Source: an uncultured bacterium (GTDB lineage: Bacteria; Patescibacteriota; Minisyncoccia; Phycocordibacterales; CAIZLB01). Taken from it: DNA of 64,000 nt. This document shows positions 1 to 64,000 of this stretch, one piece after another. The translations under genes and the position numbers were made by a program. The notes beneath the pieces are model-generated. The model was not told the origin of the DNA. It saw nothing but the letters and a program-made list of their open reading frames with translations, and did no database searches. The number at the start of each line of letters is the position of its first letter. The stretch's first letter is position 1. Where the stretch lies: positions 27,897 to 91,896 of the forward strand of contig CAIJKW010000030.1 in NCBI GenBank assembly GCA_903821355.1. The letters are read 5' to 3'.

Positions 1-1
1 G

Positions 2-103
2 AAAGAGCTAAAAAAGATTGCCAAGAGGGTGGCGGAGGGGTTGCATGTGACTATTACAGAGGATAGGTTTAAGGCGATGAATAGTTTGAATACAAACAAT
101 TAA
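2..103 (+). CDS. 3' end of an unidentified protein-coding gene (partial, runs off window start)
   Basis: Open frame from window start to TAA at 101-103 (…KAMNSLNTNN*). No recognisable motif. Confidence 0.3.
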   Translation, partial: KELKKIAKRVAEGLHVTITEDRFKAMNSLNTNN

Positions 104-159
104 TTGGGTTTGGTGCAAAATCGTTTAGAGAAAATTTGGATGGAATAATTTATACGAAG

Positions 160-195
160 CAAAAACCGCCGCCAGCGTGGTGCTGGACGGCGGGG
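160..195 (-). terminator. Rho-independent terminator for minus-strand gene 225..812
   Basis: GC hairpin ccgccgcc…ggcggcgg. On the minus strand it is followed by a T-run (plus-strand A-run 161-165). Confidence 0.45.
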
Positions 196-224
196 TTGAG
201 GATTTGAACCTCGTTTTTGGCGGG

Positions 225-812
225 TCAGTAGCTCAAGCTGCAAGGGTTGCTACTTCCTTCCTGGATTTTCTCCCAGGTGAGATTTGATATCTCTCGATCC
301 TTGTCATGATAGGGTTGCAAGAGCTTGTCGCACTGGCTGGCCGACACTCTGCTAGCAAGGGAGATTTCGAAGCTGGTTTTGTCTCTTGCAAGGCTGCGAT
401 AGTTGGGATAGTCCTTAGACAATTCCGCGTCCTTCAACAGTTCTTGCGCGAACAAAACTTGGTCTATCGCAGAGTTGGCAGACCTGTCGATGTCCTCCAG
501 CTCCTCGACATATGGCCCAGAGCAGTACTTGCTGAAGCGGTATTCCACCACCGCAGGCAAGCACTCTTGGTCTATGACGCCAAGGTCATCAACTTTTCCA
601 ACCTTCTTTTCAAACGAGGACACTAGGCCCTTGAGAAGCAGCAGTTTTTCGGAGATAAGCTCCTTTTTCTTGCATTGCTTCTCCCAGGCCACAGCCTGAG
701 ATCTTTCATGGTTCAGCGTATCTTTCTGAACCGAGGTATAGGTGGAATAGGTGAGGAGGGCGAGTAGCACTAGAAGTAGCAAGCTCGCGACGAATTTGAT
801 TCTGTCTTTCAT
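225..812 (-). CDS. hypothetical membrane-anchored/secreted protein
   Basis: 195-aa ORF with N-terminal hydrophobic segment (LLLLVLLALLTY) and charged coiled-coil-like remainder. No known motif. Confidence 0.5.
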   Translation of the reverse strand: MKDRIKFVASLLLLVLLALLTYSTYTSVQKDTLNHERSQAVAWEKQCKKKELISEKLLLLKGLVSSFEKKVGKVDDLGVIDQECLPAVVEYRFSKYCSGPYVEELEDIDRSANSAIDQVLFAQELLKDAELSKDYPNYRSLARDKTSFEISLASRVSASQCDKLLQPYHDKDREISNLTWEKIQEGSSNPCSLSY

Positions 813-1211
813 GATGTGATGGTGGTGTTTGGTGTTGATCTCTTATGGTTTGGCAACTTCATCCAACCTGGATTTGATTGCACATGTCTTTGTATTAAAT
901 ATGCATAGACATGTACAATCAAAAACTTTGCCAAATAACACTTATTTCCAACCAAACATAATGTATCTATAAGGGGCTATACTGAGAAAAATACTAACAT
1001 ACAAATAGGGAATAGTCAACAGTGGTAAAATGAGCAGTGTCTGACATCAAAAACAACAAAACCCACACTTTCATGCGGGCTTTGTTGTTGTGCATCGTCG
1101 GCGCGCTTCACATCGTTTGTATAGCCAGCGTTAGCGTCAAACAGCAGTTTAACTCTAACATTGGCCGTACAAACTAGGTAAAATATGCACCTGCACTCCT
1201 TATTTTTAGTC

Positions 1212-2430
1212 TTATTTCTTGTTTTTGTCAACAAAGGCAAGAGCCATCTTTTGTTCCTTAGAATCAAATAGACTTATCTTGAATGTATAACTTTTACCAA
1301 GCTCAAGAGTTTCTTTTAGCTTTGCTTCACTACCAAATTCAGAAACGTGGACTAGTCCTGCGATTCCTTCTTCAATACTTGCAAGTGCTCCGTGCTTGTT
1401 GTACTTAATTACAACTCCAGTGACGACATCGTCTCTCTTGTATTTCTTCTCAGCATCTTTCCATGGGTTTGGCTTAAGAGCTTTGATCGATAGAGAAACT
1501 TTACCATCCTTAATTTCTATAACTTTAACTTTTATTTTTTCTCCAACCTTAAACATTGTACGAGGATCCTCTACAAGTGCCCAGTCAATTTCTGAAATAT
1601 GAACAAGACCTTCTAGGTTTTCTTCAAGTTTAACGAATACTCCAAAGTCAACTGCACCTGTGACAGTTCCTTCAACTTCATCGCCAACAACATACTTACT
1701 TGCAACTTTTTCTTTTTCTCCTCCAACACTTAAGTTTTTCTCTGAGAAAATAAGTTTACCTTCCTTAGGTGAAGCTGCAATGATTGTAACTGAAAGCTTT
1801 TGTCCAACTAGTTTTTTAAGTTCTTCAAGAATTCTATCCTTGTTTCCCTCTTCAACTCTTGGATAATTATCAGCCTTTAGTTGAGACGCTGGAAGGAATC
1901 CTTGAATTCCTTGCCATGCCATAAGAAGACCTCCCTTGTTTGCTTCAAGAACGGGAATATCATAAACAGTATTGTTTTTGATAGCACTTTCTGCTTCACT
2001 CCAAATAAGAGCCTGTTTAGCTTCTTTTAGAGAAAGTTCAATGTAACCATCTGCATTGTTAACTTCTACAACCTTTGCGGCAATACTATCGCCAATATTT
2101 ACTTTTCTTAGAATATCTCTAGCGCTTACATATTCTTTACCAAAAATAATTCCAGTTCCATATGGTTTAAGATCGATAAAAACACCCTTCTTATCAATTG
2201 CTATAACCTTACCCTCCACAATATCAGTTACACTTGGAGGAGTATGTGAGTCTGAAATAATTCTTCCCATCACACTTGCATTCATTTGTGCGATTTTTTG
2301 TGCAGTCTCTTCTTCCGCCTCAGTCATTTCTCTTTTAACCTTAACCTTTGTATCGTCTTTAGCGACACTTGTTGTTGCTTCTAATATTGTATCTTCTACG
2401 ACATTAGTTGCGTTTGTATCATTTGTCATG
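1212..2430 (-). CDS. rpsA: 30S ribosomal protein S1-like, multiple S1 RNA-binding domains
   Basis: Repeated S1-domain motifs (GKVIAIDKKGVFIDLKPYG…, GTVTGAVDFGVFVKLEENLEGLVHISEI, VVTGVVIKYNKHGALASIEEGIAGLVHVSEF). The first ATG is at 2428-2430; the ORF track's upstream TTG (2442-2444) is a less likely start. Confidence 0.8.
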
Positions 2431-2540
2431 AAATAAAAAAACAAGTACTGCTCCTGCTTGGGTCTCTGAATGGCACCGCAGGGGTTACAGTTCTTGGAAT
2501 TGCTAATAATCTGACTTAGGTATTATGCATGTTTTGGCGA

Positions 2541-2665
2541 ATAATTCAAGCCCCCAGCCCAAATACACGTCATCTGAGAGAACGGCGATTTCCTGCTGGA
2601 AATCGCCTCTGCTCACTGCAGTTCGCAAGTCTCTCAAATGACGTGTATTTGGGCTGGGGGACGGT
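2541..2665. repeat. Copy 1 of a ~120-bp imperfect-palindrome structured element (second copy at 16913..17050), upstream of rpsA
   Basis: Outer inverted repeat gcccagcccaaatac…gtatttgggctggg encloses a conserved core aacggcgatttcctgctggaaatcgcctctgctcactgcagttcgcaagtc. Copy 2 shares the outer arms and core. Confidence 0.6.
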
Positions 2666-2822
2666 AACGGTTTGCCAAAATATGCAGAATAAACCTGAGT
2701 TGGTGGGGTTTTAGGGCGGTTTGGAGATTGACAGTGGGGAGGTTGTTGTGGTATGGTTTTGGGGAACAAGCACCTTTAATAATCCAGCGACAGGTGCTTC
2801 AAACCTCAGACAACTCATTTAA

Positions 2823-3128
2823 ATGCACACTCACACAGTTCTTGTTAATGTATTGACATGTGTCTGGTACGTTTTTGTCATCATCTTTTGGATTATCAAT
2901 ACCAAGTTATGTTTACATGAAGACGGCGATGGTGGTGAATCTGATATCTTGTTCGCGTGTCGGTGTATTGGGTACACCTTTTTCACTATCGGACTCATCC
3001 TGATGCTTATCGGTGGTATCGACCGAAGTGATATGACAGCCACCATTAGCGGCTTTGTGCTTTTGACTTTTGGTCATGGCTTGATACTCTATGCACGCTT
3101 AAGACATCTGATGCCTAACGTACAATAA
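2823..3128 (+). CDS. hypothetical small membrane protein
   Basis: 101-aa ORF with 2-3 hydrophobic segments, followed by a terminator. No homology recognised. Confidence 0.35.
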   Translation: MHTHTVLVNVLTCVWYVFVIIFWIINTKLCLHEDGDGGESDILFACRCIGYTFFTIGLILMLIGGIDRSDMTATISGFVLLTFGHGLILYARLRHLMPNVQ

Positions 3129-3135
3129 CCAATAA

Positions 3136-3188
3136 CCCGTCCTGCGACGACACGTGGAAAATCCACCTGTCGCAGCAGGCGGGTTTTT
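3136..3188 (+). terminator. Rho-independent terminator
   Basis: cccgtcctgcgac…gtcgcagcaggcggg hairpin followed by TTTTT. Confidence 0.5.
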
Positions 3189-3274
3189 CAATTGAATAAA
3201 AATTTTATAAAATATTTGGTTATTCTTTATAAAAAATTTATAGAAATATCATCTCATTTTGATACTCTTGCGGG

Positions 3275-3829
3275 ATGGCAAAATCTAAGAAAAATAATAT
3301 TGCATATATTGATGGTGCAAATTTGCATAAGGGAATCAAAACACTTCCTTGGGATTTTGATCATGCAAAATTTAGAGTATGGCTTTTGGAGAAATATAAT
3401 GTAGTTGAAGCTTATATATTTTTAGGATTGGTAAGCAGTGATAAAAATATGGAGTTATATTTAAGACTTGAGTCTCAGGGTTACATACTTATTTTTAAAG
3501 AGGTTGTTGTTAATTCAAACGGAAGGACAAAAGGAAATTGCGATGCTGATTTAATAGTTCTTTTGATGCAACATCTTTATGGGGGTTTATTTGACAAAGC
3601 TATTTTGATTTCTAGCGATGGAGATTATATACCTTTAATTAAATTATTAATTCATGAGAACAAGATTGAGGTTTTGGTATCTCCGTATAACAGAAGTCTT
3701 TGTTCTATTATATTAAGAAGATCCAATGTAAGAATTGTCTATATCGATGATCAGAAATATTTACTTAAAATTGAGAATAATAATTATCTTGAAAATAAAA
3801 AAGCCGCCGATGAAGACGGAACATCATAA
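3275..3829 (+). CDS. NYN-domain (LabA/YacP-like, PIN-related) protein
   Basis: Motifs IAYIDGANLH…GNCDADL…ISSDGDY match the NYN/LabA-like acidic signature. Confidence 0.6.
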   Translation: MAKSKKNNIAYIDGANLHKGIKTLPWDFDHAKFRVWLLEKYNVVEAYIFLGLVSSDKNMELYLRLESQGYILIFKEVVVNSNGRTKGNCDADLIVLLMQHLYGGLFDKAILISSDGDYIPLIKLLIHENKIEVLVSPYNRSLCSIILRRSNVRIVYIDDQKYLLKIENNNYLENKKAADEDGTS

Positions 3830-3970
3830 GTAGCTTTTTTCTATTTGCGCGCGATGTATATATAATAGGTGCGTGCTTTTAAAAAGTCAAGAAAATGAGC
3901 AGCTTTACACCTTAATTATTTCATGTCTAAACTGAATGGGGGTTAAGTGGAGATTGAAAAAGGTTGGAAA

Positions 3971-4630
3971 ATGAGATATAATACTCCCATGATTATTACG
4001 TATTTGGGCCGTGAGGCTGTTAAAATTCAGTATGGAGATTTGGTTATAGCTTTTAATCCGCCAGCAAAGACATCGTCATATAAGATGAATAGATTTGGAG
4101 CTGATATTGCGCTTGAAACATTACCACATGAGGATATGTGTGGAGGATCTGAGATGGTTTATGGGGACAAGAAACCCTTCGTCATTTCTGGCCCTGGAGA
4201 ATATGAGGTGAATAGTATTTTTATAAAAGGTCTAGCAGGAGAGTCCTCATATGATATTGACAAAGATGATCCAAAACTTATTAACACAATATATGCATTA
4301 ACAGTTGAAGGCATTAATATGTTGTATCTTGGTGCGCAAGACGGTCCACTTCCAAAAGACACTGCGGATGCAATTGATTCTGTTGATATTCTATTTTTGC
4401 CAATAGGCGGAAACGGTGTTTTGGATGCAAAAACAGCTTACAAGCTTGCTATGAATTTGGAACCTAAAATTATTATTCCAATTCATTTTGATGGCAAGAA
4501 GGATGAGGCATTAACCTCGTTCTTAAAAGAAGCTGGAGAGCATGGTGACGCTATAGATAAATTAACAATCAAGAAAAAAGATCTTGATGGTAAAAATGGT
4601 GATATAATAGTTTTGTTACCACAACAATAA
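3971..4630 (+). CDS. metal-dependent hydrolase, beta-lactamase fold (UPF0173-like)
   Basis: N-terminus MRYNTPMIITYLGREAVKIQYGDLVIAFNP and C-terminal IIIPIHFD resemble MBL-fold UPF0173 hydrolases. The ORF may alternatively start at 3947. Confidence 0.6.
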   Translation: MRYNTPMIITYLGREAVKIQYGDLVIAFNPPAKTSSYKMNRFGADIALETLPHEDMCGGSEMVYGDKKPFVISGPGEYEVNSIFIKGLAGESSYDIDKDDPKLINTIYALTVEGINMLYLGAQDGPLPKDTADAIDSVDILFLPIGGNGVLDAKTAYKLAMNLEPKIIIPIHFDGKKDEALTSFLKEAGEHGDAIDKLTIKKKDLDGKNGDIIVLLPQQ

Positions 4631-4697
4631 AAGATTTTTAAGCTTAGAAATCACGTTAAAATCATTAGATTTTGACGAAAAAATAAAAAATAAAAAT

Positions 4698-5273
4698 ATG
4701 TTATCAAAACATTTTGAAAAAATAAGGCAAAAATCAGAAAACTATAGAATGGTCTATGCCTTTACTGTGTCCCTTGTTTTTACTGGGATTATTTCAGGTT
4801 TATGGGTCTTTTCAATGTTTATCCCCAATTTCAATAGTGATTCTAATATCGCAAATAGTGCCAATGTCTCTGGCGCAGTTGATGGAAAGGGTGTTGGTGA
4901 GAGTCAAAATTATTTAAGCCCAACTGGCGTTGTGAAGCAGGAAGGTGGAAATATCGTAGATTCTTTTTGGAATGCTATCAAAGGAATAAAAAGCAATCCT
5001 TATATGGGTGGTCAGTTTGAAGTAAGGTCTGACGGCACATCTGGATCAGAGAATTCAAATAAATTATCTACAACAACTGCAAGCGGTATCACAGTAGAAG
5101 TTGGTAATTCAAATAGTGTTGATTCAAGTGTTGGCATTATTGTTCCAAGCGGATCTACCGGTGGTGGTTATGTTAATACTGTGAATTCAGGTGGGGCGAG
5201 CGCAGGTGGTGCGAGTGCGAGCGCAGTTGACGCTGGTAACGTAAATGACACTGACAGCGCTTCAGGAAATTAA
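4698..5273 (+). CDS. hypothetical membrane-anchored Gly/Ser-rich protein
   Basis: N-terminal TM (VYAFTVSLVFTGIISGLWVF) followed by a low-complexity G/S/N-rich region. Confidence 0.45.
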   Translation: MLSKHFEKIRQKSENYRMVYAFTVSLVFTGIISGLWVFSMFIPNFNSDSNIANSANVSGAVDGKGVGESQNYLSPTGVVKQEGGNIVDSFWNAIKGIKSNPYMGGQFEVRSDGTSGSENSNKLSTTTASGITVEVGNSNSVDSSVGIIVPSGSTGGGYVNTVNSGGASAGGASASAVDAGNVNDTDSASGN

Positions 5274-5305
5274 TTATAAATTTAACAAGTAAATAAGACA
5301 AAACA

Positions 5306-7774
5306 ATGGCAAAAAAGATAGAAACTCCAGTAGAAGTGATTTCAGAAAACTCTGACAAAATCCAAGACAGAAATTTATCGCTTGAAATGAGGAAGTCATA
5401 TATTGACTATGCCATGTCTGTTATTACAGATCGTGCTCTTCCTGATATTAGAGATGGACTTAAACCAGTTCACCGTCGTATTTTGTATGCGATGAACGGT
5501 ATGCGTTTGACCGCATCTGCAAAAACAGTTAAGTCTGCCAAAGTTGTTGGAGAGGTTATGGGTAATTATCACCCACACGGAGATGCGGCTATCTATATGT
5601 CTATGGTCAACATGGCGCAAGATTTTACACTTCGTTATCCTTTGATTGTTGGTCAGGGTAACTTTGGAACTGTAGACGGTGATCCTCCTGCTGCTCAACG
5701 TTATACTGAAGCAAAAATGTCACGTCTTTCATCAGAGCTCTTAAGAGATATTAATAAGCAAACAGTTAATTTTGTTCCTAACTATGATGGATCAAGTAAG
5801 GAGCCCACAGTTTTACCTACTGCTGTTCCAAATCTGTTGTTGAACGGAGTTTTGGGTATTGCTGTTGGTATGGCTACAAACTTTCCTCCTCATAATCTAA
5901 GAGAGATTGTGGATGCCACAACTCACTTAGTTGATAATAACGATGCTTCATCGGAAGATTTGATGCAATTTATTAAAGGTCCAGATTTTCCACTTGGAGG
6001 AATTGCTTACAATGAAAAAGATATTGCAACCGCATGTATTCATGGAAGAGGCGGAGTTGTGGTTCGTGGTGAAGCTGAAATTATTGAAGAAAAAGCTGGT
6101 CAATCAAAAATTGTAATTACTTCAATCCCGTATCGCGTTAATAAATCGACTCTCATTGAAGCTATTGCTGATCTAGCTCGTGAAAAGAAACTTGAGGGTA
6201 TTAAAGATTTGCGCGATGAGTCAACAAAAGACATTAGAATTGTTATTGAATTAAAGAGTGGAAGTTATCCTCAAAATATTTTAAACTTCCTATACAAGCA
6301 CACGCAACTTGAATCAACTTTCCACTACAACATGGTCGCGCTCGTTGATGGTGTTCCGCAAACTCTCTCTATTAAGTCATGTTTGGAAGAATTTATTAAG
6401 CACAGAAAAGAAGTTATTAAGAGAAGGACAGAGTTTGATTTAAGAGAAGCACAAGAAAGAGAACACATTTTACTTGGTTTGAAGAAGGCGTTGGATCATA
6501 TCGATGCAATTATTAAAACCATTAAGGCTTCAAAAGATACTCCTACAGCTCATGTAAATTTGATGAAGGAGTTTAAGTTCTCAGATAGACAAACTACCGC
6601 TATTTTGGATATGAAGTTGCAAAGACTTGCGGGACTCGAAAGAAAGAAAATTGAAGATGAGTTGAAGGCCGTTCAAGCATTCATCAAAGAGTGTGAAGAC
6701 ATTTTGAAAAATCCAAAGAGAGTTTTGAAGATTATCAAAGATGAGCTTGCTGATATTAGAGAGCGTTTTGGTGATAATAGAAGGACAAAGATTATTAAGC
6801 ATGCAGCAAAGAACTTCTGTATAGAGGATGTTATCCCAGATGAGGAGAGCGTGCTTGTGCTTACAAGTGGCGGATATATTAAGAGAACTGATCCTGATGA
6901 ATACAGAAAGCAAAAAAGAGGTGGTGTTGGTGTAGTTGATTTGGATACTAAAGAAGAGGATTTTATAACTCATCTTATAACAACAACAACTCATAGTGAT
7001 TTGCTGTTCTTCACAGATAAAGGAAAGGCATATCAGATAAAGATGTACGATATTCCAGAGGGTAAGCGTGCTACTCGTGGAAAATCTATTATGAACTTTT
7101 TGTCTCTTTCTGATAATGAGAAAGTGACGTCTGTTCTGCCAATGCCAAAAGAAATTAAAAAGGGAAGTGGTCTTAGTTTGTTCTTGGTTACAAAGCAGGG
7201 AACTGGAAAGAAAGTATCAGTCGAGAGCTTCTTGGATGTTAGAAGAAGTGGAATCATTGCAATCAGACTTGATGCGGGAGATGAGTTGGTTTCCGCTTCA
7301 TTTGTTGAAAAGAAAGATTCTGTGATGGTTGTTGCATCTGATGGTCAGTCTATTAGATTTGACGAAGGTGATGTTAGAGAAATGGGTCGATCTGCTGGAG
7401 GTGTGCGTGTAATGAAATTGGATAAGGATGTGAGTGTCGTTGGAGCTGACACTATTGCAAAAGACGTAACTGATGCAACTGTGATGGTCATGTCTTCAAA
7501 TGGTTATGGAAAGAAAACTCCAATTAAGGAATATAAGATTCAAGGTCGCGGCGGAAGCGGAATCAAGACTGTGAAAGTCACTCCAAAGACAGGGGACTTG
7601 ATTTCTGCAAGAATTCTAACAGCAGGGCTTGAAGAGCTTGTTGCGATTTCAAAGAAGAGTCAAGTTATCAGATGTGATTTGAAAGAAGTTCCAACTCTTG
7701 GACGTGATACACAGGGTGTGAGAATTATGAAATTGCGCGAAGGGGATGGGTTGGCTTCATTGATTTGCTTATAG
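5306..7774 (+). CDS. gyrA: DNA gyrase subunit A
   Basis: Classic GyrA N-terminus ([33 protein letters not shown]), 822 aa, C-terminal beta-pinwheel repeats. Confidence 0.95.
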
Positions 7775-7808
7775 TCTTTATTTAAGTGTAAATAATATGA
7801 GACGTGGA

Positions 7809-7844
7809 AAGGGCCGCCGGACGAACGTCCGGCGGCCCTTTTGA
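7809..7844 (+). terminator. Rho-independent terminator after gyrA
   Basis: aagggccgccggacg-aacg-tccggcggccctt followed by TTTT. Confidence 0.7.
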
Positions 7845-7873
7845 TATCACGCAATTTGTTTCTGGATCAGGCT

Positions 7874-8377
7874 TTAACTCAGGCACAAGCTGAGGAGGTG
7901 GTGATGTGTGTTGTCGAGATCGAGTTCCCAGTCATATTTGACCATCACTCCATACTCCCTACGCAGTCCATGTGGTCCATCATCAATCTCCGGTGCAAAG
8001 TGCATAAGAATTGTACCCAGGAGGGTGCTCGATTCGTCCGTGTTATTAATCACAATCACATATGCACCGTTCTCAGCGGCGGACATGCGTTCTTTGATTA
8101 AAGAAGTAACACTTTCTTTGGTGAGTCCACCTCCATTCAGTTGAGAGACAATCTCGATTTCAGCGCCAAGCCCGGTAGATAAGATTTTGGTAGTCAGCCT
8201 ATCGTCTTTTCTTCCGGCCAAGAGGTGAAGCGGCATATCTCTCTTCTTGGTTTTGATTCTCTTCGCAAGCCTTCTGGTCCTTTCGCATATTGATGATTTG
8301 TAAAGATCCCGTTCCGTTATGTCAGATTCTTCTGGATTGGGGGCGCAAACTATTCCGTAAATTCTGATTTGGCTCAT
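7874..8377 (-). CDS. hypothetical protein (GC-rich, possibly acquired)
   Basis: 167-aa ORF with noticeably higher GC than its neighbours. No motif recognised. Confidence 0.45.
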   Translation of the reverse strand: MSQIRIYGIVCAPNPEESDITERDLYKSSICERTRRLAKRIKTKKRDMPLHLLAGRKDDRLTTKILSTGLGAEIEIVSQLNGGGLTKESVTSLIKERMSAAENGAYVIVINNTDESSTLLGTILMHFAPEIDDGPHGLRREYGVMVKYDWELDLDNTHHHLLSLCLS

Positions 8378-8596
8378 CTTGTGAAAATCTAGGTAACCGC
8401 CTAGTCGGGTTCAGGTTCTGAAATACAATATCACAAAAGTTCTTTGTGTAAAGAATTCAGCTTTGGAGAATCGTCCAAACGAAGATTCTGGTGACGATTT
8501 AGCAAAATCGCCACGGGGCTCGCCTACCGGGCGGTTTTGGAGAATCGTCCAAACGACGATTTTGGAGAATCGCCTACCGGGTGATATAATATTTAC

Positions 8597-9130
8597 ATGA
8601 GTTTTGTTCAACCAAAAAAGACATTGCATGATATGAATATTGCAGAAGGTATGACTGTTGTGGATTTTGATGCGGGTGCTGGATACTATACGATGGCACT
8701 TGCAGAAAAAGTTGGTTCACATGGAAAAGTTTTTGCAATTGATACCCGCGGAGATTTACTAACTAGGATTGCAAATGAAGCAAAAATTCTTCATCATAAA
8801 AATGTGGAAGTCATGAGGGGAGACATTGAGTCTCCAAATGGTTCAGGTCTTTTGAATGAAAGTGTAGACAGGGTTGTGATTGCAAATACATTATTTGTTT
8901 GTGACTATCCAGAGCGGGCAGTTAAGGAATCGATAAGAATATTGAAAAATAAGGGCAAAATTGCCGTCATTGACTGGTTAGATTCCTTTAATCATTTTGG
9001 TCCACACCCAGATTGTATAATTCCTAAAGAACATATCATTGCATGGTTTGCTAAAGATGGCATGGCACTAGAAAAAGAATTTGATGCAGGGGAATACCAC
9101 TATGGCCTAGTGTTTAAATTTAAAGATTAA
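8597..9130 (+). CDS. class I SAM-dependent methyltransferase
   Basis: VVDFDAGAGYYT is SAM-binding motif I (GxGxG). 177 aa is a typical size. Confidence 0.65.
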   Translation: MSFVQPKKTLHDMNIAEGMTVVDFDAGAGYYTMALAEKVGSHGKVFAIDTRGDLLTRIANEAKILHHKNVEVMRGDIESPNGSGLLNESVDRVVIANTLFVCDYPERAVKESIRILKNKGKIAVIDWLDSFNHFGPHPDCIIPKEHIIAWFAKDGMALEKEFDAGEYHYGLVFKFKD

Positions 9131-9146
9131 GTTATAATATTTATAT

Positions 9147-10493
9147 ATGAATAAATCATCGAGTCCTTTTCAAATCATTCTCATCGGAGTATTTATTTTT
9201 GCCGCTGTCGTTGGAGTTATAATTTTTGCCGCTTACACAAACTCTTCAAATAATTCTGCGGTAAAGGCAACAGTTTGGGGAACGGAGTCAGAAGATGACT
9301 TTAAAAATCTGATGGCTATTGTTGATCCACAAAAAAAAGCAATGGATGTAGTTTACGTACAAAAAAATGTTGATACATTTGAGTCAGAATTTGTTAATGC
9401 GCTTGCAGAGGGAAATGGTCCAGATCTTGTTTTGATCGATGATTCAAAATTGTTTTCTTGGAAGAACAAATTGCAACCCCTTTCTTTTAAGACTTTACCA
9501 CAAAGGACCTTCGCTGACACTTTTATTGATTCTGCTAACACTTTCATGACAGCTGACGGTGTTTACGCTTTACCATTTAACGTTGATCCTCTGGTGATGT
9601 ATTGGAATAAGACGATGTTTAGCGATGCTGGCATAGTTTTACCTCCAAAAACTTGGCAAGAAATGACTTCGGAGATTCCTAAACTAACACAGAGGACAGA
9701 TAGATCTGAAATAATAAAATCTACCGTTGCTTTGGGTGAGTCTTCAAACATCGATCATTCAAAAGAGATTTTTATTAACCTGATGCTTCAAGGGGGAAAT
9801 AATTTAATTCAATTTGATCCAAATACAAGCAGATATGTTTCTACGGCAAACACAGCTTCTGCTTCCGGAGTCAATGTTTTTGAAGCTGCAACAAATTTCT
9901 ACACTTCATTTTCTAATCCAAACAATGAAAGATATTCATGGAATAAGTCTCTTGTAAGTTCAAGGGATGCATTTGTTGCAGGAAATTTAGCAATATATTT
10001 TGGATATGCTAGTGAATATCCAGTTCTACAACGCAAGAATCCTAATTTAAATTTTGATGTTGCGGTTATGCCACAAGATGCAGATAGATCCTCCGGAGTT
10101 CAAGCGACTTCTTATGCAAAAATAAATGCCTTAGCTTTAGTTAAGCAATCTAAAAATCAATCAGCTGCAGTTAGTATGATGACACAATTAGTTGCATCTG
10201 GTGCACAAAAAGAATTAATAAAAATTACCAATTTACCATCAGCAAGAAGAGATCTTCTTTCTATTTCCGATGTAACTAATGCCTATACTGATGTCTTTGC
10301 TAGGGCAGCTATTCAGTCAAAGACATGGACTGATCCTAATCCAACAGCCACAGATTCAATGTTTAGAGAGTTGATTGATAATATTACGACAGGTAAGGTT
10401 TCGGGTAGTGAGGCAAGGAATACGCTAAATCAAAAACTCGAAGTTCTTATTGCTGGAGCAAATCCAAATAGTGTGAATTCCACAGGCAATTAA
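9147..10493 (+). CDS. extracellular solute-binding protein family 1-like, N-terminally membrane-anchored, no cognate permease/ATPase nearby
   Basis: N-terminal TM segment. GNGPDLVLIDDSKLFSWKNKL and YALPFNVDPLVMYWNKTMFSDAGIVLPPKTWQEM resemble SBP_bac_1 signatures. Confidence 0.55.
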   Translation: MNKSSSPFQIILIGVFIFAAVVGVIIFAAYTNSSNNSAVKATVWGTESEDDFKNLMAIVDPQKKAMDVVYVQKNVDTFESEFVNALAEGNGPDLVLIDDSKLFSWKNKLQPLSFKTLPQRTFADTFIDSANTFMTADGVYALPFNVDPLVMYWNKTMFSDAGIVLPPKTWQEMTSEIPKLTQRTDRSEIIKSTVALGESSNIDHSKEIFINLMLQGGNNLIQFDPNTSRYVSTANTASASGVNVFEAATNFYTSFSNPNNERYSWNKSLVSSRDAFVAGNLAIYFGYASEYPVLQRKNPNLNFDVAVMPQDADRSSGVQATSYAKINALALVKQSKNQSAAVSMMTQLVASGAQKELIKITNLPSARRDLLSISDVTNAYTDVFARAAIQSKTWTDPNPTATDSMFRELIDNITTGKVSGSEARNTLNQKLEVLIAGANPNSVNSTGN

Positions 10494-10511
10494 AATATTT
10501 AGTGTGGTATA

Positions 10512-10991
10512 ATGAAATTAATAACTTATATGATTAAAAATATGAAAATAACAAGGAATAAAAAGTTTTCTATGTTATTAGTTGCATTTACTATATTTGC
10601 TTCATTCTTTACTTTTATATCCAGTACTTCTGCTGCTACTACTGCCAATACAGCCGGTACAAATCCAGTCTCGGCTGTTCTGTTGAGATGTACTCAATCT
10701 GGAGTCGCTTGTGGTTTTAATGATTTTATAAGTCTAATAAATGGCATGATTCAGTATGGAATTGAATTAATAGGGATAGCATTTGTTATTGCCTTACTCT
10801 ACGCAGGTTTCTTGTATTTGACTTCGGGTGGTGACCCTTCAAAAGTCAAAAAAGTTAGAGATGTTCTCTACAAGATCATGTGGGGTATGGTATATACACT
10901 TTGTGGTTGGGTTATTGTATACTTTATAATAAAGAGTTTAGGTGTTCCAGTATCTTTTTACAATGGTCAATACGGACTTTTAAACATATAA
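10512..10991 (+). CDS. small secreted two-TM membrane protein (paralog family member 1)
   Basis: Signal peptide, then core IGIAFVIALLYAGFLYLTSGGDPSKVKKVRDVLYKIMWGMVYTLCGWVIVYF (TM, short charged loop, TM). Confidence 0.5.
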   Translation: MKLITYMIKNMKITRNKKFSMLLVAFTIFASFFTFISSTSAATTANTAGTNPVSAVLLRCTQSGVACGFNDFISLINGMIQYGIELIGIAFVIALLYAGFLYLTSGGDPSKVKKVRDVLYKIMWGMVYTLCGWVIVYFIIKSLGVPVSFYNGQYGLLNI

Positions 10992-10993
10992 AC

Positions 10994-11443
10994 ATGAAAA
11001 AAATTAGATTTATTTTATTTACGATTGTCGGTGCGGTAGTTTTGTTGTATGCAAGTAGTGCCAGTATAGCAAATGCAGAATTGTCTCTTCCTTGGGAACA
11101 AAGTAACGTTAATGCGTCTGCTGCTATAACACCTGTGCCGGTGACAGCCGCCGGATCATGCGCAACTGGAAAGATTTGTAATCCATTGGGTACAACAACA
11201 ACACTTAATCAAGTGTTAACTATTGTCATATCTACAGTCCAAGTCATTGCCGGTATATTGTCTGTTGTCTATCTTATTTTAGCCGGACTTAAGTTTGTGC
11301 TTGCAGCCGGCGACCCAGGAAAAATAACAAAAGCCAGAGCAATGCTTTTGTATGTCGTCATCGGTATAGCAATAATATTTGGCGCACAAGCCATATCCTT
11401 GGTCGTTCAGAATACAATTAAACAGGTGGGTAGTGGGCAATAG
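10994..11443 (+). CDS. small secreted two-TM membrane protein (paralog 2)
   Basis: MKKIRFILFTIVGAVVLLYASSASIANA signal peptide. Core VIAGILSVVYLILAGLKFVLAAGDPGKITKARAMLLYVVIGIAIIFGAQAI. Confidence 0.5.
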   Translation: MKKIRFILFTIVGAVVLLYASSASIANAELSLPWEQSNVNASAAITPVPVTAAGSCATGKICNPLGTTTTLNQVLTIVISTVQVIAGILSVVYLILAGLKFVLAAGDPGKITKARAMLLYVVIGIAIIFGAQAISLVVQNTIKQVGSGQ

Positions 11444-11494
11444 TTAATTGGACGAAGGATTATTCGTAAAAATTAGAAAAATAATAAGAAAAAA

Positions 11495-11809
11495 ATGCCA
11501 GATATAAAAAATTCTTTATCAGCTCAGGTTAGTAATGTTACAGACCTTAGAAGCTTGGTGGCTAGTTTGATCGATATGATCAGATACTACATCGTGCCGT
11601 TTATTATAGCCCTAGCTCTGATGTTCTTCTTGTGGGGATTATTTAAAACGATAACAGCAGCTGGCGACGGTAAAAAGAGGCAAGAGGGTATGGCTTACAT
11701 AACATATGGAATCATCGGCCTTGCTGTGATGGTTTCTGTTTGGAGTTTGGTATATCTTTTAACCTCAACGTTCTTCTCTAACGGCTTATTAATCCCTCAA
11801 CTTAATTAG
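11495..11809 (+). CDS. small two-TM membrane protein (paralog 3)
   Basis: FIIALALMFFLWGLFKTITAAGDGKKRQEGMAYITYGIIGLAVMVSVWSLVYLLTS. Confidence 0.55.
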   Translation: MPDIKNSLSAQVSNVTDLRSLVASLIDMIRYYIVPFIIALALMFFLWGLFKTITAAGDGKKRQEGMAYITYGIIGLAVMVSVWSLVYLLTSTFFSNGLLIPQLN

Positions 11810-11843
11810 TTTTCTTAAATTTAATTTTTTAATATAAAATAAA

Positions 11844-12137
11844 ATGACAAATGGACTTAGAGGTTTGATACTTTATCTAAATAGATTTATAGGTGCGATA
11901 ACGGCCTTTATCATTTCCTTGACGCTAGTATTTTTTCTCTGGGGTGTATTTAAATTGATTTTTTCAAACAAAGACTCAAAAGAGAGAGAGCAAGCAAAAG
12001 GGTTTATTGTTTGGGGACTAGTTGCTTTGTTTGTTATGATCTCTGTTTGGGGGTTGGTGAATTTGTTAACCAGTTCTTTTGGTTTTGGTAACGTCAATCC
12101 CATGTCTCCACAATTTCCAAATTCGCGCCTTATATAG
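11844..12137 (+). CDS. small two-TM membrane protein (paralog 4)
   Basis: FIISLTLVFFLWGVFKLIFSNKDSKEREQAKGFIVWGLVALFVMISVWGLVNLLTS. Confidence 0.55.
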   Translation: MTNGLRGLILYLNRFIGAITAFIISLTLVFFLWGVFKLIFSNKDSKEREQAKGFIVWGLVALFVMISVWGLVNLLTSSFGFGNVNPMSPQFPNSRLI

Positions 12138-12274
12138 TAACTTGAGGACAATTTGATTTATAAATATGTTTATATCTCTGTTTATATCTTTTGAATATTA
12201 AGGTATAATAGCGATAAGTGACATTACTGTTGCTTACATAAATATAAGCTTATCATTTAATAAAAAATTTAATT

Positions 12275-12592
12275 ATGAATAATCAACCTGGAATTAGTGG
12301 ACTTTACGCTCTATTGGCTCAAGTCACAGATTTCGTTAATAGACTGATTCCTTTTATCATCGGTCTTACAGTTCTATTCTTCTTGTGGGGAATTTTTAAA
12401 CTAGTTTTCTCAGCAGATTCTGATGCAAGAGCAGAAGCTAGAGGATACATCATTTGGGGAATCATCGGTCTTGCTGTAATGGTTTCTGTTTGGGGATTAG
12501 TAAACCTTTTGACAAGTACATTCAGTCTGAACTCAAACGTTCCTCCACCACCTGGTATTCCATCAGCAGGTGGAACAATTCAATTGAGATAG
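12275..12592 (+). CDS. small two-TM membrane protein (paralog 5)
   Basis: FIIGLTVLFFLWGIFKLVFSADSDARAEARGYIIWGIIGLAVMVSVWGLVNLLTS. Confidence 0.55.
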   Translation: MNNQPGISGLYALLAQVTDFVNRLIPFIIGLTVLFFLWGIFKLVFSADSDARAEARGYIIWGIIGLAVMVSVWGLVNLLTSTFSLNSNVPPPPGIPSAGGTIQLR

Positions 12593-12639
12593 TGTGTCAG
12601 TTTTGAATAGGTTTTTACTCTTGAATAATAAAAATAATC

Positions 12640-12930
12640 ATGTCAAATGTACCACCCGCATTGGCTTCTCTTATAAAAGGGATAGATAGATATGTCATAA
12701 ACCCTCTAATTGTTCTGGCTTTTGCTATTGCTATGGTAGTTTTTCTCTGGGGCGTTTTCAATTATGTAAGAGGAGCGGGGGATCCAAAAGCAAGAGAAAC
12801 AGGCAGAAGTCATATACTATGGAGTCTTATCGGTATGGCAATAATGTTTTCTGTTTTTGGGTTAATGACGATTATCTCAAATACGGTTGGTGGTCCAACA
12901 GGTAATATTACAAATATTCAGAAGCTCTAG
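12640..12930 (+). CDS. small two-TM membrane protein (paralog 6)
   Basis: LIVLAFAIAMVVFLWGVFNYVRGAGDPKARETGRSHILWSLIGMAIMFSVFGLMTIIS. Confidence 0.55.
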   Translation: MSNVPPALASLIKGIDRYVINPLIVLAFAIAMVVFLWGVFNYVRGAGDPKARETGRSHILWSLIGMAIMFSVFGLMTIISNTVGGPTGNITNIQKL

Positions 12931-12960
12931 TAGGTTAGGAAGCAACACGTTATAAGATGA

Positions 12961-12991
12961 AAAGCGCGAAGGGTTGTCCTTCGCGCTTTTT
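12961..12991. terminator. Bidirectional rho-independent terminator closing the small-protein array
   Basis: aaagcgcgaagg-gttgt-ccttcgcgcttt with A-run upstream and T-run downstream. Confidence 0.7.
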
Positions 12992-13042
12992 TCAGTGGTG
13001 GTGGAGATGAGATTAGCGCAGATCGTTGGTTCTCACATCCTC

Positions 13043-13465
13043 TTAGGAGTTGTTGACGAAAGGTTTCTCGTCTGTCACTCCCGTGAGGTAATCCTGCCAA
13101 GCACATCTTTGAATGTATTTTGACCTTGCCCACGATTGAAATAGATGGTTTTTCTGATCGTCCGTTGTGCATTTCTCCAGTGCTTTTTGCATCGATGGGG
13201 AGATGGAGTCACCCTTTAGACTGTTATTGTAGTTTCTGCCCTCTTCTTTTGAGAGCTCAGACAATCTTCGAAAGAACCTGAGCAGATATTCAAGTGCGTC
13301 AATCTTTGCTATCCGTTTTTTTGAATAGTGTTTTGATTCTGCAAGGTATCGGTCAATAATACCTGACATCTGCCTTAGACTTATGGGTTTATTCTTTGGT
13401 AGTGTAAAACTTTGGATTCTCGATTTCATCTTGCTTTCTGGTGGAAAGAACAGGTGCCCGAACAC
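13043..13465 (-). CDS. hypothetical protein
   Basis: 140-aa ORF with slightly elevated GC. No motif recognised. Confidence 0.4.
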   Translation of the reverse strand: MFGHLFFPPESKMKSRIQSFTLPKNKPISLRQMSGIIDRYLAESKHYSKKRIAKIDALEYLLRFFRRLSELSKEEGRNYNNSLKGDSISPSMQKALEKCTTDDQKNHLFQSWARSKYIQRCAWQDYLTGVTDEKPFVNNS

Positions 13466-13555
13466 CCATACTTAGTTGGTGTTGTGGAGCTTTCGGGAAC
13501 TCATTTGCTGGTAGTATAGCATAAGTGGGTGGAAGTCAAGCATGATAAATAAAAT

Positions 13556-13587
13556 AAAAAATATGCAGACTTGCGTCTGCATATTTT
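13556..13587 (-). terminator. Terminator downstream of the minus-strand tRNA cluster
   Basis: Palindromic hairpin atatgcagac-ttgc-gtctgcatat flanked by A/T runs. Confidence 0.55.
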
Positions 13588-13594
13588 TCATGTG

Positions 13595-13676
13595 TGGGCG
13601 AGGAGGGACTCGAACCCTCAATCCTTACGGAACTAGTTCCTAAGACTAGCGCGTATACCAATTCCGCCACTCGCCC
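13595..13676 (-). tRNA. tRNA-Leu (anticodon UAG)
   Basis: Reverse complement GGGCGAG…CTCGCCCA forms a cloverleaf with anticodon loop CTTAGGA, a long variable arm and T-loop GGTTCGAGTCC. Confidence 0.8.
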
Positions 13677-13791
13677 ATATTTTGACTTTGCTTTATATCA
13701 GCTTTTTGGTTTGCTGAAATTTAAGAATTCAATATCTATATGAAGTTTAAGATTCTGGCTTAAATGTCTTCATAGAGTTATCGAACTCTTG

Positions 13792-13864
13792 TCCGCCCGG
13801 TAGGATTCGAACCTACGACCGTTCACTTAAGAGGCGACTGCTCTACCAACTGAGCTACGGGCGG
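13792..13864 (-). tRNA. tRNA-Lys (anticodon CUU)
   Basis: Reverse complement CCGCCCGTAGCTCAGTTGGTAGAGCAGTCGCCTCTTAAGTGAACGGTCGTAGGTTCGAATCCTACCGGGCGGA. Anticodon loop CTCTTAA. The top pair of the anticodon stem is non-Watson-Crick (G·A). Confidence 0.7.
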
Positions 13865-13926
13865 ATATGTTCATTATAGTAGCAAAAAAAGGTATTTAAT
13901 ACAACTATTTACGATCATGTTTGTAA

Positions 13927-14241
13927 CTATAATTCTAAGAAGATTATTGAGCAAATTCCTAGAACCATACCGACAATTTGAAGCGGGCTTAATCCTTCGT
14001 GAAAGAATACGTAACTTACCAGCAGTAATGTAGCGACGTTAAATATAACAAATATTATTGAAGCGATAGCTATGTTTTTGTATTTGAAACTAAAAGATAG
14101 AAATATTAAGGCTATTACATAAATTATTAATCCAATGACAAAAAACCAAGTGTTATTTTTTGAAACCCATTCTTTCATAAAAATATCCCCAGCTGTTAGA
14201 ACTAAACCTCCCGCTAAAACTAAGATTATCCCAGTATTCAT
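13927..14241 (-). CDS. small multidrug-resistance/DMT-like 4-TM membrane protein
   Basis: 104 aa with four hydrophobic helices (SMR/EamA-half-like topology), embedded between tRNA genes. Confidence 0.45.
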   Translation of the reverse strand: MNTGIILVLAGGLVLTAGDIFMKEWVSKNNTWFFVIGLIIYVIALIFLSFSFKYKNIAIASIIFVIFNVATLLLVSYVFFHEGLSPLQIVGMVLGICSIIFLEL

Positions 14242-14249
14242 TTTATTGG

Positions 14250-14332
14250 TGCTCAGGGCGGGACTCGAACCCGCACAGGCTTTCGCCTACAACATTTTAA
14301 GTGTTGCGTGTCTACCATTCCACCACCCGAGC
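14250..14332 (-). tRNA. tRNA-Leu (anticodon UAA)
   Basis: Reverse complement GCTCGGGTGGTGGAATGGTAGACACGCAACACTTAAAATGTTG… Anticodon loop CTTAAAA, long variable arm, T-loop GGTTCGAGTCC. Confidence 0.8.
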
Positions 14333-14800
14333 TTTTTTATTTAAGCCTCTATGAGTTGGCTGTAAACTGTGACAATTTGGACAAAGTATCTGTAGGTTAG
14401 TTAGTCTATTGTCTCTACTATCACCGTTTATGTGATCTAACTCAAGAGGTAATCTACCATCTTTTGTGGTTTTGTTCCACCCGCACATCTCACACTTTTT
14501 TTCCTTTAAACCATCTTTAAATAATCTTTTCTTAAGTTTATAACTTTGAAATGAGCTGCCTTTTACTAAAATTTCTTTAGTTGGAATAAGTGGTATTTTA
14601 TTTTAAAATTTTTTGCCCTTACTCCAACCTCTGCCTGTAAAATGTTTTATGGATAGGCCGTATTCTAAAACATATTTCTTGATTTGAGAATAGTTTCCAC
14701 CAGCTTCAACTAATCCAAGTCTTTTCAAAACTTGTCTATAGCTTGTGGAATCAGCAACTGATTTTATTAAATTGTCTTTTGACCACTTTCTTTTTCTCAT
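14312..14800 (-). pseudogene. HNH endonuclease gene interrupted by a single in-frame TAA (plus 14603-14605); C-terminal part overlaps tRNA-Leu(UAA)
   Basis: Upstream ORF 14606..14800 (MRKRKW…SKGKKF*) is in the same frame as a downstream reading frame. That frame encodes …CEMCGWNKTTKDGRLPLELDHINGDSRDNRLTNLQILCPNCHS…, a canonical HNH motif. Confidence 0.6.
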
Positions 14801-14841
14801 TTAAGAATAACAAACAAATATGTAAAAACTACTTTTACATG

Positions 14842-14914
14842 AGGCGTAGGCCGGGATCGAACCGGCGTATAACGATTTTGCAGATCGCCGCGTTAACCAC
14901 TTCGCCACTACGCC
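14842..14914 (-). tRNA. tRNA-Cys (anticodon GCA)
   Basis: Reverse complement GGCGTAGTGGCGAAGTGGTTAACGCGGCGATCTGCAAAATCGTT…GGTTCGATCCCGGCCTACGCC. Anticodon loop CTGCAAA. Confidence 0.8.
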
Positions 14915-14956
14915 AAACCTCTACATTAAAGGGTCTATACTCACAACTAACTTTTG

Positions 14957-15292
14957 CTATTTTAGCATTCTGTCTATATTCTGTCTATTGATTTCGCCGA
15001 TATCTATTTTGAAATTAAAGAAGGGAATTATGCCCAACTTTGAATGACTTTTAACATAACTTCTGAATTCATTGCATTTTCTGTTGGCAAATTCTTCAAC
15101 CACAGGACCTTTGTCCTCAGGAAGAACACTAAGAAGAATTGTGGCCTTCTTGGCTCTATCGCCAAGAATAACATTGGTCACAGTTACAAGGGAAGTTCTA
15201 TTAGCTTCTCTTGCCATAAATTCCATCGCCAATTCTTTGACGATGTGAATTGTTCGCTCATCTCTATGTGGTTTTACTATTTTTTCTCTCAT
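14957..15292 (-). CDS. rbfA: ribosome-binding factor A
   Basis: 111 aa located immediately downstream of infB, the usual infB-rbfA order. Sequence is RbfA-like (…NRTSLVTVTNVILGDRAKKATILLSVL…). Confidence 0.7.
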   Translation of the reverse strand: MREKIVKPHRDERTIHIVKELAMEFMAREANRTSLVTVTNVILGDRAKKATILLSVLPEDKGPVVEEFANRKCNEFRSYVKSHSKLGIIPFFNFKIDIGEINRQNIDRMLK

Positions 15293-15313
15293 ATTTTTTG
15301 TGATCAGGTCGCG

Positions 15314-16894
15314 TTATTTAACAATCTTATGGAACGGCTCCAACTTATCTCCCGCAGCAATTTCCATTTTAGATTCAATCATTGTTCCAAATTCTTTTCC
15401 CTCCTCAACAGTACTAGTTTTTTCCTTTTGTTGTTGAAGCTCCCTTACTCTTCCTCGACCAATTTCAATATCTCTTCTTAAAATCTTAACTTCATCGTTA
15501 AAAGAAATTGAACCAGATTCAACTCTTCCTCCAATCACTTGTTTTTCTTTATTAACACTAAAAATCTTGAGGACCTTTATTGTTCCTTTAGATTCTTCAA
15601 TTTGAGTTCTGGGTCTATTCTCTTCAGCAAACTCCTGTAACCATTCTGTCATTTTATAGATGATGTCGAAGGTCATTATGTTGATACCATTTCTCTCCGC
15701 TAGGCTTTTTGCGCTACTATCAATCTTTGTATTAAATCCTAGGATAACGGTCCCCTCTTTTCCGGAGGCTAATTTGATGTCATTCTCTAATATATCGCCA
15801 ATACTTATTGCAACGATTTTTATTTCCACGTTATCAACCTTAATTTTATTTTCTATCTCATACACGACTGCGGCGGCAGATCCTGATGTATCGGCTTTAA
15901 TTATTACAGGTACAATGGCTGTCTGAATAATTTCTTGACCATTCTCAAAAGCAAGAGCGTTTGCTTTGTTTGTTGCAGCAATCTTTTCTGCTCCACGAAC
16001 TTTTTTGATAGCCTCTGCTCTTTCTCTTACTTTTTCTATTTCTTCTTCAACATAAGCTTCAGCAGCTTTCTTGCTTCCAAAAGTGAAGCAAATTCCACCG
16101 ACTTCTGGTTCATCTGTCCAACCAATAACCCTCACAGGTTTTGAAGGGCCAGCTTCTTTTAGTTGCTTACCCAAAAAATCTTCCATGATTCTAACAGGGG
16201 AGAGTGCTGTACCTGAAACAATGAAAGAACCGTTATATAATGTACCGTTTTTTACGATGAGAGTTGCTGAAATACCCCTTATCTTGTCTCTATTTGCCTC
16301 TATAACAACACATTCTGCTTCAGTGAAAGGATCACCACTTATGCCGTCAACCTCAGCTGTTAGAAGAATTAAATCAAGAAGATCATCAACACCTTCACCT
16401 GTCTTACCAGAGAATGCAATCCATGGAATATTTCCTCCGTAACCCTCAACATAGATTTCATTCTCTGCTAATGATAGCTTAACTCTATCAATATCTGCGT
16501 TTGGTTTATCGATTTTACTAATCCCAACAATGAATGAGAGCCCTGCATTTTTGATTGCGTTAAGGGCGTCTAATGTTTGCGGTTTAACACCATCTTCAGC
16601 AGATACTACAAGAATTGCAATATCAGCTGCTGTTGCTCCTCTTGCTCTGATTGCGCTAAAGGATTCATGCCCAGGAGTGTCAATAAAAACGATGGTCTTT
16701 TCATCTTCTTTACCATTAGCATCCATTGCCTTATGAACTACTTCATAAGAAGACATTCTTTGTGTAATTCCACCCACTTCTTTATCAACTACATTAGTTT
16801 TTCTGATGTAGTCAAGAAGTGTTGATTTACCGTGGTCAATGTGGCCCATTACGACAACTACCGGCGGTCTAGGATCTAATGTGGTGATTTCCAT
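15314..16894 (-). CDS. infB: translation initiation factor IF-2 (short form lacking N-terminal domains)
   Basis: GTPase G-domain VVVVMGHIDHGKSTLLD…DTPGHESF…; 526 aa; domain order matches IF-2. Confidence 0.9.
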   Translation of the reverse strand: MEITTLDPRPPVVVVMGHIDHGKSTLLDYIRKTNVVDKEVGGITQRMSSYEVVHKAMDANGKEDEKTIVFIDTPGHESFSAIRARGATAADIAILVVSAEDGVKPQTLDALNAIKNAGLSFIVGISKIDKPNADIDRVKLSLAENEIYVEGYGGNIPWIAFSGKTGEGVDDLLDLILLTAEVDGISGDPFTEAECVVIEANRDKIRGISATLIVKNGTLYNGSFIVSGTALSPVRIMEDFLGKQLKEAGPSKPVRVIGWTDEPEVGGICFTFGSKKAAEAYVEEEIEKVRERAEAIKKVRGAEKIAATNKANALAFENGQEIIQTAIVPVIIKADTSGSAAAVVYEIENKIKVDNVEIKIVAISIGDILENDIKLASGKEGTVILGFNTKIDSSAKSLAERNGINIMTFDIIYKMTEWLQEFAEENRPRTQIEESKGTIKVLKIFSVNKEKQVIGGRVESGSISFNDEVKILRRDIEIGRGRVRELQQQKEKTSTVEEGKEFGTMIESKMEIAAGDKLEPFHKIVK

Positions 16895-16912
16895 TTAAGT
16901 CTTAATATATAA

Positions 16913-17050
16913 TATTTTTTACGATTTGGCAAACCGCCCAGCCCAAAATACGGCCCATTGGGAACACGGAGATTTCTTGCTAGAAATCTCCTCTGCTCGT
17001 TGCAACTCGCAAGTTTCCCAATGGGCCATATTTTGGGCTGGGCAAACTAC
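16913..17050. repeat. Copy 2 of the ~120-bp structured palindromic element, immediately upstream of infB
   Basis: gcccagcccaaaatac…ggagatttcttgctagaaatctcctctgctcgttgcaactcgcaagtttc…gtattttgggctgggc. It shares the outer arms and core with the copy at 2541..2665. Confidence 0.6.
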
Positions 17051-17082
17051 CAATATCGTAAAAATCTATAGAGGTTTTATAA

Positions 17083-17571
17083 CTAGGCTTTTGGTAACAC
17101 CAACTTATCATGCGCCATGGCAATTGATTTTGCTTCTTCTTCTGTTAGTTCAAAACTGGACTTGAACTTTTGTAGGGGTTTTGCAAAGACGCTCATTCTG
17201 TCGCTTGAGTAGAGACTTGAGAATACGACTCCGTCTCCTTGTTCATTTATGAAAGCAGTTGAGAAACTTTGGTTTCCCCCAGCACCAGTTCCTTTGAAGG
17301 GGTTAAATCTAAGTGTGTCAACACCTTGAATTCCGTTTCTTAATCTTTTTTCAACTAATTTCAAATATTCTTGAGATTCTTTTTTGAATGACTCTAATTC
17401 GTCAACATGTTGGATTACAAGATTAATACTTTCCTCAAGAGATTTTGCGTTACCTTTTAGTAATCTTTTTAATCTAACTTGCAGTCTGATAACCAATATT
17501 AATAATATTAGGACTATGGCGGAAAGTGAAATTAGGCCAATAGATAGTACGTCAACGCTTAAATAAAACAT
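17083..17571 (-). CDS. DUF4446-like membrane-anchored protein
   Basis: N-terminal TM segment. Conserved-looking LRFNPFKGTGAGGNQSFSTAFINEQGDGVVFSSLYSSDRMSVFAKPL block is typical of the DUF4446 family. Confidence 0.5.
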   Translation of the reverse strand: MFYLSVDVLSIGLISLSAIVLILLILVIRLQVRLKRLLKGNAKSLEESINLVIQHVDELESFKKESQEYLKLVEKRLRNGIQGVDTLRFNPFKGTGAGGNQSFSTAFINEQGDGVVFSSLYSSDRMSVFAKPLQKFKSSFELTEEEAKSIAMAHDKLVLPKA

Positions 17572-17647
17572 ATTACTAAAGTATACAGAACCTTAGTTTT
17601 TTTGTATAGTGATGTTATCAACCTGTCGTTCAATATAAAATATAAGT

Positions 17648-18862
17648 ATGTCAAAAAGAATATATCTGGATTATGCTTCGGTTACACCAATTGACAAATC
17701 TGTGTCAAAGGAAGTTTTAAGAGTGTCAAAAAAATATATTGCAAATCCATCGTCAATTTATCAAGAGGGAGTTTTGGCTTCGGAATTTCTAGAATCATGT
17801 AGAAAGAGGGTGGCGAGTGTTCTTGAAGTTCATAGCGATGAAATTATTTTTACCTCAGGTGGTACAGAGTCAAATGCTCTAGCAATTAACGGGGTGATTG
17901 ACGGATATAAAAATTCTAAGAAAGATTTAGGAGAAGTAGAAATAAATATTCCGCACATTGTAAGTTCAACAATTGAGCACCCGTCAATCAGAGAACTTTT
18001 ATTTTCACTTGAAAAATCTGGAGAAATTGAAATCTCTTTGATTTCACCAAACGAAGAGGGAATTATTGAGCCAGAAAAAATTGCACAAGCTCTAAAGCCA
18101 AATACGCTTTTGGTCAGCATCATGTACGCCAACAATGAGATTGGAACAATTATGCCACTTATTGCAATCGCAAAGAAGCTGCGTGAATACAAGAAAAATC
18201 AAGGTAGAACTGAATTTGAGATGCCATTTTTACACACTGACGCGTCTCAGGCTGTTGCTTATTTATCCGTAAGAGTCCCATCACTCCATGTTGATTTAAT
18301 GACGATGGATGCTGGAAAAATCTATGGTCCAAGAGGTGTTGGCGCTCTGTTTGTTAAAAGAATTGTTCCATTTAAATCAATTACAAGTGGTGGCAGTCAA
18401 GAGAGTGGAAGGCGAGCGGGAACAGAAAATCTACCAGGGATTGCCGGTTTTGCTTTGGCACTTGAAAAAGTTGAAAAAGAAAAAGCAAAAGAATTTAAAA
18501 AAGTTGAGGCACTTCGCGACCTGCTTTTAGTGAATTTAAAATCGTCAAAAATAAAAAATAGATTTACGATAAATGGTAGCATGTTAGATGGTGAGCGTTT
18601 GCCAAATAATTTGAATATTTGCATTCCAGAGATTGATGCTGAGTTTTTAGTTTTGACATTGGATGCAATGGGTCTCTGTGTGTCATCCGTAACAAGTTGC
18701 AGAACACTCTCTGAAGATTCGTATTCATATGTTGTTGCTGAAATTTCTGGCGATGAATGTTCAAGATCATCTCTGCGTATTTCGCTTGGAAAATATACAA
18801 CTAAATCTGAAGTTTTGAAGGCGGGGAAAATGATTGCTGAGGCGACGGAGAGAATTATGTAG
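17648..18862 (+). CDS. cysteine desulfurase (class V aminotransferase, IscS/NifS family)
   Basis: IYLDYASVTPID…FTSGGTESNALAINGV… and PLP-lysine region DLMTMDAGKIYGPRGVGALFV. Confidence 0.8.
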   Translation: MSKRIYLDYASVTPIDKSVSKEVLRVSKKYIANPSSIYQEGVLASEFLESCRKRVASVLEVHSDEIIFTSGGTESNALAINGVIDGYKNSKKDLGEVEINIPHIVSSTIEHPSIRELLFSLEKSGEIEISLISPNEEGIIEPEKIAQALKPNTLLVSIMYANNEIGTIMPLIAIAKKLREYKKNQGRTEFEMPFLHTDASQAVAYLSVRVPSLHVDLMTMDAGKIYGPRGVGALFVKRIVPFKSITSGGSQESGRRAGTENLPGIAGFALALEKVEKEKAKEFKKVEALRDLLLVNLKSSKIKNRFTINGSMLDGERLPNNLNICIPEIDAEFLVLTLDAMGLCVSSVTSCRTLSEDSYSYVVAEISGDECSRSSLRISLGKYTTKSEVLKAGKMIAEATERIM

Positions 18863-19006
18863 TGGCCACAAATCGGCCTATATAAAGAATATTTTAAATG
18901 GATTGACAGCCAAAAGTTTGTCATTATATAATTAACAAGTCGGTAGGTAGTATCTGCAATCTGCATTATTACTGATATTTCACTAACAATAAAAAGGAGG
19001 AGACAA

Positions 19007-19390
19007 ATGCAAACGAGAAAGAGACTGTATTTGATTCAAGGGACATTTTTTCAAGGTGGTCGACATCATCAGTTTACTGGAATGATTTATCCGTCTTCGG
19101 ATAATGATGGTGTTTACGAAGGTTTGATTCACGATGACTTTGGTTACTCTAAAGTAATGGGCGTCATAATCACGGAAGGGTGTATTTCATTTAACAAGCG
19201 ATATTGCGATTGTGATAGGGGCCGTAGGGCTCGCTACACAATTAGTCAAATCTCTGGAAAAAATATTTGGGTTGGTAGACATGGTAAGGATCGTGTTGAG
19301 TCTGGCCGTGTCAACGCCCTCGTAACTGAGATATCGCCGGATTTTTTAAATACAAGAATAGTTTGTGCGGCCGATGTGATGTCGGTCTAA
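19007..19390 (+). CDS. hypothetical protein (GC-rich; strong SD AAAGGAGGA 6 nt upstream)
   Basis: 127-aa ORF with an excellent ribosome-binding site (18993-19001) and elevated GC. No motif recognised. Confidence 0.5.
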   Translation: MQTRKRLYLIQGTFFQGGRHHQFTGMIYPSSDNDGVYEGLIHDDFGYSKVMGVIITEGCISFNKRYCDCDRGRRARYTISQISGKNIWVGRHGKDRVESGRVNALVTEISPDFLNTRIVCAADVMSV

Positions 19391-19458
19391 CAGTATTCAA
19401 CCCTAAGTATTTAGTCCTAACTTTGGAAACAACCATCCGTCGCAAAACAAAAAACAAT

Positions 19459-19500
19459 GCCCGCTGAAGAGCCTAGCACCTCCGGCGGGCTCTTCATATA
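19459..19500 (+). terminator. Probable terminator after 19007..19390
   Basis: Inverted repeats gaagagcc…ggctcttc nested with cccgc…gcggg. The T-run is weak. Confidence 0.35.
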
Positions 19501-19568
19501 TCTATTTTGTCGTGGCTCAGAGAGGGCTACGTCGTTTATTCATTCGTAAGACTTTCTTTGTAATCTAT

Positions 19569-19577
19569 GCTATAATG
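19569..19577 (+). promoter_or_regulatory. Extended -10 promoter (TGcTATAAT) 8 nt upstream of the clpB ATG (near-leaderless transcript)
   Basis: aTGcTATAATgacgcccatATG. No good -35 hexamer is present, as is typical for extended -10 promoters. Confidence 0.4.
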
Positions 19578-19585
19578 ACGCCCAT

Positions 19586-22276
19586 ATGCCACCATTACAC
19601 CATTTTACAACCAAAGCTAAGGATGTCATCAAAAAAGCCCATGAGTTAGCCATAGAGCGTGGCCAAAACCATGTGAATCCGCTTCATTTGCTGACAGCTC
19701 TAGTAGTCCAAGAAGACGGTATTGTCTTGGCTATTTTGGATAAATTGGAAGTTGATACAATTCTCTTGGCAGACAATCTAATTGAAGAGATTGAGACTGA
19801 TGGAACACCAAGTAACACAATGTCTACTTCGTACCAATTGTACTTAACACCAGAGCTCGCTCAAGTTATTGAAGCGTCAGGCAGGGTCTCAGCAAGCCTC
19901 AAGGATGAATTTGTTTCAGTTGAGCACTTATTGCTTGCGCTTTTTGATGTAGCTTCATCGGCTCGTGAACTTTTGTTTAAATTCAAATTAGAGAAAGCGA
20001 TGGTTATTGATGCCTTGGAGGCGTTGAAGTCAAATAAGGGGGCATCAGCTGACATTGTTCCAAAGAAAATGAAGGCAATAATTAAATTCACTCGTAATTT
20101 AACTATGCTTGCGCGTGAAAATAAATTGGATCCTGTCATAGGACGCGATGCAGAAATTGCCAGAGTAATTCAAATACTCTCAAGGAGGACAAAAAATAAC
20201 CCCATGCTTATTGGTGAGGCTGGAGTTGGAAAAACTGCAATTGCAGAAGGGTTGGCTAACAGAATTGCAATGGGTGATGTTCCGGAGTCTTTGAAAGATA
20301 AAGATTTGGTATCGCTAGATATGGGTCTTTTGGTTGCAGGTACAAAATACAGAGGAGAATTTGAAGAGCGTCTAAAAAATATTTTAAAAGAAATTGAAAA
20401 GTCAGATGGAAAGATAATTCTTTTTATCGATGAAATTCACACTATCGTTGGAGCGGGTGGTGCAGATGGTGCGCTTGATGCTTCAAATATGTTGAAGCCT
20501 GCACTTTCTCGTGGAGAGTTACATGCAATTGGTGCAACCACACTTAAAGAATATCAAAAACATATAGAGAAAGATCCTGCGCTTCAAAGACGTTTCCAAC
20601 CAATTTATATTAACGAGCCATCAGAGGAAGATGCTATTGCAATTCTTCGTGGACTAAAAGAAAAATATGAACTTTATCACGGTGTACACATTACAGATGA
20701 TTCATTGATTGCTGCTGTAAAATTTTCTTCAAGATACATTTCTGACAGATTCTTGCCAGATAAGGCAGTTGACTTGATTGATGAGGCGGCGTCCGCTTTG
20801 AAAATATCGTTAGAGAATAAGCCACCAGAGCTCGAGGAGGCCCATCGTAAAATAATGCGTTTGGAAATTGAAAGACAAGCTCTACTTAAGGAGGCGGGAA
20901 CAAATAAGGTTGCAAAGGCTAGGGTTAAAGAAATTGAAGCTGATATTGCAAATCAAAAAGAGGGAACAAAAGAAACAGAAGCAAAATGGATTAATGAAAA
21001 AGAAACACTGTCCAGCATTAAAGAGATTAAAAAACAATTAGAGGGATTAAGACAGGATGCGGAGAGGGCAGAGGCGTACGCTGATTTATCAAAAGCGGCT
21101 GATATTAGATATGTAAAAATTCCCGCGCTTGAAAAAGATTTGGATTCAAAAATGAAGCGCCTAAAGAAATTACAAAGCTTTCGTAGAATAATAAAAGAGG
21201 AGATTACAGAAAATGACATTGCTGGTGTTGTTTCAAGATGGACTGGAATTCCAGTTTCTAGAATGTTAGAAGAAGAGGCAAGAAAGATTTCAAGAATTGA
21301 AGATGATCTTAAAAAACAAGTTGTTGGTCAAGACTCTGCGGTTAAGAAAGTTGCGGACACCATTAAACGCTCACGTGCTGGTATTAATGATCCGCAAAAG
21401 CCAATCGGTTCTTTCATTTTTCTTGGCCCAACTGGTGTTGGAAAAACTGAGTTAACAAAGGCGCTTGCCAAGTTTATGTTCGATGATGACAAGTCGCTAA
21501 TTAGAGTTGATATGTCTGAGTATATGGAAAAGCACTCAGTTTCAAAAATTATCGGTGCACCTCCAGGATACGTTGGCCATGATGAGAGTGGAACGCTGAC
21601 GGACACTGTAAGACATCGTCCATACTCTGTAGTATTGTTTGATGAAATAGAAAAGGCTCATCCTGAAATATTTAACATTTTACTTCAAGTGCTTGATAAC
21701 GGACGTTTAACTGACTCAAAAGGTAGGACTGTAAACTTCAAAAATACTATTATTATAATGACGTCAAACATTGGCGCTCAATATATCGATAATATGCAAA
21801 AGATCGGATTTGCTATTGAAAAGTCTGACAAGTCAAACTATGAGGATGCAAAAGTTAGAGTTATGAGTGCCCTCAAGGATAACTTTAGACCAGAGTTCTT
21901 GAATAGAATCGATGAAATTGTAATCTTTGATATTTTGAGTCCTGAAGCAATCAAAGAGATTGTTAAGATTGAAGTTCAAAAAGTCATTGATCGTCTTCTA
22001 GAGAAAGAAATCAAACTTATTATTTCCGACGGCGTTTACGAGTACTTGGCAAAAGAGGGCTATAATCCTCAATACGGAGCACGTCCTTTGAAGAGAATTA
22101 TTCAATCTAAGATTTTGACAGCCGTTGCATCTCTAATTATTGATCAGGGGGTTATTAAGGGTGGAACGATTAATGTTGGGATTGATCCTAAAACAACTGA
22201 GTTTACTTTTGATGTCAAGAAGGTGGTTGCCAAGAAAGGTAAAATTGTTACCAAGGAAAAGGTTTCGATAAAATAA
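19586..22276 (+). CDS. clpB: ATP-dependent chaperone ClpB
   Basis: Clp N-domain, two AAA+ modules (GEAGVGKT…, GPTGVGKTE…) and a long coiled-coil M-domain. 896 aa. Confidence 0.9.
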
Positions 22277-22329
22277 GTTACCTGAGGTAAATTTGGAAAA
22301 AACAGAAATATCTGATATGATACTTCTAC

Positions 22330-22412
22330 GCGCAGGTGGCAGAGTGGTCAATTGCATCTGACTGTAAATCAGACGCCTTCGGGCTACGTAGGTTCAAATC
22401 CTACCCTGCGCA
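22330..22412 (+). tRNA. tRNA-Tyr (anticodon GUA)
   Basis: GCGCAGGTGGCAGAGTGG…TCTGACTGTAAATCAGA…(long variable arm)…GTAGGTTCAAATCCTACCCTGCGCA. Confidence 0.8.
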
Positions 22413-22471
22413 CAAGTCCGAGAATCGGGGTTTACCCACAATTATTAGATCGGGCCAATATATATAAAAAC

Positions 22472-22627
22472 ATGTCACAAACTAGATTAGTTAAGGTAGC
22501 AAACAAAAAGACAGGTGAGGTCTACCACACAAGTAAAAACAAGAAAAAGGTAGAGCGTAAGCTAAAGCTTATGAAATACAGCCCAAAGCTTCGCAAGCAC
22601 GTGGAGTTTAGTGAGATTAAAAAATAA
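22472..22627 (+). CDS. rpmG: 50S ribosomal protein L33 (non-zinc, C- form)
   Basis: MSQTRLVKVANKKTGEVYHTSKNKKKVERKLKLMKYSPKLRKHVEFSEIKK resembles L33 (YITTKNKRN…LELKKY.P..RKH…E.K). The upstream part of track ORF 22352..22627 overlaps tRNA-Tyr and is not coding. Confidence 0.7.
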   Translation: MSQTRLVKVANKKTGEVYHTSKNKKKVERKLKLMKYSPKLRKHVEFSEIKK

Positions 22628-22692
22628 TCTTCGTTATATTTATATTTCTAATTTAAGATAAGTCTTGATCTATAGAATTAATACAAAAAACG

Positions 22693-22720
22693 CCCAATTT
22701 GTGGGTGTTTTTTGTATATA
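22693..22720. terminator. Bidirectional terminator between rpmG and the minus-strand small proteins
   Basis: aaaaaacgcccaa-atttg-tgggtgtttttt. Confidence 0.5.
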
Positions 22721-22752
22721 GTCTCTTGTATTTTGTGATTCTGTATATGATT

Positions 22753-23034
22753 CTATAATATGCCGATAATCAAATCGTAAGCAGGCTCACTTATTTCACC
22801 GTTGTCTTTTTTACGATTCAGTTCCGCAATAAGTTCTTCAGAGCTTGTTGGTTTTGTTGCCGAGTCTTTTATACTATCCAACACCGAAATAGCCTCATTT
22901 TGGCATGAGAGCATGTCCTTAGACATTTGTTCTTTGTAGGTCTGATTAAATTGACTTATGATAGCGCGCAGGTCATCGCAAACCACCTGCATGCTAAAAC
23001 TCATCTCCATAGACATTGGTCCTTCTTTTCCCAT
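22753..23034 (-). CDS. small hypothetical protein with C-terminal SHOCT-like motif (paralog A)
   Basis: C-terminus SSEELIAELNRKKDNGEISEPAYDLIIGIL, pattern L..L…G.IS/T..EY..L. Confidence 0.4.
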   Translation of the reverse strand: MGKEGPMSMEMSFSMQVVCDDLRAIISQFNQTYKEQMSKDMLSCQNEAISVLDSIKDSATKPTSSEELIAELNRKKDNGEISEPAYDLIIGIL

Positions 23035-23049
23035 TGTATTTTGTATTAG

Positions 23050-23385
23050 TTAGTAATAAGTTTGAGCCATTATTAGTCTGTAGGCTTTTTCACTCAAGGT
23101 GCCGTCTTTTTTGGCTTCATCTAACTTTCTCATAAGTTCTTCGGAGCTAATCTTGGGGCTAGTTGCTTTAATTGATTCAAGAGCTTCTGTTGCAGATCTT
23201 TGTATCTCAATTTCTTCTGCAGATAATTCTTTTTCAAATTTTTCATAACTTTCGTTGTAGCTGTGTATTGCATTATTTAGCCTGAAAGATATTTCATCCA
23301 CGTCAAAAAATGTTTCGGGTGTCTGATGTTTTTCGTTCATATTTTTGTGGTTAGTTGATAACACCCTAATTATAACAAAAGCCAC
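23050..23385 (-). CDS. small hypothetical protein with C-terminal SHOCT-like motif (paralog B)
   Basis: C-terminus SSEELMRKLDEAKKDGTLSEKAYRLIMAQ. Paralogous to 22753..23034. Confidence 0.4.
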   Translation of the reverse strand: MAFVIIRVLSTNHKNMNEKHQTPETFFDVDEISFRLNNAIHSYNESYEKFEKELSAEEIEIQRSATEALESIKATSPKISSEELMRKLDEAKKDGTLSEKAYRLIMAQTYY

Positions 23386-23524
23386 AGTATTAACAATCCG
23401 TTTCTAAGGGGGTGTAATAGGTGGGTTTATGCACGAACAGGTTGGCTTTTTGGCTAAAATAGATTAAGATAGGAGAACAAAACCAGATTTTGCAGGGGTG
23501 GTTTTGAAGATAGAGAACATAAAT

Positions 23525-23596
23525 GGGCCTATAGTTTCAATGGTAAAACGACGGTCTCCAAAACCGCAGTTCGAGGTTCGAGTCCTCGTGGGCCCG
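23525..23596 (+). tRNA. tRNA-Trp (anticodon CCA)
   Basis: GGGCCTATAGTTTCAATGGTAAAACGACGGTCTCCAAAACCGCAGTTCGAGGTTCGAGTCCTCGTGGGCCCG. Anticodon loop CTCCAAA. Confidence 0.8.
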
Positions 23597-23620
23597 CTAG
23601 AATAATGAGCGGAGCGAATA

Positions 23621-23722
23621 TATTCTAGCAGGGTGCCGCAGCGAAGCTGTGGCCCCGCGGATACCAAACTCTCAGCGAAGGGTGCCGACAGCTTGGCTGT
23701 GGCCCCGCGGAAACTAAACGTT
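23621..23722. repeat. Two tandem ~48-bp direct repeats immediately 3' of tRNA-Trp, in the leader of the MFS gene
   Basis: gggtgccgcagcgaagctgtggccccgcggataccaaac… // gggtgccgacagcttggctgtggccccgcggaaactaaac…. Confidence 0.6.
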
Positions 23723-23745
23723 AAACGAAGGAAGGTTCTACATAA

Positions 23746-25015
23746 TATGACCCCCAAACCATTTTCACTACCAAAATACAAACAAACCTTCAAAAGCACC
23801 TTTGTCTCGCTTAGAAATCGCAACTACAGACTATTCACAATTGGACAAACAATCTCAAACACTGGAAACTGGCTTACAAACATCGCTCTTACTTTACTTG
23901 TACTTAAAATTACTGGAAGCGGACTCGCAGTTGGAATAGTTTCCGCACTTCAATTTGGTCCAATACTTTTTCTTTCAATGAGTGCGGGATCTATAGCAGA
24001 CAAATCAGATAAGCGACGTTTACTATTTTGGACTCAGGGTTTAGAGATGGCGCAGTCCGTAGGCCTGGCTATTTTAGCTTTTATGCCACATCCACCACTT
24101 GCTGGATTGTATATACTCGCAATAATTAGTGGAATTCTACTTTCATTAGATAATCCACTTCGTCGTTCCTTTGTAAGTGAAATGGTTCCAAAAGAAGATA
24201 TCCCCAATGCTGTTGTTTTATATAGCACGAGTGTTAATGTGGCAAGAATATTGGGACCGGCATTAGCAGGACTATTAATTGTTACGATGGGTTTTGGTTG
24301 GTGTTTTACCTTTGATGCTATTTCATACATTGCTGTTCTAATTTGCCTTAGGATGATTCGGCCAGCTGAACTTTATAGAAAACCAAAAAGTTGTAAAACA
24401 AATGAGGGCGTACGTGAGGGAATAAAATACATCTTTTCCATGCCATTATTGTTGGTCAACTTTGCTATGCTCGCCCTAATTGGAACGCTCGCATATAATT
24501 TTACCGTTACACTTTCACTATTTGTTACGAATTCCTTGCATGGTTCCATCGATAAATTTACTCTCCTTTATTCTGTTTTCAGTTTTGGTGCCATAGTCAG
24601 TGCACTTGTTGTTGCTCGCCGAGGTTTAGTAAATATTTCTCATATTATGTTTGGTGCTACTATGCTTGGAATTTCCATGCTTATGCTTGCGCTGGTACCT
24701 AGCATAATAGTTGCCATACCGATTATTTTTCTTGTTGGCGTATCAAGTATTCTATATATGACTGCAACAACCACTATGATTCAAGTTGAAGCAAAACAAG
24801 AAATGCATGGAAGATTAACAGGATTACAAAGTGTCTTTTTAATTGGCACAGGAGTGATTGGAGGGCCTCTTTCTGGATGGGTAGCGGATGCCATGGGTGC
24901 GAGAGTTCCAATTATATTTGGTGGAATAGCATGCCTTTTTGCTGCTCTTTTTTCTTATATTGCGATGTGGTATTTTAATCGTGCGAATGCGAAGGTATTA
25001 AATCCAGCGGAATAG
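23746..25015 (+). CDS. MFS transporter (EntS/MFS_3-like)
   Basis: 12-TM profile. SD AAGGAAGG is 10 nt upstream of ATG 23746. The earlier in-frame M of the track ORF lies inside the tandem repeat. Confidence 0.75.
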
Positions 25016-25125
25016 CGCACTATAATATTATATGTTTACTTTCATAATCTTATATATTTGATATGTAAGATTATATGAGGTAAATCAAGCCCTATTGGGG
25101 AAAGGTGACATGTTTAAAAAAGTAC

Positions 25126-25150
25126 ACCCCAGCCAAAGCTGGGGTTTTTA
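25126..25150 (+). terminator. Rho-independent terminator after the MFS gene
   Basis: accccagc-caaa-gctggggt followed by TTTTT. Confidence 0.6.
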
Positions 25151-25204
25151 GAGCTAAATACGCGCCCAGCGGATGCTGGGCGCGCGCGGACTTGTAACCA
25201 CCAC

Positions 25205-25873
25205 CTATCGCTTGTTTGCCAGTAGCGACGGTGCGAGAACAGATTCCACCTCTTCAATCCGACGCCGAAGATTTCTAAGTGGCTCCAGGTTGTCTTCACG
25301 CTTTTGGACGAGCGTTTTGATGGCCGCCGAAAGACCGTACCAAATATCTTTTGCGGTGAATCCTGTGAAATCCAAGAGAGATGATTGATCAAGTCTTGTG
25401 GGCTTAATCGAAACATACTTTGGAGTCCAGCGATGGTAGAAACCGCCCGGGGTAGTCAACATGTGAGCGATCTTCGTGATGTTTCCCAAAATCTCAATGG
25501 TAACTAATTTCATGTCACGACTTAACCCGAAGGTTTTTTGAGTTAGGCCTGTCGGCTCTTCTTTGTCATCCGGGTCATCGTAATTGAACTTTCGTTGGGC
25601 CATGACGTTTCTCCCAGACTCTGGGCAAATAACCCGTAGGTCTAGTGGTAGGCCGTCGATAACTAACGACCCATCTTCGGGCTTGGATTTTTTTATCGTG
25701 CGGCTTCCAAAGTAGTCCCAGTAAAGTTCAACATCCTCGATTGATTGGAGTGTCAAACTATGCATGAGCTGTGGAGTCAAAAGGTCCAATTGGGCCTTAA
25801 CGAGTTCCATCCACTCTTCATCTGTTAACGCGACAATATGGCGGGCCATAATCGCTTGTGCTTTCGATTTCAT
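25205..25873 (-). CDS. hypothetical protein (GC ~50%, likely horizontally acquired)
   Basis: 222-aa ORF with strongly elevated GC relative to the window. No recognisable motif. Confidence 0.5.
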   Translation of the reverse strand: MKSKAQAIMARHIVALTDEEWMELVKAQLDLLTPQLMHSLTLQSIEDVELYWDYFGSRTIKKSKPEDGSLVIDGLPLDLRVICPESGRNVMAQRKFNYDDPDDKEEPTGLTQKTFGLSRDMKLVTIEILGNITKIAHMLTTPGGFYHRWTPKYVSIKPTRLDQSSLLDFTGFTAKDIWYGLSAAIKTLVQKREDNLEPLRNLRRRIEEVESVLAPSLLANKR

Positions 25874-26228
25874 GCGTTTCGTTTTTTGTTGTTGTCTCTA
25901 CCTTTTGGCGTGCCATGGTAGAGTTGTTTGTTCAGATGCAAACCATCGGGTCTGCAAGTACGCCCTGAGTTGAGCGTTCTGTATAAAACGATACCAGACA
26001 TCTAGTTAAATGTCTAGGGGGTATGTATGTGCGGGGACTTAGCCGCAGCCACGTTTCCATAGCTTGGAAATTCTTTGGCGAAGAGCTAACTAAGCGGAAA
26101 ATTATATTTATTCTTGTCGCAGTTGATGCGGTGATATTGATTGGGTTGAGCTAGTTAAGTGGTTAAGGTGATCTATAAGAAATAGGGGAGAGAGTTGTTT
26201 AACATCTTATTTAATATATGAAAACAAT

Positions 26229-27347
26229 TTAAACAAAATCCAAAAAGTTATCTTTATTTACAACACTAAATTGTGCATCTTTATAATTCTCTAAAAAAGT
26301 AAACTTATGTTTTGATCTAGTATCATTCCATTTACATTCATATCCTTGCAACTTTCCGTCCTGCTCTATTACGATATCAACTTCTTCACCTTTTTTACTT
26401 CTCCAAAAATATATTCCAAATAGTTTTCCAGAAAATACATTCTTTTTGAAAATCTCCATAAATATGAAGTTTTCAAATAGCTGTCCAAAGTCATTTCTAA
26501 CCTCCAATTTGTTTAAGTTTTGAATCAAAGCATTTCGTACTCCCAAATCATAAAAATAATACTTTTTCTTTTGAGTGATTTCACTTCTTGGATTGCTACT
26601 ATAAGGACTTACGGACTTTATGATGAAGGTCTTTTCAAGTAGGTCCAAATATTTTTTAACAGTTTTTTGATCACAGTTTGCTGTGTTTGCTATCTCGTTA
26701 TAAGAAACTTCATTACCAATTTGAAATGCAACACATCTAGTGATGTCTAGAAGTAGTTTTGATGATTTTAGCTTATCAAAAGACAAAACATCCTTGAAAA
26801 GGTAAGAGGAGACCAATTCTCCAAGTAGTTTTTCTTTTATGCTTGTATCATCAGTACTTAATATCTCTGGATATGAACCATAAATTAATAGATTCTCCAA
26901 GTTGTTTTTCTTATCAAAATCATTACCTTCACATTCTTTGGTGCTGATTGGGAGTAGTGTCATTGTAAAATGTCTTCCAGTGAGAGGCTCTCCAACCTTT
27001 TGCATAATTTCAAAAGAGGAGGACCCTGTGAGGATGATCGTTTTGTCTTTATACTCATCTATCATCATTTTTACTCCAATTCCAATATCCTCAATCATTT
27101 GTGCTTCATCAATGACGATAATTTCATAAGGTAGACAATATTGTAAAAGCTCAGCACGATTTTGCCTTTTAAACATTGAACGCAAAACCAGATCATCTCC
27201 AACATCATATCTGACCTTTTTGTCTTTATTTGAATTAAGAAAATTTTTGGCCATGGTAGTTTTACCTATACGTCTTGGACCGTATATTATTAAGACTCTA
27301 CCAGGATAGAGTACGTCTTCAATCTTCTGTATTCTTTGAAAATTCAT
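26229..27347 (-). CDS. AAA+ family ATPase (COG1373 / DUF4143-type)
   Basis: Walker A VLIIYGPRRIGKTT, Walker B IIVIDEAQ, and C-terminal DUF4143-like region. Confidence 0.7.
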   Translation of the reverse strand: MNFQRIQKIEDVLYPGRVLIIYGPRRIGKTTMAKNFLNSNKDKKVRYDVGDDLVLRSMFKRQNRAELLQYCLPYEIIVIDEAQMIEDIGIGVKMMIDEYKDKTIILTGSSSFEIMQKVGEPLTGRHFTMTLLPISTKECEGNDFDKKNNLENLLIYGSYPEILSTDDTSIKEKLLGELVSSYLFKDVLSFDKLKSSKLLLDITRCVAFQIGNEVSYNEIANTANCDQKTVKKYLDLLEKTFIIKSVSPYSSNPRSEITQKKKYYFYDLGVRNALIQNLNKLEVRNDFGQLFENFIFMEIFKKNVFSGKLFGIYFWRSKKGEEVDIVIEQDGKLQGYECKWNDTRSKHKFTFLENYKDAQFSVVNKDNFLDFV

Positions 27348-27512
27348 AGCAGTATACTATCAAAATCCCTAAAAAAGTCAAGTTTTAGAGATTGATAATC
27401 CCTAAAATAGCAATTTTATGTGGATTTTAATGGAATTTGCTCAATCATTGGTTGATTGTAAATCTTATATAATCTCACACGTTGGATATGTAGGATTCTA
27501 TCGCATAATTGC

Positions 27513-28271
27513 CTACCCCAACCCAACCACCCGCTCAAAATCCCTACTTTGCTCATACCTCTTGCCGTACGCCTTGCTCGCCTGATACAGCGCCATCAAA
27601 AGATGATTGATATTTTGATTTTCAATTTTTATGGCGACCTCCCTGAACCAATCGATAAAAAAAGAAAAATTACCAATCATAAACATCTCAGATTTTTCAT
27701 CCATAAAATCTGCAGAAACCTTAACCATGTCCTCCAGCCTCCCCGTGAATGCCTTGGCAACCAACTTAGCGTCAACTCCACTATATTGATTAAAAACACT
27801 TCTCGTCAGGTCTCCATGGACAATACTGTCTACGATAAATCTTTTATCGGTTATTGTTTGGCTAACTTCCTGAACAATCTTCTTTGAAGATCTCTTAATT
27901 GCTTCTCTAAAAGAAAGGCTTGGCTGAATACCGGTAAGCCTGCTTCCGATGGGCTCTTTAGTCACTTCCTGCCAAAGCGTCTCTATTGCTTTAGAACCAG
28001 AATATATTGTTATGGAACCAATTTTGACGATGGGGGACGGTGGCGGAATTGTTTGTTTGGTGGGGGTTTTTGAGGTGGGTAATTTATATATTTTTCTTTT
28101 CTTGTGAAGGGAGAAGGTTATTAGTTTTTTGCTGAGGAGTTTATTAATATTGTATTCGATGGTGCTTCTGGAGGTGGAGAGGCGTTTTGCGAGTGCCGCG
28201 AGGGTTCCGGGGAGAGTGAGGGAGAGGAGGATTTTTCTCTCGTGGGATGATAGATCGAGGTGGGTGGTCAT
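27513..28271 (-). CDS. putative winged-helix DNA-binding protein with uncharacterised C-terminal domain
   Basis: N-terminal HTH-like segment SSHERKILLSLTLPGTLAALAKRLSTSRSTIEYNINKLLSKKLI. The N-terminal coding DNA is G-rich. Confidence 0.4.
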   Translation of the reverse strand: MTTHLDLSSHERKILLSLTLPGTLAALAKRLSTSRSTIEYNINKLLSKKLITFSLHKKRKIYKLPTSKTPTKQTIPPPSPIVKIGSITIYSGSKAIETLWQEVTKEPIGSRLTGIQPSLSFREAIKRSSKKIVQEVSQTITDKRFIVDSIVHGDLTRSVFNQYSGVDAKLVAKAFTGRLEDMVKVSADFMDEKSEMFMIGNFSFFIDWFREVAIKIENQNINHLLMALYQASKAYGKRYEQSRDFERVVGLG

Positions 28272-28324
28272 GTGGGTATTATATCAATAGATTATGCAAA
28301 TAACCAAATTTAGTTATTTTAATA

Positions 28325-28747
28325 TTGATAATAATATTATTTCAAGCCATATTATTTAAATATTATTTTTTACATAGCAATCAAAATATCTTCCATGAGA
28401 TACTTGTTTATGTGAAAAAGATATCGATAATAATTTTAATTGGCATTTTGATTTTAATTGCTATATTATATTGGAGCAAGAAATTTAATGAAATATCTTT
28501 GACCCCTGGTCCCAGTTGTTTATATTATCAAGAAGAAATAACTTCACTACATAAAGAAAAGAGTACTGCAACAATCACTGATAGTTTCAAAGAAATTATT
28601 AAAGAAAATAATACTCCAGTGTATACAAAGCATGTTACAGAACTTCCCACTACGATACCTGTTGAGAGAATGTATCTTCGTGTTCTGGTAGTTTTAATGG
28701 AAGTTTTGGTACTGTATTTTACTTATGTTAAAGGCCAGCAATATTGA
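28325..28747 (+). CDS. possible small membrane protein
   Basis: AT-rich ORF with two hydrophobic segments. Weak. Confidence 0.2.
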   Translation: MIIILFQAILFKYYFLHSNQNIFHEILVYVKKISIIILIGILILIAILYWSKKFNEISLTPGPSCLYYQEEITSLHKEKSTATITDSFKEIIKENNTPVYTKHVTELPTTIPVERMYLRVLVVLMEVLVLYFTYVKGQQY

Positions 28748-28891
28748 TACGCCGCCGAATTATGAATAAAAATAGTTATTAGATAAGACGCTTTTTTTAT
28801 ATTGTCATGATATAATACCAAACATGAATTGTTAGAGATGATTACTGAAGCTTATATAAGATAAAATATTGTAGAAAAATAAGATAAATAC

Positions 28892-29386
28892 ATGATAATA
28901 AACGACTCCTACACATCAAAAAGAACTGGCATAACCCAAAGTATTCAATATGAAGAACTAGATAGTTTTGACGCCATTCGTTCCTTACCTGTTGGAGCGG
29001 CTGGGTCTTTTTGCTTTTACGAAAATAAGCTTGTGCTTGTATATGCCAAGGGCAGGAATTCTTGGGAGACACCCGGAGGAGGGTGTGAACCAGGAGAAAC
29101 TTTTGAAGAGAGCATCATTAGAGAAATCAGAGAAGAATCCAACATGAAAGTCCTTAAGCTTGTTCCGTTGGGTTGTGACACATTTACAAACAATGAGACA
29201 AAAGAAATTAATTACGTTCTTCGATTTGCTGCAAAAGTTGAACCGTACGGCCCATTTGTCGAGGAAACTGCTGATGGAGAAATTACAGAAATGAAGCTTA
29301 TCGATCCCAAGGATTATAAGCAGTATTTTGATTGGGGTGAGAGAAGCGATGCAATGATTAAAAAAGCTCTTGATATTCTTAAATAA
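28892..29386 (+). CDS. NUDIX hydrolase
   Basis: Nudix box TPGGGCEPGETFEESIIREIREESN (Gx5Ex7REuxEExGu). Confidence 0.7.
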   Translation: MIINDSYTSKRTGITQSIQYEELDSFDAIRSLPVGAAGSFCFYENKLVLVYAKGRNSWETPGGGCEPGETFEESIIREIREESNMKVLKLVPLGCDTFTNNETKEINYVLRFAAKVEPYGPFVEETADGEITEMKLIDPKDYKQYFDWGERSDAMIKKALDILK

Positions 29387-29388
29387 AA

Positions 29389-30210
29389 ATGAAACTCATC
29401 TCCTGGAACGTCAACGGAATACGCTCAGTCTTCAAAACCACCTTTAAGGATTGGCTTAAAAACTCGTCGCCAGATATTCTTTGCTTACAAGAAACAAAAG
29501 CAACTCACACAGAGTTGAGCAAGGAATTTAGCGAAATAGACGGATACTATTCATATTTCAATTCCTCATCGCTCAGGAAGGGTCACTCAGGTGTTGCGAT
29601 TTATACAAAAGTAAAACCGATTTCAGTTGAGACAAAACTTGGTATAGAAAGATTTGACGATGAAGGCAGGTGTCTGAAGCTCACCTTCGACAATTTTATT
29701 TTGTTCAATTTTTATATTCCAAACGGTTCAAGAGATCAGCACGATATTCCATACAAACTAGAAGTCTACAAAAAACTTTTGCAAATCATAGCCCTGATAA
29801 AAGATAAAAAAGTAATTTTGACTGGCGATTTTAACATCGCTCATACTGAACTTGATGTTTTTAACGCAAAGCAAAATTATAATAATACAATGTTTACCAA
29901 GGCGGAGCGAGAGCAAATCACTAAACTTCTGCAGGCTGGATATACTGATACCTTCAGATACAAATATCCGGAGAAAAGTGCTTACACCTGGTGGCCTTAT
30001 ATGAACGATTTACGTGAGCGTGACATTGGTTGGAGAATAGATTATTTTTTCATCACCAATTCATTATTACCAGATTTAGCAGATGCTTTTACTGAGCGAG
30101 AAAGCTTGGGCTCGGATCATGGTCCTTGCGGAATAATTTTAAATATGGATTTTAAAATTGACGAAGTCCCAATTTACGAAAAGGATGAGGTGCAGGGTTT
30201 GTTGTTCTAA
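29389..30210 (+). CDS. xth: exodeoxyribonuclease III (AP endonuclease, Xth/APE1 family)
   Basis: MKLISWNVNGIRSV…LCLQETK…LTGDFNIAHTELD…WRIDYFF…GSDHGP motifs. Confidence 0.85.
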   Translation: MKLISWNVNGIRSVFKTTFKDWLKNSSPDILCLQETKATHTELSKEFSEIDGYYSYFNSSSLRKGHSGVAIYTKVKPISVETKLGIERFDDEGRCLKLTFDNFILFNFYIPNGSRDQHDIPYKLEVYKKLLQIIALIKDKKVILTGDFNIAHTELDVFNAKQNYNNTMFTKAEREQITKLLQAGYTDTFRYKYPEKSAYTWWPYMNDLRERDIGWRIDYFFITNSLLPDLADAFTERESLGSDHGPCGIILNMDFKIDEVPIYEKDEVQGLLF

Positions 30211-30226
30211 ATTGCAGAACGAAAAT

Positions 30227-30260
30227 CCCGCGCAAGCCATTCTGGCTTGCGCGGGTTCTT
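30227..30260. terminator. Bidirectional terminator between xth and the gtrA-like gene
   Basis: cccgcgcaagcc-attc-tggcttgcgcggg followed by ttctt. Confidence 0.6.
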
Positions 30261-30651
30261 AGGTGGTGAAAATTTTGCGTGTTATGAAGTAGCTCAAGAT
30301 GCTCAAAATCAGCGTGAGTATCACTTGCGAAATGTAAAGCTGGATGTGAACCCATTCGACAAGCATGTACAGCAGTGTCGTATTCAGTAGGAGGAATAAA
30401 AGCCCCATACCTATGTATTTGATTGCTTGTACATGAACGTCCTTTGTGTCACCGTTCTCGAATGTCCACAATTTCTGCAAGATGAAATTTGTCACTTGAT
30501 TTATCACATACGCGGAAATGGCCGAAGCCACATACCACACATGAACTAATTCAGTTAAAGAGTAAAGTGTGATGTAGTACAAACCCACACCGACTCCACC
30601 CGACAAACAAAATTTAGCCACCCGTTTCAATGTTTTTGATCTGATGTTCAC
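30259..30651 (-). CDS. GtrA-family membrane protein
   Basis: 130 aa, 4 TM segments, N-terminal KFCLSGGVGVGLYYITLYSL typical of GtrA-like proteins. Confidence 0.55.
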   Translation of the reverse strand: MNIRSKTLKRVAKFCLSGGVGVGLYYITLYSLTELVHVWYVASAISAYVINQVTNFILQKLWTFENGDTKDVHVQAIKYIGMGLLFLLLNTTLLYMLVEWVHIQLYISQVILTLILSILSYFITRKIFTT

Positions 30652-30817
30652 GGGTACCTCCTTGGTTGGTTGTTCTGTCTATATATTATCTAAAATTGAA
30701 AGTTAAGCAATGTTCACCCTCAGAATATTTTCCAAATCAAAAACCCGCCGGCCACGCTCTGTATGAGAGCGGACCAAGCGGGGTTTCTAACCATTTATTG
30801 GGGTGGTTTACCCTGAA

Positions 30818-31290
30818 TCAGCCTTTGGCGTCGGATGGCGCTGTAGCTGGTGTTGTGGCTGGCGGTGTCGTCGGTGCTGTCGCAGACGGTGGTGTCGCGG
30901 GTGGTGGAGGGGTGACTGGAATCACGACAGGTTGGACTTTTTCTTCTTCGACGAAGAGGTAGACAATGGCCTTATCGTAAAGCGCGGTTTTCTCAATCTT
31001 GACCCACACGTGGTCCTTCTTGTCGTGCCTGTAGATGTTGATTGAGTTGCCTTTCTTACAGGCAATATCAACGCTGGTAGGCCATGACTCGGTATGCCCA
31101 AAGTCTTGGACCCTGAGCATTCCACCGTCCTTAACGCACCTGTCCGCCTGGCCGATCTTCATCGGCAGGTAAATTCCCCTGTCGCAATCGTGGCGCACAA
31201 TCTTGTCGCCGTTGATGTACATGGCGAGCCCGTAGCCTCCCCATATGGAAGCGGCGATGATGACTAAAATGAAGGCGTAGAAACTTTTCA
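30818..31290 (-). CDS. secreted/membrane-anchored Cys-containing protein with Pro/Thr-rich C-terminal tail (GC-rich)
   Basis: Signal-like MKSFYAFILVIIAASIWG. C-terminus PVTPPPPATPPSATAPTTPPATTPATAPS. GC is markedly above background. Confidence 0.45.
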
Positions 31291-31571
31291 TGGTGATGTT
31301 GTTGTTGTATTGTTGGTTGTTCACCCTCTTGCCCTACGGCACCTAAAGAGAGAGTGACTATTCAGCTACCAATAGGGAATTGGAAGTTCAATATTCACTC
31401 TCTCAAGCCAAATTTAAAGGATCTTTATTTGCATCAAACATAACACCTTATATGTAATAAGTCAAGTTTTATATACGCAAAATTTTGACAAAACTGTTCA
31501 TCTATGAGATGATGTCTTTGGATACATGAAGAGACGGTTCTCTTTATGGTTCAGAAGAATCAAAACAATCT

Positions 31572-31994
31572 GTGAATATGAAAACGAAAGAACCACAAGA
31601 ATCTAACATGAAACCTAGAAAAAGATCCAAGCCACAGCCCCCGAAGCCGGTGTTGGTAGTCACACGAGGGTCTACAGCTACCAAAATGGTTGGAACTCTG
31701 TGGCTAAGGGACATGGAGACGGGCGCCATGACGGAGCCGGCGGAGCCGGCGATTCGTTTTGGCGATACCGCTGAAGAGGCTTTGGGCAGTCTCGTGCTGG
31801 GTCCTTGCAGTAGCCTCTTTGAATTGAGGGAGTTCATCAAACTGAATCGCGGGTTAGTCCCCGAAACAGTTGGGAGAAATCTTCTTCAATCAGCTAGGCT
31901 TCCCAACGGTTGTCTAGTGGGTATTGAGATAGATACCCTGCAAAACCTAAACGAGTGGACTTACCACAAGGGCATTCAACCGGTGCATTCGTAG
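31572..31994 (+). CDS. hypothetical protein (GC-rich)
   Basis: 140-aa ORF with a Lys/Pro-rich N-terminus and elevated GC. No motif recognised. Confidence 0.4.
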   Translation: MNMKTKEPQESNMKPRKRSKPQPPKPVLVVTRGSTATKMVGTLWLRDMETGAMTEPAEPAIRFGDTAEEALGSLVLGPCSSLFELREFIKLNRGLVPETVGRNLLQSARLPNGCLVGIEIDTLQNLNEWTYHKGIQPVHS

Positions 31995-32047
31995 CACCGC
32001 GGTCTATATCTGAAACAAAGACCATCTGCTGGGGAAACAATATGGTC

Positions 32048-32074
32048 AAAACTCAAACTCAAACTCAAAAACAC
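32048..32074. terminator. Bidirectional terminator
   Basis: cctccg-tacccag-cggagg followed by tgtttttt; A-run upstream. Confidence 0.6.
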
Positions 32075-32139
32075 AAAACCCTCCGTACCCAGCGGAGGTG
32101 TTTTTTATTTTGACGATTTTATCTTGCAACCTTTAAAGT

Positions 32140-32616
32140 TTATTTTGTCGATCCTGAACCTTGTGGCATAACCTGCACTGGCGCTCCACCTGGTTGTATA
32201 TTAGGTCTCTGGTTGATTGTTGTAGCATTAATACTGCCATCGGCATTTGCTTGACCGTTAGCTGTTATTTGGCTTCCGACAACAATATCAGCAATTGTCC
32301 CCGCAGATGTTTTTTGTACCGCTGTACTTGAAGCGACAAAGATTATTTTTGATCCGCCGTTAGCTAGTTTAACCGTTATGCTTGTCGCGTCTTTGCTAAG
32401 TACTTCTCCAAAAACATTGCCTGCGCCACCGGCTTGTCCTCCTCGTCCACCTCTCATTCCACCTGCACCACCTGCTCCATTCAATCCTACGGCTCCAAAT
32501 TGTCCGCCTCTGTTTGCACCAGCATTTCCGGCCCCAACTTTTGTTCCTGCGTAAAATGATATTCCACCAACAAGAACCAAAACTATTATTGATATTATTA
32601 TTTGATTTTTTTTCAT
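32140..32616 (-). CDS. membrane-anchored Gly-rich protein, paralog of 36483..37055
   Basis: TM anchor, G-rich linker, and C-terminal domain with a GEVLSK…ITVKLANGGSKIIFVASSTAV… block shared with the protein at 36483..37055. Confidence 0.5.
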   Translation of the reverse strand: MKKNQIIISIIVLVLVGGISFYAGTKVGAGNAGANRGGQFGAVGLNGAGGAGGMRGGRGGQAGGAGNVFGEVLSKDATSITVKLANGGSKIIFVASSTAVQKTSAGTIADIVVGSQITANGQANADGSINATTINQRPNIQPGGAPVQVMPQGSGSTK

Positions 32617-32631
32617 ATTATTTATTATTAT

Positions 32632-33852
32632 TTATTCATACTTCAGCGCATCTATTGGATTCAACCCTGCTGCACGCCTTGCGGGATAGTATCCAAAGAC
32701 GATGCCGATGACCGCTGAAACCGTGAAGGAGAGGATAATAGAAAACCACGAGACCTGCGTTGCAATTAATCCAAAATAATTTATTAAGAACGATATTAGC
32801 CAACCCAAAATTATTCCAATTCCTCCACCAATAAATGTTAGCATCAGTGCTTCAATCAAGAATTGCAAACTGATATCTTTGTTTCTTGCGCCAATCGCTT
32901 TTCTTAAACCTATTTCACGAGTTCTCTCTGTCACTGTTGTAAGCATCATATTCATAATTCCAATTCCACCAACCACAAGTGAAATTCCTGCAACGGAACC
33001 AAGCAAAATCGTAAAAATTTGTGTAATACTTGTTGCGGTTGCGGCAATGTCTGCTTGATTGAGTACGCTAAAATCTAGCACGCCATTTTTGATATTATGT
33101 TTTGTGGTTAAAATATCTGTAATTTGAGCTTGAATACCTGCGCTAGAATTTGAGTCTGGAGCTTGCACGCTGATTGTCGTCACATATTCATCGCCAGACA
33201 GTAGTCTTTGTGCAGTTGAGAGTGGCATCCAAATTAAATCGTCCTGACTACCAAAACCGGATCCTCCTTTTGCAACTGTCATTCCGATGACAGTAAAATC
33301 CACCTTATTAATTCTAATTTTTTTACCAATCGCATCAACGTCTACGCCAAAAAGATCATCTCTTACGTTTGGCCCAATTACAGCAACCTTACTTCCAGCC
33401 TGTAAATTTTGATCTGTGATAAAGGTACCTTCTGCGATGGATACATTTCTGACCGATTGATAATCTGGCACGGTACCTGTAATTGTTGTGTTTGTGTTTT
33501 GTCCTTGAGCTGTTACTTGATAACGTCCAGAAACTTCAGGGGCGATTGCTTTAATATTTGTGGCCTGCTGTTGAATTGCAGTGACGTCTTCAAGTGTTAA
33601 TGTTTTTGCACTTCCTCTTCCGGCGCTAATTTGAACTCCAGGACCACGTTGTGCTCCAGGAGTAATCAAAATCAAGTTCGAACCGATAGATTGAATACTT
33701 GATTGAATAGAATTCTGCGCCCCTTGTCCAATTGAAAGCATGGCGATAACAGAGCTTATTCCAATCACAATTCCAAGCATCGTTAAACCTGAACGCACTT
33801 TGTTTGCGAAGATTGCTGAATATGTTTCGTGTAGTATGTCAAATATTGTCAT
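32632..33852 (-). CDS. ABC transporter permease, MacB/FtsX-like
   Basis: N-terminal TM, large extracytoplasmic MacB_PCD-like domain, and C-terminal FtsX 3-TM bundle. Confidence 0.8.
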   Translation of the reverse strand: MTIFDILHETYSAIFANKVRSGLTMLGIVIGISSVIAMLSIGQGAQNSIQSSIQSIGSNLILITPGAQRGPGVQISAGRGSAKTLTLEDVTAIQQQATNIKAIAPEVSGRYQVTAQGQNTNTTITGTVPDYQSVRNVSIAEGTFITDQNLQAGSKVAVIGPNVRDDLFGVDVDAIGKKIRINKVDFTVIGMTVAKGGSGFGSQDDLIWMPLSTAQRLLSGDEYVTTISVQAPDSNSSAGIQAQITDILTTKHNIKNGVLDFSVLNQADIAATATSITQIFTILLGSVAGISLVVGGIGIMNMMLTTVTERTREIGLRKAIGARNKDISLQFLIEALMLTFIGGGIGIILGWLISFLINYFGLIATQVSWFSIILSFTVSAVIGIVFGYYPARRAAGLNPIDALKYE

Positions 33853-33896
33853 ATGTTTTTATTTTGTTATAGCGATTTTTCGTCTTCGCCATTTAT

Positions 33897-34631
33897 TTAT
33901 TGTTTTAACGAATTTATCTTTGCAAGCTCCAAAACGGCATCTTTCTTCTTGTGATTTTTTCTGTCTTCTGTAATTTTTCCATCTCTAATAACAATTATTC
34001 TGTCTGCGTGTTCTGCAACGTCTGGCTCGTGGGTAATTAAAATAATTGTTCTACCTAATTCTTTATTTAACTTTTGAAACGTCCCCAAAACAATTTCTCC
34101 AGTTTTGCTGTCTAAGTTTCCGGTTGGTTCATCGGCCAAAATTAAACTTGGATTGTTTACGAGCGCGCGAGAAATTGCTACACGTTGAATTTGACCACCA
34201 GAAAGTTGATTGGATAGGTGAGTGAAGTGGGTTTCATCTAATCCTGATGCATGTAGAGCTTCTCTTGCCCGCCTGTCTCTTTCTTCTTCGCCAACACCTG
34301 AATAAATAAGGGGGAGCATTACGTTTCTAAGAACTGTGCTTCTGGGTAGTAGGTTGAACGATTGAAAGACAAAGCCAATTTTATCTCTCCTTATATCTGC
34401 CAGCTCGTCATCCGTTAGGGAAGAGACATCCTTGCCGTCCAAAAAGTATGTTCCTGTTGTTGGAGTGTCTAAGGCACCTAGAATATGCATCAGAGTTGAT
34501 TTACCAGATCCAGATGGACCCATGATGGCAACAAACTCGCCGTCTTCAATTTTAAAGCTAACACCATCAAGCGCAAGAAATGCGTTGGCGTCCGGGTCAT
34601 ATATTTTTGTAATGTTTTTTACGTCAATCAT
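33897..34631 (-). CDS. ABC transporter ATP-binding protein (MacB/LolD-type)
   Basis: Walker A GPSGSGKST, signature LSGGQIQR, Walker B LILADEPT. Confidence 0.85.
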   Translation of the reverse strand: MIDVKNITKIYDPDANAFLALDGVSFKIEDGEFVAIMGPSGSGKSTLMHILGALDTPTTGTYFLDGKDVSSLTDDELADIRRDKIGFVFQSFNLLPRSTVLRNVMLPLIYSGVGEEERDRRAREALHASGLDETHFTHLSNQLSGGQIQRVAISRALVNNPSLILADEPTGNLDSKTGEIVLGTFQKLNKELGRTIILITHEPDVAEHADRIIVIRDGKITEDRKNHKKKDAVLELAKINSLKQ

Positions 34632-34701
34632 GTTTTTAGGTTTTTATAGGTCAAGAAACAGTTTTTGAATATTTGTGTGATCAACACTACGATCCCAATT
34701 G

Positions 34702-36477
34702 CTATCTGCCGGCCGGTGCGCCACCACCTGTCCTTATAATACTACTTCCAGTTGAACCACTTCTATTTCCACCTGAACCAAACAGACTTGGCGCCGCCGC
34801 TGTCTTTGCAGCGGTCGCGCTTGCTGTTGATGTTTTGGTAACGATTCTATCGCCAACATTTAAACCAGAAACAATTTCTGTTGAAGTGTCATTAGATAGT
34901 CCAACCGTTATTTCTTGTTGCACCGGAGTTTCATTAACGACAACTGGTGTAGTTGAAGTTGCAACATTTGCGCTAAATACTTCAACATATTGAACACCAT
35001 TTTTTATTTTTACCGCACCATTTGGGATAACAATCACATCCTGTTTGTTGTTTGTGATTACAGAAGCGCTAACGCTCATGCCGGATTTGACTCTATCGTC
35101 CTGAACATCAAAAGTAATTTTTACATTATAATTTACGACACCTTGTGTAACAGTTCCAATCAAGTCAATTGATTGAACAACGCCGGAAATATTTAGGCCA
35201 TCAATAGCATCAAATGTGAGCGACGCCTTTTGCCCAGCGGATATCTTAGCAGCATCAACTTCATTCACTGTTATATCAGCCACTTTATTTTTTGTGATAA
35301 TTGTTCCAATAGAGCCACCGGAAGAAACCGTATCAGACGGCTTGGCTGTTATTTGCGCAATTACACCATCAAATGGAGCTGTAATAAATATATTTTGATA
35401 TGCCAATTGCGCTTGAGCAAGATTTATTTTTTGAGACGCGACATCAAGGCTGTCTGCCCCAGTTGTAATTTTATCCAGGCTCGCTTGTTTTTGCGCAAGT
35501 GTTTGAGGACCATTTTGAATAGTATTTTTTAGATCAGAAATATTATTCATCGAGCTTGATAGGCTGGATAAGTCTGAGTTAATTTTTCCAATCCAACTCG
35601 TCAAGTTGCTTGATGCTGTGTTTGCAGCGGCGCTTGCTGATGAGCTGGGTGTGCTATTAGGATCTGTGTTCTTTACATAATCCACTGTATTTTTTAATTC
35701 AACTAATACACTAGAAAGTTGCTTTGATACGTCGTAAGTTTTTTTAATTAATGAATCGGCTGAGCTTGTGGAGTCTAATCTTGACGAGCTTCTATAAGTT
35801 TGCAACACATTATTGTATGCGCTTTTTGCCTTATCGAAATTTATTCCATTGCTATTCTTTTGATTTTTTGTTTCGTTAGATCTTCCTATAAGATTTTGGT
35901 CTGACAAAAAACCAGTGCCAGAATATAACATATCATTTGATCCGTTTATGATATCTGACAAATCTATGTATGTTGAGGCAATAGAACTGTAGGCTGTGTC
36001 GTACGCACTACTTAAATCATCCGCCGATTTTGTCAGGCTTTGCTTTGTACTATTAAAATCATTTTGCGCTTGAATCAAAGTTGATTGATCTGCTGGCTGA
36101 ACAAGTTTTTGATAAGCAATTTGTGCACTTTGTAAATCCAAATACGCCCCTGGATTATCTATTTGTGCGATAACTTGCCCCGCCTTAACCTCTTGTCCCG
36201 TAGTCACATTTATTTTCAAAATATTTCCAGAAGATTTTGCTTTTAGATCAATTTGATTTGAAGCTGAAACTTGGCCACTTCCTGTGACATTGGTGACGAT
36301 TGCGCCTTTTTGAACATCAGCAATGGCATAAGTTGTAATGGTGCTTGCTGGAAAAAGAACTTTGTATAACTCATAGATTATCAAAATCAAAATAATAGCC
36401 ACCGCTATGCTAGTTTTCTTATGCTTTATTACGTATTGCTTAAATTTTGGATAATTATTTTTCATATTTGTTTTCAA
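34702..36477 (-). CDS. HlyD/MacA-family periplasmic adaptor (membrane-fusion protein), unusually long at 591 aa
   Basis: N-terminal TM and biotinyl-lipoyl-like segments (VTGSGQVSASNQIDLKAKSSGNILKINVTTGQEVKAGQVIAQID; ITAKPSDTV…) flanking a long coiled-coil/low-complexity insert. Confidence 0.6.
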   Translation of the reverse strand: MKTNMKNNYPKFKQYVIKHKKTSIAVAIILILIIYELYKVLFPASTITTYAIADVQKGAIVTNVTGSGQVSASNQIDLKAKSSGNILKINVTTGQEVKAGQVIAQIDNPGAYLDLQSAQIAYQKLVQPADQSTLIQAQNDFNSTKQSLTKSADDLSSAYDTAYSSIASTYIDLSDIINGSNDMLYSGTGFLSDQNLIGRSNETKNQKNSNGINFDKAKSAYNNVLQTYRSSSRLDSTSSADSLIKKTYDVSKQLSSVLVELKNTVDYVKNTDPNSTPSSSASAAANTASSNLTSWIGKINSDLSSLSSSMNNISDLKNTIQNGPQTLAQKQASLDKITTGADSLDVASQKINLAQAQLAYQNIFITAPFDGVIAQITAKPSDTVSSGGSIGTIITKNKVADITVNEVDAAKISAGQKASLTFDAIDGLNISGVVQSIDLIGTVTQGVVNYNVKITFDVQDDRVKSGMSVSASVITNNKQDVIVIPNGAVKIKNGVQYVEVFSANVATSTTPVVVNETPVQQEITVGLSNDTSTEIVSGLNVGDRIVTKTSTASATAAKTAAAPSLFGSGGNRSGSTGSSIIRTGGGAPAGR

Positions 36478-36482
36478 TTATT

Positions 36483-37055
36483 TTATTGTGCTATTGATGA
36501 GGTAGTTGCTGGATTTGCTGAATTCACCGAATTAGCATTACCAGTAGATGTTGCTGTCCCTGTTGTTGGTGGGGGAGGAATTAATCTAATTAATCTTGCG
36601 TTTATTGTACCGTTGTCTGTTGAAGAAGCTTCGCCTAGGACGATGATGTAATCGCCAATTTTTAAATCTTGTGTATTTAAAGTATTTCTAAATTGTCTAA
36701 TTAATGTATCGCTTGAAATACTAATTGTTTTTTCAACGTTATCAGTTGAAGCTACAATAATATTTGGTAAATTAATTGATACGATTTTTCCAACCGCTCC
36801 ATGTCCGCCAGGTAGATTTGCATCTTGCATCATGTTTCCAAAAACTGGTTGTCTGCCCATCATTCCACCTCGTCCACGATTTTCATTAAATGAATTATAA
36901 TAATTACCTTCTATGGATCCGTAGAACCTCGCTTTGTGATATCCAACAAAAATTCCAGCTTGGAAAACTGTAAAAATAATGATTAGAATGATTAAAAACT
37001 TAATTATTCCAAATCTGTCTATTTTTTCTTTTATTTTTTTGATATGTTCTTTCAT
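36483..37055 (-). CDS. membrane-anchored Gly-rich protein, paralog of 32140..32616
   Basis: TM, Gly/Met-rich linker, then GKIVSINLPNIIVASTDNVEKTISISSDTLI…GTINARLIRLIP domain. Confidence 0.5.
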   Translation of the reverse strand: MKEHIKKIKEKIDRFGIIKFLIILIIIFTVFQAGIFVGYHKARFYGSIEGNYYNSFNENRGRGGMMGRQPVFGNMMQDANLPGGHGAVGKIVSINLPNIIVASTDNVEKTISISSDTLIRQFRNTLNTQDLKIGDYIIVLGEASSTDNGTINARLIRLIPPPPTTGTATSTGNANSVNSANPATTSSIAQ

Positions 37056-37107
37056 GTCTTTAATATTTTTTTATTATTTGAAATTTGAATTTACTAAGTT
37101 GAATTTA

Positions 37108-37515
37108 TTAAGCCGTTATAAGTACTTTCTTTGCTTCGTTCATTGCCTTAAGTGTTGACCATGCAAAAACGGCTAGAATAACCAATAGCGATATTATGCT
37201 AATTGTAGGTATTGACTCTACAAGTGTAACCAGTATCTCTTTCCAATATATAATTGCCACATCAGAATCTGAGAAAATAAGAGAAAGATAATTATAAATA
37301 CCAGATTGAGTAAATGAGGCGATGACTTGAAAGATAACGGGGATAGATACTATTAATGAGACCATGGAGATAAAACTTAAGCCAAGAGTTTTAATCTTGG
37401 ATTTTTCACGATCTTTTTGGTCTAATTTCAAGATAATACTATTCACAAAGTCTTTTGGTATAGATATGTCTTGATTCTCTACTTTATTTAATAATCTTTT
37501 GAATTCACTAGTCAT
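37108..37515 (-). CDS. putative anti-sigma factor (membrane protein downstream of ECF sigma)
   Basis: 135 aa with a cytoplasmic N-terminus and two TM segments, immediately downstream of the sigma factor gene. Confidence 0.35.
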   Translation of the reverse strand: MTSEFKRLLNKVENQDISIPKDFVNSIILKLDQKDREKSKIKTLGLSFISMVSLIVSIPVIFQVIASFTQSGIYNYLSLIFSDSDVAIIYWKEILVTLVESIPTISIISLLVILAVFAWSTLKAMNEAKKVLITA

Positions 37516-37564
37516 ACTAACTCTATACGAGGTGGGGGAGGGTTTTGGTGCACATCACTGTTTA

Positions 37565-38128
37565 CTATAATATTCCCCTTAATTTTTTCAACGATCTTCC
37601 ATATTGGCTCTTAACAGTATTCATCGGCCTATCTATGATTTCCGCTATCTCTTCAAAAGTTAAATCTTCACTAATATGCAGGTGAATTATAAGTCTTTGA
37701 TTATCAGATAATTGAGCAAGAGCTTTCTTTAGGTTTTCTTCAGATTCTTTTTGCAAAAATACTTCATCAGGCAATGGTTCTTTGTCTACCAGGCTTGCTT
37801 CGAAATCAAAATTTTCTTCATCGCTTTCAGTGTCCAAGCTGGAAAAATTTATAGACTTTTTCTTTCTCAACTTATCTATTGCTGTATTTCTAGCGATGCT
37901 GAATAGCCAGGTTTTAAAATTTAAATCTGTATCAAATTTTGATAACTTCTGCCAAGCTTTTATAAATGTTTCTTGAGTAATATCCTCCGAGTCATCTTTG
38001 TTTCCAACCAACCTGAAAATAAAAAAATATACTGACTTTGCATGACGCTCTACAAGTACATTAAATGAAGCCCTACCTTGTGTGAGGTAAATAGATTCTT
38101 CAATTAATTGTAGATCTGTTTTTTCCAT
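37565..38128 (-). CDS. ECF-type RNA polymerase sigma-70 family factor
   Basis: Region 2 (FIFRLVGNKDDSEDITQETFIKAWQKL) and region 4 (LTFEEIAEIIDRPMNTVKSQYGRSLKKL). The start is taken at MEKTD; the track ORF extends to 38179 and would overlap miaA. Confidence 0.75.
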   Translation of the reverse strand: MEKTDLQLIEESIYLTQGRASFNVLVERHAKSVYFFIFRLVGNKDDSEDITQETFIKAWQKLSKFDTDLNFKTWLFSIARNTAIDKLRKKKSINFSSLDTESDEENFDFEASLVDKEPLPDEVFLQKESEENLKKALAQLSDNQRLIIHLHISEDLTFEEIAEIIDRPMNTVKSQYGRSLKKLRGIL

Positions 38129-39185
38129 TATTTTTTCGACTGAGTATTTTGTCACCTTTGTCCTTTTTGTTTTTGCCAACTAGATTCTTGCCGGTCGCGT
38201 CTTCATTACCTATAAACTTTTTGACTATATTTTCAATCTTCTTAAAGTTTGCGGGGGATGGCTTAAACCATACAATCCCTTGCCTTCTTTTGAACCAAGT
38301 TCTTTGTCTTTTAACAAAATGCCAAATGTCGTTTGCAAGCATTTGTTCAAATTCCTCCTTTGAAATTTTACCCTCAAGAACACTCGCCATATGGCCATAT
38401 TCTAGGCCAAGCTCATGCATTCTTTTATATTTTAAACCATTTTCATGTAATTTACGACCCTCAGCCAACATTCCTTTTTTCATCCTCGATCTTATTCGCA
38501 AAAGTATTCTTTCCTTGATGGTTTTATCGTCAAAATCTAAACCAATAAAAACAGCCTCAAAGTTTGCTTTGTTTATAAGAGGTGGAACTCTGCCAATTTT
38601 TGTAGCAATCTCAATTGACCTAATGAGTCTTACTCTGTTGAATTGACCGCCACCATCGTTCTTAAGTTGGTTGGCTCTATTTTGATCTAGAGACATTAAT
38701 TTTTTATAAAGATTTTCTGTAGTAACTGTGGATAACTCCTTACGTAATTTTTTATCAGGCAAAACTTGTGGAAATTGAATTCCATCGACAAGAGCATCAA
38801 TATACATTCCAGTTCCACCGCAAATTATTGGAATTTTATTTTTCTTTATGATTTCCTGCGCTACCTTTAACGCGTCCTTACTAAACTTATCCGCAGTATA
38901 AGTTTTTTTAGGATCTGCAATGTCCAACATAAAATGGGGTACACCCCGCATTTCTTTTTTCGTTATTTTACCAGAGCCAAGATCAAGACCTTTATAGACC
39001 TGTCTAGAATCAGCAGATATAATTTCACCTCCAAACTTCTTAGCAATCAAAACTGCCAAATCACTTTTACCCGTTGCTGTCGGACCACAAATTACAACAA
39101 CCTTTTTCAGTTTTTCCGAGCTTTTTTGGTGCTCTTTCTTTGTGTTTTGCTCCTTCACATCGTCCATCTTTTTAGCCTTTTCCAT
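38100..39185 (-). CDS. miaA: tRNA dimethylallyltransferase
   Basis: VVVICGPTATGKSDLAVLIAKKFGGEIISADSRQVYKGLDLGSGKIT is P-loop plus MiaA signature. Lys-rich N- and C-terminal extensions. Confidence 0.8.
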   Translation of the reverse strand: MEKAKKMDDVKEQNTKKEHQKSSEKLKKVVVICGPTATGKSDLAVLIAKKFGGEIISADSRQVYKGLDLGSGKITKKEMRGVPHFMLDIADPKKTYTADKFSKDALKVAQEIIKKNKIPIICGGTGMYIDALVDGIQFPQVLPDKKLRKELSTVTTENLYKKLMSLDQNRANQLKNDGGGQFNRVRLIRSIEIATKIGRVPPLINKANFEAVFIGLDFDDKTIKERILLRIRSRMKKGMLAEGRKLHENGLKYKRMHELGLEYGHMASVLEGKISKEEFEQMLANDIWHFVKRQRTWFKRRQGIVWFKPSPANFKKIENIVKKFIGNEDATGKNLVGKNKKDKGDKILSRKNNGKNRSTIN

Positions 39186-39188
39186 TTT

Positions 39189-39269
39189 GTGCCAGAGGTG
39201 GGACTTGAACCCACAAACCTTGCGGCGCTCGATTTTGAGTCGAGTATGTTTACCATTTCATCACTCTGG
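39189..39269 (-). tRNA. tRNA-Leu (anticodon CAA)
   Basis: Reverse complement GCCAGAGTGATGAAATGGTAAACATACTCGACTCAAAATCGAG…(long variable arm)…GTGGGTTCAAGTCCCACCTCTGGCA. Confidence 0.75.
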
Positions 39270-39384
39270 CCTATATTTTGTATAAATTGTACTACTAACC
39301 CCATCCAGTAGTAGATAGTATTATTCAATATCAACACGATGTCAACACTTTTGGCTATTTTCGGGGGTTAAATAATAAATATTT

Positions 39385-40617
39385 ATGATACAATCTAACC
39401 ATATGCAACCACAGTCACAATATTTCAATAACTCTATTTTCTGGATAGAAATAGAGAAAATCGTTCCAAACCCATATCAACCTCGTAGAGACTTTGACCC
39501 AGTTGCTCTAAAAGATTTGTCTGAATCAATTAGAATGTATGGCCTATTACAGCCAATCGTTGTTACTCGTAATGAAATAATTAAAGAGGATGGCGGGCTT
39601 GCAGTTCAATATGAGCTTATCTCAGGAGAGCGACGTCTTCGTGCATCAAAGCTCGCAGGCCTTACACAGCTTCCTGTAATTATTAGATCTGGCGATGATG
39701 ACAACAGGGTCAAGCTTGAACTGGCTATAATTGAGAACTTGCAAAGAGAGGACTTGAATGCGGTAGATAGGGCAAGAGCATTCCAACAGTTATCAGAAGA
39801 ATTTGGACTTAAGCATGTGCAAATTGCCATGAAGGTGGGGAAGAGTCGTGAATATGTTACAAACACAATTAGACTTTTGGCTTTACCTGAACACATGCTT
39901 CAAGCACTTTCAGAGAGAAAAATTAGCGAAGGGCATACTCGTCCACTTTTAATGTTGGCTGACAAACCTGAAGAGCAAGAGGTATTGTTTAAGGAGATTT
40001 TAATTAAAAAAATTACAGTTAGAGAGGCGGAGAGAATTGCAAGAAATGTTGCTGTTGATCGCGCAAGAAGAAAAGAAACATTGGAGAAAGATTCTGAGAT
40101 GACAGAAATTGAAGGAAAATTGAACGAAGCTCTTGGAACAAGAGTGATGATTGAAAGACGAGAGGTTGGTGGAAAGATTGTGATTGATTTCTTTAATAAC
40201 GAAGACTTGCATCACCTGCTTCAAATTTTGGAAGGACAAGAAAAAATGCAGGGATTTTCACAAAAGTTGAAGAGTGAATTGGCAAAAGCTGATAGCGATA
40301 AATTAACTTCAGTCTCCGAAGATTCTGCAAGCAAAAAGTGGACGGTTGAAAATTTGGTAAATGCTCCAAATTCTGAGTTTGTTCAAAATCAAAAAGCGCA
40401 AGAGGTGGAGGATGATCAAACCACACAGCTAGACCAGCTCGCTCGACCCACTCAAGCAAATTTAGATGAGCAAAACGAGAAAATGATTCAAGATCTAATT
40501 GAGAGCGATTCTGATGTTGGTTTAACTGAAAGTGGAGCACCCATCGATGATTCTAGTCCAGCGGACAGAAATGAAGACGATGAGGACTTGTATTCAATTA
40601 AGAATTTTTCACTTTAG
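39385..40617 (+). CDS. parB: ParB/Spo0J-family partition protein with long acidic C-terminal extension
   Basis: ParB box IEIEKIVPNPYQPRRDF…GLLQPIVV…GERRLRASKLAGL and HTH region. The true start may be an internal Met. Confidence 0.7.
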   Translation: MIQSNHMQPQSQYFNNSIFWIEIEKIVPNPYQPRRDFDPVALKDLSESIRMYGLLQPIVVTRNEIIKEDGGLAVQYELISGERRLRASKLAGLTQLPVIIRSGDDDNRVKLELAIIENLQREDLNAVDRARAFQQLSEEFGLKHVQIAMKVGKSREYVTNTIRLLALPEHMLQALSERKISEGHTRPLLMLADKPEEQEVLFKEILIKKITVREAERIARNVAVDRARRKETLEKDSEMTEIEGKLNEALGTRVMIERREVGGKIVIDFFNNEDLHHLLQILEGQEKMQGFSQKLKSELAKADSDKLTSVSEDSASKKWTVENLVNAPNSEFVQNQKAQEVEDDQTTQLDQLARPTQANLDEQNEKMIQDLIESDSDVGLTESGAPIDDSSPADRNEDDEDLYSIKNFSL

Positions 40618-40721
40618 TCTCATTTCCACCTTACACCTTTCTTTTCAACTTTAAGTAAAATTTGGGTTTTCTTTAGAATTTCTTTATATATTCTTAATGT
40701 CAATTTGCTAGGATTTTTCTC

Positions 40722-41348
40722 ATGAAAGAAAAAGAAACAAATGAAGTCTCATTAAGTATGGAGACTATAAGAGAAAATATTTATATTATAAGAGGACAGA
40801 AGGTAATGTTGGATAGGGATTTAGCCATGTTGTATGGTGTTACTACAAAAAGACTAAATGAAGCTGTAAAAAGAAATATCCGCAGATTTCCTGAGGATTT
40901 TATGTTCCAATTAACAAAGGAGGAGGTTGAAATATGTTCAAGGTCGCAATTTGCGAAATTGAATGATGAGGAAAACTATGAAAACTTGAAGTCGCAATTT
41001 GCGACTTCAAGTTTTAGCCCTACAAACAAAGATAACTTGAAGTCACAAATTGTGACTTCAAGTTGGGGAGGTAGTAGAAAGGGTTCTTTAGCTTTTACAG
41101 AACAAGGTATAGCCATGCTCTCAAGTGTTCTTAATAGCGACAGAGCAATACAAGTAAATATTCAAATCATAAGAGTTTTTACCAAACTTCGTGAAATGAT
41201 TGATGCTTATAAAGATTTAAGAGAGAAAATTGAAGAAATGGAGATAAATAATGAAGCAAACTTCACTGAAATATTCAGAATTATTAAGTTGTTAATCACT
41301 GAGAAAGAAAAACCAAAAGGCCAATTTGGCTTTATTGTTGATAAGTAA
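40722..41348 (+). CDS. ORF6N-domain (KilA-N-like, phage anti-repressor-type) DNA-binding protein
   Basis: IRGQKVMLDRDLAMLYGVTTKRLNEAVKRNIRRFPEDFMFQLTKEE… and SQIVTSSWGG…AFTEQGIAMLSSVLNSDRAIQVNIQIIRVF are hallmark ORF6N blocks. An internal triple repeat encodes LKSQ(F/I)(A/V)TSS. Confidence 0.65.
   Translation: MKEKETNEVSLSMETIRENIYIIRGQKVMLDRDLAMLYGVTTKRLNEAVKRNIRRFPEDFMFQLTKEEVEICSRSQFAKLNDEENYENLKSQFATSSFSPTNKDNLKSQIVTSSWGGSRKGSLAFTEQGIAMLSSVLNSDRAIQVNIQIIRVFTKLREMIDAYKDLREKIEEMEINNEANFTEIFRIIKLLITEKEKPKGQFGFIVDK
40985..41011. repeat. 27-bp perfect palindrome cttgaagtcgcaa-t-ttgcgacttcaag (inside ORF6N CDS)
   Basis: Exact reverse-complement symmetry. A partial copy lies at 40938-40960. 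Confidence 0.8.
41026..41052. repeat. 27-bp perfect palindrome cttgaagtcacaa-a-ttgtgacttcaag (inside ORF6N CDS)
   Basis: Exact symmetry. Encodes LKSQIVTSS. Confidence 0.8.
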
Positions 41349-41375
41349 AATTTTTTTAACGGCAAATAATAAAGC

Positions 41376-41410
41376 TCTCTCTAAGGTCACATATTGTGAC
41401 CTTAGAGAGA
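41376..41410. repeat. 35-bp palindrome tctctctaaggtcaca-tat-tgtgaccttagagaga (downstream of ORF6N)
   Basis: 16-bp arms with a 3-nt centre. Same core GTCACA/TGTGAC as the intragenic copies. Confidence 0.75.
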
Positions 41411-41431
41411 CGGCTAACAATAATGATCTGT

Positions 41432-41456
41432 TTGATATCACAAATTGTGATATCAA
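41432..41456. repeat. 25-bp perfect palindrome ttgatatcacaa-a-ttgtgatatcaa
   Basis: Exact symmetry; same family. Confidence 0.75.
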
Positions 41457-41483
41457 GTTTGAGGCTAAAAATATACCTAAATT

Positions 41484-41508
41484 TTGAGGTCGCAAATTGC
41501 GACCTCAA
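41484..41508. repeat. 25-bp perfect palindrome ttgaggtcgcaa-a-ttgcgacctcaa
   Basis: Exact symmetry; same family. It lies about 35 bp from the topA stop. Confidence 0.75.
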
Positions 41509-41541
41509 GATTTCGAATATGTATAAGGTAATGAGCAGGAT

Positions 41542-43749
41542 CTATTTCACCACCGGAGCTTCCTTCTTCTTAAATCCACCACGCCTTCCAACTACTTTTG
41601 GCAACGCAAGAATTTCAAGCGCACGTTCTAGTGTGATTGTATAAACATCGTCAGTTTTTAGTGATCTAAAATCAGCATCATGAACAATATAAGGACCAAA
41701 TCTTCCGATGCTTGCAGTTATATTTTTGCCGCTCTCTGGGTGCTTTCCTAAAACTCTAGGAAGTGAAAGATAAACTAGGGCCTGCTCAACAGAAACGTTG
41801 CTTGGATCAACCTCTTTAGGAATTGATGCCATTCTTGGTTTTTTGTTTTCTGGGGTTTTTTCACCAAGCTGAACATAAGGACCAAATCTTCCAATTTTTG
41901 TAAAAATAGAAAGGCCTGTTGCTGGGTCAATGCCAATCGGCTCATCGGTCTTAATCAAAACTCCTTCCATTGTTAGCGCCCCATCACATTCTGGATATTT
42001 TGAACAACTCAAAAACTTTCCAGTTCTTGCGAGTTTGATAATCATGCTTGCTCCACATTTTGGACATTTGAGCGATGGGTCAGCGTCGCCAAGATTTGTA
42101 ACTTTTTCAATATCAATTTTTTCTCCAATAATTTTTGTTAGAGGATCATAAAACTTTTTAATTGTAGGAATATATTTTGCGGTACCGGCTGCAATATCGT
42201 CCAATTCATTTTCCATTTCAGCTGTGAAATCGTAATCAACATATTTACCAAAATGCTCTTCCAAAAAAGAAATCACAACTTCTCCTGTGTCAGTTGGCTT
42301 AAGTGATTTATTTATTTTCTCAATATACTGTCTTGTCTCAAGTGTTTTTATAATACTTGCATAAGTTGAAGGACGGCCAATACCTTTTTTGTCCAACTCT
42401 TTAACAAGACCCGCTTCAGAATATCTACTTGGTGGTTCTGTGAACTTTTCAATCCAGACCATTTTTTCAAGTTTCAATTTTTCATCTTTTTCTGTTTTTG
42501 GCAAAATGACATCTTCTCCAACTGCATCAGGATCTGCCCTTAGCCATCCATCGAAAATTACACGTGATCCTGTGACAGCAAAATTTGGAAGCTTGTTGTT
42601 TGTATTTGTGTCGCCATCCGCGCATGCAATTATTTTTGTTCTAGCAATTCTTGCGTCCGCCATCTGAGACGCTAGGGTTCTTGCTCGAATAAGTGCATAT
42701 AATTTCTTTTCGTCCTCATTTACACCTGCTTTTGCAATACTTAGATGAGTTGGTCTAATGGCTTCATGGGCTTCTTGTGCATTTTTGCTTGTTGATTTGA
42801 AAGCTTTTTTCTCGGCGTATTTATCGCCAAATTCTTTTTTGATAACCTCCTCAGCTTCTTTAATTGCGAGTGAGCTTAGGTTTGTACTGTCTGTACGCAT
42901 ATAAGAAATATGTCCGCTTTCATATAGCTTTTGTGCAATACCCATTGTTCTTGAAGGAGTAAATCCAAGTCTTGACGATGCAGCTTGTTGCAAAGTTGAA
43001 GTCGTGAATGGTGGGCGAGAGGTCCTTTTCATTTCAGTTTCTTCTATATCTTTCACTTTCCAGTTAGTTTTTTCACCAAGTGCGGTAATTTCTTCCGCTC
43101 TAACTTTATCTTTTATTTCCTCCGTGCAGTTCATCTGCAACAGTGCGCCGTCTTTGTTTTTAAAATCAGCCGAGATTGGATAATAGGCCTCAGGAATAAA
43201 AGCTCTGATTTCTCTTTCGCGTTCAACAAGAATACGGAGGGCGGGGGACTGAACTCTACCAGCTGAAAGACCATATCTAACCTTTTTCCAAATGACGCCA
43301 GAAAGATCGTATCCAACAAGTCTATCAAGTACACGTCTAGCTTCCTGAGCTGTTCTCAAGTTATCATCAATTTCTCTTGGATGAGCGATAGCTTCTCTGA
43401 TAGCTTCTTTTGTAATTTCATAATAGACAACACGCTTTGGATTTTTAAGACCAAGCGCTTCTTTTAGGTGCCATGCAATGGCTTCACCTTCACGGTCGGG
43501 GTCAGTTGCTAGAAGTATTGCCGATGCTTTTTTTGCGCGAGCTCTTATATCGGCAATAACTTTTTCTTTTCCAGGAGAAACTTCATAGTGAGGGACGAAG
43601 CCTGCAGGTATATCAATTGCGATTCTGTTACTCTTTGGCAAGTCTCTAATATGGCCAACTGATGCGACAACATCAAATTCACCTTCCAAATATTTGGAAA
43701 TGATTTTTGCTTTTGAAGGAGACTCAACGATCAGAAGTGTTTTGGACAT
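41542..43749 (-). CDS. topA: DNA topoisomerase I
   Basis: TOPRIM N-terminus MSKTLLIVESPSKAKIISKYLEG…, C-terminal Zn-finger CPKCGASMIIK…CSKYPEC and tail repeats. The start is taken at the internal M; the track ORF extends to 43833. Confidence 0.9.
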   Translation of the reverse strand: MSKTLLIVESPSKAKIISKYLEGEFDVVASVGHIRDLPKSNRIAIDIPAGFVPHYEVSPGKEKVIADIRARAKKASAILLATDPDREGEAIAWHLKEALGLKNPKRVVYYEITKEAIREAIAHPREIDDNLRTAQEARRVLDRLVGYDLSGVIWKKVRYGLSAGRVQSPALRILVEREREIRAFIPEAYYPISADFKNKDGALLQMNCTEEIKDKVRAEEITALGEKTNWKVKDIEETEMKRTSRPPFTTSTLQQAASSRLGFTPSRTMGIAQKLYESGHISYMRTDSTNLSSLAIKEAEEVIKKEFGDKYAEKKAFKSTSKNAQEAHEAIRPTHLSIAKAGVNEDEKKLYALIRARTLASQMADARIARTKIIACADGDTNTNNKLPNFAVTGSRVIFDGWLRADPDAVGEDVILPKTEKDEKLKLEKMVWIEKFTEPPSRYSEAGLVKELDKKGIGRPSTYASIIKTLETRQYIEKINKSLKPTDTGEVVISFLEEHFGKYVDYDFTAEMENELDDIAAGTAKYIPTIKKFYDPLTKIIGEKIDIEKVTNLGDADPSLKCPKCGASMIIKLARTGKFLSCSKYPECDGALTMEGVLIKTDEPIGIDPATGLSIFTKIGRFGPYVQLGEKTPENKKPRMASIPKEVDPSNVSVEQALVYLSLPRVLGKHPESGKNITASIGRFGPYIVHDADFRSLKTDDVYTITLERALEILALPKVVGRRGGFKKKEAPVVK

Positions 43750-43793
43750 GTCTATAATTAATACTACATATATTGCGATTGTGCAAATTTTGA

Positions 43794-43834
43794 CAAAAAA
43801 AATGGTTGAGCGCAGCACCTTGCGCCCAACCATT
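43794..43834 (-). terminator. Strong rho-independent terminator on the minus strand, upstream of topA
   Basis: On the minus strand: GGUUGGGCGCAAGGUGCUGCGCUCAACC followed by UUUUUUUU. Confidence 0.7.
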
Positions 43835-44155
43835 CTGTGTTCGGAGTGCGGACACGAAGTCCGCCATCTTATTGAGCACGCACGCCTCCACCTGGTGGAA
43901 CGTACACCCTTCGAAGATTTTTTCTCCTCTCTGATATTTATTGCCTAAACGGCCTGTGGCATCAGATTGACCACGTAGTTCAGCCAAGATAACGAGGCTA
44001 GCTTTTACATAAGGTGCTAAGTCAAAAAGTAAGCTTACAAGGAGGCCGAGGACTGAGACAGTCCGAAGACCGGCCGGGTTTGTTTTAAACTTTTTGACAC
44101 CAATTGGGGGATACGACCGCCGCTGAACTCATTGCCATGATTTCATTGGTTTCTA
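43797..44155 (-). ncRNA. Candidate ~360-nt structured small RNA gene (identity unresolved) between dprA and topA
   Basis: ORF-free, GC-enriched. Minus-strand promoter-like TTGAAT-N17-TACTAT (plus ~44158-44190). Stable hairpins (GGACUG-UCU-CAGUCC; GCGGAC-UUCGU-GUCCGC) and the strong terminator at 43794..43834. Confidence 0.35.
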
Positions 44156-44200
44156 TATAGTATATTTTTTTACGATTTTATTCAACTCTAACTCTTTACC

Positions 44201-45223
44201 TCAGGAATTATCTTTGAAATTAACATTAGAACTACTGGTTGGTCTAGATTGAAATTCTACACTCAGCTTTGAATAAACTTTTCCATATCTCTCTTCCACC
44301 AGTCCTCGCATTTGAAGCATTGAGACAGTAACGAGGACTTTTGAAATATTGAATCCCGTTTTGTGACAAATTTCATCAGGGGTGATGGGGGATTCTAATA
44401 AATCTAAGATCTCCTTTTCTTCGCTAGAGCATGAGTCAAAAAGCGACTTAGAAACTTCTTTGATTGAGTATTCTGTAATACCAAGAGCGTCCGTTATGTC
44501 TACAGCTGAAGAAATCGGAACAGCACCTTGTTTAATTAATTCCCTTGGTCCTTCTGAATGAACACTAAAGATAGAACCGGGGACGGCTAAGACGTCTCTA
44601 TTGTATTCTGCCGCAAGCCTTGCAGTAATCATTGTTCCAGAATCTCTCTTTCCTTCTATCACAACAGTAAGATCTGAAATTCCCGCCATGATTCTATTGC
44701 GTAACGGAAAAGTCCAAACATTGGCACGAGCTTCGGGTTCAAATTCTGAAAGTAAGACGCCGCCACTTTCATAAATTTGTTCAGCAAGCCTTAGATTGGT
44801 TCTGGGATACAGAACATCCACATGCAGACCTGACCCTGGAATTGCAATACACGGAATGCCGTGCCTTAGACATAATCTATGTACAATACTATCTATGCCA
44901 ATTGCTAAGCCTGAAACTACCGCAATCTTCTCCTTATATAGTGCAAGTCCCTCGATTAACTTTTCACATGCCAATTGTCCATACTCTGTATAAGAACGTG
45001 AACCTACAATACATATGATTTTTAGGTTTTCATCATGGGAAATACGCCAGAGCAAGTTTTTATCACTTGACCTTGTGGGTTGAGTAATGTCAGCCTGCTT
45101 CTGATAATCTAGCTCTGTAGAGGGATCAGACCCTATATAATAAAGCGTCCTTGGCGGGTCACTAATTTGTCTTAATAATCTTGGATAATCCGTTGCTTTT
45201 AATTGTTTTGTTTGCATGGTCAA
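44201..45223 (-). CDS. dprA: DNA-processing protein DprA (Smf)
   Basis: Rossmann-like DprA core (IVGSRSYTEYG…VVSGLAIGIDSIVHR…) plus C-terminal winged-helix domain. Confidence 0.85.
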   Translation of the reverse strand: MTMQTKQLKATDYPRLLRQISDPPRTLYYIGSDPSTELDYQKQADITQPTRSSDKNLLWRISHDENLKIICIVGSRSYTEYGQLACEKLIEGLALYKEKIAVVSGLAIGIDSIVHRLCLRHGIPCIAIPGSGLHVDVLYPRTNLRLAEQIYESGGVLLSEFEPEARANVWTFPLRNRIMAGISDLTVVIEGKRDSGTMITARLAAEYNRDVLAVPGSIFSVHSEGPRELIKQGAVPISSAVDITDALGITEYSIKEVSKSLFDSCSSEEKEILDLLESPITPDEICHKTGFNISKVLVTVSMLQMRGLVEERYGKVYSKLSVEFQSRPTSSSNVNFKDNS

Positions 45224-45293
45224 ATTGTACTTATGTGATATGATATTTCTATAAATTATTTATAAAGAAAAACCAAAGAAAAACCACAAAATC

Positions 45294-46583
45294 ATGTTAG
45301 ATATTAAATTTATACGGGAAAACAAAGATCTTATCGATGCTGGTGCCAAAAAAAAGCATATAAACTTTGATGTAAATAAATTACTAGAGGTAGATGACGC
45401 AAGAAGATCCTTATTAACATCCATTGAAAACAAAAAAGCAGAGCAAAATAAGGTGGGGGAAAGCATAACTCGTCCAACAGCAGATCAAGCTGAAAAAGAT
45501 CGTCTAATAGGGGAAATGCGTGATCTTAAGGAGTTGATAAAAATAGAAGAAGATAGATTTGGAGAAATTATGAAAGAGTGGCAACAATTAATGGTTGCTG
45601 TTCCTAATATTCCGGACATGTCTGTTCCCGAAGGTGTTGACGATAATGATAATGTAGAAATTAGAACTTGGGGAGAAATTCCTAAATTTGATTTTACACC
45701 CAAAGGTCACATAGATTTAATGCTTGAAAATGACATGGCTGACTTTGAACGAGGAACAAAGGTTGCTGGTTTTCGTGGGTATTTTCTAAAAAACGCAGGA
45801 GCAAGACTTGAGTTTGCAGTTTGGCAAGCAGCAATGGATTTTTTCACAAAGCGTGGTTTTGATCCAATGATTGTGCCTTCACTCGTTAGAAGAGAGACCT
45901 TGCTTGGTACAGGGTACATTCCTCAGGGAGAAGATGATCTATATAAGACACAAGACACAGATTATCTAGCTGGAACAGGTGAGGTTGCAACAATGTCATA
46001 TTATTCCGATGAAGTGATTGATCTAAAAGAGCTACCAAAAAGAATGTTGGCTTTTTCTCCATGTTTTAGAAGAGAGGCTGGAAGTCACGGTAAGCAAACT
46101 AAAGGAGTATACAGAGTCCATGAGTTTTTCAAGCTAGAACAAGTCATCTTATGTGAAGCCTCACATGAAATGTCTGTAACTTTCCACGAGGAGCTTACAA
46201 AAAATGCTGAAGAATTTCTGCAAGCTTTAGGTATTCCACACCATGTTGTAATTAACTGTGGAGGAGATATTGGTCTTGGACAAGTAAAAAAGTATGATAT
46301 TGAGGCTTGGATGCCATCGGAAAATAAATATGGAGAGACACATTCATCGTCATATTTCCACGATTTTCAAACAAGAAGATTAAATATCAGATATAGAGAT
46401 GCGGAAGGAAAATTGCGATTTGCCCATTCGTTAAACAACACCGCAATTGCAACTCCTCGCGTTCTTATTTCAATCATAGAAAACAACCAACAGGCCGATG
46501 GTTCAATTGTCGTACCAGAAATCCTTAGACCATACATGAGTGGAGTCTCTGTCATTGAAAAAGGAGATGCAAAGAAACTTTAG
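45294..46583 (+). CDS. serS: seryl-tRNA synthetase
   Basis: N-terminal coiled-coil arm. Class II motifs (…FRREAGSHGKQTKGVYRVHEF…; GETHSSSYFHDFQTRRLNIRY; NNTAIATPRVL). Confidence 0.9.
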   Translation: MLDIKFIRENKDLIDAGAKKKHINFDVNKLLEVDDARRSLLTSIENKKAEQNKVGESITRPTADQAEKDRLIGEMRDLKELIKIEEDRFGEIMKEWQQLMVAVPNIPDMSVPEGVDDNDNVEIRTWGEIPKFDFTPKGHIDLMLENDMADFERGTKVAGFRGYFLKNAGARLEFAVWQAAMDFFTKRGFDPMIVPSLVRRETLLGTGYIPQGEDDLYKTQDTDYLAGTGEVATMSYYSDEVIDLKELPKRMLAFSPCFRREAGSHGKQTKGVYRVHEFFKLEQVILCEASHEMSVTFHEELTKNAEEFLQALGIPHHVVINCGGDIGLGQVKKYDIEAWMPSENKYGETHSSSYFHDFQTRRLNIRYRDAEGKLRFAHSLNNTAIATPRVLISIIENNQQADGSIVVPEILRPYMSGVSVIEKGDAKKL

Positions 46584-47619
46584 ACATACAAAAGATGTTC
46601 TTAAATATTCTGCTGTTTACAAAAAACGCAGGAAGGTAAAAATCGTGAAGATGGTCTTTTTTGGTGTTTTGTTCTTGTTTATTTTGATTGGTTTGATTTT
46701 CATTGTTAGACTTTCCACTTTTACCATATCTGATATTCAGGTAAAGGGTTTGCAGTCTGCAGACACACAGGATGTTATGAATGAAATAAATTCAAACATA
46801 AATGGAAGTTATGCCCTCGTCTTGCCAAAGAAAAATATTTTCTTTTATCCAAAAGATAAAATAAAGAATGATTTGCTGAAGAAGTTTAGTACTTTTGCTG
46901 ATGTCCAAATCAAGACCATCGATACAAATAAGCTTGAAGTAACAGTAGTTGAAAAAAACGCCATGGCTGTTAATTGCAAAACAGAGCAAACAATCATTGA
47001 TAAGACTTTTTCAGATTGTTTTTTTATCGATTCTAACGCCCGCGCCTTTCAAGCCGTTACTGGGGAGCCAGATCAGAGTCTGGACAAATACGTCGACTTT
47101 AATGTAAACACAGCATCATCAACTCTATCGGCGACTACAATGGAACAATTGCAAAAGGTTAAAATAAATTTGACTAGTAAAAATTTAATTACCCAGTTTA
47201 TTAAGATTGTCGATCTTAAGAGCGCAGAATTTCAAATAGTTGATAATGGAAAAATTAAGATTTCCATACCTGTTTCTGATGATTTTACAAGTATTCTCGA
47301 TACAGCTTTAGGTACAGATCTTCTGTTGAATTCAGTTAAATTTGAATATATTGATGCAAGATTTGGTAATAAGGTATTTTTTAAAGCAAAGGGTGCGAAT
47401 GACGAGAAGGGAATTACAAAGAATTCAACAAGCACAAGCTCATCTACATCAGCATCTCTTGTGGTTAAAAGTCTCACTACAAAGGGTGCAACCACAACAA
47501 TGAGCATTAAAAATCATGCTTCCACTTCAGCCTCCACTTCTGTACCCACAACAGTCAGAGCTGCGACCAAAAACACCAAGTCAACCACAACCAGTAAGAC
47601 TAGGGTTAAAAAAATATAA
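46540..47619 (+). CDS. FtsQ/DivIB-like cell-division protein with Ser/Thr-rich tail (assignment tentative)
   Basis: Basic cytoplasmic N-terminus, single TM (MVFFGVLFLFILIGLIFIV), and POTRA-like ISDIQVKGLQSADTQDVMNEI. The start is uncertain and the ORF overlaps the serS end. Confidence 0.45.
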   Translation: MESLSLKKEMQRNFRHTKDVLKYSAVYKKRRKVKIVKMVFFGVLFLFILIGLIFIVRLSTFTISDIQVKGLQSADTQDVMNEINSNINGSYALVLPKKNIFFYPKDKIKNDLLKKFSTFADVQIKTIDTNKLEVTVVEKNAMAVNCKTEQTIIDKTFSDCFFIDSNARAFQAVTGEPDQSLDKYVDFNVNTASSTLSATTMEQLQKVKINLTSKNLITQFIKIVDLKSAEFQIVDNGKIKISIPVSDDFTSILDTALGTDLLLNSVKFEYIDARFGNKVFFKAKGANDEKGITKNSTSTSSSTSASLVVKSLTTKGATTTMSIKNHASTSASTSVPTTVRAATKNTKSTTTSKTRVKKI

Positions 47620-47682
47620 ACAACTATAAATATCCTTTCCCTAATTTAACTATATCTGTTATAATTCAAGTAAGTTATTTTT

Positions 47683-49116
47683 ATGAACGATGAATTAGAC
47701 CAGCAAAATTCGCAAAAAAATATTTATCAAGGTAATTATGAAAATGATTACAAAGATAGTTTAAAAACCAGCACTGATTTTTCTGTTGGTAGTTTACCAA
47801 GCTCTGATCCTGTTGAGGCTCCAAATGAAGCTCCAAAATACATGAATCTCGGCGCGCCAAGAGAGAGAAACGAGGAAGATTTTGCTCATCATGAAAACAA
47901 CATGAGGTCTCTTTTTGGAGAAGATTTTAAAAAAGATTTTTCATCCCTGGGTTTTAGCTCAAAGAAAAAAATGGGCATTGTTGTGGCGCCAAGTGAGAAC
48001 GGCTCAATCTCAAGATTTTTTGCTAGATATTTTAACCTATATTTGCACGGCCCTCATTTCAAGTTAACAAAAACAAGTTCTTCAGCTACCCACACCATTT
48101 CATCAAAAATAAAATGGGGAGTTATAATGCTATTTTTGGCTGTGTCTGTCTCTTCGTTTACAATTCAATCCACTTTATTTTTGAAAGATTATTTTTTTGG
48201 TAATAAGAGTGTTGCGGTGGCTGATATAAATAATCCTCTGCAAGGTAAGGGTGCGATACAAACTGGCTCGATCAATGAATTCAAAGGATCTGACGATGGC
48301 ACAAATGCAAACGGTAGTTCTACAGGACAAAAAATTAATAGAGCTCCACAATATAGATTAAATGATATCTCACATTTTCCTACACTTTCGGCCAAATCTT
48401 TTTTGGTGGCAGATTTAAAGACTGGAGAAATTATCAAAGAAAGCCAGGATGTTGGCGTCTATCCTTTAGCCTCTGTTTCAAAATTGATGACAGGCGTGAT
48501 TGCGTACGAGCAAATGGATCCAAAACAAATGGCAACAGTATCAAGAAGTTCATATAATACATTTGGTACTGAAGGTGAACTTTTACTTGGAGAAACTATT
48601 AGAGTAAGTGATTTAATGTACCCACTACTTATGGAATCAAGCAATGATGGTGCAGAAGTTTTGGCTGATTCATATGGTCACGATAAGTTCATGTCGGAGA
48701 TGAACAAGAAGGCCCATGCGCTAGGGATGAATGACACTTACTACAATGATCCAAGCGGACTTGATCCAAAAAACGTTTCAAATGTTGAGGATCAATTTAA
48801 GCTAGCAAGATATATTTACGAAAAGGACCCCGTGATTTTTGATCTCACAAGAGTTAGACAATTTGAAATTCTAAACCACAGATGGTATAGCAAAAATGCC
48901 ATGCTCAATATAGATTCTTTTATAGGTGGAAAAAATGGTTTTATCGATGAATCAAAGCAAACCACAACTTGTTTGTTTGATATTCAGATGGCAAAAGGTG
49001 GTAAAAGAAAGATTGCAATCATGTTGCTTCGTACAAGTGACAGGGAGGGGGATGTGGTTAAGATACTCAATTTCTTAAAGAAGAACGGGTACTATGACGA
49101 GAGTTTGAATCAATAA
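47683..49116 (+). CDS. D-alanyl-D-alanine carboxypeptidase (peptidase S11, PBP5/6-like) with long N-terminal extension
   Basis: SxxK (ASVSKLMT) and SxN (SSNDG) motifs. A TM segment precedes the catalytic domain. Confidence 0.7.
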   Translation: MNDELDQQNSQKNIYQGNYENDYKDSLKTSTDFSVGSLPSSDPVEAPNEAPKYMNLGAPRERNEEDFAHHENNMRSLFGEDFKKDFSSLGFSSKKKMGIVVAPSENGSISRFFARYFNLYLHGPHFKLTKTSSSATHTISSKIKWGVIMLFLAVSVSSFTIQSTLFLKDYFFGNKSVAVADINNPLQGKGAIQTGSINEFKGSDDGTNANGSSTGQKINRAPQYRLNDISHFPTLSAKSFLVADLKTGEIIKESQDVGVYPLASVSKLMTGVIAYEQMDPKQMATVSRSSYNTFGTEGELLLGETIRVSDLMYPLLMESSNDGAEVLADSYGHDKFMSEMNKKAHALGMNDTYYNDPSGLDPKNVSNVEDQFKLARYIYEKDPVIFDLTRVRQFEILNHRWYSKNAMLNIDSFIGGKNGFIDESKQTTTCLFDIQMAKGGKRKIAIMLLRTSDREGDVVKILNFLKKNGYYDESLNQ

Positions 49117-49140
49117 TTGCAACGCTTTCAGCCAGCTAGT

Positions 49141-49240
49141 CTATGTGGGTCAGATCATCTGGTTAACCTGTGCGGGCCAAATCAGCTAGCTAACCTATGC
49201 GGGTCAGATAACCATCGCTATCGTGCAATATATCACATGT
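49141..49240. repeat. Three degenerate ~30-bp direct repeats (acctatgcgggtcagat…)
   Basis: ctatgtgggtcagatcatc / cctgtgcgggccaaatcagc / cctatgcgggtcagataacc at ~30-bp spacing. Located directly upstream of a promoter. Confidence 0.5.
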
Positions 49241-49251
49241 GATATATTGTA

Positions 49252-49285
49252 TTTGACATAAAAATGCGTATAGTTTAAAATATAA
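49252..49285 (+). promoter_or_regulatory. Sigma-70-like promoter TTGACA-N17-TAAAAT
   Basis: ttgacataaaaatgcgtatagtttaaaat. It drives a ~200-nt GC-rich leader before ORF 49498. Confidence 0.45.
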
Positions 49286-49292
49286 GTGTCAG

Positions 49293-49497
49293 AGTAAAGG
49301 TCCTTGACAATCCACCACCCAGTAGGCGATTGTGCTCAATCGCCCCTCCCGGGAAGGTCAGATTGCAAGGGCCTTTCTCTATTCCCAATATTCCAAAATT
49401 TAAATCCGATTTTCTCAGGGGGGATGAGTTAGCAATGAGCTGACAGTCTGCGTCTAGTCAACGCATACCTAAGGTCCCCCTTAATTTACAAACCCAT
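49293..49497 (+). ncRNA. Candidate structured 5' leader / cis-regulatory RNA upstream of small ORF and ZIP transporter
   Basis: GC-rich segment with hairpins (ggcgattg-tgctc-aatcgcc; GGGGGG…CCCCC enclosing a complex stem) between the promoter and ATG 49498. Confidence 0.3.
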
Positions 49498-49719
49498 ATG
49501 TTTAAAGCAATAGGTTTGGTTGTCCTGCTCATTGCGATTAAGATGTTGATGCCTGACATGTTTGGTTCGATGAATCAGGCTGGCACAAAGTTCTTTAATG
49601 CGATTGGTCGCACTGCGGATGTGGTTGATCCGGCAAACTTCAAGCTTTCTGGATTAGCAAATCCAGCCGGAGTAAATTATATTCCAAAGCCGGCACCATT
49701 CGTAAATAGCTTTCAATAG
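49498..49719 (+). CDS. small secreted/membrane protein
   Basis: 73 aa with signal-peptide-like MFKAIGLVVLLIAIKMLMP. Weak terminator-like hairpin downstream. Confidence 0.35.
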   Translation: MFKAIGLVVLLIAIKMLMPDMFGSMNQAGTKFFNAIGRTADVVDPANFKLSGLANPAGVNYIPKPAPFVNSFQ

Positions 49720-49864
49720 CTAAAGCCAATTTTCATAACAGGCTGAATAAGCCAAAATAAAACCTTATTGCACAGTGCATTAAGTGCCGCTCCATTGGGG
49801 CGGTTTTTGATTGTGAATATATTTCAATAGCCAAATCGGCAAAAATATTGTATGCTACTTCAAT

Positions 49865-50677
49865 ATGTCAATAATCTTTATTAGTATTCTTGCCTGTGCT
49901 TTCACCTTTCTTGGTGGTTTTTTTGCCTTGAAATATAAGGATAAATTACATCTTATAATAGGCTTTAGCGCCGGCGCCATCTTGGGCGTTGCTTTTTTTG
50001 ATTTAATACCAGAGGCTATTGATTTGGCGGGCGATTCTTTCGAAACAAAATCAATTGTCTCAGTTGTTGCTTTTGGTTTTCTATTATATATGCTCGCAGA
50101 TAGATTTATTATTTCTCATCATCACAAAAGCGGAGAGTATTGTGAATGTGAAAATGACGAGGATGATCACGCGCACGATCATGACGATCATGACGATCAT
50201 GGTCACGAACACAACGAGCCAGAGCAAGATGAAAATCAAAGACGCAAAGGCATGCTTGGTGCGGCCAGCCTTTCAGTCCACAGTTTTCTAGATGGACTTT
50301 CAATTGGAATCGCATTTCAAGTGTCGTCTGCCGTGGGAATAATTGTTGCCGTTGCAGTTTTGATTCACGATTTTGCAGACGGTCTCAACACCGTTAACAT
50401 GATTCTAAAAAATAACGGAGAAAGAAAACAAGCTCTGAAATGGCTGGCTGTTGATGCCCTTGCTCCGGTTTTGGGAGTTATCTCAACTTTATTTTTTACG
50501 ATTCCAAAAACGGCGCTCGGATTGATTCTAGCAATGTTTGCTGGATTCTTTATCTACATTGCATCAAGTAACATGATTCCAGAGAGTCACCACGCCCATT
50601 CCACAAAATGGACAACCATAATGACAATTCTAGGAGCCTTTGTTTTATACGTTGCAATAACTTTGGCTGGCATCTAG
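49865..50677 (+). CDS. ZIP-family metal (Zn/Fe) transporter with His/Asp-rich loop
   Basis: ZIP topology. Central loop HHHKSGEYCECENDEDDHAHDHDDHDDHGHEH. Conserved HDFADG. Confidence 0.75.
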   Translation: MSIIFISILACAFTFLGGFFALKYKDKLHLIIGFSAGAILGVAFFDLIPEAIDLAGDSFETKSIVSVVAFGFLLYMLADRFIISHHHKSGEYCECENDEDDHAHDHDDHDDHGHEHNEPEQDENQRRKGMLGAASLSVHSFLDGLSIGIAFQVSSAVGIIVAVAVLIHDFADGLNTVNMILKNNGERKQALKWLAVDALAPVLGVISTLFFTIPKTALGLILAMFAGFFIYIASSNMIPESHHAHSTKWTTIMTILGAFVLYVAITLAGI

Positions 50678-50742
50678 GTTTTTAAGGCAAAGCCCGTACG
50701 TAAATTCAAAAATGTTGTAGTAAATTTATCGATAAAATATAA

Positions 50743-52020
50743 ATGAAAAAAAATTTCTCTTTTAAAATTGAAAAGGAATTGGAACAAGGCACCATGGCGC
50801 GTGCTGGTGTTTTAAGTACGCCTCATGGAGAAATTAAAACTCCGGCGTTTGTTACAGTTGGAACAAAAGCTACAGTAAAAGCGGTTCCACCTGAGATGCT
50901 AAAAGATTTGGGTGCACAGGTTGTGCTTGCAAATACATATCACTTATATTTACAACCTGGAGAGGAAACAATAAAAAATCACGGAGGAATTCATAAATTT
51001 ATGAACTGGAGTGGTCCAACGATGACAGACTCGGGAGGCTTTCAAGTTTTTTCACTAGGTAGCGCATTTGGAAAGGGGATTTCAAAGTTGATAAAAGGCA
51101 GAAACGCTAACAAAAATTTTGGATCAGATTTTGAGAATGAAATTCCACTTCCACAACAAACTGAGCTTTCTAAAACTGAGGCGGAGGAGCAAGCAATGAA
51201 GGTTGCAAAAATTGATGCACAAGGCGTGATGTTTCGCTCAATCATAGATGGAAGTGCACATTATTTTACGCCAGAGAAATCTATTCAAATTCAGAACGAT
51301 ATTGGTGCGGATATTATTTTTGCTTTCGATGAATGCACTTCTCCCCACGAGTCTCTTCATTATCAAGCGGAAGCATTGGATAGAACTCATAGATGGGCAA
51401 AGCAGTGCTTGGGCTATCACTTGCAAAGCGGACATGCGGAGGATCAGGCGCTTTTTGCAGTTGTACAAGGAGGAAGGCATGAAGGATTGCGTCGTGAAAG
51501 TGCCAAGGCGCTTGCGGAAATGAATGTCGATGGAGAGCATTTTGACGGCTATGGAATTGGCGGTTCATTTGAAAAGGAAGATATGGGCGAAGCGGTTTTG
51601 TGGTGCAATAGTGAACTACCAAAAGATAAACCAAGACACTTGCTTGGAATTGGTGAACCTGAGGATTTGTTTGATGCGGTAGAGAATGGTTGCGATTTAT
51701 TTGATTGCGTGATGCCAACAAGAAATGCAAGGAATGGCGGAATTTTAACTCGTGCTGGAAAAATAAATATTTTAAATACGGAGTATAGGGAAGACCTTCG
51801 TCCAGTTGAAGAGGGTTGCGGTTGTTATACTTGTAAAAATTATACGAGAAGTTATGTTGCACATTTGTTCCGCGCAAAGGAAATGTTAGCAGGGACACTT
51901 GCGAGCGTTCACAATTTATACTTTTTAATACATTTGGTAGACGAGATGCGTTTGGCAATTTTGGACGGGACTTTTGTGGAACTTAAGAGTGATTTTTTGA
52001 AAAAATGGAGGGGTTTTTAG
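50743..52020 (+). CDS. tgt: queuine tRNA-ribosyltransferase
   Basis: TPHGEIKTPAFVTVGTKATVK…VLANTYHLYL… and Zn site C.C..C…H (EGCGCYTCKNYTRSYVAHL). Carries a ~50-aa insertion. Confidence 0.85.
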   Translation: MKKNFSFKIEKELEQGTMARAGVLSTPHGEIKTPAFVTVGTKATVKAVPPEMLKDLGAQVVLANTYHLYLQPGEETIKNHGGIHKFMNWSGPTMTDSGGFQVFSLGSAFGKGISKLIKGRNANKNFGSDFENEIPLPQQTELSKTEAEEQAMKVAKIDAQGVMFRSIIDGSAHYFTPEKSIQIQNDIGADIIFAFDECTSPHESLHYQAEALDRTHRWAKQCLGYHLQSGHAEDQALFAVVQGGRHEGLRRESAKALAEMNVDGEHFDGYGIGGSFEKEDMGEAVLWCNSELPKDKPRHLLGIGEPEDLFDAVENGCDLFDCVMPTRNARNGGILTRAGKINILNTEYREDLRPVEEGCGCYTCKNYTRSYVAHLFRAKEMLAGTLASVHNLYFLIHLVDEMRLAILDGTFVELKSDFLKKWRGF

Positions 52021-52029
52021 GTGCGTGCG

Positions 52030-52615
52030 GGGTCTTGACAGACTTGAATAGTATGCTATCCTATTCAGGTCGACGCAGTTAAGTCTGCTTCCGCCACGGT
52101 ACCGCCGACGCCCCATTATGTGTCACCCAGGTTGGGTTACCTTGAGGGCGGTGCGCCCTTTACCCGCGGATTGACCGACATAAAATAGAGACTTTCCAAA
52201 TTGCTTCTATCGGGCGCAGGCTTGATTTGAAGGGGTTTAGGAAAATCCTCGTTTATATCCCGCTGCAGAATGGGTTCGCCTGCAGGAAACGGAAGAGTGA
52301 AGCGAAACCTAGCCGATGGGGGAATGCATGATGAAAGCAGGTGAAATCTGCGATGCGGGACATCCCCGCTATATCTAGTTCAGTGCGATGTTGCTTCTGA
52401 GACCAGAACATCGTTTACCCACTGGGACACCGATAACAGCTAAAGTATCGGAGAAAGGCTCCCTGTGTATGCAATAGCAGGAACTCCACCGCTAACCTAG
52501 AATGCGGAAAGGAGAGAGGTTTTGCCGAGATCACGGTATTACTTTGATAAAATATTGCAATTGGTCCACCCCTATGTGGGTGATCCTCCGGTTCGCTACG
52601 TGCGGCCGGGGGATT
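52030..52615 (-). ncRNA. Candidate RNase P RNA (rnpB)-like structured RNA; strand and ends tentative
   Basis: ORF-free, GC-enriched 637-bp gap. The minus strand carries GGUCAAUCCGCGGGUAAAGGGCGCACCGCC, CAAGGUAACCCAACCUGGGUG, …CAUAGGGGUGG… and GGAAAGUC. These resemble E. coli/Bacillus RNase P RNA (GGUGAAAGGGUGCGGUAAGAGCGCACCGC; CAAGGCCAAAUAGGGG; CCAUAGGGCAGGGUG; GGAAAGUCC). The plus strand also shows short matches (GGUGAAA, AACUCCACC). Confidence 0.35.
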
Positions 52616-52657
52616 TTTGTTTTTGTATTTTGAACCTCTAAATGCTATCATCAATAC

Positions 52658-54904
52658 ATGAAATTATCGGAAAAATCTAACCCGGCGGACAAAAAATCTA
52701 GTGGAAAGTCCAAAAAGGAGTCTGGTCTAAAAAACACCGGCGTTTTTGACTTGTCTACAGAATACACTCCTGCTGGTGATCAGCCACAGGCTATTTCAAA
52801 GTTGCTTACTGGGCTGGAAAAAGGCCTAAGATACCAAACACTTTTTGGTGTTACAGGATCTGGAAAGACATACACGATGGCAAATGTCATTGCAAAAGTT
52901 GGAAAGCCAACGCTTGTGATTGCACACAACAAAACCTTGGCAGCACAGCTTGCGCAGGAGTATAGAGAATTTTTTCCAAATAACGCGGTGCATTACTTCG
53001 TATCATATTATGATTACTATCAACCGGAGGCATACATTTCTTCATCGGATACATATATAGAAAAAGAGGCGCAAATAAATGAGGAAATTGAGCGTCTTCG
53101 TCATGCTTCAACTCAGGCGCTTTTGACACGCAAGGATGTAATTATTGTTGCATCAGTTTCTTGTATTTATGGATTGGGTTCGCCAAAAGAATATGAGAAA
53201 GTAAATTTTAAAATTGAAAAAGGGATGAAAGCGGACAGGTCAGAATTTGTTAGACGTCTTGTCGGAATGTATTTTGAAAGAACAAATGCGGATTTAAATC
53301 CGGGAAATTTTAGAGCGGTTGGTAATTCAATTGAAATAATGCCGGTGAGTGAGCGAGTGGTTTATAGATTAAAGATCGATGGAGCTGGTGGGGATGAAAC
53401 TGTTTCTGAAATTACAGTTATTGATGCTATTACAAGAAATATTATAGAAGAAACAAACGCATTATTTTTGTTCCCCGCAAAGCACTTCGTTACACCGGAA
53501 AATGAAAGAGCTCGTGCGGTGAAAGATATCAAGGCTGAGCTTGATGCACGTCTGAAAGTTTTGGATGCGGAGGGAAAAATTATTGAAGCGGAGAGATTGC
53601 GCAGGAGAACCACATATGACTTGGCGCTTATCAAAGAAGTTGGATATTGTAACGGAATTGAAAACTATTCCCGTCATTTTTCTGGAATGGCACCAGGGGA
53701 GGCACCTGATACTTTGCTTTCATATTTTCCACACAAGGAAGATGGTAGCCCTGATTTTTTGACAGTGATTGATGAATCGCACGTCGCTGTTCCACAGCTT
53801 AATGGAATGTACGCAGGGGATGCATCGAGAAAAAAGAATTTAATTGATTATGGTTTTAGGCTTCCTTCAGCGGCGGACAATAGGCCTTTAAAGTTTAACG
53901 AATTTGAACAGCGCGTCGGTCAAGTCGTCTTTACCACGGCGACTCCTGGAAAATTTGAGTTTGAAAATAGTAAGCAGATTGTCGAGCAAATTATTAGACC
54001 AACTGGTTTGATTGATCCTGTTCTAGTAGTGAAGCCTGTGACGGCTGTTGCCAAAGTAAAAGCTGGCAAGGGCATGGTCGGCAAAAAAGAGGGCGCCAGC
54101 AATGGCAGTAAAGACAGCGATGGAAACACCGGCCAAATTTTTGATTTCATAGAAGAAGCAAAAAAAGTTATTAAGAAAAATCAACGCGCTATTGCTACAA
54201 CTCTGACTAAAAAAATGGCAGAGGATTTAACAGAATATTTGAAAGAGCAGGGAATTAAGACAAATTATATTCACAGTGACATTCAAACACTAGAGCGTAT
54301 TCAAATTTTGACGGATTTTCGTCGAGGAGTTTTTGATATTCTAGTTGGTGTCAACTTACTTCGTGAAGGCTTGGACTTGCCAGAAGTTTCTCTGATTGGA
54401 ATTTTGGATGCGGACAAGGAAGGATTTCTAAGATCTGAATCTGCATTGATCCAAACAATTGGCCGTGCCGCTAGAAACGTTGATGGTAAAGTTATTTTAT
54501 ACGCTGACCATATGACAGGCTCACTTGAGCGAGCGATGAGAGAGACGGAAAGAAGGCGCGTCTTGCAACTCGCATATAATAAAGAACACGGAATCACTCC
54601 TCAAACTATTATAAAAAGAATTAACGATATTACTGACCACATAAAGAGTGAACACCAAAAAACTGTCGGCAAATTGATTTTGCTTGATGAGTTAGAATTT
54701 GCAAAAAATCCAGATAAGCTAATCAAGTCTAAAGAAAAACAGATGGAAGAGGCCGTGAAGATTTTGGATTTTGAAACTGCTGCAATTTTGCGCGATGAGA
54801 TAAAGGAGTTATCAGAGCGAACACTGAAGAAGTTGAAGAAAGAAGCCAAGGAGAAGCGCGATGTGAATAAGGGTTCAAGAGCGAGGAAACAGATGTTGGA
54901 GTAG
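52658..54904 (+). CDS. uvrB: excinuclease ABC subunit B
   Basis: PAGDQPQAI…GVTGSGKT…YYDYYQPEAY, helicase motifs and C-terminal UVR domain. Small low-complexity insert. Confidence 0.95.
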   Translation: MKLSEKSNPADKKSSGKSKKESGLKNTGVFDLSTEYTPAGDQPQAISKLLTGLEKGLRYQTLFGVTGSGKTYTMANVIAKVGKPTLVIAHNKTLAAQLAQEYREFFPNNAVHYFVSYYDYYQPEAYISSSDTYIEKEAQINEEIERLRHASTQALLTRKDVIIVASVSCIYGLGSPKEYEKVNFKIEKGMKADRSEFVRRLVGMYFERTNADLNPGNFRAVGNSIEIMPVSERVVYRLKIDGAGGDETVSEITVIDAITRNIIEETNALFLFPAKHFVTPENERARAVKDIKAELDARLKVLDAEGKIIEAERLRRRTTYDLALIKEVGYCNGIENYSRHFSGMAPGEAPDTLLSYFPHKEDGSPDFLTVIDESHVAVPQLNGMYAGDASRKKNLIDYGFRLPSAADNRPLKFNEFEQRVGQVVFTTATPGKFEFENSKQIVEQIIRPTGLIDPVLVVKPVTAVAKVKAGKGMVGKKEGASNGSKDSDGNTGQIFDFIEEAKKVIKKNQRAIATTLTKKMAEDLTEYLKEQGIKTNYIHSDIQTLERIQILTDFRRGVFDILVGVNLLREGLDLPEVSLIGILDADKEGFLRSESALIQTIGRAARNVDGKVILYADHMTGSLERAMRETERRRVLQLAYNKEHGITPQTIIKRINDITDHIKSEHQKTVGKLILLDELEFAKNPDKLIKSKEKQMEEAVKILDFETAAILRDEIKELSERTLKKLKKEAKEKRDVNKGSRARKQMLE

Positions 54905-55059
54905 TCGTAGACTATTCCAATAGTCGGCTGAGACTGTTTGAATAACTTTTGTTGAGTAATTAACCTTTGTGTGCTATTTTGTCTTGGTCTTGTCCGAGTG
55001 GACAGTGGACAATTTGATCTTTACATTGTTGTTAAAATTCGAACCCCCAAATTGAAGTC

Positions 55060-55758
55060 ATGGATAATTACAAGAGATTGAGAACGGCCTTTGCCATTGT
55101 TGGTGCACCTTCGTGCGCAAAAGGAACATGCGTTAAGTATGTTTTTGAAGACTTCTGCAAAAAAGCTGGCATCACGATGATCGACATTTCGGTTGGCCAG
55201 CTATTGAAGCGACACGTCAGCGAGATGAAGGACAGAAGACTTGCTGCGCAAATCTTGGACGATATGAATTCTGGACGCTTGGTATCTGACAGCGTTGTCA
55301 ACGCTGTCTTTGCTGACGCGATGGAAGATGCCGCCTCTCTGTATGGCGACACAGACGACCCGTTGATGATCGTCCTCGATGGTGTTCCAAAGACGGCTGG
55401 CCAAATCAAGCCTTCCGTCTCCTCTGTGACAGACAAGTTCAATGTTCCGGTGTCGGAATTCAACATCGTTCACATTTCCACCCCTCCGCATATCTGTGCT
55501 TACCGCATGGGGATTCAAGGGAGGAGAGACGGTATTGTGGAAGCCATTGTCGCCACTCGTTTCAAGGAATATTTCGAGAAGATTCTTCCGGCAATCAAGT
55601 TGCTGAAGGATTTTACCGACAACTCCGAATCCGAGTTCTATGAAATCAACGGTCAGTTCATGATTGATGAAGCCTACAGTTACCAGAAAAAACTCTTCAG
55701 TCACTTGTGGCCAGAGTACTTTCCGGGAATGGTTCGGCGGATTCCAATCACTGCCTGA
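55060..55758 (+). CDS. adenylate/nucleoside-monophosphate kinase-like protein with degenerate P-loop (GC ~50%, likely acquired)
   Basis: IVGAPSCAKGTCVKYVFEDF… against the adk consensus ILGPPGAGKGTQA. The LID/NMP-bind-like region SVGQLLKRHVSE…LDGVPKTAGQ is present. GC is far above background, so an antisense ORF also appears. Confidence 0.5.
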   Translation: MDNYKRLRTAFAIVGAPSCAKGTCVKYVFEDFCKKAGITMIDISVGQLLKRHVSEMKDRRLAAQILDDMNSGRLVSDSVVNAVFADAMEDAASLYGDTDDPLMIVLDGVPKTAGQIKPSVSSVTDKFNVPVSEFNIVHISTPPHICAYRMGIQGRRDGIVEAIVATRFKEYFEKILPAIKLLKDFTDNSESEFYEINGQFMIDEAYSYQKKLFSHLWPEYFPGMVRRIPITA

Positions 55759-55778
55759 TCTTTGTTTGCGATTCTGCA

Positions 55779-55808
55779 GCCGCCGCCCTTCCAGGGCGGC
55801 GGCATTTG
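55779..55808 (+). terminator. Rho-independent terminator after the adk-like gene
   Basis: gccgccgccc-ttcca-gggcggcggc followed by attt. Confidence 0.5.
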
Positions 55809-55888
55809 CTTTGCCAATAACCCTAAAATGTTCTATACTTACCCTAACGGCCAACACGCCGGTTTTTGTCGTTTCAATATTTTAAAAC

Positions 55889-58816
55889 ATGCCTAAACTA
55901 CCCAAAAAACCTAAAAAAAGCTTGAAAAAGCATATAGAGAGTCTGACTAAAAAGAAGACTGCAGATACGCAGGTTCATAAAGAGTTGCCCGCACATGACA
56001 TAAATCACGGAGCTCTTCATGGAACTTTAAACAATCCTGCTCTCACTGGAGACATAATAAGCATAAGAGGTGCCAGAACTCACAATTTAAAAAACATTAC
56101 CGTTGATATGCCCCGTAATAAAATGGTGGTAATAACGGGATTATCTGGTTCTGGAAAGTCATCGCTCGCATTTGATACAATTTTTGCAGAAGGACAACGC
56201 AGATACATAGAATCACTTTCCTCTTATGCTCGTCAATTTTTGCGTCAATTACAAAAACCAGATGTTGATGAAATTATAGGACTTTCTCCAGCAATTTCCA
56301 TTGATCAAAAATCTCGATCAAATAACCCTCGTTCAACTGTTGCAACTATCACAGAAATTTATGACTATCTCAGAATTCTTTTTGCAAGAATTGGAAAGCC
56401 GCACTGTTTAATTTGCGGAAGAGAAATTAAAAAACTTTCTAAGGAAGAAATTCTTTCAACAATTTTTAACACAGTTACAAATTCGTCAACAACAGACGGC
56501 GCCGGTGCAAACGGATCCGTCGCAGGTACAACGACAAGTAAAGTCATGGGTGTTGATATTGATAAAGCAATGTTCAAAATTTATGCGCCTGTTGTAATTG
56601 GTAGAAAGGGTGAATATTATCAAATGCTTTATGATTTACTCGGCAAAGGTTATGAAGAAGTGCGCGTTGACGGCGCTATCAAAAACCTGCGTAGCCAAAT
56701 TATTCTTTCGAAAACAAAAAAACACAATATTGATGTTTTGGTTGATCAATTTTATATTTCAGAAATAGGAGACAACTCTGCAAGTTTCAGGGAGCGTCTT
56801 AATGAAGCGGTAGAAAAAGCACTGCATGAAGCTGATGGACTAATTAGAATTATTAGTGATGCCGATGAAGCAATTGCAAGTGGTTTTATAAACGTAGACG
56901 GCAAGGTTGTTGGTCCGGATGGCAAGAAAAGAAAAGCAAAACCTAAGGGTGATGCAGCAGAGGCTCAAGTTGGACATCTTATTTCTTCAAAATTTATGTG
57001 TCCACACGATGGATTTTCTTTTCCTGAAGTTGAACCTCGTCTATTTTCTTTCAACTCTCCATATGGAGCGTGTCCTGAATGTAATGGACTTGGAACAAGG
57101 GAGTTTTTTGTAAAAGATCCTTGTAAGGTTTGTCATGGCGCAAGACTCCGACCTGAAGCCCTTCATGTTTTTCTAAAATCGGCTGTGCCAATGCCTTCAA
57201 TAATCGATACGATTGGTGAAATAAAAAGAGGGGATAGTAAGAATATAAATATCGTTGATCTGACAAAGATGACAATTCAAAATTCTATTAAATTCTTTGA
57301 GACGCTACCTTTAACACCAACTGAAGAAGATATTTCAAGAATCGTAATTAAGGAAATTGTTTCAAGATTGCGCTTTATGGAGAATGTTGGAATAGAATAT
57401 CTATCGCTTGATAGACGTGCAAACACTCTCTCGGGAGGTGAAGCACAGCGTATCAGGCTTGCATCACAACTTGGATCAGGTCTTGTTGGTGCTATGTATG
57501 TTTTGGATGAACCAACAATCGGTCTTCATCAGCGTGATAATGACAGATTGATTCACACACTTTTGCAACTGCGTGACATGGGTAACTCTGTGATTGTTGT
57601 TGAACATGATGAAGATACTATTTTTGCAGCAGATTATATTGTCGATATAGGCCCCGGCGCTGGAGTTCATGGTGGACATGTGGTGGCCGCTGGATGGCTT
57701 GATAAACTACTTACCGCAAAGACAAATCAATCAAGCTCTGTTACTCTTGAATATTTAAGAGGAGAAAAAGTTATTGAGTTACCTGAGCGGAGACGTGATG
57801 AAAATAACGGCTGGATAAAAATTGTTGGAGCAACAGTAAATAATCTTAAAAATGTAAATGTGGATGTTCCTCTTGGCAGAATGACATCTGTTACAGGTGT
57901 GTCTGGTTCAGGAAAATCATCTTTTGTTTATGAAGTCTTGCACAAAAACTTGTTAGCCCGCCTTGATCGAGATCACAGAAGTGCAAACATTTATAATTGC
58001 GCAAGTTTTTCTGGAACAGAATATTTGGGAAGAACTGTGCTGATTGACCAATCGCCAATTGGAAGAACTCCAAGATCAAATCCCGCAACATACACTGGTG
58101 CTTTCACGCATATCAGAGATCTCTTTGCAGAGACAATAGAATCACGCGCTCGCGGATGGAAATCAAGTAGATTTAGCTTCAACGTCAAAGGCGGACGATG
58201 CGAGAACTGCCAAGGAAATGGAATGATTGAAGTTGAAATGCATTTCTTGCCAACGGTCTATGTGACATGTGATATCTGTAATGGAAAAAGATTCATGAAA
58301 GAGACTTTGGAAGTTAAATATAAAAATAAAAATATTTACGATGTTTTGAAGATGACGGTTGAAGAAGCTATCACGTTCTTTGAAGAGGTTCCTTCAATTT
58401 ATGATCGTCTAAAGACCTTGCAAGAAGTTGGTCTTGGATATTTGGAACTCGGCCAGTCCGCGACAACACTTTCTGGTGGAGAGGCACAACGTGTAAAAGT
58501 TTCTTCTGAACTTTATAGAGAGCATATTCAAAAAACAATCTATCTTTTGGATGAACCAACAATTGGTCTGCATTATGAAGATGTGCGCAAGTTAATTGAA
58601 ATCCTTAAACGCCTTGTAAGAAAGGGGAATACGGTTGTGATAATCGAACACAATATGGATATTATAAAATGTTCAGATTATATAATTGATATTGGTCCCG
58701 AGGGTGGAGATAAGGGTGGTAAGATTGTAGCTGTTGGAACTCCAGAGGAAGTTGCAAAAAATACTAATAGTTATACGGGGCAGCACTTGAATAAAGTTCT
58801 GAAGAAATGGGACTAG
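55889..58816 (+). CDS. uvrA: excinuclease ABC subunit A
   Basis: Two ABC modules (GLSGSGKSS…, GVSGSGKSS…), LSGGEAQR signatures and Zn-finger cysteines. 975 aa. Confidence 0.95.
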
Positions 58817-58925
58817 ACGTCAGATACCATACACTAATTTAAAAATATGTTGTAATATTTTGTCAAATGTATTCACCTCACAGTTTTGCTATGCTTTAAA
58901 GGTAATTTTGCAAAAAAGTACTGAA

Positions 58926-60362
58926 ATGCTAAAAAAAGACTTCGAAAAATTAATAGCGTCAAAACTGCCAGAAGCTCCTGGAATCTATCTTTTCAAAAAA
59001 GGAAAAGATCTTCTTTATGTTGGCAAGGCAACAAGCTTGCGTCAGCGTGTTCGTAGTTATTTTTCTAATGACTTAATGAAAACTCGCGGGCGGCTTTTGG
59101 TTGACATGATTGCAACAGCCGACAAAATTGATTTTCAAAAAACGGATTCTGTTTTGGAAGCTCTGATTCTGGAGGCTCAATTCATAAAAGAACATCAACC
59201 AAAATATAATACTAAAGATAAGGACAATAAAAGTTATAATTATGTTGTGATAACGGAAGAAGACTTTCCTTGCGTGCTTGTGGTGCGTGGTAGAAACCTA
59301 GAACAAAACTTGAAAAACTTGAAGCAAAATCTTGGCGAGGAAAAATACAAATACACATTTGGTCCATATCCTTATGGAGGAGAATTAAAAGAGGCGTTAA
59401 AACTTATTAGAAAAATATTTCCATTCAGAGATAAATGTACTCCATTTTCAGAAATTAAAATAAATACTAAGTCGCATTCAGGCCAGTATCTAAGGCTATC
59501 TCCAAGGCCATGTTTTAACAGAACAATTGGTCTTTGCCCAGGGGTTTGTACTGGTGAAATATCAAAAAAAGATTACGCGACGCAGATAAAAAATATTAAA
59601 ATGTTTTTTGAGGGTAAAAAACCTGCGCTTCTCAAGTCTCTAACCAAACAAATGTCGGCATTTGCCAAAGAAAAAGAATTTGAAAAAGCTGGCCAAATTA
59701 AAAAAACAATTTTTGCGTTGAATCATATTCAAGATGTATCTTTAATGAAAAGAGTCGAGTCTGAAAGAATAAGAGTGGTTACTTCTGACGAAACAAATTC
59801 AACTAGTTTGGCAAAAAACCAAAGTCTTAGAATTGAAGCTTATGATATAGCCCACATGTCGGGGCAAAATATGGTTGGAGCTATGGTTGTGATGGAAAAT
59901 GGGGAACTAGTAAACGGCCTTTATAGAAAATTTATAATTAAAGGTTTCGATAAAGCAAATGACCCCGGCGCCCTTGCTGAAACAATTAAAAGAAGAGTAA
60001 ATCATCCAGAATGGGGCTTACCAGATATTATTGTGCTTGATGGAAATCAAATTCAACTCAAGCGTGCCGTTGAGACATGGAAAGAAATATTAGGCAGTGA
60101 ATCACTAAATCGAAAATATTCAGTAAATCAAAACGTCCTGTTTTGTAGTGTGGTAAAAGACCAGTCTCATAAAGCAAGAGAAGTATTGTTTTTTGATGAA
60201 GAAATGTGGAAAAAATCGCAAATGGAAATAGAAGAAAAATTTGGAATATCAAAAAAGACCCTGCAGGAGCAGATCGTTAAAATTAATACTGAGGCACATA
60301 GGTTTGTGATTGCTTTTCATAAAAAAAGAAGAGGTAAAAACTTTTTAAGTAATGTGCTTTAA
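58926..60362 (+). CDS. uvrC: excinuclease ABC subunit C (short form; C-terminal HhH region apparently absent)
   Basis: GIY-YIG domain (PGIYLFKKGKDLLYVGKATSLRQRVRSYF…) and UvrC homology region. About 480 aa against the typical ~600. Confidence 0.8.
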   Translation: MLKKDFEKLIASKLPEAPGIYLFKKGKDLLYVGKATSLRQRVRSYFSNDLMKTRGRLLVDMIATADKIDFQKTDSVLEALILEAQFIKEHQPKYNTKDKDNKSYNYVVITEEDFPCVLVVRGRNLEQNLKNLKQNLGEEKYKYTFGPYPYGGELKEALKLIRKIFPFRDKCTPFSEIKINTKSHSGQYLRLSPRPCFNRTIGLCPGVCTGEISKKDYATQIKNIKMFFEGKKPALLKSLTKQMSAFAKEKEFEKAGQIKKTIFALNHIQDVSLMKRVESERIRVVTSDETNSTSLAKNQSLRIEAYDIAHMSGQNMVGAMVVMENGELVNGLYRKFIIKGFDKANDPGALAETIKRRVNHPEWGLPDIIVLDGNQIQLKRAVETWKEILGSESLNRKYSVNQNVLFCSVVKDQSHKAREVLFFDEEMWKKSQMEIEEKFGISKKTLQEQIVKINTEAHRFVIAFHKKRRGKNFLSNVL

Positions 60363-60402
60363 ATCGTGGACACTAATTGTAAAGTCATTTATAATTAAAG
60401 GC

Positions 60403-63400
60403 ATGAAAATTTCCTTTAAAAAGCCCTTGATGCTTTCTCTTGTTTTGTTTGTTTTTTTATTTTCTTTCTCCTTATGGACACAAAAAGCTAATGCGGAAGA
60501 TGAAGATATAGATACCTACTTTGCCACAACAACAAACGCCAGCTGTGCTGATTACTATCACTTCAATGGTGTACAAATTGATGTAAAGCCAAGCATAATT
60601 CAATCTGTTGCAGGTGCTGATATGAACTTTTCCGGATCGATATTGAACAATAATGAATATCCAGTAGTCTCAGGCAGATTATTCGTAAAAATTTTCAGAG
60701 ATAGATCTACTAAAGATAATAATGGCCCTGATGTCTTAGACGCTTTTGTTGCACAAGATGGCTTATCTATAAAAGCCGGAGAGAAAATACCAGTCAATTT
60801 TAAATGGAAAATACCTGCTTATGCCTTGGGTGGAGATTATAAGATTGCCACATATTTTATTACTAGCGATAAATTCAACTTGGCTGGTCTTAGTTTTACG
60901 GACGATGTTGTTGCCGGTCTTTCAAGTTTTAAAGTTCTAGGACAACAAGATAAAGGGGTTTTTTTGAAAAAAGACGGAGTCAAAGTAAATAACAGCACCT
61001 ACGCTTTTGCTGCATATCCTCCAATACAAAGCCCTATTGATCCCGTAACAATAACAGTGCCTGTGACAAATACTACAGCAGAAAGAGTTGCTGTAAAAGT
61101 AGAATTCAACGTTTATAAATGGGATGCGCAGTCTTCTGAAAATAAAATAGATACTAGCACCAAAGTCGCAGTGATTGAGCCTGGAAAGACAATTTACATG
61201 CCGATGGTCATAAATGATAATAAGTCTTCGGTCTACTATACTGAAGTTGTATTGAAATATATGGATAGCAAATCCATATTGGGTATTAGATTTGTTAGAA
61301 ACGGCGTCACAATGCCAAGGATTAACTTTCCATCGATAAGTTCATATCCACTAGTTTCTGGACAAAAAAATAATATATTTGCTTGTTTTCATAATGCATC
61401 AAATAGCAACGCTCCAATTGACGGTAAATTAAAGATTGATATTTTGGGAGAAGATAATAACCCAATTTTATCATATGAGTATGATGGAAAAATTATAGGG
61501 GAGATGAGTGCTGTAAAACAAGAATTTGTTCCGCGTTCAACATACAAAGATTTTAAAATTCACGCGTCTTTATTTGAAGGATCGAAATTGGTAGATGAAG
61601 TATATATTCCATACAGCTGTAAGGAAATAGATCCAAATAATTGCGGATTTAACTTTGGTGATATATCTTCAAGTAAATGGCTGAAGCTTGTATTAGAGAT
61701 TGTTGGTCTACTAATATTGATTGGATTAATTGTTTTGTTTGCAAAGAGATCTAATAAGTTCAAGGAGTGGTATTCAAAATTAAGGATAAACAGAGTGAAG
61801 ACTTTCTTGTTTGTGTTACTTTTGATTATGTTTATGGGTTCAGGGTCTAGAGCTCATGCGGCCGCTCAGTTCACATTGACGGTTACAAATTATAATCCTT
61901 CATCAGGTACGGTCTCATACACTCCTAATCAAGCTAATTATGCTAATGGTACTAATGTGACGATTACTGCTTATCCAAATAGTGGTTATTCCGTTTCTTA
62001 TTTTAATGGTGGAGGGTGTCCAACGAATCCCGCTAATAACACTTGTGTTGTTAAGGTGACCGGAAATATAACTGTGTATGTTAGTATGAATCAAACAGCC
62101 AGTGGTAGTGGCAGCTCTAGCGGCAACTCTAGCGGTAGTGCCAGTGGTAGTTCTGGTAGTGGTGTTGCTGCTGGTTGCTTTACAATTAGTACTACAAACC
62201 CACAGAATACGACGACTTGTAATTTATGGCACTCAACTCTGAATCCAACAAATGATTGTAGTGTCAATAATCAAGTTACAGTCGATGTCACTGGTACAAA
62301 CTTGATGAAGGTTGGATATTCTAGTATGGGAGGGTACCCGGTTAAAATATTTAATCAAACAGATAATTCGATGAGTATCTCGTTTGAGAGATTGTCAGGT
62401 GAATTGGCTCAAAAGATAAGTTTTGCTGATACAAAGTTTTTTTCAAAATGTACTGGGTTTGGGGCGATTACTTTTGCTTGCAAGATGCCAACAATTACGA
62501 GTATAACTCCAGTCTTTGGTCCTACATCTGGAGGTACTCTTGTCACAGTCACTGGTACAAATTTTAATAATGCCAAATCTGTAAAAATTGGCCACGTCAC
62601 TGTGAGTAAGGCAAACACTACAATAATCAATGATAATACTTTAACTTTTGTAACTCCAGCTGAAGCCCCAGGATGGAAGAGCGTCAGTGTTCAGGGTAAT
62701 TGTTGGCAGAGTAAGTTTAGAAATTCAGATGCTGTGTTGCCTAATGCGTTTAATTATCAAAAAAATCTTAAAAATCCACCCTTTCCACCTGATGATGTTT
62801 GGAATTGGGACGGGAACTATAATACCGGAAGTGTATCCATTACCAATCCATACCTTTATTATTGGGCAACAACTTCACTGACTAGTAATTTAGATGGTGG
62901 TAGTTGGGCTAAGGCACTTGGAGATAATAATGCACAAATAAATTACGATTCATCCGTTACTTATTCTGATAGTGGTGTTGTTGTGCAAGATCAAGCGGTA
63001 ATACCCGCTGGAACAAAACTTCATTTTAATTTTGATGGAAGCACAATATCATCATCTCCATCACATGCATCACAGAAGATATCTTGGAATGGAACAGGCT
63101 TTACAGAAGACACACCTTATGGCAGTTGGGTAGATGATGCGGCATATCCTGATCAAGTCTGTACCAATGACAATTTTGTCACAAGTCAAACGGTTATCGA
63201 TCCATCAAGTGGCTTAATGAGGTCTGCGGATATATTTATACCACTTTCTGTTAATCCACCAGGTCAAGAACTTTCTTTCACTACAAGCACATACAGCGTT
63301 AATACAGACACTACTGAATGGGGTGCTCCACCTATAAAAAGTACTGATTCAGCAAGTTGGAGTTGTGATTCTCCAGATTCTTCATCCCCAATCTGTACTC

Positions 63401-64000
63401 CAGTGGTTGGTGGAATAAAGAAAATTAATATGTTTTATGCTCCTACTTATGGGTATTATTACTATGGATGGAGATGGACAAATCAACCAAGTGGAGTTTG
63501 TCACACAAACAATATTGCCCTAAATCAAAAGAAACAGTTGGTTGTTAATAATGGTGCTCTGCCTCAATATGATCTTGGCTCGGGTACTTGTATAGCCGGC
63601 GCCCTTGGTTGTACTAAAACATTTTCAGATTCATATGGAAACGTAGTCATGTGTTCTAAAACATATCCATATTATAATCCAGAAACTAATCACTGTTACT
63701 CAAATATTTCTGATTGGGTGGCATCTCTTCATACAGACTTAAATATTCCTGGCCAAAATTTTTTAGCTGATTATTACTACCCATACAAGTTAAAATTTAG
63801 AGAGTCAGTCTATAGTCTAAATTTAAGTGTTATTGCAACATCAACTACTGAAAACAGAACTCCCTCAGAGCCAGTGATTACAGGACCAAAAACAATAAGT
63901 GCCAATGTTCCTGCAACCTTTAGTGCTGTGTCCAACCTAGTTGTTGCAAAAAGTAAGTCAAATTCAATGTTAGCATCGGCAATATTTGCTATTAAAAAAT
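60403..64000 (+). CDS. very large cell-surface protein (at least 1,199 aa; partial, runs off window end) with IPT/TIG domain
   Basis: Uninterrupted frame from ATG 60403 to the window end. N-terminal signal peptide. Internal TM plus a second signal-like hydrophobic segment near 61690-61850. GS-rich linker. IPT/TIG-like block PTITSITPVFGPTSGGTLVTVTGTNFNNAKSVKIGHVTV at ~62490-62620. Cys-rich repeats further on. Confidence 0.6.
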   Translation, partial: MKISFKKPLMLSLVLFVFLFSFSLWTQKANAEDEDIDTYFATTTNASCADYYHFNGVQIDVKPSIIQSVAGADMNFSGSILNNNEYPVVSGRLFVKIFRDRSTKDNNGPDVLDAFVAQDGLSIKAGEKIPVNFKWKIPAYALGGDYKIATYFITSDKFNLAGLSFTDDVVAGLSSFKVLGQQDKGVFLKKDGVKVNNSTYAFAAYPPIQSPIDPVTITVPVTNTTAERVAVKVEFNVYKWDAQSSENKIDTSTKVAVIEPGKTIYMPMVINDNKSSVYYTEVVLKYMDSKSILGIRFVRNGVTMPRINFPSISSYPLVSGQKNNIFACFHNASNSNAPIDGKLKIDILGEDNNPILSYEYDGKIIGEMSAVKQEFVPRSTYKDFKIHASLFEGSKLVDEVYIPYSCKEIDPNNCGFNFGDISSSKWLKLVLEIVGLLILIGLIVLFAKRSNKFKEWYSKLRINRVKTFLFVLLLIMFMGSGSRAHAAAQFTLTVTNYNPSSGTVSYTPNQANYANGTNVTITAYPNSGYSVSYFNGGGCPTNPANNTCVVKVTGNITVYVSMNQTASGSGSSSGNSSGSASGSSGSGVAAGCFTISTTNPQNTTTCNLWHSTLNPTNDCSVNNQVTVDVTGTNLMKVGYSSMGGYPVKIFNQTDNSMSISFERLSGELAQKISFADTKFFSKCTGFGAITFACKMPTITSITPVFGPTSGGTLVTVTGTNFNNAKSVKIGHVTVSKANTTIINDNTLTFVTPAEAPGWKSVSVQGNCWQSKFRNSDAVLPNAFNYQKNLKNPPFPPDDVWNWDGNYNTGSVSITNPYLYYWATTSLTSNLDGGSWAKALGDNNAQINYDSSVTYSDSGVVVQDQAVIPAGTKLHFNFDGSTISSSPSHASQKISWNGTGFTEDTPYGSWVDDAAYPDQVCTNDNFVTSQTVIDPSSGLMRSADIFIPLSVNPPGQELSFTTSTYSVNTDTTEWGAPPIKSTDSASWSCDSPDSSSPICTPVVGGIKKINMFYAPTYGYYYYGWRWTNQPSGVCHTNNIALNQKKQLVVNNGALPQYDLGSGTCIAGALGCTKTFSDSYGNVVMCSKTYPYYNPETNHCYSNISDWVASLHTDLNIPGQNFLADYYYPYKLKFRESVYSLNLSVIATSTTENRTPSEPVITGPKTISANVPATFSAVSNLVVAKSKSNSMLASAIFAIKK

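Follow-up and report, generated by a model that had tools for sequence, protein, structure and literature searches.

The 64,000-nucleotide stretch of Patescibacteriota DNA analysed here, called the window, carries two copies of a palindromic repeat, each of which forms one long hairpin with a near-perfect 30-bp stem and a conserved three-way centre on top. The family to which they belong is lineage-specific and dispersed between the genes of a small Patescibacteria clade. It is probably a family of dispensable DNA palindromes, with a lifestyle like that of REP, ERIC or MITE repeats and with its self-complementarity kept by template switching. The design is unusual and inside-out, being a conserved asymmetric centre upon a stem that drifts freely yet stays perfectly paired. 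To our knowledge, the Candidate Phyla Radiation consists of small genomes and has no cultured, genetically tractable members. In the literature, no comparable dispersed repeat family was found described for this radiation.

Both copies lie on the minus strand, the strand that reads TTGCGA..TGCA..GAGCA being defined as the sense strand of the element (the window minus strand for copy A). A preliminary description of this DNA had recognised the two copies in the same orientation, and they are indeed 80% identical over ~140 aligned columns. It also located them correctly, although the perfect palindromes span a little less than proposed, at 2551..2660 for copy A (101.6 bits with covariance model R1) and 16936..17043 for copy B (102.3 bits). 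The anatomy had been read rightly as well, in that both copies have the outermost 14-16 bp of the arms in common while the inner stem differs yet remains complementary. In copy A, the outer stem P1 is formed by a 5' arm at 2630-2660 and a 3' arm at 2551-2581, hairpin P2 lies at 2609..2628 (UUGC-GA-AC-UGCA-GU-GA-GCAG, with a tandem G·A step), and hairpin P3 lies at 2584..2607 (GGCGATTTCC-AGCA-GGAAATCGCC, a 10-bp stem with an AGCA loop). In copy B, the P1 arms are found at 17014-17043 and 16936-16965, P2 at 16993-17012, and P3 at 16968-16991. The core was described from the start as holding a hairpin of its own, and this 10-bp hairpin carries two compensatory changes between copies A and B. Additionally, copies A and B differ by a symmetric indel, AAA/TTT versus AAAA/TTTT, which is found in both arms. 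Folded as RNA, the copies have free energies between -72 and -82 kcal/mol and z-scores between -12 and -14.5, and folded as DNA they reach -44 to -50 kcal/mol. The core motifs common to both occur nowhere else in the 64 kb, with about zero expected by chance, and a scan of the window with the covariance model, filters off, returned copies A and B only. A related hairpin had also been proposed in a repeat patch at 8460-8590, where one 20-nt unit (GACGATTTAGCAAAATCGCC) does resemble P3 minus 2 bp, a weakly supported likeness; the patch as a whole forms a short-repeat cluster of its own, and the family model gives it only 9.9 bits (E=3.3).

Core-pattern scans gave 27 true copies from metagenomes and 1 from genomes, and covariance model R1 added 10 further matches, 2 of them intact and the others diverged or partial. 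In all, about 40 further copies were found, in metagenomes of related Paceibacteria-like genomes. A family copy is ~110 bp long, or up to ~200 bp when degenerate outer arms are included. The P1 stem of 25-33 bp is almost perfect and different in sequence at every locus, whereas the conserved asymmetric centre holds two small hairpins, P2 (UGCA loop, tandem G·A step) and P3 (AGCA loop), joined in one subfamily by a third hairpin to give a four-way variant. Outer arms are common to non-orthologous copies within one genome. Between close relatives, copies are found intact, half-deleted, rearranged, disrupted by an insertion sequence (IS) or lost.

The manner in which the stems vary points to maintenance at the level of DNA. 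Watson-Crick pairs make up 97.4% of 1085 pair cells, double changes account for 339 cells, and one-sided changes are almost absent. Within the family, the NN/NN pairs of P2 change together, as AC/GT, GT/AC or GC/GC. Among P1 mismatches (32 copies, 812 informative pairs) there are 10 G·T and 9 A·C, which gives no strand bias. Orthologous P1 arms are 48-86% identical and upstream non-coding flanks 45-67%, and the stems appear to drift near-neutrally, as the flanks do. The centre is far better conserved than the stems, a contrast that is in part ascertainment, because the core was demanded by the search pattern. Quasipalindrome template switching is a mechanism and not a family, by which imperfect inverted repeats become perfect in one step during replication; its hotspots are known in E. 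coli, yeast and human (e.g. PMC7202029). It would produce both the paired changes of the element and a spreading of the palindrome into its flanks, the mechanism having been shown experimentally in model organisms only and being deduced here from the pattern of variation. Hairpin formation would probably lead to intrastrand template switching, as quasipalindrome correction or arm-to-arm conversion, so that a change in one arm may be copied to the other in one step and the palindrome may grow outward. On the template-switching view, selection at the RNA level is not needed. The family represents a clean natural example, and a caution, that DNA-level palindrome maintenance can give massive compensatory covariation, which does not by itself imply a functional RNA.

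The flanks hold degenerate outer arms beyond the perfect palindromes. At copy A, the arm at 2661..2705 (minus strand) repeats, inverted and imperfectly, the stretch 2506-2550 with the spacer, -10 box and +1 region of the rpsA promoter, and the flank palindromy score is 34, against a maximum of 28 for non-matching flank pairs. At copy B, the arm at 17044..17070 (minus strand), TTTTTACGATATTGG, mirrors the infB promoter spacer TTTTTACGAT-TTGG (16910-16935). Across the family, flank palindromy lies above every non-matching flank pair in 8/31 copies and in the top 5% for about half of them. It is locus-specific, with the flank of each copy mirroring the promoter of that very locus.

Both copies stand upstream of, and co-oriented with, the minus-strand genes for S1 and IF-2, as was first described, but the reading drawn from this, a cis-regulatory RNA in the 5' leaders, is not supported. 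The rpsA coding sequence (1212-2429) lies downstream of copy A, and its predicted promoter, TTGAAT-16-CATAAT at 2522..2549, starts 1 nt 3' of the element and is kept in 12 relatives as TTGAAT/TTGTAT...CATAAT/TATTAA. Downstream of copy B lies infB (15314-16894), a short gene for a 526-aa IF-2, whose predicted promoter, TTGCCA-17-TATATT at 16904..16932, starts 3 nt 3' of the element and is conserved in relatives both with and without it. All of these are on the minus strand. Read along that strand, both predicted sigma-70-like promoters (2549..2522 and 16932..16904) are 3' of the element, which would place it outside the predicted 5'UTRs, unlike a ribosomal-protein or translation-factor leader. 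The predicted -10 box of infB is only 9 nt from the ATG at 16894, and the infB mRNA would therefore be nearly leaderless. The rpsA gene has a separate 5'UTR (2430..2515, minus strand) downstream of its predicted promoter. It is highly conserved and structured, contains a U-rich tract and lacks an SD ahead of the ATG at 2429; this true rpsA leader differs in sequence from the element. Autoregulatory leaders of ribosomal proteins, including S1, are like the element structured and near translation genes. However, the element is upstream of the promoter, not gene-specific, losable and without a match in Rfam. The suggested comparison with the S1 and ribosomal-protein leaders of Rfam returned no family for either copy, Rfam 15 giving tRNAs only at the gathering threshold and nothing but generic long-hairpin (miRNA-precursor) noise at the E-value threshold. 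By these predicted promoters, the copies would lie in untranscribed or read-through intergenic DNA, outside mRNA leaders.

The leader reading is further weakened by the comings and goings of the element at the same genes, as well as by its presence beside unrelated genes and tRNA 3' ends. Upstream of rpsA, the copy is intact in the window, L033, L035, L041, L048 and L067, variant in L059, L062 and L064, reduced to its 3' half in L057 and L061, and absent in L063, so that it is halved or absent in 3/12. The S1 protein is identical in L061, with a half copy, and L062, with a variant copy. Upstream of infB, the copy is intact in the window, L001 and L068, is a 3'-arm remnant in L043, and is absent in L004, L002 and the P0003 contig, making it absent or decayed in 4/7. 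An ordinary terminator follows the upstream gene in L004 and L068, and copy B has that place in the window.

A structured RNA of another kind could be envisaged, either as a leader or intercistronic element, as a small RNA freed from a long processing stem (e.g. by RNase III), or as a REP-like terminating or stabilising hairpin on read-through transcripts of either strand. We regard such an RNA as quite improbable. Its attraction lies in the very stable fold, the covariation and the conserved loops and junctions, together with the sole stem mismatch in each window copy, a G·U when read in the sense of the gene. Transcripts running on from the upstream gene would include the element in 8 tandem co-oriented contexts, and copy B stands where L004 and L068 have an ordinary terminator. 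Hairpins that must form on the transcripts of both strands would also favour Watson-Crick-only pairs. However, the equal standing of G·U and A·C over the 32 copies and the near absence of one-sided changes speak against an RNA, as do the lack of a conserved promoter upstream of the element and the position of the downstream genes' predicted promoters 3' of it. Nine copies separate divergent genes and should not be crossed by any transcript, Rfam gives no match, and half-elements persist in place. As a simple intrinsic terminator the element was rejected, since the terminator scan gave 0 sites around both copies and the 3' flanks are without a consistent T-run.

The variable stem could also be imagined as targeting information in a guide-type RNA unit, such as a TIGR-like stem-loop, a guide of snoRNA type or a hairpin that gives rise to short guides. 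TIGR stem-loop arrays, found also in Parcubacteria, have variable palindromic stems around conserved motifs (PMC12045711), and the element bears a superficial likeness to them, with tandem G·A pairs in P2. Yet it has no box C (RUGAUGA), no box D (CUGA), no unpaired spacers and no tandem array, the copies being solitary. No Nop-domain or Tas gene occurs in the 47 window ORFs scanned, the variable arms of copies A and B are unmatched in 2.9 million viral contigs, and the stem sequences drift like neutral flanks. A guide function is extremely improbable and this reading is close to refuted.

The genomic contexts of the palindrome family are divergent for 9 copies, tandem for 12 and convergent for 5, and 3 copies abut the 3' end of a tRNA-Arg gene. 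The typical place is 1-30 nt ahead of a predicted promoter's -35 box, other copies standing just after a tRNA gene. Predicted promoters with the element upstream include those of rpsA, infB, rpsL, rpmF, typA, nusB, secG and murG, and in these genomes the element marks predicted promoters of highly expressed genes. Outward promoter-like sites are present on the 3' side of 12/31 copies and on the 5' side of 2/32; orthologous copies are non-independent data points, and for independent loci only the asymmetry is 8/20 versus 2/20 (p = 0.065). The proposed link to translation genes survives as a statistical tendency, with 5-6/12 independent downstream genes being ribosome- or translation-related (binomial p 0.0005-0.07, for 5 or 6 genes counted and a 10-20% baseline), but not as a specificity, since the element also neighbours 12 or more unrelated genes as well as the 3' ends of tRNA genes.

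Such a bias invites a reading in which the palindrome has a function in the DNA upstream of promoters. It could extrude as a cruciform with a three-way tip, located between about -40 and -150 relative to strong promoters, and would serve growth-related genes (translation machinery, secG, murG) as a shared control, supercoil-sensing or insulating module, or else be bound by an architectural protein. We consider this reading unlikely, while granting it several supports. These are the 3'-sided -35 boxes, the rpsA, infB, rpsL, rpmF, typA and nusB genes downstream, the Watson-Crick-only pairing consistent with DNA structure, and the position upstream of rpsA, retained in at least 11 genomes. The promoter-proximal arm is kept in all three half-deleted remnants, although this may be simply since larger deletions would take the promoter too. 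However, the element is lost or halved in strains whose downstream proteins are identical or 95% identical, and about one third of the copies face a gene 3' end or a tRNA 3' end, without a promoter. Additionally, the element lies anywhere from 1 to 29 nt away from the -35 box, and the arm adjoining that box is G+C-rich and not UP-like. If the promoter association were functional, it would point towards structure-based control of translation genes.

Among known repeats, the element can be likened to the REP, BIME and REPIN sequences of Proteobacteria, which are likewise extragenic, multi-copy, hairpin-forming, lineage-specific and maintained by compensatory change, and which may have effects on DNA topology or on where transcripts end. 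In REPs the conserved part is a short palindrome with a 5' GTAG, set in inverted pairs around a variable spacer and partnered by a RAYT transposase, whereas the element has the opposite arrangement, a conserved centre and a variable long stem; GTAG is absent from its alignment and no RAYT (Y1 transposase) gene was found among the window ORFs scanned. Further, REPs occur at gene 3' ends and the element prefers promoter-upstream places. The ERIC/IRU sequences of Enterobacteria, ~127-bp imperfect palindromes, are of the same size class, form one long hairpin, and are intergenic and non-coding with no known transposition mechanism, their internal-insertion variants paralleling the four-way variant. 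Compared by description, ERIC copies are highly similar over their full length and usually in transcribed regions, while the stems of the element differ per locus and it belongs to another phylum. Integron attC sites carry R''/R' core sites (RYYYAAC/GTTRRRY) and extrahelical bases, vary in the centre and lie next to an integrase gene or a cassette array. By alignment inspection, the element has unconserved ends, stems without extrahelical bases and a centre that is the conserved part, with no integrase among the window ORFs scanned, and attC was rejected.

The MITEs (e.g. Correia/CREE, RUP, Nezha) are small, non-coding, dispersed, polymorphic in presence and absence, and sometimes supply or adjoin promoters. 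The element is likewise small, non-coding and multi-copy, with filled, empty and remnant sites at infB and rpsA. Of the features that define MITEs, namely target-site duplications, a parent IS and terminal inverted repeats conserved among copies, none was found here. The outer P1 sequences differ by locus and are not conserved between copies, and the flanks are inverted and not direct repeats, the longest flanking direct repeat averaging 2.6 nt against 2.55 nt in mismatched-flank controls. A related autonomous IS was not seen in the 47 of ~61 window ORFs scanned, nor were transposase, HUH, RT or integrase domains. The mobile, promoter-favouring hairpin repeat suggested in the preliminary description essentially matches the data, only without a transposition signature in the form of terminal repeats or duplications.

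The palindromic repeat would be read as dispensable, selfish or at most modulatory, and its dispersal may proceed through the conserved centre, by recognition or by recombination there. The better conservation of that centre may reflect selection or specific recognition, and the orientation bias towards promoters and the enrichment of translation genes, neither of which a purely neutral repeat would require, suggest a function or a targeting rule. Two bolder proposals, together rather doubtful, are a new structure-based DNA cis-element and a new mobile element. In the former, the conserved three-way centre would nucleate the extrusion of a hairpin or cruciform where the DNA behind strong promoters is negatively supercoiled, and couple rpsA, infB, rpsL, rpmF, typA and nusB to supercoiling, in reduced CPR genomes with few classical regulators; the latter would be a single-strand hairpin recognised by its centre and not by its ends, and targeted upstream of promoters. 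For annotation, the true rpsA leader is now separated from a look-alike hairpin, and the covariance model is ready for use. In one copy (L043), an rve-type IS is inserted in an arm, and its ends are unrelated to the element.

The repeat family is represented twice in the window, by copy A (2551-2660) and copy B (16936-17043), each a perfect palindrome with the minus strand as sense. The sense strand is defined as the one reading TTGCGA..TGCA..GAGCA. The gene 3' of copy A encodes the S1-domain protein (rpsA, CDS 1212-2429, minus strand), and the gene 3' of copy B encodes a short IF-2 (infB, 526 aa, 15314-16894, minus strand), a form without N-terminal domains. Homologues assign the window to Patescibacteria / Paceibacteria-like CPR bacteria. 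The preliminary description had proposed two look-alike copies lying in the sense orientation of these genes, and both points are borne out: the aligned copies are 80% identical, the core strings occur at only two sites in the 64-kb window (shuffles expect about zero), both of them the copies, and element and genes share one strand. A full covariance-model scan of the window, with filters off, found no third copy. Each copy is computed to form a single long hairpin, with a folding energy of -72 to -82 kcal/mol as RNA (z -12 to -14.5) and -44 to -50 kcal/mol as DNA. Its long variable stem, P1 (25-33 bp), encloses a three-way junction that bears the two small hairpins of the conserved centre, P2 (UUGC-GA-NN-UGCA-NN-GA-GCAG) and P3 (AGCA loop on a 9-10-bp stem), with short junction nucleotides (AC, AG, CGU(G/U)). 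In one subfamily, P2 and P3 are separated by a further hairpin (copies L034b and L049b, and those of the related loci L062 and L064).

Outside the window, a degenerate core pattern recovered at least one true copy among 24 matches in GTDB species genomes (L022, an uncultured bacterium bin) and, in metagenomes, at least 27 true copies spread over 26 contigs. It had no match in viral contigs, and copy B gave no blastn hit in phage and plasmid collections. A covariance model, R1, was built from 31 copies, and on the fetched loci it revealed additional diverged or partial copies. Much of the core was prescribed by the search pattern, which biased the copy set and makes the core's apparent invariance partly a matter of ascertainment; loci retrieved by way of their S1 and IF-2 proteins, a sampling that is unbiased as to the element, do contain mutated cores. 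Many copies are orthologous, so that counts overstate independence, and the source contigs are short metagenome assemblies, possibly chimeric at repeats. Literature searches turned up no relevant account of repeats or structured RNAs in CPR bacteria.

The stem is maintained by paired changes. In the alignment of 31 sequences, Watson-Crick pairs fill 97.4% of the 1085 pair cells, against 37-49% pairing in shifted registers, and double changes occur in 28 of 35 pairs (339 cells), with almost no one-sided change in any pair. Pair 20-74, for example, is G-C in 16 copies, A-U in 15 and G·U in none. Both window copies carry their G·U on the gene-sense strand, which hinted at an assignment of the element to that strand; this is not a family trait, because the P1 pairs of 32 copies comprise 793 Watson-Crick, 10 G·T and 9 A·C. 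When orthologous copies are compared, identity is 48-86% in the P1 arms and 45-67% in the upstream non-coding flanks. Hyper-mutation of the stem is thus rejected, and the stem drifts roughly neutrally yet stays complementary. Even the indel that separates copies A and B (AAA/TTT vs AAAA/TTTT) occurs in both arms. Such covariation favours a structure kept at the DNA level over one selected as RNA.

The flanks outside the perfect stem are also inverted repeats, albeit imperfect ones, and their palindromy exceeds that of every non-matching flank pair in 8 of 31 copies and the top 5% of such pairs in about half. What is mirrored is the downstream promoter region of each individual locus. At copy A, ACTCAGGTTTATTCTGCATATTTTGGCAAA mirrors ACTTAGG--TATTATGCATGTTTTGGCGAA, which takes in the spacer, -10 box and +1 region of rpsA; at copy B the mirror image is that of the infB spacer and -35 box, and the mirroring is more extensive at L001, a locus of a relative. 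Since relatives without the element have the infB promoter unchanged, local arm-to-arm copying best accounts for the inverted copy on the far side. Intrastrand template switching at quasipalindromes is established in model organisms (PMC7202029), and we infer from the aligned sequences that it operates here, as paired changes and flank mirroring are its expected signature. Under such a mechanism, the hairpin would correct itself and the palindrome would persist, and the local copying of one arm onto the other would place an inverted promoter copy on the far side of the element.

The element had been proposed as a regulatory leader of rpsA and infB, a reading that does not hold on position, specificity or conservation. 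Sigma-70-like promoters are predicted on the minus strand between each copy and its gene (rpsA, 2549..2522, TTGAAT-16-CATAAT; infB, 16932..16904, TTGCCA-17-TATATT), and both are conserved in relatives. Only 9 nt separate the infB -10 box from the ATG, an arrangement kept in L001, L002, L004, L043 and L068, so that the infB mRNA would be almost leaderless. An Rfam search at the gathering and E-value thresholds returned no leader and nothing comparable, only tRNAs and generic long-hairpin noise. The rpsA gene has a leader of its own, about 90 nt, 3' of the predicted promoter (2430-2515, minus strand), nearly invariant in 11 relatives and without a match in Rfam. In it, the helix CAAGnACUG/CAGUACUUG encloses CCCCUGC/GCAGGAG and shows one compensatory change (U-A to C-G, in L059), and the AUG follows a U-rich tract that has no SD. 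It is this leader, and not the hairpin element, that is the candidate S1 autoregulatory leader. An effect of the element on read-through transcripts is considered unlikely. The terminator reading is rejected for want of U-tracts, and a small-RNA promoter belonging to the element is rejected, as the 5' flanks show nothing conserved on inspection; inward-facing promoter-like sites are found in only 3/32 and 2/31 copies.

The genomic contexts are varied: nine copies lie between divergent genes, eight in tandem regions co-oriented with the genes, four in tandem regions anti-oriented, and five between convergent genes, while three orthologous copies adjoin the 3' end of a tRNA-Arg. Outward-facing promoter-like sites favour the 3' side: counting those no more than 30 nt from the element, 12 of 31 copies have one at the 3' end and 2 of 32 have one at the 5' end (Fisher p = 0.002); after collapsing orthologous loci the asymmetry is 8/20 vs 2/20 (p = 0.065). 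The co-oriented downstream genes (n = 12) are rpsA, infB, rpsL, rpmF, typA, nusB, secG, murG, an HlyD-like gene, an S41 peptidase and two of unknown function. Five or six of these are ribosome- or translation-related (p 0.0005-0.02 against a 10-15% baseline), and the association with translation genes noticed earlier survives as a tendency only, which may simply reflect strong promoters. A real effect of the element on the promoter, through insulation, supercoil buffering or protein binding, is considered unlikely.

The element also comes and goes at orthologous sites. At infB, the window, L001 (84% IF-2 identity) and L068 (89%) have an intact copy upstream of the gene, L043 retains a 3'-arm remnant, and L004 (95%), L002/L003 (83%) and the P0003 contig have none; on that contig the spacer measures just 44 nt. 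At rpsA, intact copies precede the gene in the window, L033, L035, L041, L048 and L067; those of L059/L060, L062 and L064 are variant or degenerate, the promoter-proximal half alone is left in L057 and L061, and L063 has none. L061 and L062 encode an identical S1 protein and differ in element state. In L064 (S1 96% identical to that of the window), positions 1290-1410 combine a 5' arm identical to that of L048 with an L049b-type core and 3' arm, either by recombination between variants or as an assembly chimera. In L049, two copies of opposite orientation lie 60 nt apart upstream of rpsA (1002-1254). Outer arms are shared by non-orthologous copies of one genome, namely the rpsA and infB copies of the window and the typA and rpmF copies of L036, L039, L030 and L038, which implies either that copies have exchanged sequence or that they were duplicated recently. 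These findings agree with a DNA palindrome family that is lineage-specific and dispensable, and that prefers sites just upstream of predicted promoters.

As to mobility, no target-site duplication was found at the element ends, and the alignment holds no conserved terminal repeat among the copies. The flanks of the filled and empty pairs (L001 vs L002 at tRNA-Leu/pilin; L068 vs L004 at infB) are too diverged to delimit an insertion. A scan of 47 window ORFs found no transposase, HUH, RT, integrase or Nop domain and no partner gene for the element. The conserved centre is the sole candidate for a recognition or recombination site. TIGR stem-loop arrays occur in Parcubacteria (PMC12045711), which prompted a reading of the element as a guide-RNA unit whose stems carry targeting information. 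This TIGR-Tas-like reading is rejected, as it is borne out neither by the motifs and arrangement nor by the gene neighbourhood or target searches; 21-22-mers taken from the stems of the two window copies gave no exact match in viral contigs.

Other repeats were also observed. In L043, an rve-family (DDE) IS (3330-4640), with a 407-aa transposase and inverted ends containing AAAGTACACCCAAA, interrupts the 3' arm of a copy of the element; the uninterrupted twin of that copy is L030. The window patch at 8460-8590, directly 5' of a methyltransferase gene's TATAAT box and ATG, contains three 20-nt units (GRCGRTTT-AGCA/TGGA-RAATCGYC), two copies of TCGCCTACCGGG and one 33-nt direct repeat. A hairpin related to the element had been claimed here; one 20-nt unit does resemble P3, but the patch falls outside the family (9.9 bits with the family model) and may be a second small repeat type with the same AGCA-loop hairpin. 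Its module CCTACYGGGCGGTTTAGCAAAACCGCC recurs in L043 at the exact site of the broken element arm, and related modules lie at L043 4594-4640.

An ORF6N-domain gene (40722-41348) has several perfect palindromes, 31-35 bp long and of the AAGTCGCAAtTTGCGACTT type, in the 5' part of its coding sequence and just 3' of the gene (40981-41015, 41034-41064, 41376-41410, 41479-41513); they have TTGCGA in common with the element but are part of the ORF6N gene and not family members. A long intergenic region (49130-49400) precedes a small ORF and a ZIP zinc transporter (49865). It carries a pair of direct repeats, each about 40 nt (49130-49215), and a palindrome with CACATGTG at its centre (ATATATCACATGTGATATAT; model match 49226-49249), followed by a promoter-like TTGACA and then a G+C-rich foldable stretch with an AGCA-loop hairpin (49325-49344); it is possibly a metal-regulator operator or leader. 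Six small genes in array (10512-12930, plus strand), syntenic with T4SS-pilin/TrbC-like genes of relatives, are followed by a cluster of four tRNA genes (13594-14914, minus strand), and this gene order is conserved in L001, L002, L057 and L063.

Follow-up and report, generated by a model that had tools for sequence, protein, structure and literature searches.

Tandem arrays of sequence-divergent VirB2-like pilins are already described in Patescibacteria (PMC12102498, PMC10633639, PMC12857230). In a survey of 3,035 genomes, VirB2-like pilins accompany VirB4 in 1,948 Patescibacteria assemblies, and the 441 Patescibacteria pilin arrays have 2-11 genes each, whose identity averages 25% and reaches 54% at most (PMC12102498). 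The VirB4 clade of Patescibacteria derives from the T4SS class of monoderm MPF-FATA systems, which are normally without pili, and none of the patescibacterial T4SSs has been observed to carry a pilus (PMC12102498). In the Saccharibacterium Southlakia epibionticum, epibiotic growth requires the pilin series that lies within its T4SS cluster (PMC10633639; PMC12857230), and the pilin set of S. epibionticum ML1 has six members (PMC12857230). In methanogen-parasitising Paceibacteria, genes encoding proteins with a T4SS-pilin domain rank with the signal-peptide genes of highest expression (PMC10936435). Because the family and its tandem arrays are published, the locus presented here is less novel than the initial annotation assumed.

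The locus, found in the window (the whole 64-kb stretch of DNA that was analysed), is an operon on the chromosome of a Paceibacteria-type Patescibacterium (CPR). It consists of a methyltransferase gene, a solute-binding protein (SBP) gene, and six small two-helix membrane genes (10512-12930), all in the same direction and closed by a strong hairpin terminator (Table 1). The products of the six small genes belong to the VirB2/TrbC-like "T4SS_pilin" family PF18895. Like the Patescibacteria VirB2-like arrays of ML1 (SEML1_0006-0019), TM7x, and the survey, this is a chromosomal tandem set of small, divergent two-helix proteins related to PF18895/PF04956, the hosts are monoderm with reduced genomes, and the identities fall in the same range (23-52% here). 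Unlike the ML1/TM7x-type arrays, it lies neither in nor close to a T4SS cluster, but behind the SBP and methyltransferase genes next to gyrA, and its genes have a fixed four-orthogroup order, A-B-Cn-D.

The array proteins share with TrbC/VirB2 pilins (A. tumefaciens VirB2, RP4 TrbC, and F TraA) the small size, two hydrophobic helices, a short basic loop, a leader that is predicted to be cleavable in genes 1 and 2, and probably the N-out/C-out topology. Unlike these diderm pilins, they belong to a monoderm host, have no adjacent VirB machinery, and form multiple differentiated paralogues, four of the six being leaderless. The best NCBIfam match of all six is NF045849, the mycoplasma ICE "pilin-like conjugal transfer protein", which represents monoderm MPF-FATA pilin-like two-TM proteins (Mbov_0395/ICE_MMCAP2_0565, PrgF-type). 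The alignment spans almost the whole 80-residue model, but the scores (23-36 bits) are below the 40-bit cut-off. Known NF045849 members sit within ICE conjugation modules and are not known to make pili. VirB2-like genes also exist side by side in the effector T4SSs of Bartonella and Anaplasma, where the tandem paralogues are thought to be variable surface antigens. The paralogues here, unlike those, are conserved and ordered orthogroups.

Gene content of the operon

Table 1. Features of the methyltransferase-SBP-pilin operon (positions in the window)
Feature	Position	Strand	Evidence
Small SAM-dependent methyltransferase, 177 aa	8597..9130	+	Pfam Methyltransf_31/11/25
Membrane-anchored MalE-like SBP	9147..10493	+	PF01547/PF13416 of homologues, PDB profile match, AF2 + Foldseek
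Pilin paralogue 1, orthogroup A, 159 aa	10512..10991	+	hhalign class A vs class C 98.7%
Pilin paralogue 2, orthogroup B, 149 aa	10994..11443	+	PF18895 29.4 bits
Pilin paralogue 3, orthogroup C copy 1 of 3, 104 aa	11495..11809	+	PF18895 36.3 bits
Pilin paralogue 4, orthogroup C copy 2 of 3, 97 aa	11844..12137	+	PF18895 33.2 bits
Pilin paralogue 5, orthogroup C copy 3 of 3, 105 aa	12275..12592	+	PF18895 38.3 bits
Pilin paralogue 6, orthogroup D, 96 aa	12640..12930	+	PF18895 30.3 bits
Intrinsic terminator hairpin, operon end	12959..12991	+	14-bp stem, -23.2 kcal/mol
Promoter-like site, TGGAGA-16 nt-TATAAT, TG-extended -10	8563..8590	+	Weak lead only

The gaps from the methyltransferase gene through pilin gene 6 are, in order, 16, 18, 2, 51, 34, 137, and 47 bp. 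The true ATG of pilin gene 2 is at 10994; a longer ORF starting with GTG at 10880 overlaps gene 1. These short gaps and the single strong terminator support an operon organisation. The hairpin (z = -4.72) is followed by a T run, none of 200 shuffles is equally stable, and it is absent from the list of a simple pattern scanner. It had been annotated as bidirectional; since it lies between an A run and a T run, it may act on the opposite strand too, although weakly. The promoter-like site matches at 10 of 12 positions and ends 7 nt 5' of the methyltransferase ATG, with 17 such sites observed in the region vs 17.9 expected from shuffles.

The first gene of the block encodes a class I SAM-dependent methyltransferase, in line with the SAM-methyltransferase of the initial annotation. 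It is cytoplasmic, and no TM segment is found in it. NCBIfam gives generic sub-threshold matches only, and the nearest PDB sequences are the uncharacterised structural-genomics methyltransferases 3dh0 and 3i9f.

Pilin genes 2-6 score 29.4-38.3 bits in the Pfam search, above the PF18895 cut-off of 26.6 bits. Gene 1 (17.8 bits) is below it and is tied to the other pilins by profile-profile comparison. Gene 2 is the most TrbC-like member, just short of the PF04956 cut-off (26.2 vs 27.9 bits). The TrbC/VirB2 resemblance noticed at first is therefore upheld by the HMM search, which places the proteins among T4SS pilins and not in a family unrelated to pili or secretion. Their paralogy is likewise confirmed: genes 3-6 are mutually 35-52% identical (gene 3 vs genes 4 and 5, 50-52%), genes 1-2 share 23-40% identity with the others, and profile-profile probabilities among the four pilin classes are 98.1-99.9%. 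Homologue searches found >4,200 and >5,300 proteins, all with PF18895 and several named "pilin" by NCBI, and 61,942 cluster representatives reach E<=1e-3. A locus-derived HMM run over the whole 64 kb matches these six ORFs only.

Each of the six proteins has two hydrophobic helices around a short charged loop, rich in K/R as read from the sequence, and the ORFs and loop peptides of the initial annotation are all present. In genes 1 and 2 an additional hydrophobic segment stands at the N-terminus, with Ala-rich AxA-type sites after it (SSTSA/A and ANA/E). By a Kyte-Doolittle scan their N-termini are consistent with signal peptides, as had been proposed; gene 3, for example, has none. In the AF2 model of gene 5 (pLDDT 78; a 100% identical protein, P0242, is found in public data) helices 7-45 and 49-82 are joined by a 3-residue turn. 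The array proteins have no sequence match among solved pilins, and structure comparison gave no specific structural match.

Nothing but the small size and two-TM topology speaks for a bacteriocin/immunity or holin-like set of membrane proteins, the former having been offered as a reading of this array. We reject it as exceedingly improbable: Pfam places the proteins in the T4SS pilin family, no bacteriocin, lysin, ABC-peptidase exporter, or phage gene is adjacent, and this is a core locus whose synteny and conservation extend across deep divergence.

Four old orthogroups in a fixed order

Rather than a recent amplification, the array is a set of four old orthogroups in the fixed order A-B-C(2-5 copies)-D. 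Its layout in the window, ABCCCD, is the commonest (21 occurrences, against 19 of ABCCD and 4 of ABCCCCD), with gene 1 as A, gene 2 as B, genes 3-5 as C, and gene 6 as D. By reciprocal best hit, the class A gene is at position 1 in 59 of 75 other loci and the class B gene at position 2 in 60 loci. The class D gene takes position 5, 6, or 7 in 52 of the 75, and these are the final slots of ABCCD, ABCCCD, and ABCCCCD, respectively; thus D is typically the last gene. Each class has its own signature. Class A has an extracytoplasmic segment between the signal-peptide-like N-terminus and the two-helix pilin domain, with a Cys pair kept in at least 90% of 63 orthologues. Class B has an NPL motif conserved ahead of helix 1, and classes C and D share a conserved WG...SVWGL motif. 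Gene 5 is the C copy nearest to the class consensus.

The low identity within the array and the varying copy number of class C (2 to 5) recall a repertoire of interchangeable major pilins that diversify quickly for antigenic or host-range variation, as proposed for Bartonella/Anaplasma and also raised for Patescibacteria (PMC12102498). However, the four orthogroups keep their order in species with SBPs just 35-45% identical to that of the window, and the class-specific motifs are kept. The pilins are 29-39% identical to those of the window; since this divergence is similar to that of the SBP, and no greater for any class, they are not hypervariable. Such a repertoire is very unlikely.

The solute-binding protein and conservation of the block

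The SBP has one N-terminal TM helix (residues 7-29). Its sequence is too divergent for a Pfam match of its own, but its homologues carry PF01547/PF13416, and its profile matches sugar SBPs in PDB (e.g., the mannobiose-binding protein 4r9f at 4.7e-16). The AF2 model (pLDDT 89.6) has a normal, confidently predicted MalE fold with many conserved aromatic residues, and its top Foldseek matches are MalE-type/oligosaccharide SBPs (E 1e-22 to 1e-20, TM-score 0.6-0.8). This agrees with its annotation as a membrane-anchored family-1 SBP. Judged by mean column conservation, the membrane anchor is as conserved as the globular domain (0.67 vs 0.62). Membrane tethering of SBPs is usual in monoderms. Unlike the MalE-type (family 1/CUT1) SBPs of carbohydrate ABC importers, whose fold it shares, this SBP has no MalF/MalG/MalK-type permease or ATPase partner among the 33 scanned window ORFs or in the inspected gene tables of relatives, and the only ABC system in the window is a MacB-type exporter (32632-36477).

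In 62 of 63 species-level Paceibacteria loci at least three pilin ORFs lie immediately 3' of the SBP gene (median gap 4 bp), and the methyltransferase gene is directly 5' of it in 68 of 72 related loci. Three pilins picked independently from the homologue list are all at the same locus type. The SBP, called an orphan at first, does lack a permease nearby but is a near-obligate operon neighbour of the pilin array, and the two are strongly syntenic in relatives. The methyltransferase-SBP-pilin block is conserved across species-level relatives with no T4SS ATPase nearby.

Note that the wider region is syntenic too (gyrA is on the 5' side in 53 of 62 loci, and rbfA-infB recurs on the 3' side), so that part of the SBP/methyltransferase linkage may be general gene-order conservation in reduced genomes. 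There may then be no shared function: the pilins serve a T4SS, the SBP serves an ABC importer encoded elsewhere, the methyltransferase is housekeeping, and the gyrA-region gene order is frozen. The normal MalE fold with its conserved aromatics, the generic methyltransferase, and one locus (L038) that keeps the methyltransferase-SBP pair without adjacent pilins agree with this. However, the block holds together better than the regions that flank it. It is kept without gyrA adjacency in L014, L051, and L057 and despite IS insertion in L087 and L089, and its distance to rbfA-infB ranges from 4.8 kb to >10 kb. The short SBP-to-pilin gap, the conserved TM anchor, and the lack of a permease/ATPase in all inspected gene tables also speak for a functional association, and we regard independent functions as rather unlikely.

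In the literature searched we did not find a conserved methyltransferase-SBP-pilin array block, four ordered old orthogroups A-B-C(2-5)-D, or an SBP membrane anchor conserved like the globular domain. The almost constant coupling of one sugar-binding-type receptor and a small methyltransferase to this pilin array looks undescribed.

T4SS machinery and proposed function

The window scan covered 33 ORFs of at least 135 aa outside the array, including every non-nested ORF of at least 184 aa except two; IF-2, an alternative-frame ORF (37565-38179), and eleven ORFs of 120-168 aa were left out. No VirB6 is found among these 33 ORFs, nor, in line with the initial annotation, a VirB4 or VirD4. T4SS machinery is likewise missing from the six inspected gene tables of related loci and from 32 large flank ORFs taken as representatives of ~80 loci. 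No T4SS ATPase lies within 10 kb of the array, and in the ~80 loci the array never adjoins T4SS genes. T4SS dependence is therefore assumed for this genome.

The best explanation, and a probable one, is that the array provides subunits with which the chromosomal T4SS builds a surface filament or channel, and that the SBP is a receptor coupled to it, a coupling that we infer from synteny only. It is also conceivable that no T4SS is involved: the VirB2-like hairpins would form a hetero-oligomeric channel or platform on which the SBP docks, i.e., a new binding-protein-dependent uptake or sensing device. The separation from T4SS genes, the nearly invariable linkage to the SBP, and its conserved TM helix are compatible with this idea. 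In addition, the family contains single polypeptides with 2-16 fused pilin domains, which fit poorly with a VirB2 filament of the classical extruded kind and suggest lateral membrane packing, and the 5-7 domains per array amount to 10-14 TM helices, a permease-like size. However, the block has no energising component (ATPase or other), variable copy number is atypical of a permease of fixed stoichiometry, the system would be without precedent, and in Saccharibacteria such pilins are part of the T4SS cluster and, like it, essential (PMC10633639). We consider a T4SS-independent device improbable.

For the T4SS filament or channel, family knowledge and the published work on Patescibacteria suggest that the pilins are placed in the cytoplasmic membrane with both termini on the outer side and the short, mainly basic loop on the inner side. 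VirB2 and TraA have the same topology. A and B would reach it after signal-peptide cleavage. The pilins would form a membrane pool from which an MPF-FATA-related T4SS, encoded elsewhere on the chromosome, would assemble a heteromeric filament or channel on the cell surface, at the site of host-cell contact. A, B, and D may be single-copy specialised subunits (minor, initiating, or capping) and C the amplifiable major subunit. More speculatively, the methyltransferase may modify a component or a ligand, and the TM-held SBP may act with the filament or channel as a receptor of glycans or oligosaccharides, serving either to recognise the host or to capture host-derived molecules.

Six pilin-family genes in one operon

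The ORF listing shows eight co-directional plus-strand genes, encoding a SAM methyltransferase (MTase), a membrane-anchored, MalE-like solute-binding protein (SBP), and six small proteins (genes 1 to 6). Gaps of 16, 18, 2, 51, 34, 137, and 47 bp separate them. The start codon of gene 2 is the ATG at position 10994. A longer ORF with a GTG start at 10880 overlaps gene 1 and is unneeded. The set ends with a hairpin followed by a T run, as expected from the terminator that the initial annotation placed behind the array. This hairpin was missed by the consensus pattern scanner, whose promoter and terminator pattern counts equal the shuffle expectation. Of the -10-like hexamers, the best (TATAAT preceded by TG, 8585-8599) ends 7 nt 5' of the MTase ATG; this position would imply a leaderless or near-leaderless MTase transcript, and the site is statistically at chance level. 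No obvious Shine-Dalgarno sequence is found in the 25 nt upstream of any of the eight genes.

Features of the array and its surroundings (positions in the window; letters A to D are the orthogroups)
Feature	Position	Strand	Description
Orphan ORF in gyrA-MTase spacer	7874-8377	-	167 aa
MTase	8597-9130	+	177 aa
SBP	9147-10493	+	448 aa, single N-terminal TM helix
Gene 1	10512-10991	+	Small two-helix protein, A
Gene 2	10994-11443	+	Small two-helix protein, B
Gene 3	11495-11809	+	Small two-helix protein, C
Gene 4	11844-12137	+	Small two-helix protein, C
Gene 5	12275-12592	+	Small two-helix protein, C
Gene 6	12640-12930	+	Small two-helix protein, D
Terminator hairpin	12959-12991	+	14-bp stem, -23.2 kcal/mol, z = -4.7, then T run; ends gene set
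Orphan ORF converging on array terminator	13043-13465	-	140 aa
MacB-type tripartite ABC exporter	32632-36477	-	MacB_PCD/FtsX permease, ABC ATPase (33897-34631), HlyD-like adaptor

Each of the six small proteins has two hydrophobic helices (Kyte-Doolittle segments) joined by a short polar or charged loop, which is the architecture of PF18895 (T4SS_pilin). The ORF listing and the hydropathy scan thus bear out the six-gene, two-helix array described in the initial annotation. The N-termini of genes 1 and 2 additionally resemble leaders and carry AxA-type sites; no such N-terminus is seen in genes 3 to 6. AF2 models gene 5 as a helical hairpin (helices 7-45 and 49-82). The paralogy is real: genes 3 to 6 are mutually 35-52% identical, and genes 1 and 2 are 23-40% identical to the rest. 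In VirB2 and TraA the loop is cytoplasmic and both termini are outside. From the positive-inside rule, the K/R-rich loop of the present proteins is predicted to be placed in the same way.

PF18895, whose gathering cut-off is 26.6 bits (whole-protein HMM score), matches gene 2 (29.4 bits), gene 3 (36.3), gene 4 (33.2), gene 5 (38.3), and gene 6 (30.3). Gene 1 scores 17.8 bits, under the cut-off; the profile of its orthogroup matches the others with 98.2-99.5% hhalign probability, and in profile-profile comparison all four class profiles are mutually homologous (98-99.9%). For TrbC/VirB2 (PF04956; cut-off 27.9 bits), the family with which the proteins had initially been compared, only gene 2 gives a match, just under the cut-off (26.2 bits, E = 9.5e-6), and the other five give none. 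The pilin-like interpretation of the initial annotation is supported. The best NCBIfam match for all six genes is NF045849 (Mbov_0395 pilin-like conjugal transfer protein), a family of mycoplasma ICEs, at 23.4-36.4 bits and below its cut-off of 40 bits. Thousands of PF18895 proteins come up in homologue searches, from Nomurabacteria, Paceibacterota, and other Patescibacteria, and NCBI names some of them 'pilin'; an exhaustive profile search gives 61,942 cluster representatives at E ≤ 1e-3. A locus-derived HMM detects no pilin ORF beyond genes 1 to 6 in the 64-kb window. Searched against all PDB chains, the six-gene profile finds designed helical proteins or noise and no solved pilin. Monomer fold searches are non-specific, the fold being too simple to discriminate.

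Quinonero-Coronel et al. 2025 (PMC12102498) used PF04956 and PF18895 to survey 3,035 Patescibacteria genomes. VirB4 was present in 2,417 of the 3,035 assemblies, and VirB2-like pilins in 1,948 assemblies that also have VirB4, with the pilin gene near virB4 in only 1,135. Arrays of 2-11 pilin genes numbered 441 (identity mean 25%, maximum 54%), and Paceibacteria were among the most represented classes. Such VirB2-like arrays consist of 2-11 PF18895 or PF04956 genes of low identity, in tandem or one non-pilin gene apart; genes 1 to 6 are consecutive and 23-52% identical pairwise. The small proteins are members of a known curated family, and the array belongs to a published class, of which it is typical in number, size, and divergence. 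The initial annotation had also considered a bacteriocin/immunity array. Neither the neighbours nor the family matches support it, and the bacteriocin and holin readings, which are extremely unlikely, were dropped.

Conservation and internal order of the block

For comparison, GTDB species representatives were scanned with the SBP alignment, giving 385 confirmed relatives. The best 80 loci were kept; ORFs were called in them and screened with HMMs derived from the window genes. The loci of SBP homologues with 80% and with 43-44% identity share one order, gyrA - MTase - SBP - pilins ... rbfA - infB. Complete or near-complete Paceibacteria genomes with the block include GCA_964550955.1 (696-kb contig) and GCA_039795775.1. 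Where at least 3.5 kb of downstream sequence is available, 62 of 63 loci have at least three same-strand pilin ORFs straight after the SBP, so that the co-occurrence of SBP and small-protein array, left by the initial annotation to comparative genomics, extends to the relatives. The median SBP-to-pilin gap is 4 bp, and arrays most commonly contain 5-6 genes. The MTase is directly upstream of the SBP in 68 of 72 loci, and in 53 of 62 loci gyrA is no more than 2.5 kb away. The block holds together better than the flanking regions do: it is kept where gyrA is not adjacent (loci L014, L051, and L057), beside an inserted IS200-type transposase (L087 and L089), and over distances to rbfA-infB of 4.8 kb to more than 10 kb.

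L038 (L038:9469-13284), from a Campbellbacteria-labelled MAG of a dolphin oral sample, is the one exception and the only full-length locus without pilins after the SBP. It has kept the MTase-SBP pair, which is followed by a 660-aa protein; a single pilin-like ORF is found 4.6 kb upstream, in the midst of ribosomal protein genes. Three pilins picked for long contigs from the top of the homologue list all map to the same locus type as the window, a sample biased towards orthologues because the query profile was derived from this locus. Many MAG records with this Paceibacteria-type synteny (e.g., L008, L009, and L012) are titled 'uncultured Candidatus Saccharibacteria bacterium'. The title looks generic rather than taxonomic and does not place the block in Saccharimonadia.

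Orthogroups were defined by reciprocal best hits and class assignment in 77 loci with 402 pilin ORFs. In 59 of the 75 other loci orthogroup A (gene 1) comes first, and in 60 loci B (gene 2) comes second. C (genes 3 to 5) forms the middle of the array in 2-5 copies, and D (gene 6) is usually last. The layout of the window, ABCCCD, occurs in 21 loci, ABCCD in 19, and ABCCCCD in 4. Class A has a conserved Cys pair and Pro in its extracytoplasmic part, class B has NPL ahead of helix 1, and classes C and D carry the motifs F.WG and WGIIG..VMVSVWGL. Each class is 29-39% identical to its window member, a divergence similar to that of the SBP (35-45%). Recent tandem duplication was ruled out because the paralogues match conserved positional orthogroups. 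The fixed order, the class-specific motifs, and the SBP-like divergence fit differentiated subunits of one assembly. The A-B-Cn-D pattern does not match a fast-evolving repertoire, and antigenic variation is very unlikely. Of the 63 Paceibacteria-type species loci, 62 have an array. With orthogroup A and some others scoring under the Pfam threshold ('-' or 'weak' in precomputed tables), single-HMM criteria probably under-count Paceibacteria arrays.

In many family members, 2 to 16 pilin domains (4 to 32 TM helices) follow one another in a single polypeptide, with short linkers between them. Examples are the proteins P0366 (1775 aa), P0385, P0392, P0364, P0367, P0007, and P0011, the ORFs L087:10001-10576, L088:10001-10795, and L089:10001-10738, and the fourth array gene of L024 and L033. 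Some of these fused repeats have a Cys-containing segment in front. Fused poly-pilin polypeptides are unmentioned in the survey of Patescibacteria pilins (PMC12102498). A classical extruded VirB2 filament does not easily accommodate such chains, and they encourage the view that SBP and hairpin proteins make up an autonomous membrane system. Inside SBP-linked arrays, however, they are rare (2 of 402 ORFs), and such a system seems improbable.

The binding protein, the methyltransferase, and the surrounding genes

The AF2 model of the SBP (pLDDT 89.6, pTM 0.85) consists of a MalE-type body preceded by a TM helix (residues 7-29). Foldseek aligns its bilobed fold to sugar and oligosaccharide SBPs in the PDB (E = 8.6e-23 to 1e-19), and the SBP profile matches 471 SBP sequences there, the best being 4r9f at 4.7e-16 (sugar SBPs). 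Conserved aromatic and charged positions are seen. No cognate MalF/MalG-type permeases or MalK-type ATPase are found in the window or in the gene tables of six related locus types. The MacB-type exporter is the sole ABC transporter found in the window and is not the partner type for a family 1 SBP. Among 48 homologues of less than 60% identity, mean column conservation is 0.67 in the TM anchor vs 0.62 in the globular part. In the N-terminal segment (residues 1-35, 9147-9250), five of the 23 anchor positions are at least 90% conserved (F8, F16, G23, F27, and A28). Such conservation is unusual for a passive anchor and suggests that the SBP may have a specific contact or partner within the membrane.

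The MTase, a minimal class I enzyme, has generic relatives only. N-terminal modification occurs in other pilins, and by this loose analogy one may speculate that the MTase is linked to pilin modification.

VirB4, VirD4, VirB6, and a CUT1 permease were not found in the scanned ORFs of the 64-kb window. No T4SS ATPase or VirB6 occurs within 10 kb in the flank gene tables inspected for related loci, nor a T4SS ATPase among 32 representative large flank ORFs (best 25 of 50 families). A VirB4-containing T4SS, the company that goes with PF04956-type pilins, was not found in these ORFs and tables. The rest of the window is housekeeping (GyrA, IF-2, ClpB, TopA, DprA, SerRS, TGT, UvrABC, and ParB), with seven tRNAs and the MacB-type exporter.

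The gyrA-MTase spacer is a variable slot (window 7775-8596; L001:7476-9277; L087:6434-7060; L089:6191-6817). Its orphan ORF in the window has no Pfam, NCBIfam, or PHROG match. A close relative has three ORFs in the spacer, and the one compared is unrelated to this ORF. In Nomurabacteria-type relatives the slot holds an IS200-type Y1 transposase, in L087 together with a second methyltransferase copy. The ORF converging on the array terminator, likewise unmatched in Pfam, NCBIfam, and PHROG, lacks a counterpart in about 80 related loci and may not be a genuine gene. Further on, a minus-strand tRNA cluster (Leu, Lys, Leu, and Cys; 13594-14914) contains C-terminal (14312-14488) and N-terminal (14603-14800) pieces of an HNH endonuclease, both on the minus strand (phrog_10822, E = 5e-18 and 3e-15), apparently a decayed homing endonuclease.

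Possible roles at the host interface

The view with most support is that the pilin subunits of the operon are used by a T4SS encoded elsewhere, with the SBP coupled to it. The operon would supply VirB2-like subunits of four kinds to a membrane pool. From this pool, a chromosomal MPF-FATA-type T4SS encoded elsewhere would assemble them at the host interface into a heteromeric filament or channel on the cell surface, of which the SBP would be the coupled receptor. The data establish family membership, the operon, and its conservation; we infer the T4SS dependence, the filament formation, and the SBP coupling. A more specific and rather doubtful proposal is that SBP, MTase, and four ordered pilin types form one 'capture-and-conduit' module of Paceibacteria. 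The SBP would dock by its conserved TM helix on a heteromeric pilin filament or channel (T4SS-driven or autonomous), bind host glycans, and couple recognition to the suspected uptake structure. Mere synteny of genes with unrelated functions is unlikely; if it holds, the locus is just one more pilin array of a known class.

A near-universal MTase-SBP-array block in Paceibacteria, a fixed A-B-Cn-D order, and a conserved SBP anchor were not found in the literature searched, and the supplements of PMC12102498 contain no SBP, gyrA, or PF01547 entries; this absence is not proof of novelty. T4SS-pilin-domain proteins are among the most highly expressed signal-peptide genes of Paceibacteria parasitising methanogens (Kuroda et al. 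2024, PMC10936435). In Southlakia epibionticum the pilin series in the T4SS cluster is essential (Wang et al. 2023, PMC10633639); T4SS and pilin array are essential in the only genetically tractable Patescibacterium. It is speculated that the pilus is a conduit for uptake from the host (PMC12857230), and reviews suggest that a pilus-like conduit lets auxotrophic epibionts take host molecules, for which no specificity-giving partner is known. An SBP that is nearly always co-encoded with an ordered pilin set would give a concrete handle on this idea. The fixed A-B-Cn-D order speaks against antigenic variation and for specialised subunits in a heteromeric structure, and this alters the choice of sensible experiments. 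If the docking of the SBP on a pilin filament or channel proves true, these bacteria would have a pilus or channel system that depends on a binding protein, for which no precedent has been described.

What the first reader, a model, noticed from the sequence alone, without database searches (positions are those of the whole stretch)
14312..14800. HNH endonuclease gene killed by one in-frame TAA inside the tRNA cluster, with its C-terminus overlapping tRNA-Leu
ORF 14606-14800 (minus) ends at TAA (plus 14603-14605). The same frame continues immediately and encodes …CEMCGWNKTTKDGRLPLELDHINGDSRDNRLTNLQILCPNCHS…, a textbook HNH nuclease motif. It ends at a TAG that lies inside the 5' half of tRNA-Leu(UAA). 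The result is a 162-codon HNH endonuclease, typical of homing or intron-associated enzymes. It sits between tRNA-Cys and tRNA-Leu and is interrupted by a single nonsense codon. Candidate explanations are a recent pseudogene, programmed readthrough, or a sequencing error. Its position inside a five-tRNA cluster and its overlap with a tRNA gene suggest a decayed selfish element (inference).
Basis: seen in the sequence. Interest (0 to 1): 0.5.

Follow-up and report, generated by a model that had tools for sequence, protein, structure and literature searches.

The report
Broken homing endonuclease beside tRNA-Leu gene
A small DNA-cutting "selfish" gene sits just in front of a leucine tRNA gene and carries one premature stop codon; the same gene occupies that exact spot in many ultra-small (Patescibacteria) bacteria and has relatives in phage tRNA clusters, so the case is ordinary in kind but shows a widespread, apparently undescribed, site-specific pattern.

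Summary
On the minus strand, one frame (14800→14312) reads 65 codons, TAA (14603-14605), 96 codons with a complete HNH motif, then a TAG inside the D-loop of tRNA-Leu(UAA). The cluster has four tRNAs, not five.

It belongs to a large family of about 160-aa HNH proteins. In 78 of 80 genomes from different species, the gene ends within a few bases of, or inside, tRNA-Leu(UAA). Relatives chosen without regard to HNH mostly have tRNA-Cys and tRNA-Leu(UAA) 3-98 nt apart with no HNH (45 of 57); only 2 of 57 carry it. Phage homologues also lie in tRNA clusters, often next to tRNA-Leu.

"Decayed" overstates the damage. Two syntenic orthologues are intact (Ser or Glu at that codon). dN/dS is about 0.09 on both sides of the stop, as for IF2, and every invariant residue is kept. 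The TAA lies in a disordered inter-domain linker. It is either a very recent nonsense mutation or an assembly error; reads are needed to decide. Recoding is unlikely, because TAA is this genome's commonest genuine stop.

HNH-bearing tRNA-Leu alleles usually carry a flipped C30-G40 pair.

The parts
14959..14987 (-). Promoter-like site (TAGACA-17 nt-TAAAAT, with TG before the -10) at the end of rbfA, just upstream of tRNA-Cys. It is a candidate promoter for the whole tRNA operon, including the HNH gene.
   Evidence: 10 of 12 matches. The total number of such sites in the region does not exceed the shuffles, so only the position is suggestive (inference).
14841..14914 (-). tRNA-Cys(GCA), first gene of the conserved operon tRNA-Cys / tRNA-Leu(UAA) / tRNA-Lys(CUU) / tRNA-Leu(UAG).
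   Evidence: ARAGORN and Rfam, 64.4 bits. The same order downstream of infB-rbfA is seen in most IF2-selected relatives.
14820..14840 (-). AT-rich hairpin (ATGTAAAA-GTAG-TTTTTACAT) between tRNA-Cys and the HNH start codon. No Shine-Dalgarno sequence is visible before the ATG.
   Evidence: Read from the sequence. The stem is also present in the orthologous locus L001. Function not tested.
14606..14800 (-). HNH gene, codons 1-65: the N-terminal three-helix domain, a putative DNA-binding module.
   Evidence: The AlphaFold model of orthologue P0001 has helices 8-16, 21-27 and 34-46 at pLDDT above 90. Foldseek gives only weak matches to HTH DNA-binding domains.
14603..14605 (-). In-frame TAA (codon 66). 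It lies in the variable, low-confidence linker between the two domains.
   Evidence: The orthologues have TCT (Ser, L001) and GAA (Glu, L254) at this position. The model has pLDDT below 50 at residues 58-61 and a low block mean (59) for residues 61-70.
14315..14602 (-). HNH gene, codons 67-162: the HNH / beta-beta-alpha-metal nuclease domain. It has CxxC...CxxC zinc ligands, the D-H catalytic pair, and a conserved HRGxN tail.
   Evidence: Pfam PF01844, 29.2 bits against a cut-off of 21.4. All invariant columns of alignments A1 and A3 are kept. Strands 120-123 and 136-139 plus helix 141-145 appear in the model.
14312..14314 (-). TAG stop of the HNH frame, formed by tRNA-Leu positions 19-21 (D-loop GGTAG).
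   Evidence: The same overlap of -21 nt occurs in L001 and L055, and 44 of 78 family loci stop inside the tRNA.
14247..14332 (-). tRNA-Leu(UAA), uninterrupted. Its anticodon stem is CAACA/TGTTG, giving a C30-G40 pair (positions 14303 and 14293).
   Evidence: ARAGORN and Rfam, 59.4 bits. The C30-G40 pair is found in 66 of 81 HNH-linked alleles and 3 of 50 HNH-free alleles.
13927..14241 (-). A 104-aa small multidrug resistance (SMR) family ORF. It is a second, unrelated insertion in the same tRNA operon, between tRNA-Leu(UAA) and tRNA-Lys(CUU).
   Evidence: Pfam PF00893, 30.1 bits against a cut-off of 23.7. In most relatives these two tRNAs start about 100-200 nt apart.
13791..13864 (-). tRNA-Lys(CUU)
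13594..13676 (-). tRNA-Leu(UAG), last gene of the operon.
13554..13591 (-). Terminator-like hairpin (17-pair stem followed by a T-run) directly after tRNA-Leu(UAG).
   Evidence: This is a consensus match only.

Best explanation
The feature is a free-standing HNH homing-endonuclease-type gene. It has an N-terminal three-helix DNA-binding module, a flexible linker and a C-terminal HNH nuclease. It lies in the conserved Patescibacteria tRNA operon tRNA-Cys / tRNA-Leu(UAA) / tRNA-Lys / tRNA-Leu(UAG), directly against the 5' end of tRNA-Leu(UAA).

Shown here: it belongs to a large family that keeps this exact junction in many Patescibacteria. Most related genomes have the site empty. Phage homologues lie in tRNA clusters, often beside tRNA-Leu. 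The gene has been inherited vertically and kept under purifying selection in this lineage.

Inferred: the gene has no visible ribosome-binding site or promoter of its own, so it is probably transcribed with the tRNAs. The ORF runs into the tRNA, so RNase P maturation of tRNA-Leu would remove its stop codon and keep expression low, as proposed for T4 segB and T5 F-Tfl. When intact, the enzyme would nick or cut HNH-free tRNA-Leu(UAA) alleles. Repair from the HNH-bearing allele would then copy in the gene together with the adjacent 5' part of the tRNA. This would explain the linked C30-G40 allele.

In this genome a single TAA at codon 66, in the inter-domain linker, truncates the protein to the 65-aa N-terminal domain. 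This is most likely a very recent inactivating mutation, the expected fate of such a gene once it is fixed.
For: Family and domains: Pfam HNH is above threshold. More than 4000 homologues were found; the best 120 cover 90-100% of the joined protein. Orthologue P0001 matches PHROG 10822 'HNH endonuclease' over its full length (E 3.6e-46). The two-domain model has mean pLDDT 86.

Site specificity: 78 of 80 loci from different species have tRNA-Leu(UAA) on the same strand. The conserved HRGxN motif ends 2-35 nt (median 15) before tRNA position 1.

Empty sites: among 57 IF2-selected loci with tRNA-Cys and tRNA-Leu(UAA) in tandem, 45 spacers are shorter than 100 nt and only 2 carry the HNH. In L101 the extra DNA lies on the tRNA-Cys side, while the HNH still abuts tRNA-Leu.

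Phage relatives: all 5 annotated phage contexts I inspected have the gene wedged between tRNAs. Of 60 distinct viral-contig loci, about 50 have tRNAs within 2 kb. A tRNA-Leu lies directly downstream in 13 and directly upstream in 19.

Orthology and selection: L001 and L254 share infB-rbfA-tRNACys-HNH-tRNALeu and are intact. Against L001, dN/dS is 0.089 before the TAA and 0.095 after it, with IF2 at 0.082. HNH and IF2 are both 84% identical. In the 22 close HNH pairs where dS could be estimated, dN/dS is 0.05-0.16.

The stop is not programmed: TCT and GAA occupy that codon in the orthologues, and TAA, especially TAAA, is the commonest terminator of long ORFs here.

Allele link: C30-G40 occurs in 66 of 81 HNH-linked alleles against 3 of 50 HNH-free ones (p = 1e-18). 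Counting IF2 clusters instead of loci gives 25:7 against 3:14 (p = 6.5e-5).

Precedent: T4 SegB and T5 F-Tfl, including stop-codon loss through tRNA processing (PMC2330249).
Against: No cleavage activity, target site or homing event has been shown for any member of this clade.

At short range, HNH identity tracks IF2 identity and dN/dS is as low as for a housekeeping gene. This fits long vertical persistence and possibly a host-beneficial role, rather than the classic cycle of invasion, decay and loss.

The patchy distribution could come from many losses rather than transfers. I made no tree reconciliation.

The HNH-free sample covers only relatives of this window's IF2, so the C30-G40 association may still be partly phylogenetic. 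One HNH-bearing lineage (L083) lacks C30-G40, and three HNH-free loci have it.

The TAA cannot be told apart from a consensus or assembly error: the source genome is not in the searchable collections.

The promoter and terminator matches are no more numerous than in shuffled sequence.
Confidence: 0.6

Rival explanations
1. The gene is intact in the organism, and the TAA is a sequencing, assembly or strain-consensus artefact. The true codon would be a sense codon such as TCA (Ser) or GAA (Glu), and the window encodes a functional 162-aa HNH endonuclease.
For: Everything except this one codon looks functional. All invariant residues are kept and dN/dS after the stop (0.095) equals that before it (0.089). 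There are no frameshifts. Both syntenic orthologues are intact. A single base change from GAA, or from TCA, gives TAA.
Against: Substitution errors are uncommon in consensus assemblies, and nothing else in the neighbourhood looks damaged (IF2, RbfA and the tRNAs are intact). The stop falls in the one part of the protein that varies in sequence and length, where mutations of all kinds accumulate. Inactivating mutations are the expected fate of homing endonuclease genes, by established knowledge of their life cycle.
Confidence: 0.27
2. The HNH protein is not selfish. It is a domesticated, host-beneficial nuclease tied to the tRNA operon, inherited vertically from an early Patescibacteria ancestor and lost many times. 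The TAA is one such loss in progress.
For: dN/dS is 0.05-0.16 in every close pair where dS could be estimated. HNH identity tracks IF2 identity among close relatives. The infB-rbfA synteny is kept in 44 of 80 HNH loci. Across distant lineages the protein is more conserved than IF2 (about 62% against 46% mean identity).
Against: Only 2 of 57 HNH-blind related loci carry it, so it is dispensable. The same family occurs in phage tRNA clusters. The invariant feature is the DNA junction with tRNA-Leu(UAA), not any partner gene. The linked tRNA allele is what co-conversion or target specificity predicts.
Confidence: 0.12
3. The TAA is functional. Low-level readthrough or recoding would give mostly the 65-aa DNA-binding domain and a trace of full-length nuclease, as a way of limiting toxicity.
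For: The stop lies exactly in the inter-domain linker, so both products would be folded units. The downstream half is under purifying selection.
Against: The stop is not conserved in the orthologues (TCT and GAA) or in any of the 20 aligned homologues. TAA followed by A is the commonest genuine terminator in this window. No suppressor tRNA is present in the window. By established knowledge, UAA is read by both release factors and is the least leaky bacterial stop. There is no in-frame ATG/GTG/TTG restart before the catalytic motif.
Confidence: 0.03

Closest known systems
Phage tRNA-cluster HNH endonucleases (PHROG 10822; for example Erwinia phage Cronus gp286, Salmonella phage S124 orf94, Gordonia phage GodonK gp149, Synechococcus phage S-CRM01 g201)
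   Same: They are homologous over the full length, including the N-terminal domain (E 3.6e-46 to the PHROG profile; 32-44% identity by tblastn). They are of similar size (about 145-185 aa as annotated). They are wedged between tRNA genes with gaps of 0-3 nt or with overlaps, and often lie next to a tRNA-Leu.
   Different: Those genes are in lytic phage genomes and sit next to various tRNAs, on either side. The window's clade is chromosomal in Patescibacteria and is almost always fixed on the 5' side of tRNA-Leu(UAA). As far as my searches show, none of these phage proteins has been characterised biochemically.
Phage T5 F-TflI / F-TflII / F-TflIV (heg genes) in the T5 tRNA gene region
   Same: They are free-standing HNH-family site-specific endonucleases encoded among tRNA genes. 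Lowering of their expression through processing of the tRNA primary transcript has been proposed (PMC2330249). T5 hegA lies 24 nt after tRNA-Ile2 and matches the window family's HNH half at 46% identity.
   Different: Only the HNH half is shared. hegA is 227 aa, and its record notes other InterPro domains. The hosts and targets differ.
Phage T4 SegB (GIY-YIG homing endonuclease in the T4 tRNA cluster)
   Same: It works the way I infer this gene does. It is a free-standing gene between tRNA genes, transcribed within the tRNA precursor. Its ORF end coincides with the 5' end of the next tRNA, so tRNA maturation cuts between the last codon and the stop codon. It recognises a conserved tRNA-gene element and drives co-conversion of flanking tRNA genes (PMC2330249).
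   Different: Its nuclease fold is unrelated (GIY-YIG, not HNH). It is a phage gene, not a bacterial one, and it recognises the T-psi-C element common to many tRNAs rather than one particular tRNA.
Intron-encoded HNH endonucleases in Patescibacteria tRNA group I introns (tRNA-Asn position 35/36) and the tRNA-Leu(UAA) introns of other bacteria
   Same: They are HNH-family homing endonuclease genes associated with tRNA genes in the same phylum, and tRNA-Leu(UAA) is a classic target of mobile elements (PMC13011429).
   Different: Here there is no intron. The tRNA-Leu(UAA) is continuous and scores as a normal tRNA. The HNH lies upstream of it, and no group I intron was detected by Rfam.
McrA-type HNH nucleases (EcoKMcrA 6ghc, ScoMcrA 5zmm)
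   Same: These are the closest solved structures for the HNH domain, with the same CxxC...DH...N...CxxCH arrangement.
   Different: The similarity is weak (E 0.1-0.2 by sequence, Foldseek E 3.5e-3) and limited to the roughly 50-aa nuclease core. McrA enzymes are modification-dependent restriction enzymes with different DNA-recognition domains.

Membership tests
HNH / His-Me finger endonuclease superfamily (Pfam PF01844) | Profile match above the curated gathering score | tested here: met
   27.4 bits for the joined protein and 29.2 bits for the C-terminal half, against a cut-off of 21.4.
HNH / His-Me finger endonuclease superfamily (Pfam PF01844) | Catalytic D-H, the conserved Asn, the final His and two CxxC zinc-ligand pairs all present | tested here: met
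   The window sequence has CEMC...ELDHINGD...DNRLTN...CPNCH. All are invariant columns in A1 and A3 (C103, C106, D122/H123, N135, C140, C143, H144).
HNH / His-Me finger endonuclease superfamily (Pfam PF01844) | Beta-beta-alpha-metal fold | tested here: met
   The AlphaFold model of orthologue P0001 has strands 120-123 and 136-139 and helix 141-145 at pLDDT above 90. The best structural neighbours are McrA, Cap5, Gme HNH and T4 endonuclease VII, though all are weak.
HNH / His-Me finger endonuclease superfamily (Pfam PF01844) | Metal-dependent nuclease activity | not testable with these tools
   This needs biochemistry.
Free-standing homing endonuclease gene (tRNA-cluster type, as T4 segB and T5 F-Tfl) | Lies between genes, not inside an intron or intein | tested here: met
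   The flanking tRNAs are continuous and no group I intron is found in the window.
Free-standing homing endonuclease gene (tRNA-cluster type, as T4 segB and T5 F-Tfl) | Same insertion site in divergent hosts | tested here: met
   78 of 80 species-level loci have the gene abutting or overlapping the 5' end of tRNA-Leu(UAA).
Free-standing homing endonuclease gene (tRNA-cluster type, as T4 segB and T5 F-Tfl) | Related genomes with the site empty (presence/absence polymorphism) | tested here: met
   45 of 57 tandem tRNA-Cys/tRNA-Leu(UAA) loci have spacers of 3-98 nt without the gene, and 2 of 57 have it. L083 (with the gene) and L128 (without) share 83% IF2 identity.
Free-standing homing endonuclease gene (tRNA-cluster type, as T4 segB and T5 F-Tfl) | Horizontal spread, shown by disagreement with the host phylogeny | tested here: inconclusive
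   HNH identity plateaus at about 62% while IF2 ranges over 35-55%. At close range, however, HNH tracks IF2. No tree reconciliation was done.
Free-standing homing endonuclease gene (tRNA-cluster type, as T4 segB and T5 F-Tfl) | The enzyme cleaves the gene-less allele and is copied in by repair | not testable with these tools
   Only indirect support: the linked C30-G40 tRNA allele.
Free-standing homing endonuclease gene (tRNA-cluster type, as T4 segB and T5 F-Tfl) | Intact open reading frame (an active copy) | tested here: not met
   There is an in-frame TAA at codon 66. Orthologues P0001 and P0002 are intact.
Stop-codon recoding or programmed readthrough | The stop codon is conserved at that position in orthologues | tested here: not met
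   TCT in L001 and GAA in L254, and sense residues in all 20 aligned homologues.
Stop-codon recoding or programmed readthrough | The codon is used as sense elsewhere in the genome, or a suppressor tRNA is present | tested here: not met
   TAA ends 15 of 36 long ORFs in the window, and TAAA is the commonest four-base stop context. None of the 7 tRNAs in the window has a stop-reading anticodon. Only 64 kb of the genome could be examined.
Group I intron-encoded endonuclease in tRNA-Leu(UAA) | The tRNA gene is interrupted by a group I intron that carries the ORF | tested here: not met
   The tRNA-Leu(UAA) is continuous (86 nt by ARAGORN; Rfam 59.4 bits). The ORF is upstream of it, and there is no intron hit.

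The most novel reading that the evidence does not exclude
This HNH clade may be a chromosomal homing element, widespread in Patescibacteria, that specifically targets the tRNA-Leu(UAA) gene. It would persist for long periods by travelling with a cleavage-immune or co-converted tRNA allele in which base pair 30-40 of the anticodon stem is flipped from the usual G-C to C-G. If so, a selfish nuclease would be shaping the sequence of an essential tRNA across a major bacterial phylum. Related phage tRNA-cluster HNH genes would use tRNA-Leu genes as landing sites in the same way.
Probability: 0.3. Interest if true: 0.65.

Novelty: new member of a known kind. Interest (0 to 1): 0.42.

Why it matters
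For this window the practical result is an annotation. The two short ORFs at 14312-14800 are one HNH homing-endonuclease-type gene with a single premature stop, and the overlap with tRNA-Leu is normal for the family.

The wider pattern is more useful. A compact two-domain HNH nuclease is found at one precise junction, the 5' edge of tRNA-Leu(UAA), in many Patescibacteria, and its homologues sit beside tRNA-Leu genes in phage tRNA clusters. Many natural empty sites exist, and one tRNA allele is linked to the gene.

That gives a directly testable system for three questions: how free-standing homing endonucleases pick tRNA genes, how they persist in very small genomes, and whether they drive compensatory changes in tRNA stems. 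The enzyme is small, has a defined natural target and has thousands of natural variants. In four literature searches I found no description of this chromosomal association, but that does not prove it is unpublished.

Tried and rejected
- Same-species check. I looked for other assemblies of the same species to check the TAA. Exact-product look-ups of the 65-aa ORF, RbfA and IF2 of the window all found nothing. The closest metagenome relative (L093, IF2 86%) ends 393 nt after infB, before the HNH site.
- Second copy. There is no second or intact HNH copy in the window (tblastn).
- Genetic-code reassignment. Rejected: long ORFs are uninterrupted, and TAA is the commonest terminator.
- Restart after the TAA. 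The only in-frame ATG/GTG/TTG lies inside the CxxC motif.
- Group I intron or another structured RNA around the gene. Rfam finds only the four tRNAs at gathering threshold. Everything below threshold is noise, for example snoRNA- or plastid-type hits.
- Solved structures. Sequence search gave only McrA at E 0.1-0.2. Foldseek gave no hit with E <= 0.001, so no precise structural assignment of the N-terminal domain is possible.
- HNH remnants in the ten intermediate-length tRNA-Cys/tRNA-Leu spacers (132-1672 nt). None was found. Several of them (L112, L139/L140, L118) carry unrelated ORFs, two of which look like membrane proteins.
- In-frame single-stop scan. I scanned for adjacent ORFs joined by one in-frame stop as a measure of assembly quality. 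Antisense frames dominated the output, so it was uninformative.
- tRNA divergence in HNH-discordant pairs. tRNA-Leu(UAA) shows extra divergence in such pairs (15.0 differences against 8-10), but 33 of the 44 pairs involve one locus (L083). I treat this as suggestive only.
- C30-G40 in phage tRNA-Leu genes directly downstream of the HNH. Three of 8 tRNA-Leu(UAA) genes there have it, against 0 of 10 non-adjacent ones in the same loci. The numbers are too small.
Full report
**1. Checking the observation**

The minus-strand frame from 14800 to 14312 translates as 65 codons, TAA (14603-14605), 96 codons and TAG (14312-14314). The quoted HNH motif is present exactly as written.

ARAGORN and Rfam agree on tRNA-Cys(GCA) at 14841-14914 and tRNA-Leu(UAA) at 14247-14332, both on the minus strand. 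The last 21 nt of the frame are therefore tRNA positions 1-21, and the TAG is the D-loop GGTAG.

The cluster contains four tRNAs (Cys-GCA, Leu-UAA, Lys-CUU, Leu-UAG), not five, even in a permissive Rfam scan.

Pfam HNH (PF01844) is matched above its gathering score. The joined 162 aa match more than 4000 database proteins. Most are about 156-175 aa, and the best 120 cover 90-100% of the query. The two ORFs are therefore one gene.

**2. What the gene is: a family with one fixed address**

Several homologues end in ...ARVVEW or in other tails that are translated tRNA sequence. This prompted a systematic test.

- **Site specificity.** I fetched 80 loci, one per species, from many Patescibacteria lineages and a few MAGs with other labels. 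In 78 of them a tRNA-Leu(UAA) lies on the same strand, starting about 460-495 nt after the HNH start codon. The ORF's stop lies inside the tRNA in 44 loci and 0-20 nt before it in 34. The conserved HRGxN motif ends 2-35 nt (median 15) before tRNA position 1. A same-strand tRNA-Cys(GCA) lies within 300 nt upstream in 37 of the 80. The overlap with the tRNA is thus a family trait, not a peculiarity of this window.
- **Empty sites.** I then took a sample that was blind to the HNH: 80 metagenome loci chosen only by similarity to this window's IF2. They show a conserved arrangement, infB-rbfA-tRNA-Cys-tRNA-Leu(UAA)-tRNA-Lys(CUU)-tRNA-Leu(UAG). In 57 loci tRNA-Cys and tRNA-Leu(UAA) are in tandem. 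The spacer is 3-98 nt in 45 of them (overall median about 40 nt), so these sites are empty. Only two carry the HNH: L094, from the same species as L001, and L101. In L101 the extra DNA is on the tRNA-Cys side, while the HNH still abuts tRNA-Leu. The other long spacers show no detectable HNH remnant, and several carry unrelated ORFs. The gene is therefore dispensable, variably present, and inserted at a precise junction.
- **Phage relatives.** Orthologue P0001 matches PHROG 10822 ('HNH endonuclease') over its whole length (E 3.6e-46). tblastn finds 270 phage records. In all five annotated contexts I opened, the gene is wedged between tRNA genes:
  - Erwinia phage Cronus: tRNA-Leu(TAG), 2 nt, HNH, 3 nt, tRNA-Tyr.
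  - Salmonella phage S124: tRNA-Ala, HNH, then an overlapping tRNA-Leu(TAG).
  - Aeromonas phage avDM5: HNH overlapping a tRNA-Leu.
  - Gordonia phage GodonK: tRNA-Leu, HNH, then an overlapping tRNA-Glu.
  - Synechococcus phage S-CRM01: directly after a tRNA-Leu.
- **Viral contigs.** Of 60 distinct IMG/VR loci, about 50 have tRNAs within 2 kb. A tRNA-Leu lies directly downstream in 13 and within 100 nt upstream in 19, and most of these are Leu(UAA).
- **Family size.** The family is large: 326, 10,033 and 19,611 clusters (at 50% identity) at E <= 1e-30, 1e-10 and 1e-3.

**3. Anatomy**

The AlphaFold model of P0001 (84% identical to the window protein; mean pLDDT 86) has three parts: an N-terminal three-helix bundle (residues 8-46), a low-confidence linker (about residues 55-70), and a C-terminal beta-beta-alpha-metal domain with two CxxC pairs.

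Structural neighbours are weak. McrA, Cap5, Gme HNH and T4 endonuclease VII match the nuclease. HTH DNA-binding domains match the N-terminal part.

The TAA is codon 66, inside the linker. That stretch varies in both sequence and length between orthologues (FSDKTP, IETSP, F*NKIP).

**4. History of this copy**

Two related lineages carry an intact gene in the same place, infB-rbfA-tRNA-Cys-HNH-tRNA-Leu(UAA):

- L001, seen on 17 contigs, with IF2 84% identical to the window's.
- L254, with IF2 83.5% identical.

Against L001, HNH identity (84%) equals IF2 identity (84.4%). dN/dS is 0.089 upstream of the TAA and 0.095 downstream, against 0.082 for IF2. In the 22 other close HNH pairs where dS could be estimated, dN/dS is 0.05-0.16, and their HNH identity tracks IF2 identity.

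The gene has therefore been inherited vertically and kept functional for a long time. The stop is much younger than the split from L001 (dS about 1), or it is not real.

The nearest relatives without the gene (L095-L097, IF2 65-69%) have empty sites. L096 has a 23-nt spacer containing CAC CGA GGA (H-R-G), and its anticodon stem is identical to the window's (CAACA/TGTTG). This may be the footprint of a deletion, but it is weak evidence (P about 0.05 from shuffles).

**5. The stop codon**

Recoding is unlikely for four reasons:

- The orthologues have TCT and GAA at that codon.
- TAA, and TAAA in particular, is the commonest terminator of long ORFs in the window.
- None of the window's tRNAs reads a stop codon.
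- There is no usable restart codon before the catalytic motif.

The window has no second copy of the gene. I could not find the same species in any searchable collection, so a real nonsense mutation and an assembly error cannot be separated. I put them at roughly 2:1.

**6. How it most likely works (inference, with precedent)**

No Shine-Dalgarno sequence precedes the ATG. The best promoter-like site lies upstream of tRNA-Cys, and a terminator-like hairpin follows tRNA-Leu(UAG). Neither signal is statistically compelling.

Co-transcription with the tRNAs is the simplest reading. It is what was shown for T4 segB. The authors of that work also proposed that tRNA maturation, by cutting between the last codon and the stop codon, limits endonuclease expression. 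They said the same had been proposed for the T5 F-Tfl HNH genes in the tRNA cluster (PMC2330249). The window gene has the same geometry.

One observation points to the target. tRNA-Leu(UAA) alleles linked to the HNH carry C30-G40 in 66 of 81 loci, against 3 of 50 HNH-free loci (p = 1e-18). Positions 30, 40, 29 and 41 are the four tRNA columns most strongly associated with HNH presence. Counting IF2 clusters instead of loci gives 25:7 against 3:14 (p = 6.5e-5).

By my own recollection, G30-C40 is the usual state in bacterial tRNAs. I did not test that here.

A flipped pair keeps the tRNA functional but changes two bases of DNA. This is what either an immunity allele carried along by co-conversion or a target preference would look like.

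Caveats: the HNH-free sample is phylogenetically narrower than the HNH-bearing one, and there are exceptions (L083; L096, L108, L168).

**7. Comparison with known systems, and novelty**

The gene works like the free-standing homing endonucleases of phage tRNA clusters (T4 SegB, T5 F-Tfl). It is a sequence relative of uncharacterised phage HNH proteins (PHROG 10822).

It is not an intron-encoded enzyme. The recent survey of tRNA group I introns in Patescibacteria describes HNH genes inside tRNA-Asn introns but not this free-standing gene (PMC13011429).

Four literature searches found no description of the chromosomal HNH/tRNA-Leu(UAA) association. That does not show it is unpublished.

**8. Verdict**

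It is wrong in degree. The gene is not decayed, and the overlap is normal for the family.

The window's copy is an ordinary new member of a known kind. The family-wide site specificity and the linked tRNA allele are the parts worth following up.

Noticed in passing
window 13927-14241 (-): A 104-aa SMR-family transporter ORF (PF00893, 30.1 bits) lies between tRNA-Leu(UAA) and tRNA-Lys(CUU). In most relatives these two tRNAs are adjacent. This tRNA operon therefore carries two unrelated inserted ORFs. Other relatives carry different ORFs, two of which look like membrane proteins, in the tRNA-Cys/tRNA-Leu spacer (L112, 191 aa; L139/L140, 93 aa).
   Followed up: partly
window 14293 and 14303 (tRNA-Leu positions 40 and 30); loci L008-L172: tRNA-Leu(UAA) genes that have the HNH upstream carry a C30-G40 anticodon-stem pair in 66 of 81 loci. 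HNH-free alleles are mostly G30-C40 (C-G in only 3 of 50). Positions 30/40 and 29/41 are the tRNA columns most associated with HNH presence.
   Followed up: partly
L096, the 23-nt spacer between tRNA-Cys and tRNA-Leu(UAA): The spacer CTCACCGAGGAATATATACAAAT contains CAC CGA GGA (H-R-G), resembling the conserved 3' end of the HNH ORF. This HNH-free locus also has the anticodon stem typical of HNH-bearing loci. It may be the footprint of a deletion of the gene (chance about 0.05).
   Followed up: partly
viral loci L173-L252: In phage contigs the homologous HNH gene is often found 60-90 nt downstream of a tRNA-Leu(UAA), on the opposite side from the Patescibacteria arrangement, as well as directly upstream of one. 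The link to tRNA-Leu holds in both orientations.
   Followed up: partly
proteins P0006, P0008, P0041, P0121 and others: Longer family members (about 215-350 aa) match the query in two or three separate stretches, which suggests repeated copies of the N-terminal three-helix domain in front of one HNH domain.
   Followed up: no
window 14820-14840 (-); L001 about 5960-5985: An AT-rich hairpin directly after tRNA-Cys is kept in the orthologous locus with a different loop sequence. It may be a processing or attenuation signal ahead of the HNH start codon.
   Followed up: no
loci L009, L021, L032, L038, L040, L074: Records labelled Elusimicrobia carry the same HNH/tRNA-Leu(UAA) cassette with a distinct tRNA-Leu type. 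Many other records of the set are labelled 'uncultured Gammaproteobacteria'. Either the family extends beyond Patescibacteria or these MAG labels are unreliable.
   Followed up: no
L083 versus L128, L163 and their clade (IF2 70-83% identical): Two very different tRNA-Leu(UAA) allele types, differing in the D-arm and the anticodon stem, co-exist within one closely related clade, while tRNA-Cys is nearly identical. This suggests that the tRNA-Leu(UAA) gene itself is exchanged or replaced.
   Followed up: partly
   Followed up: yes
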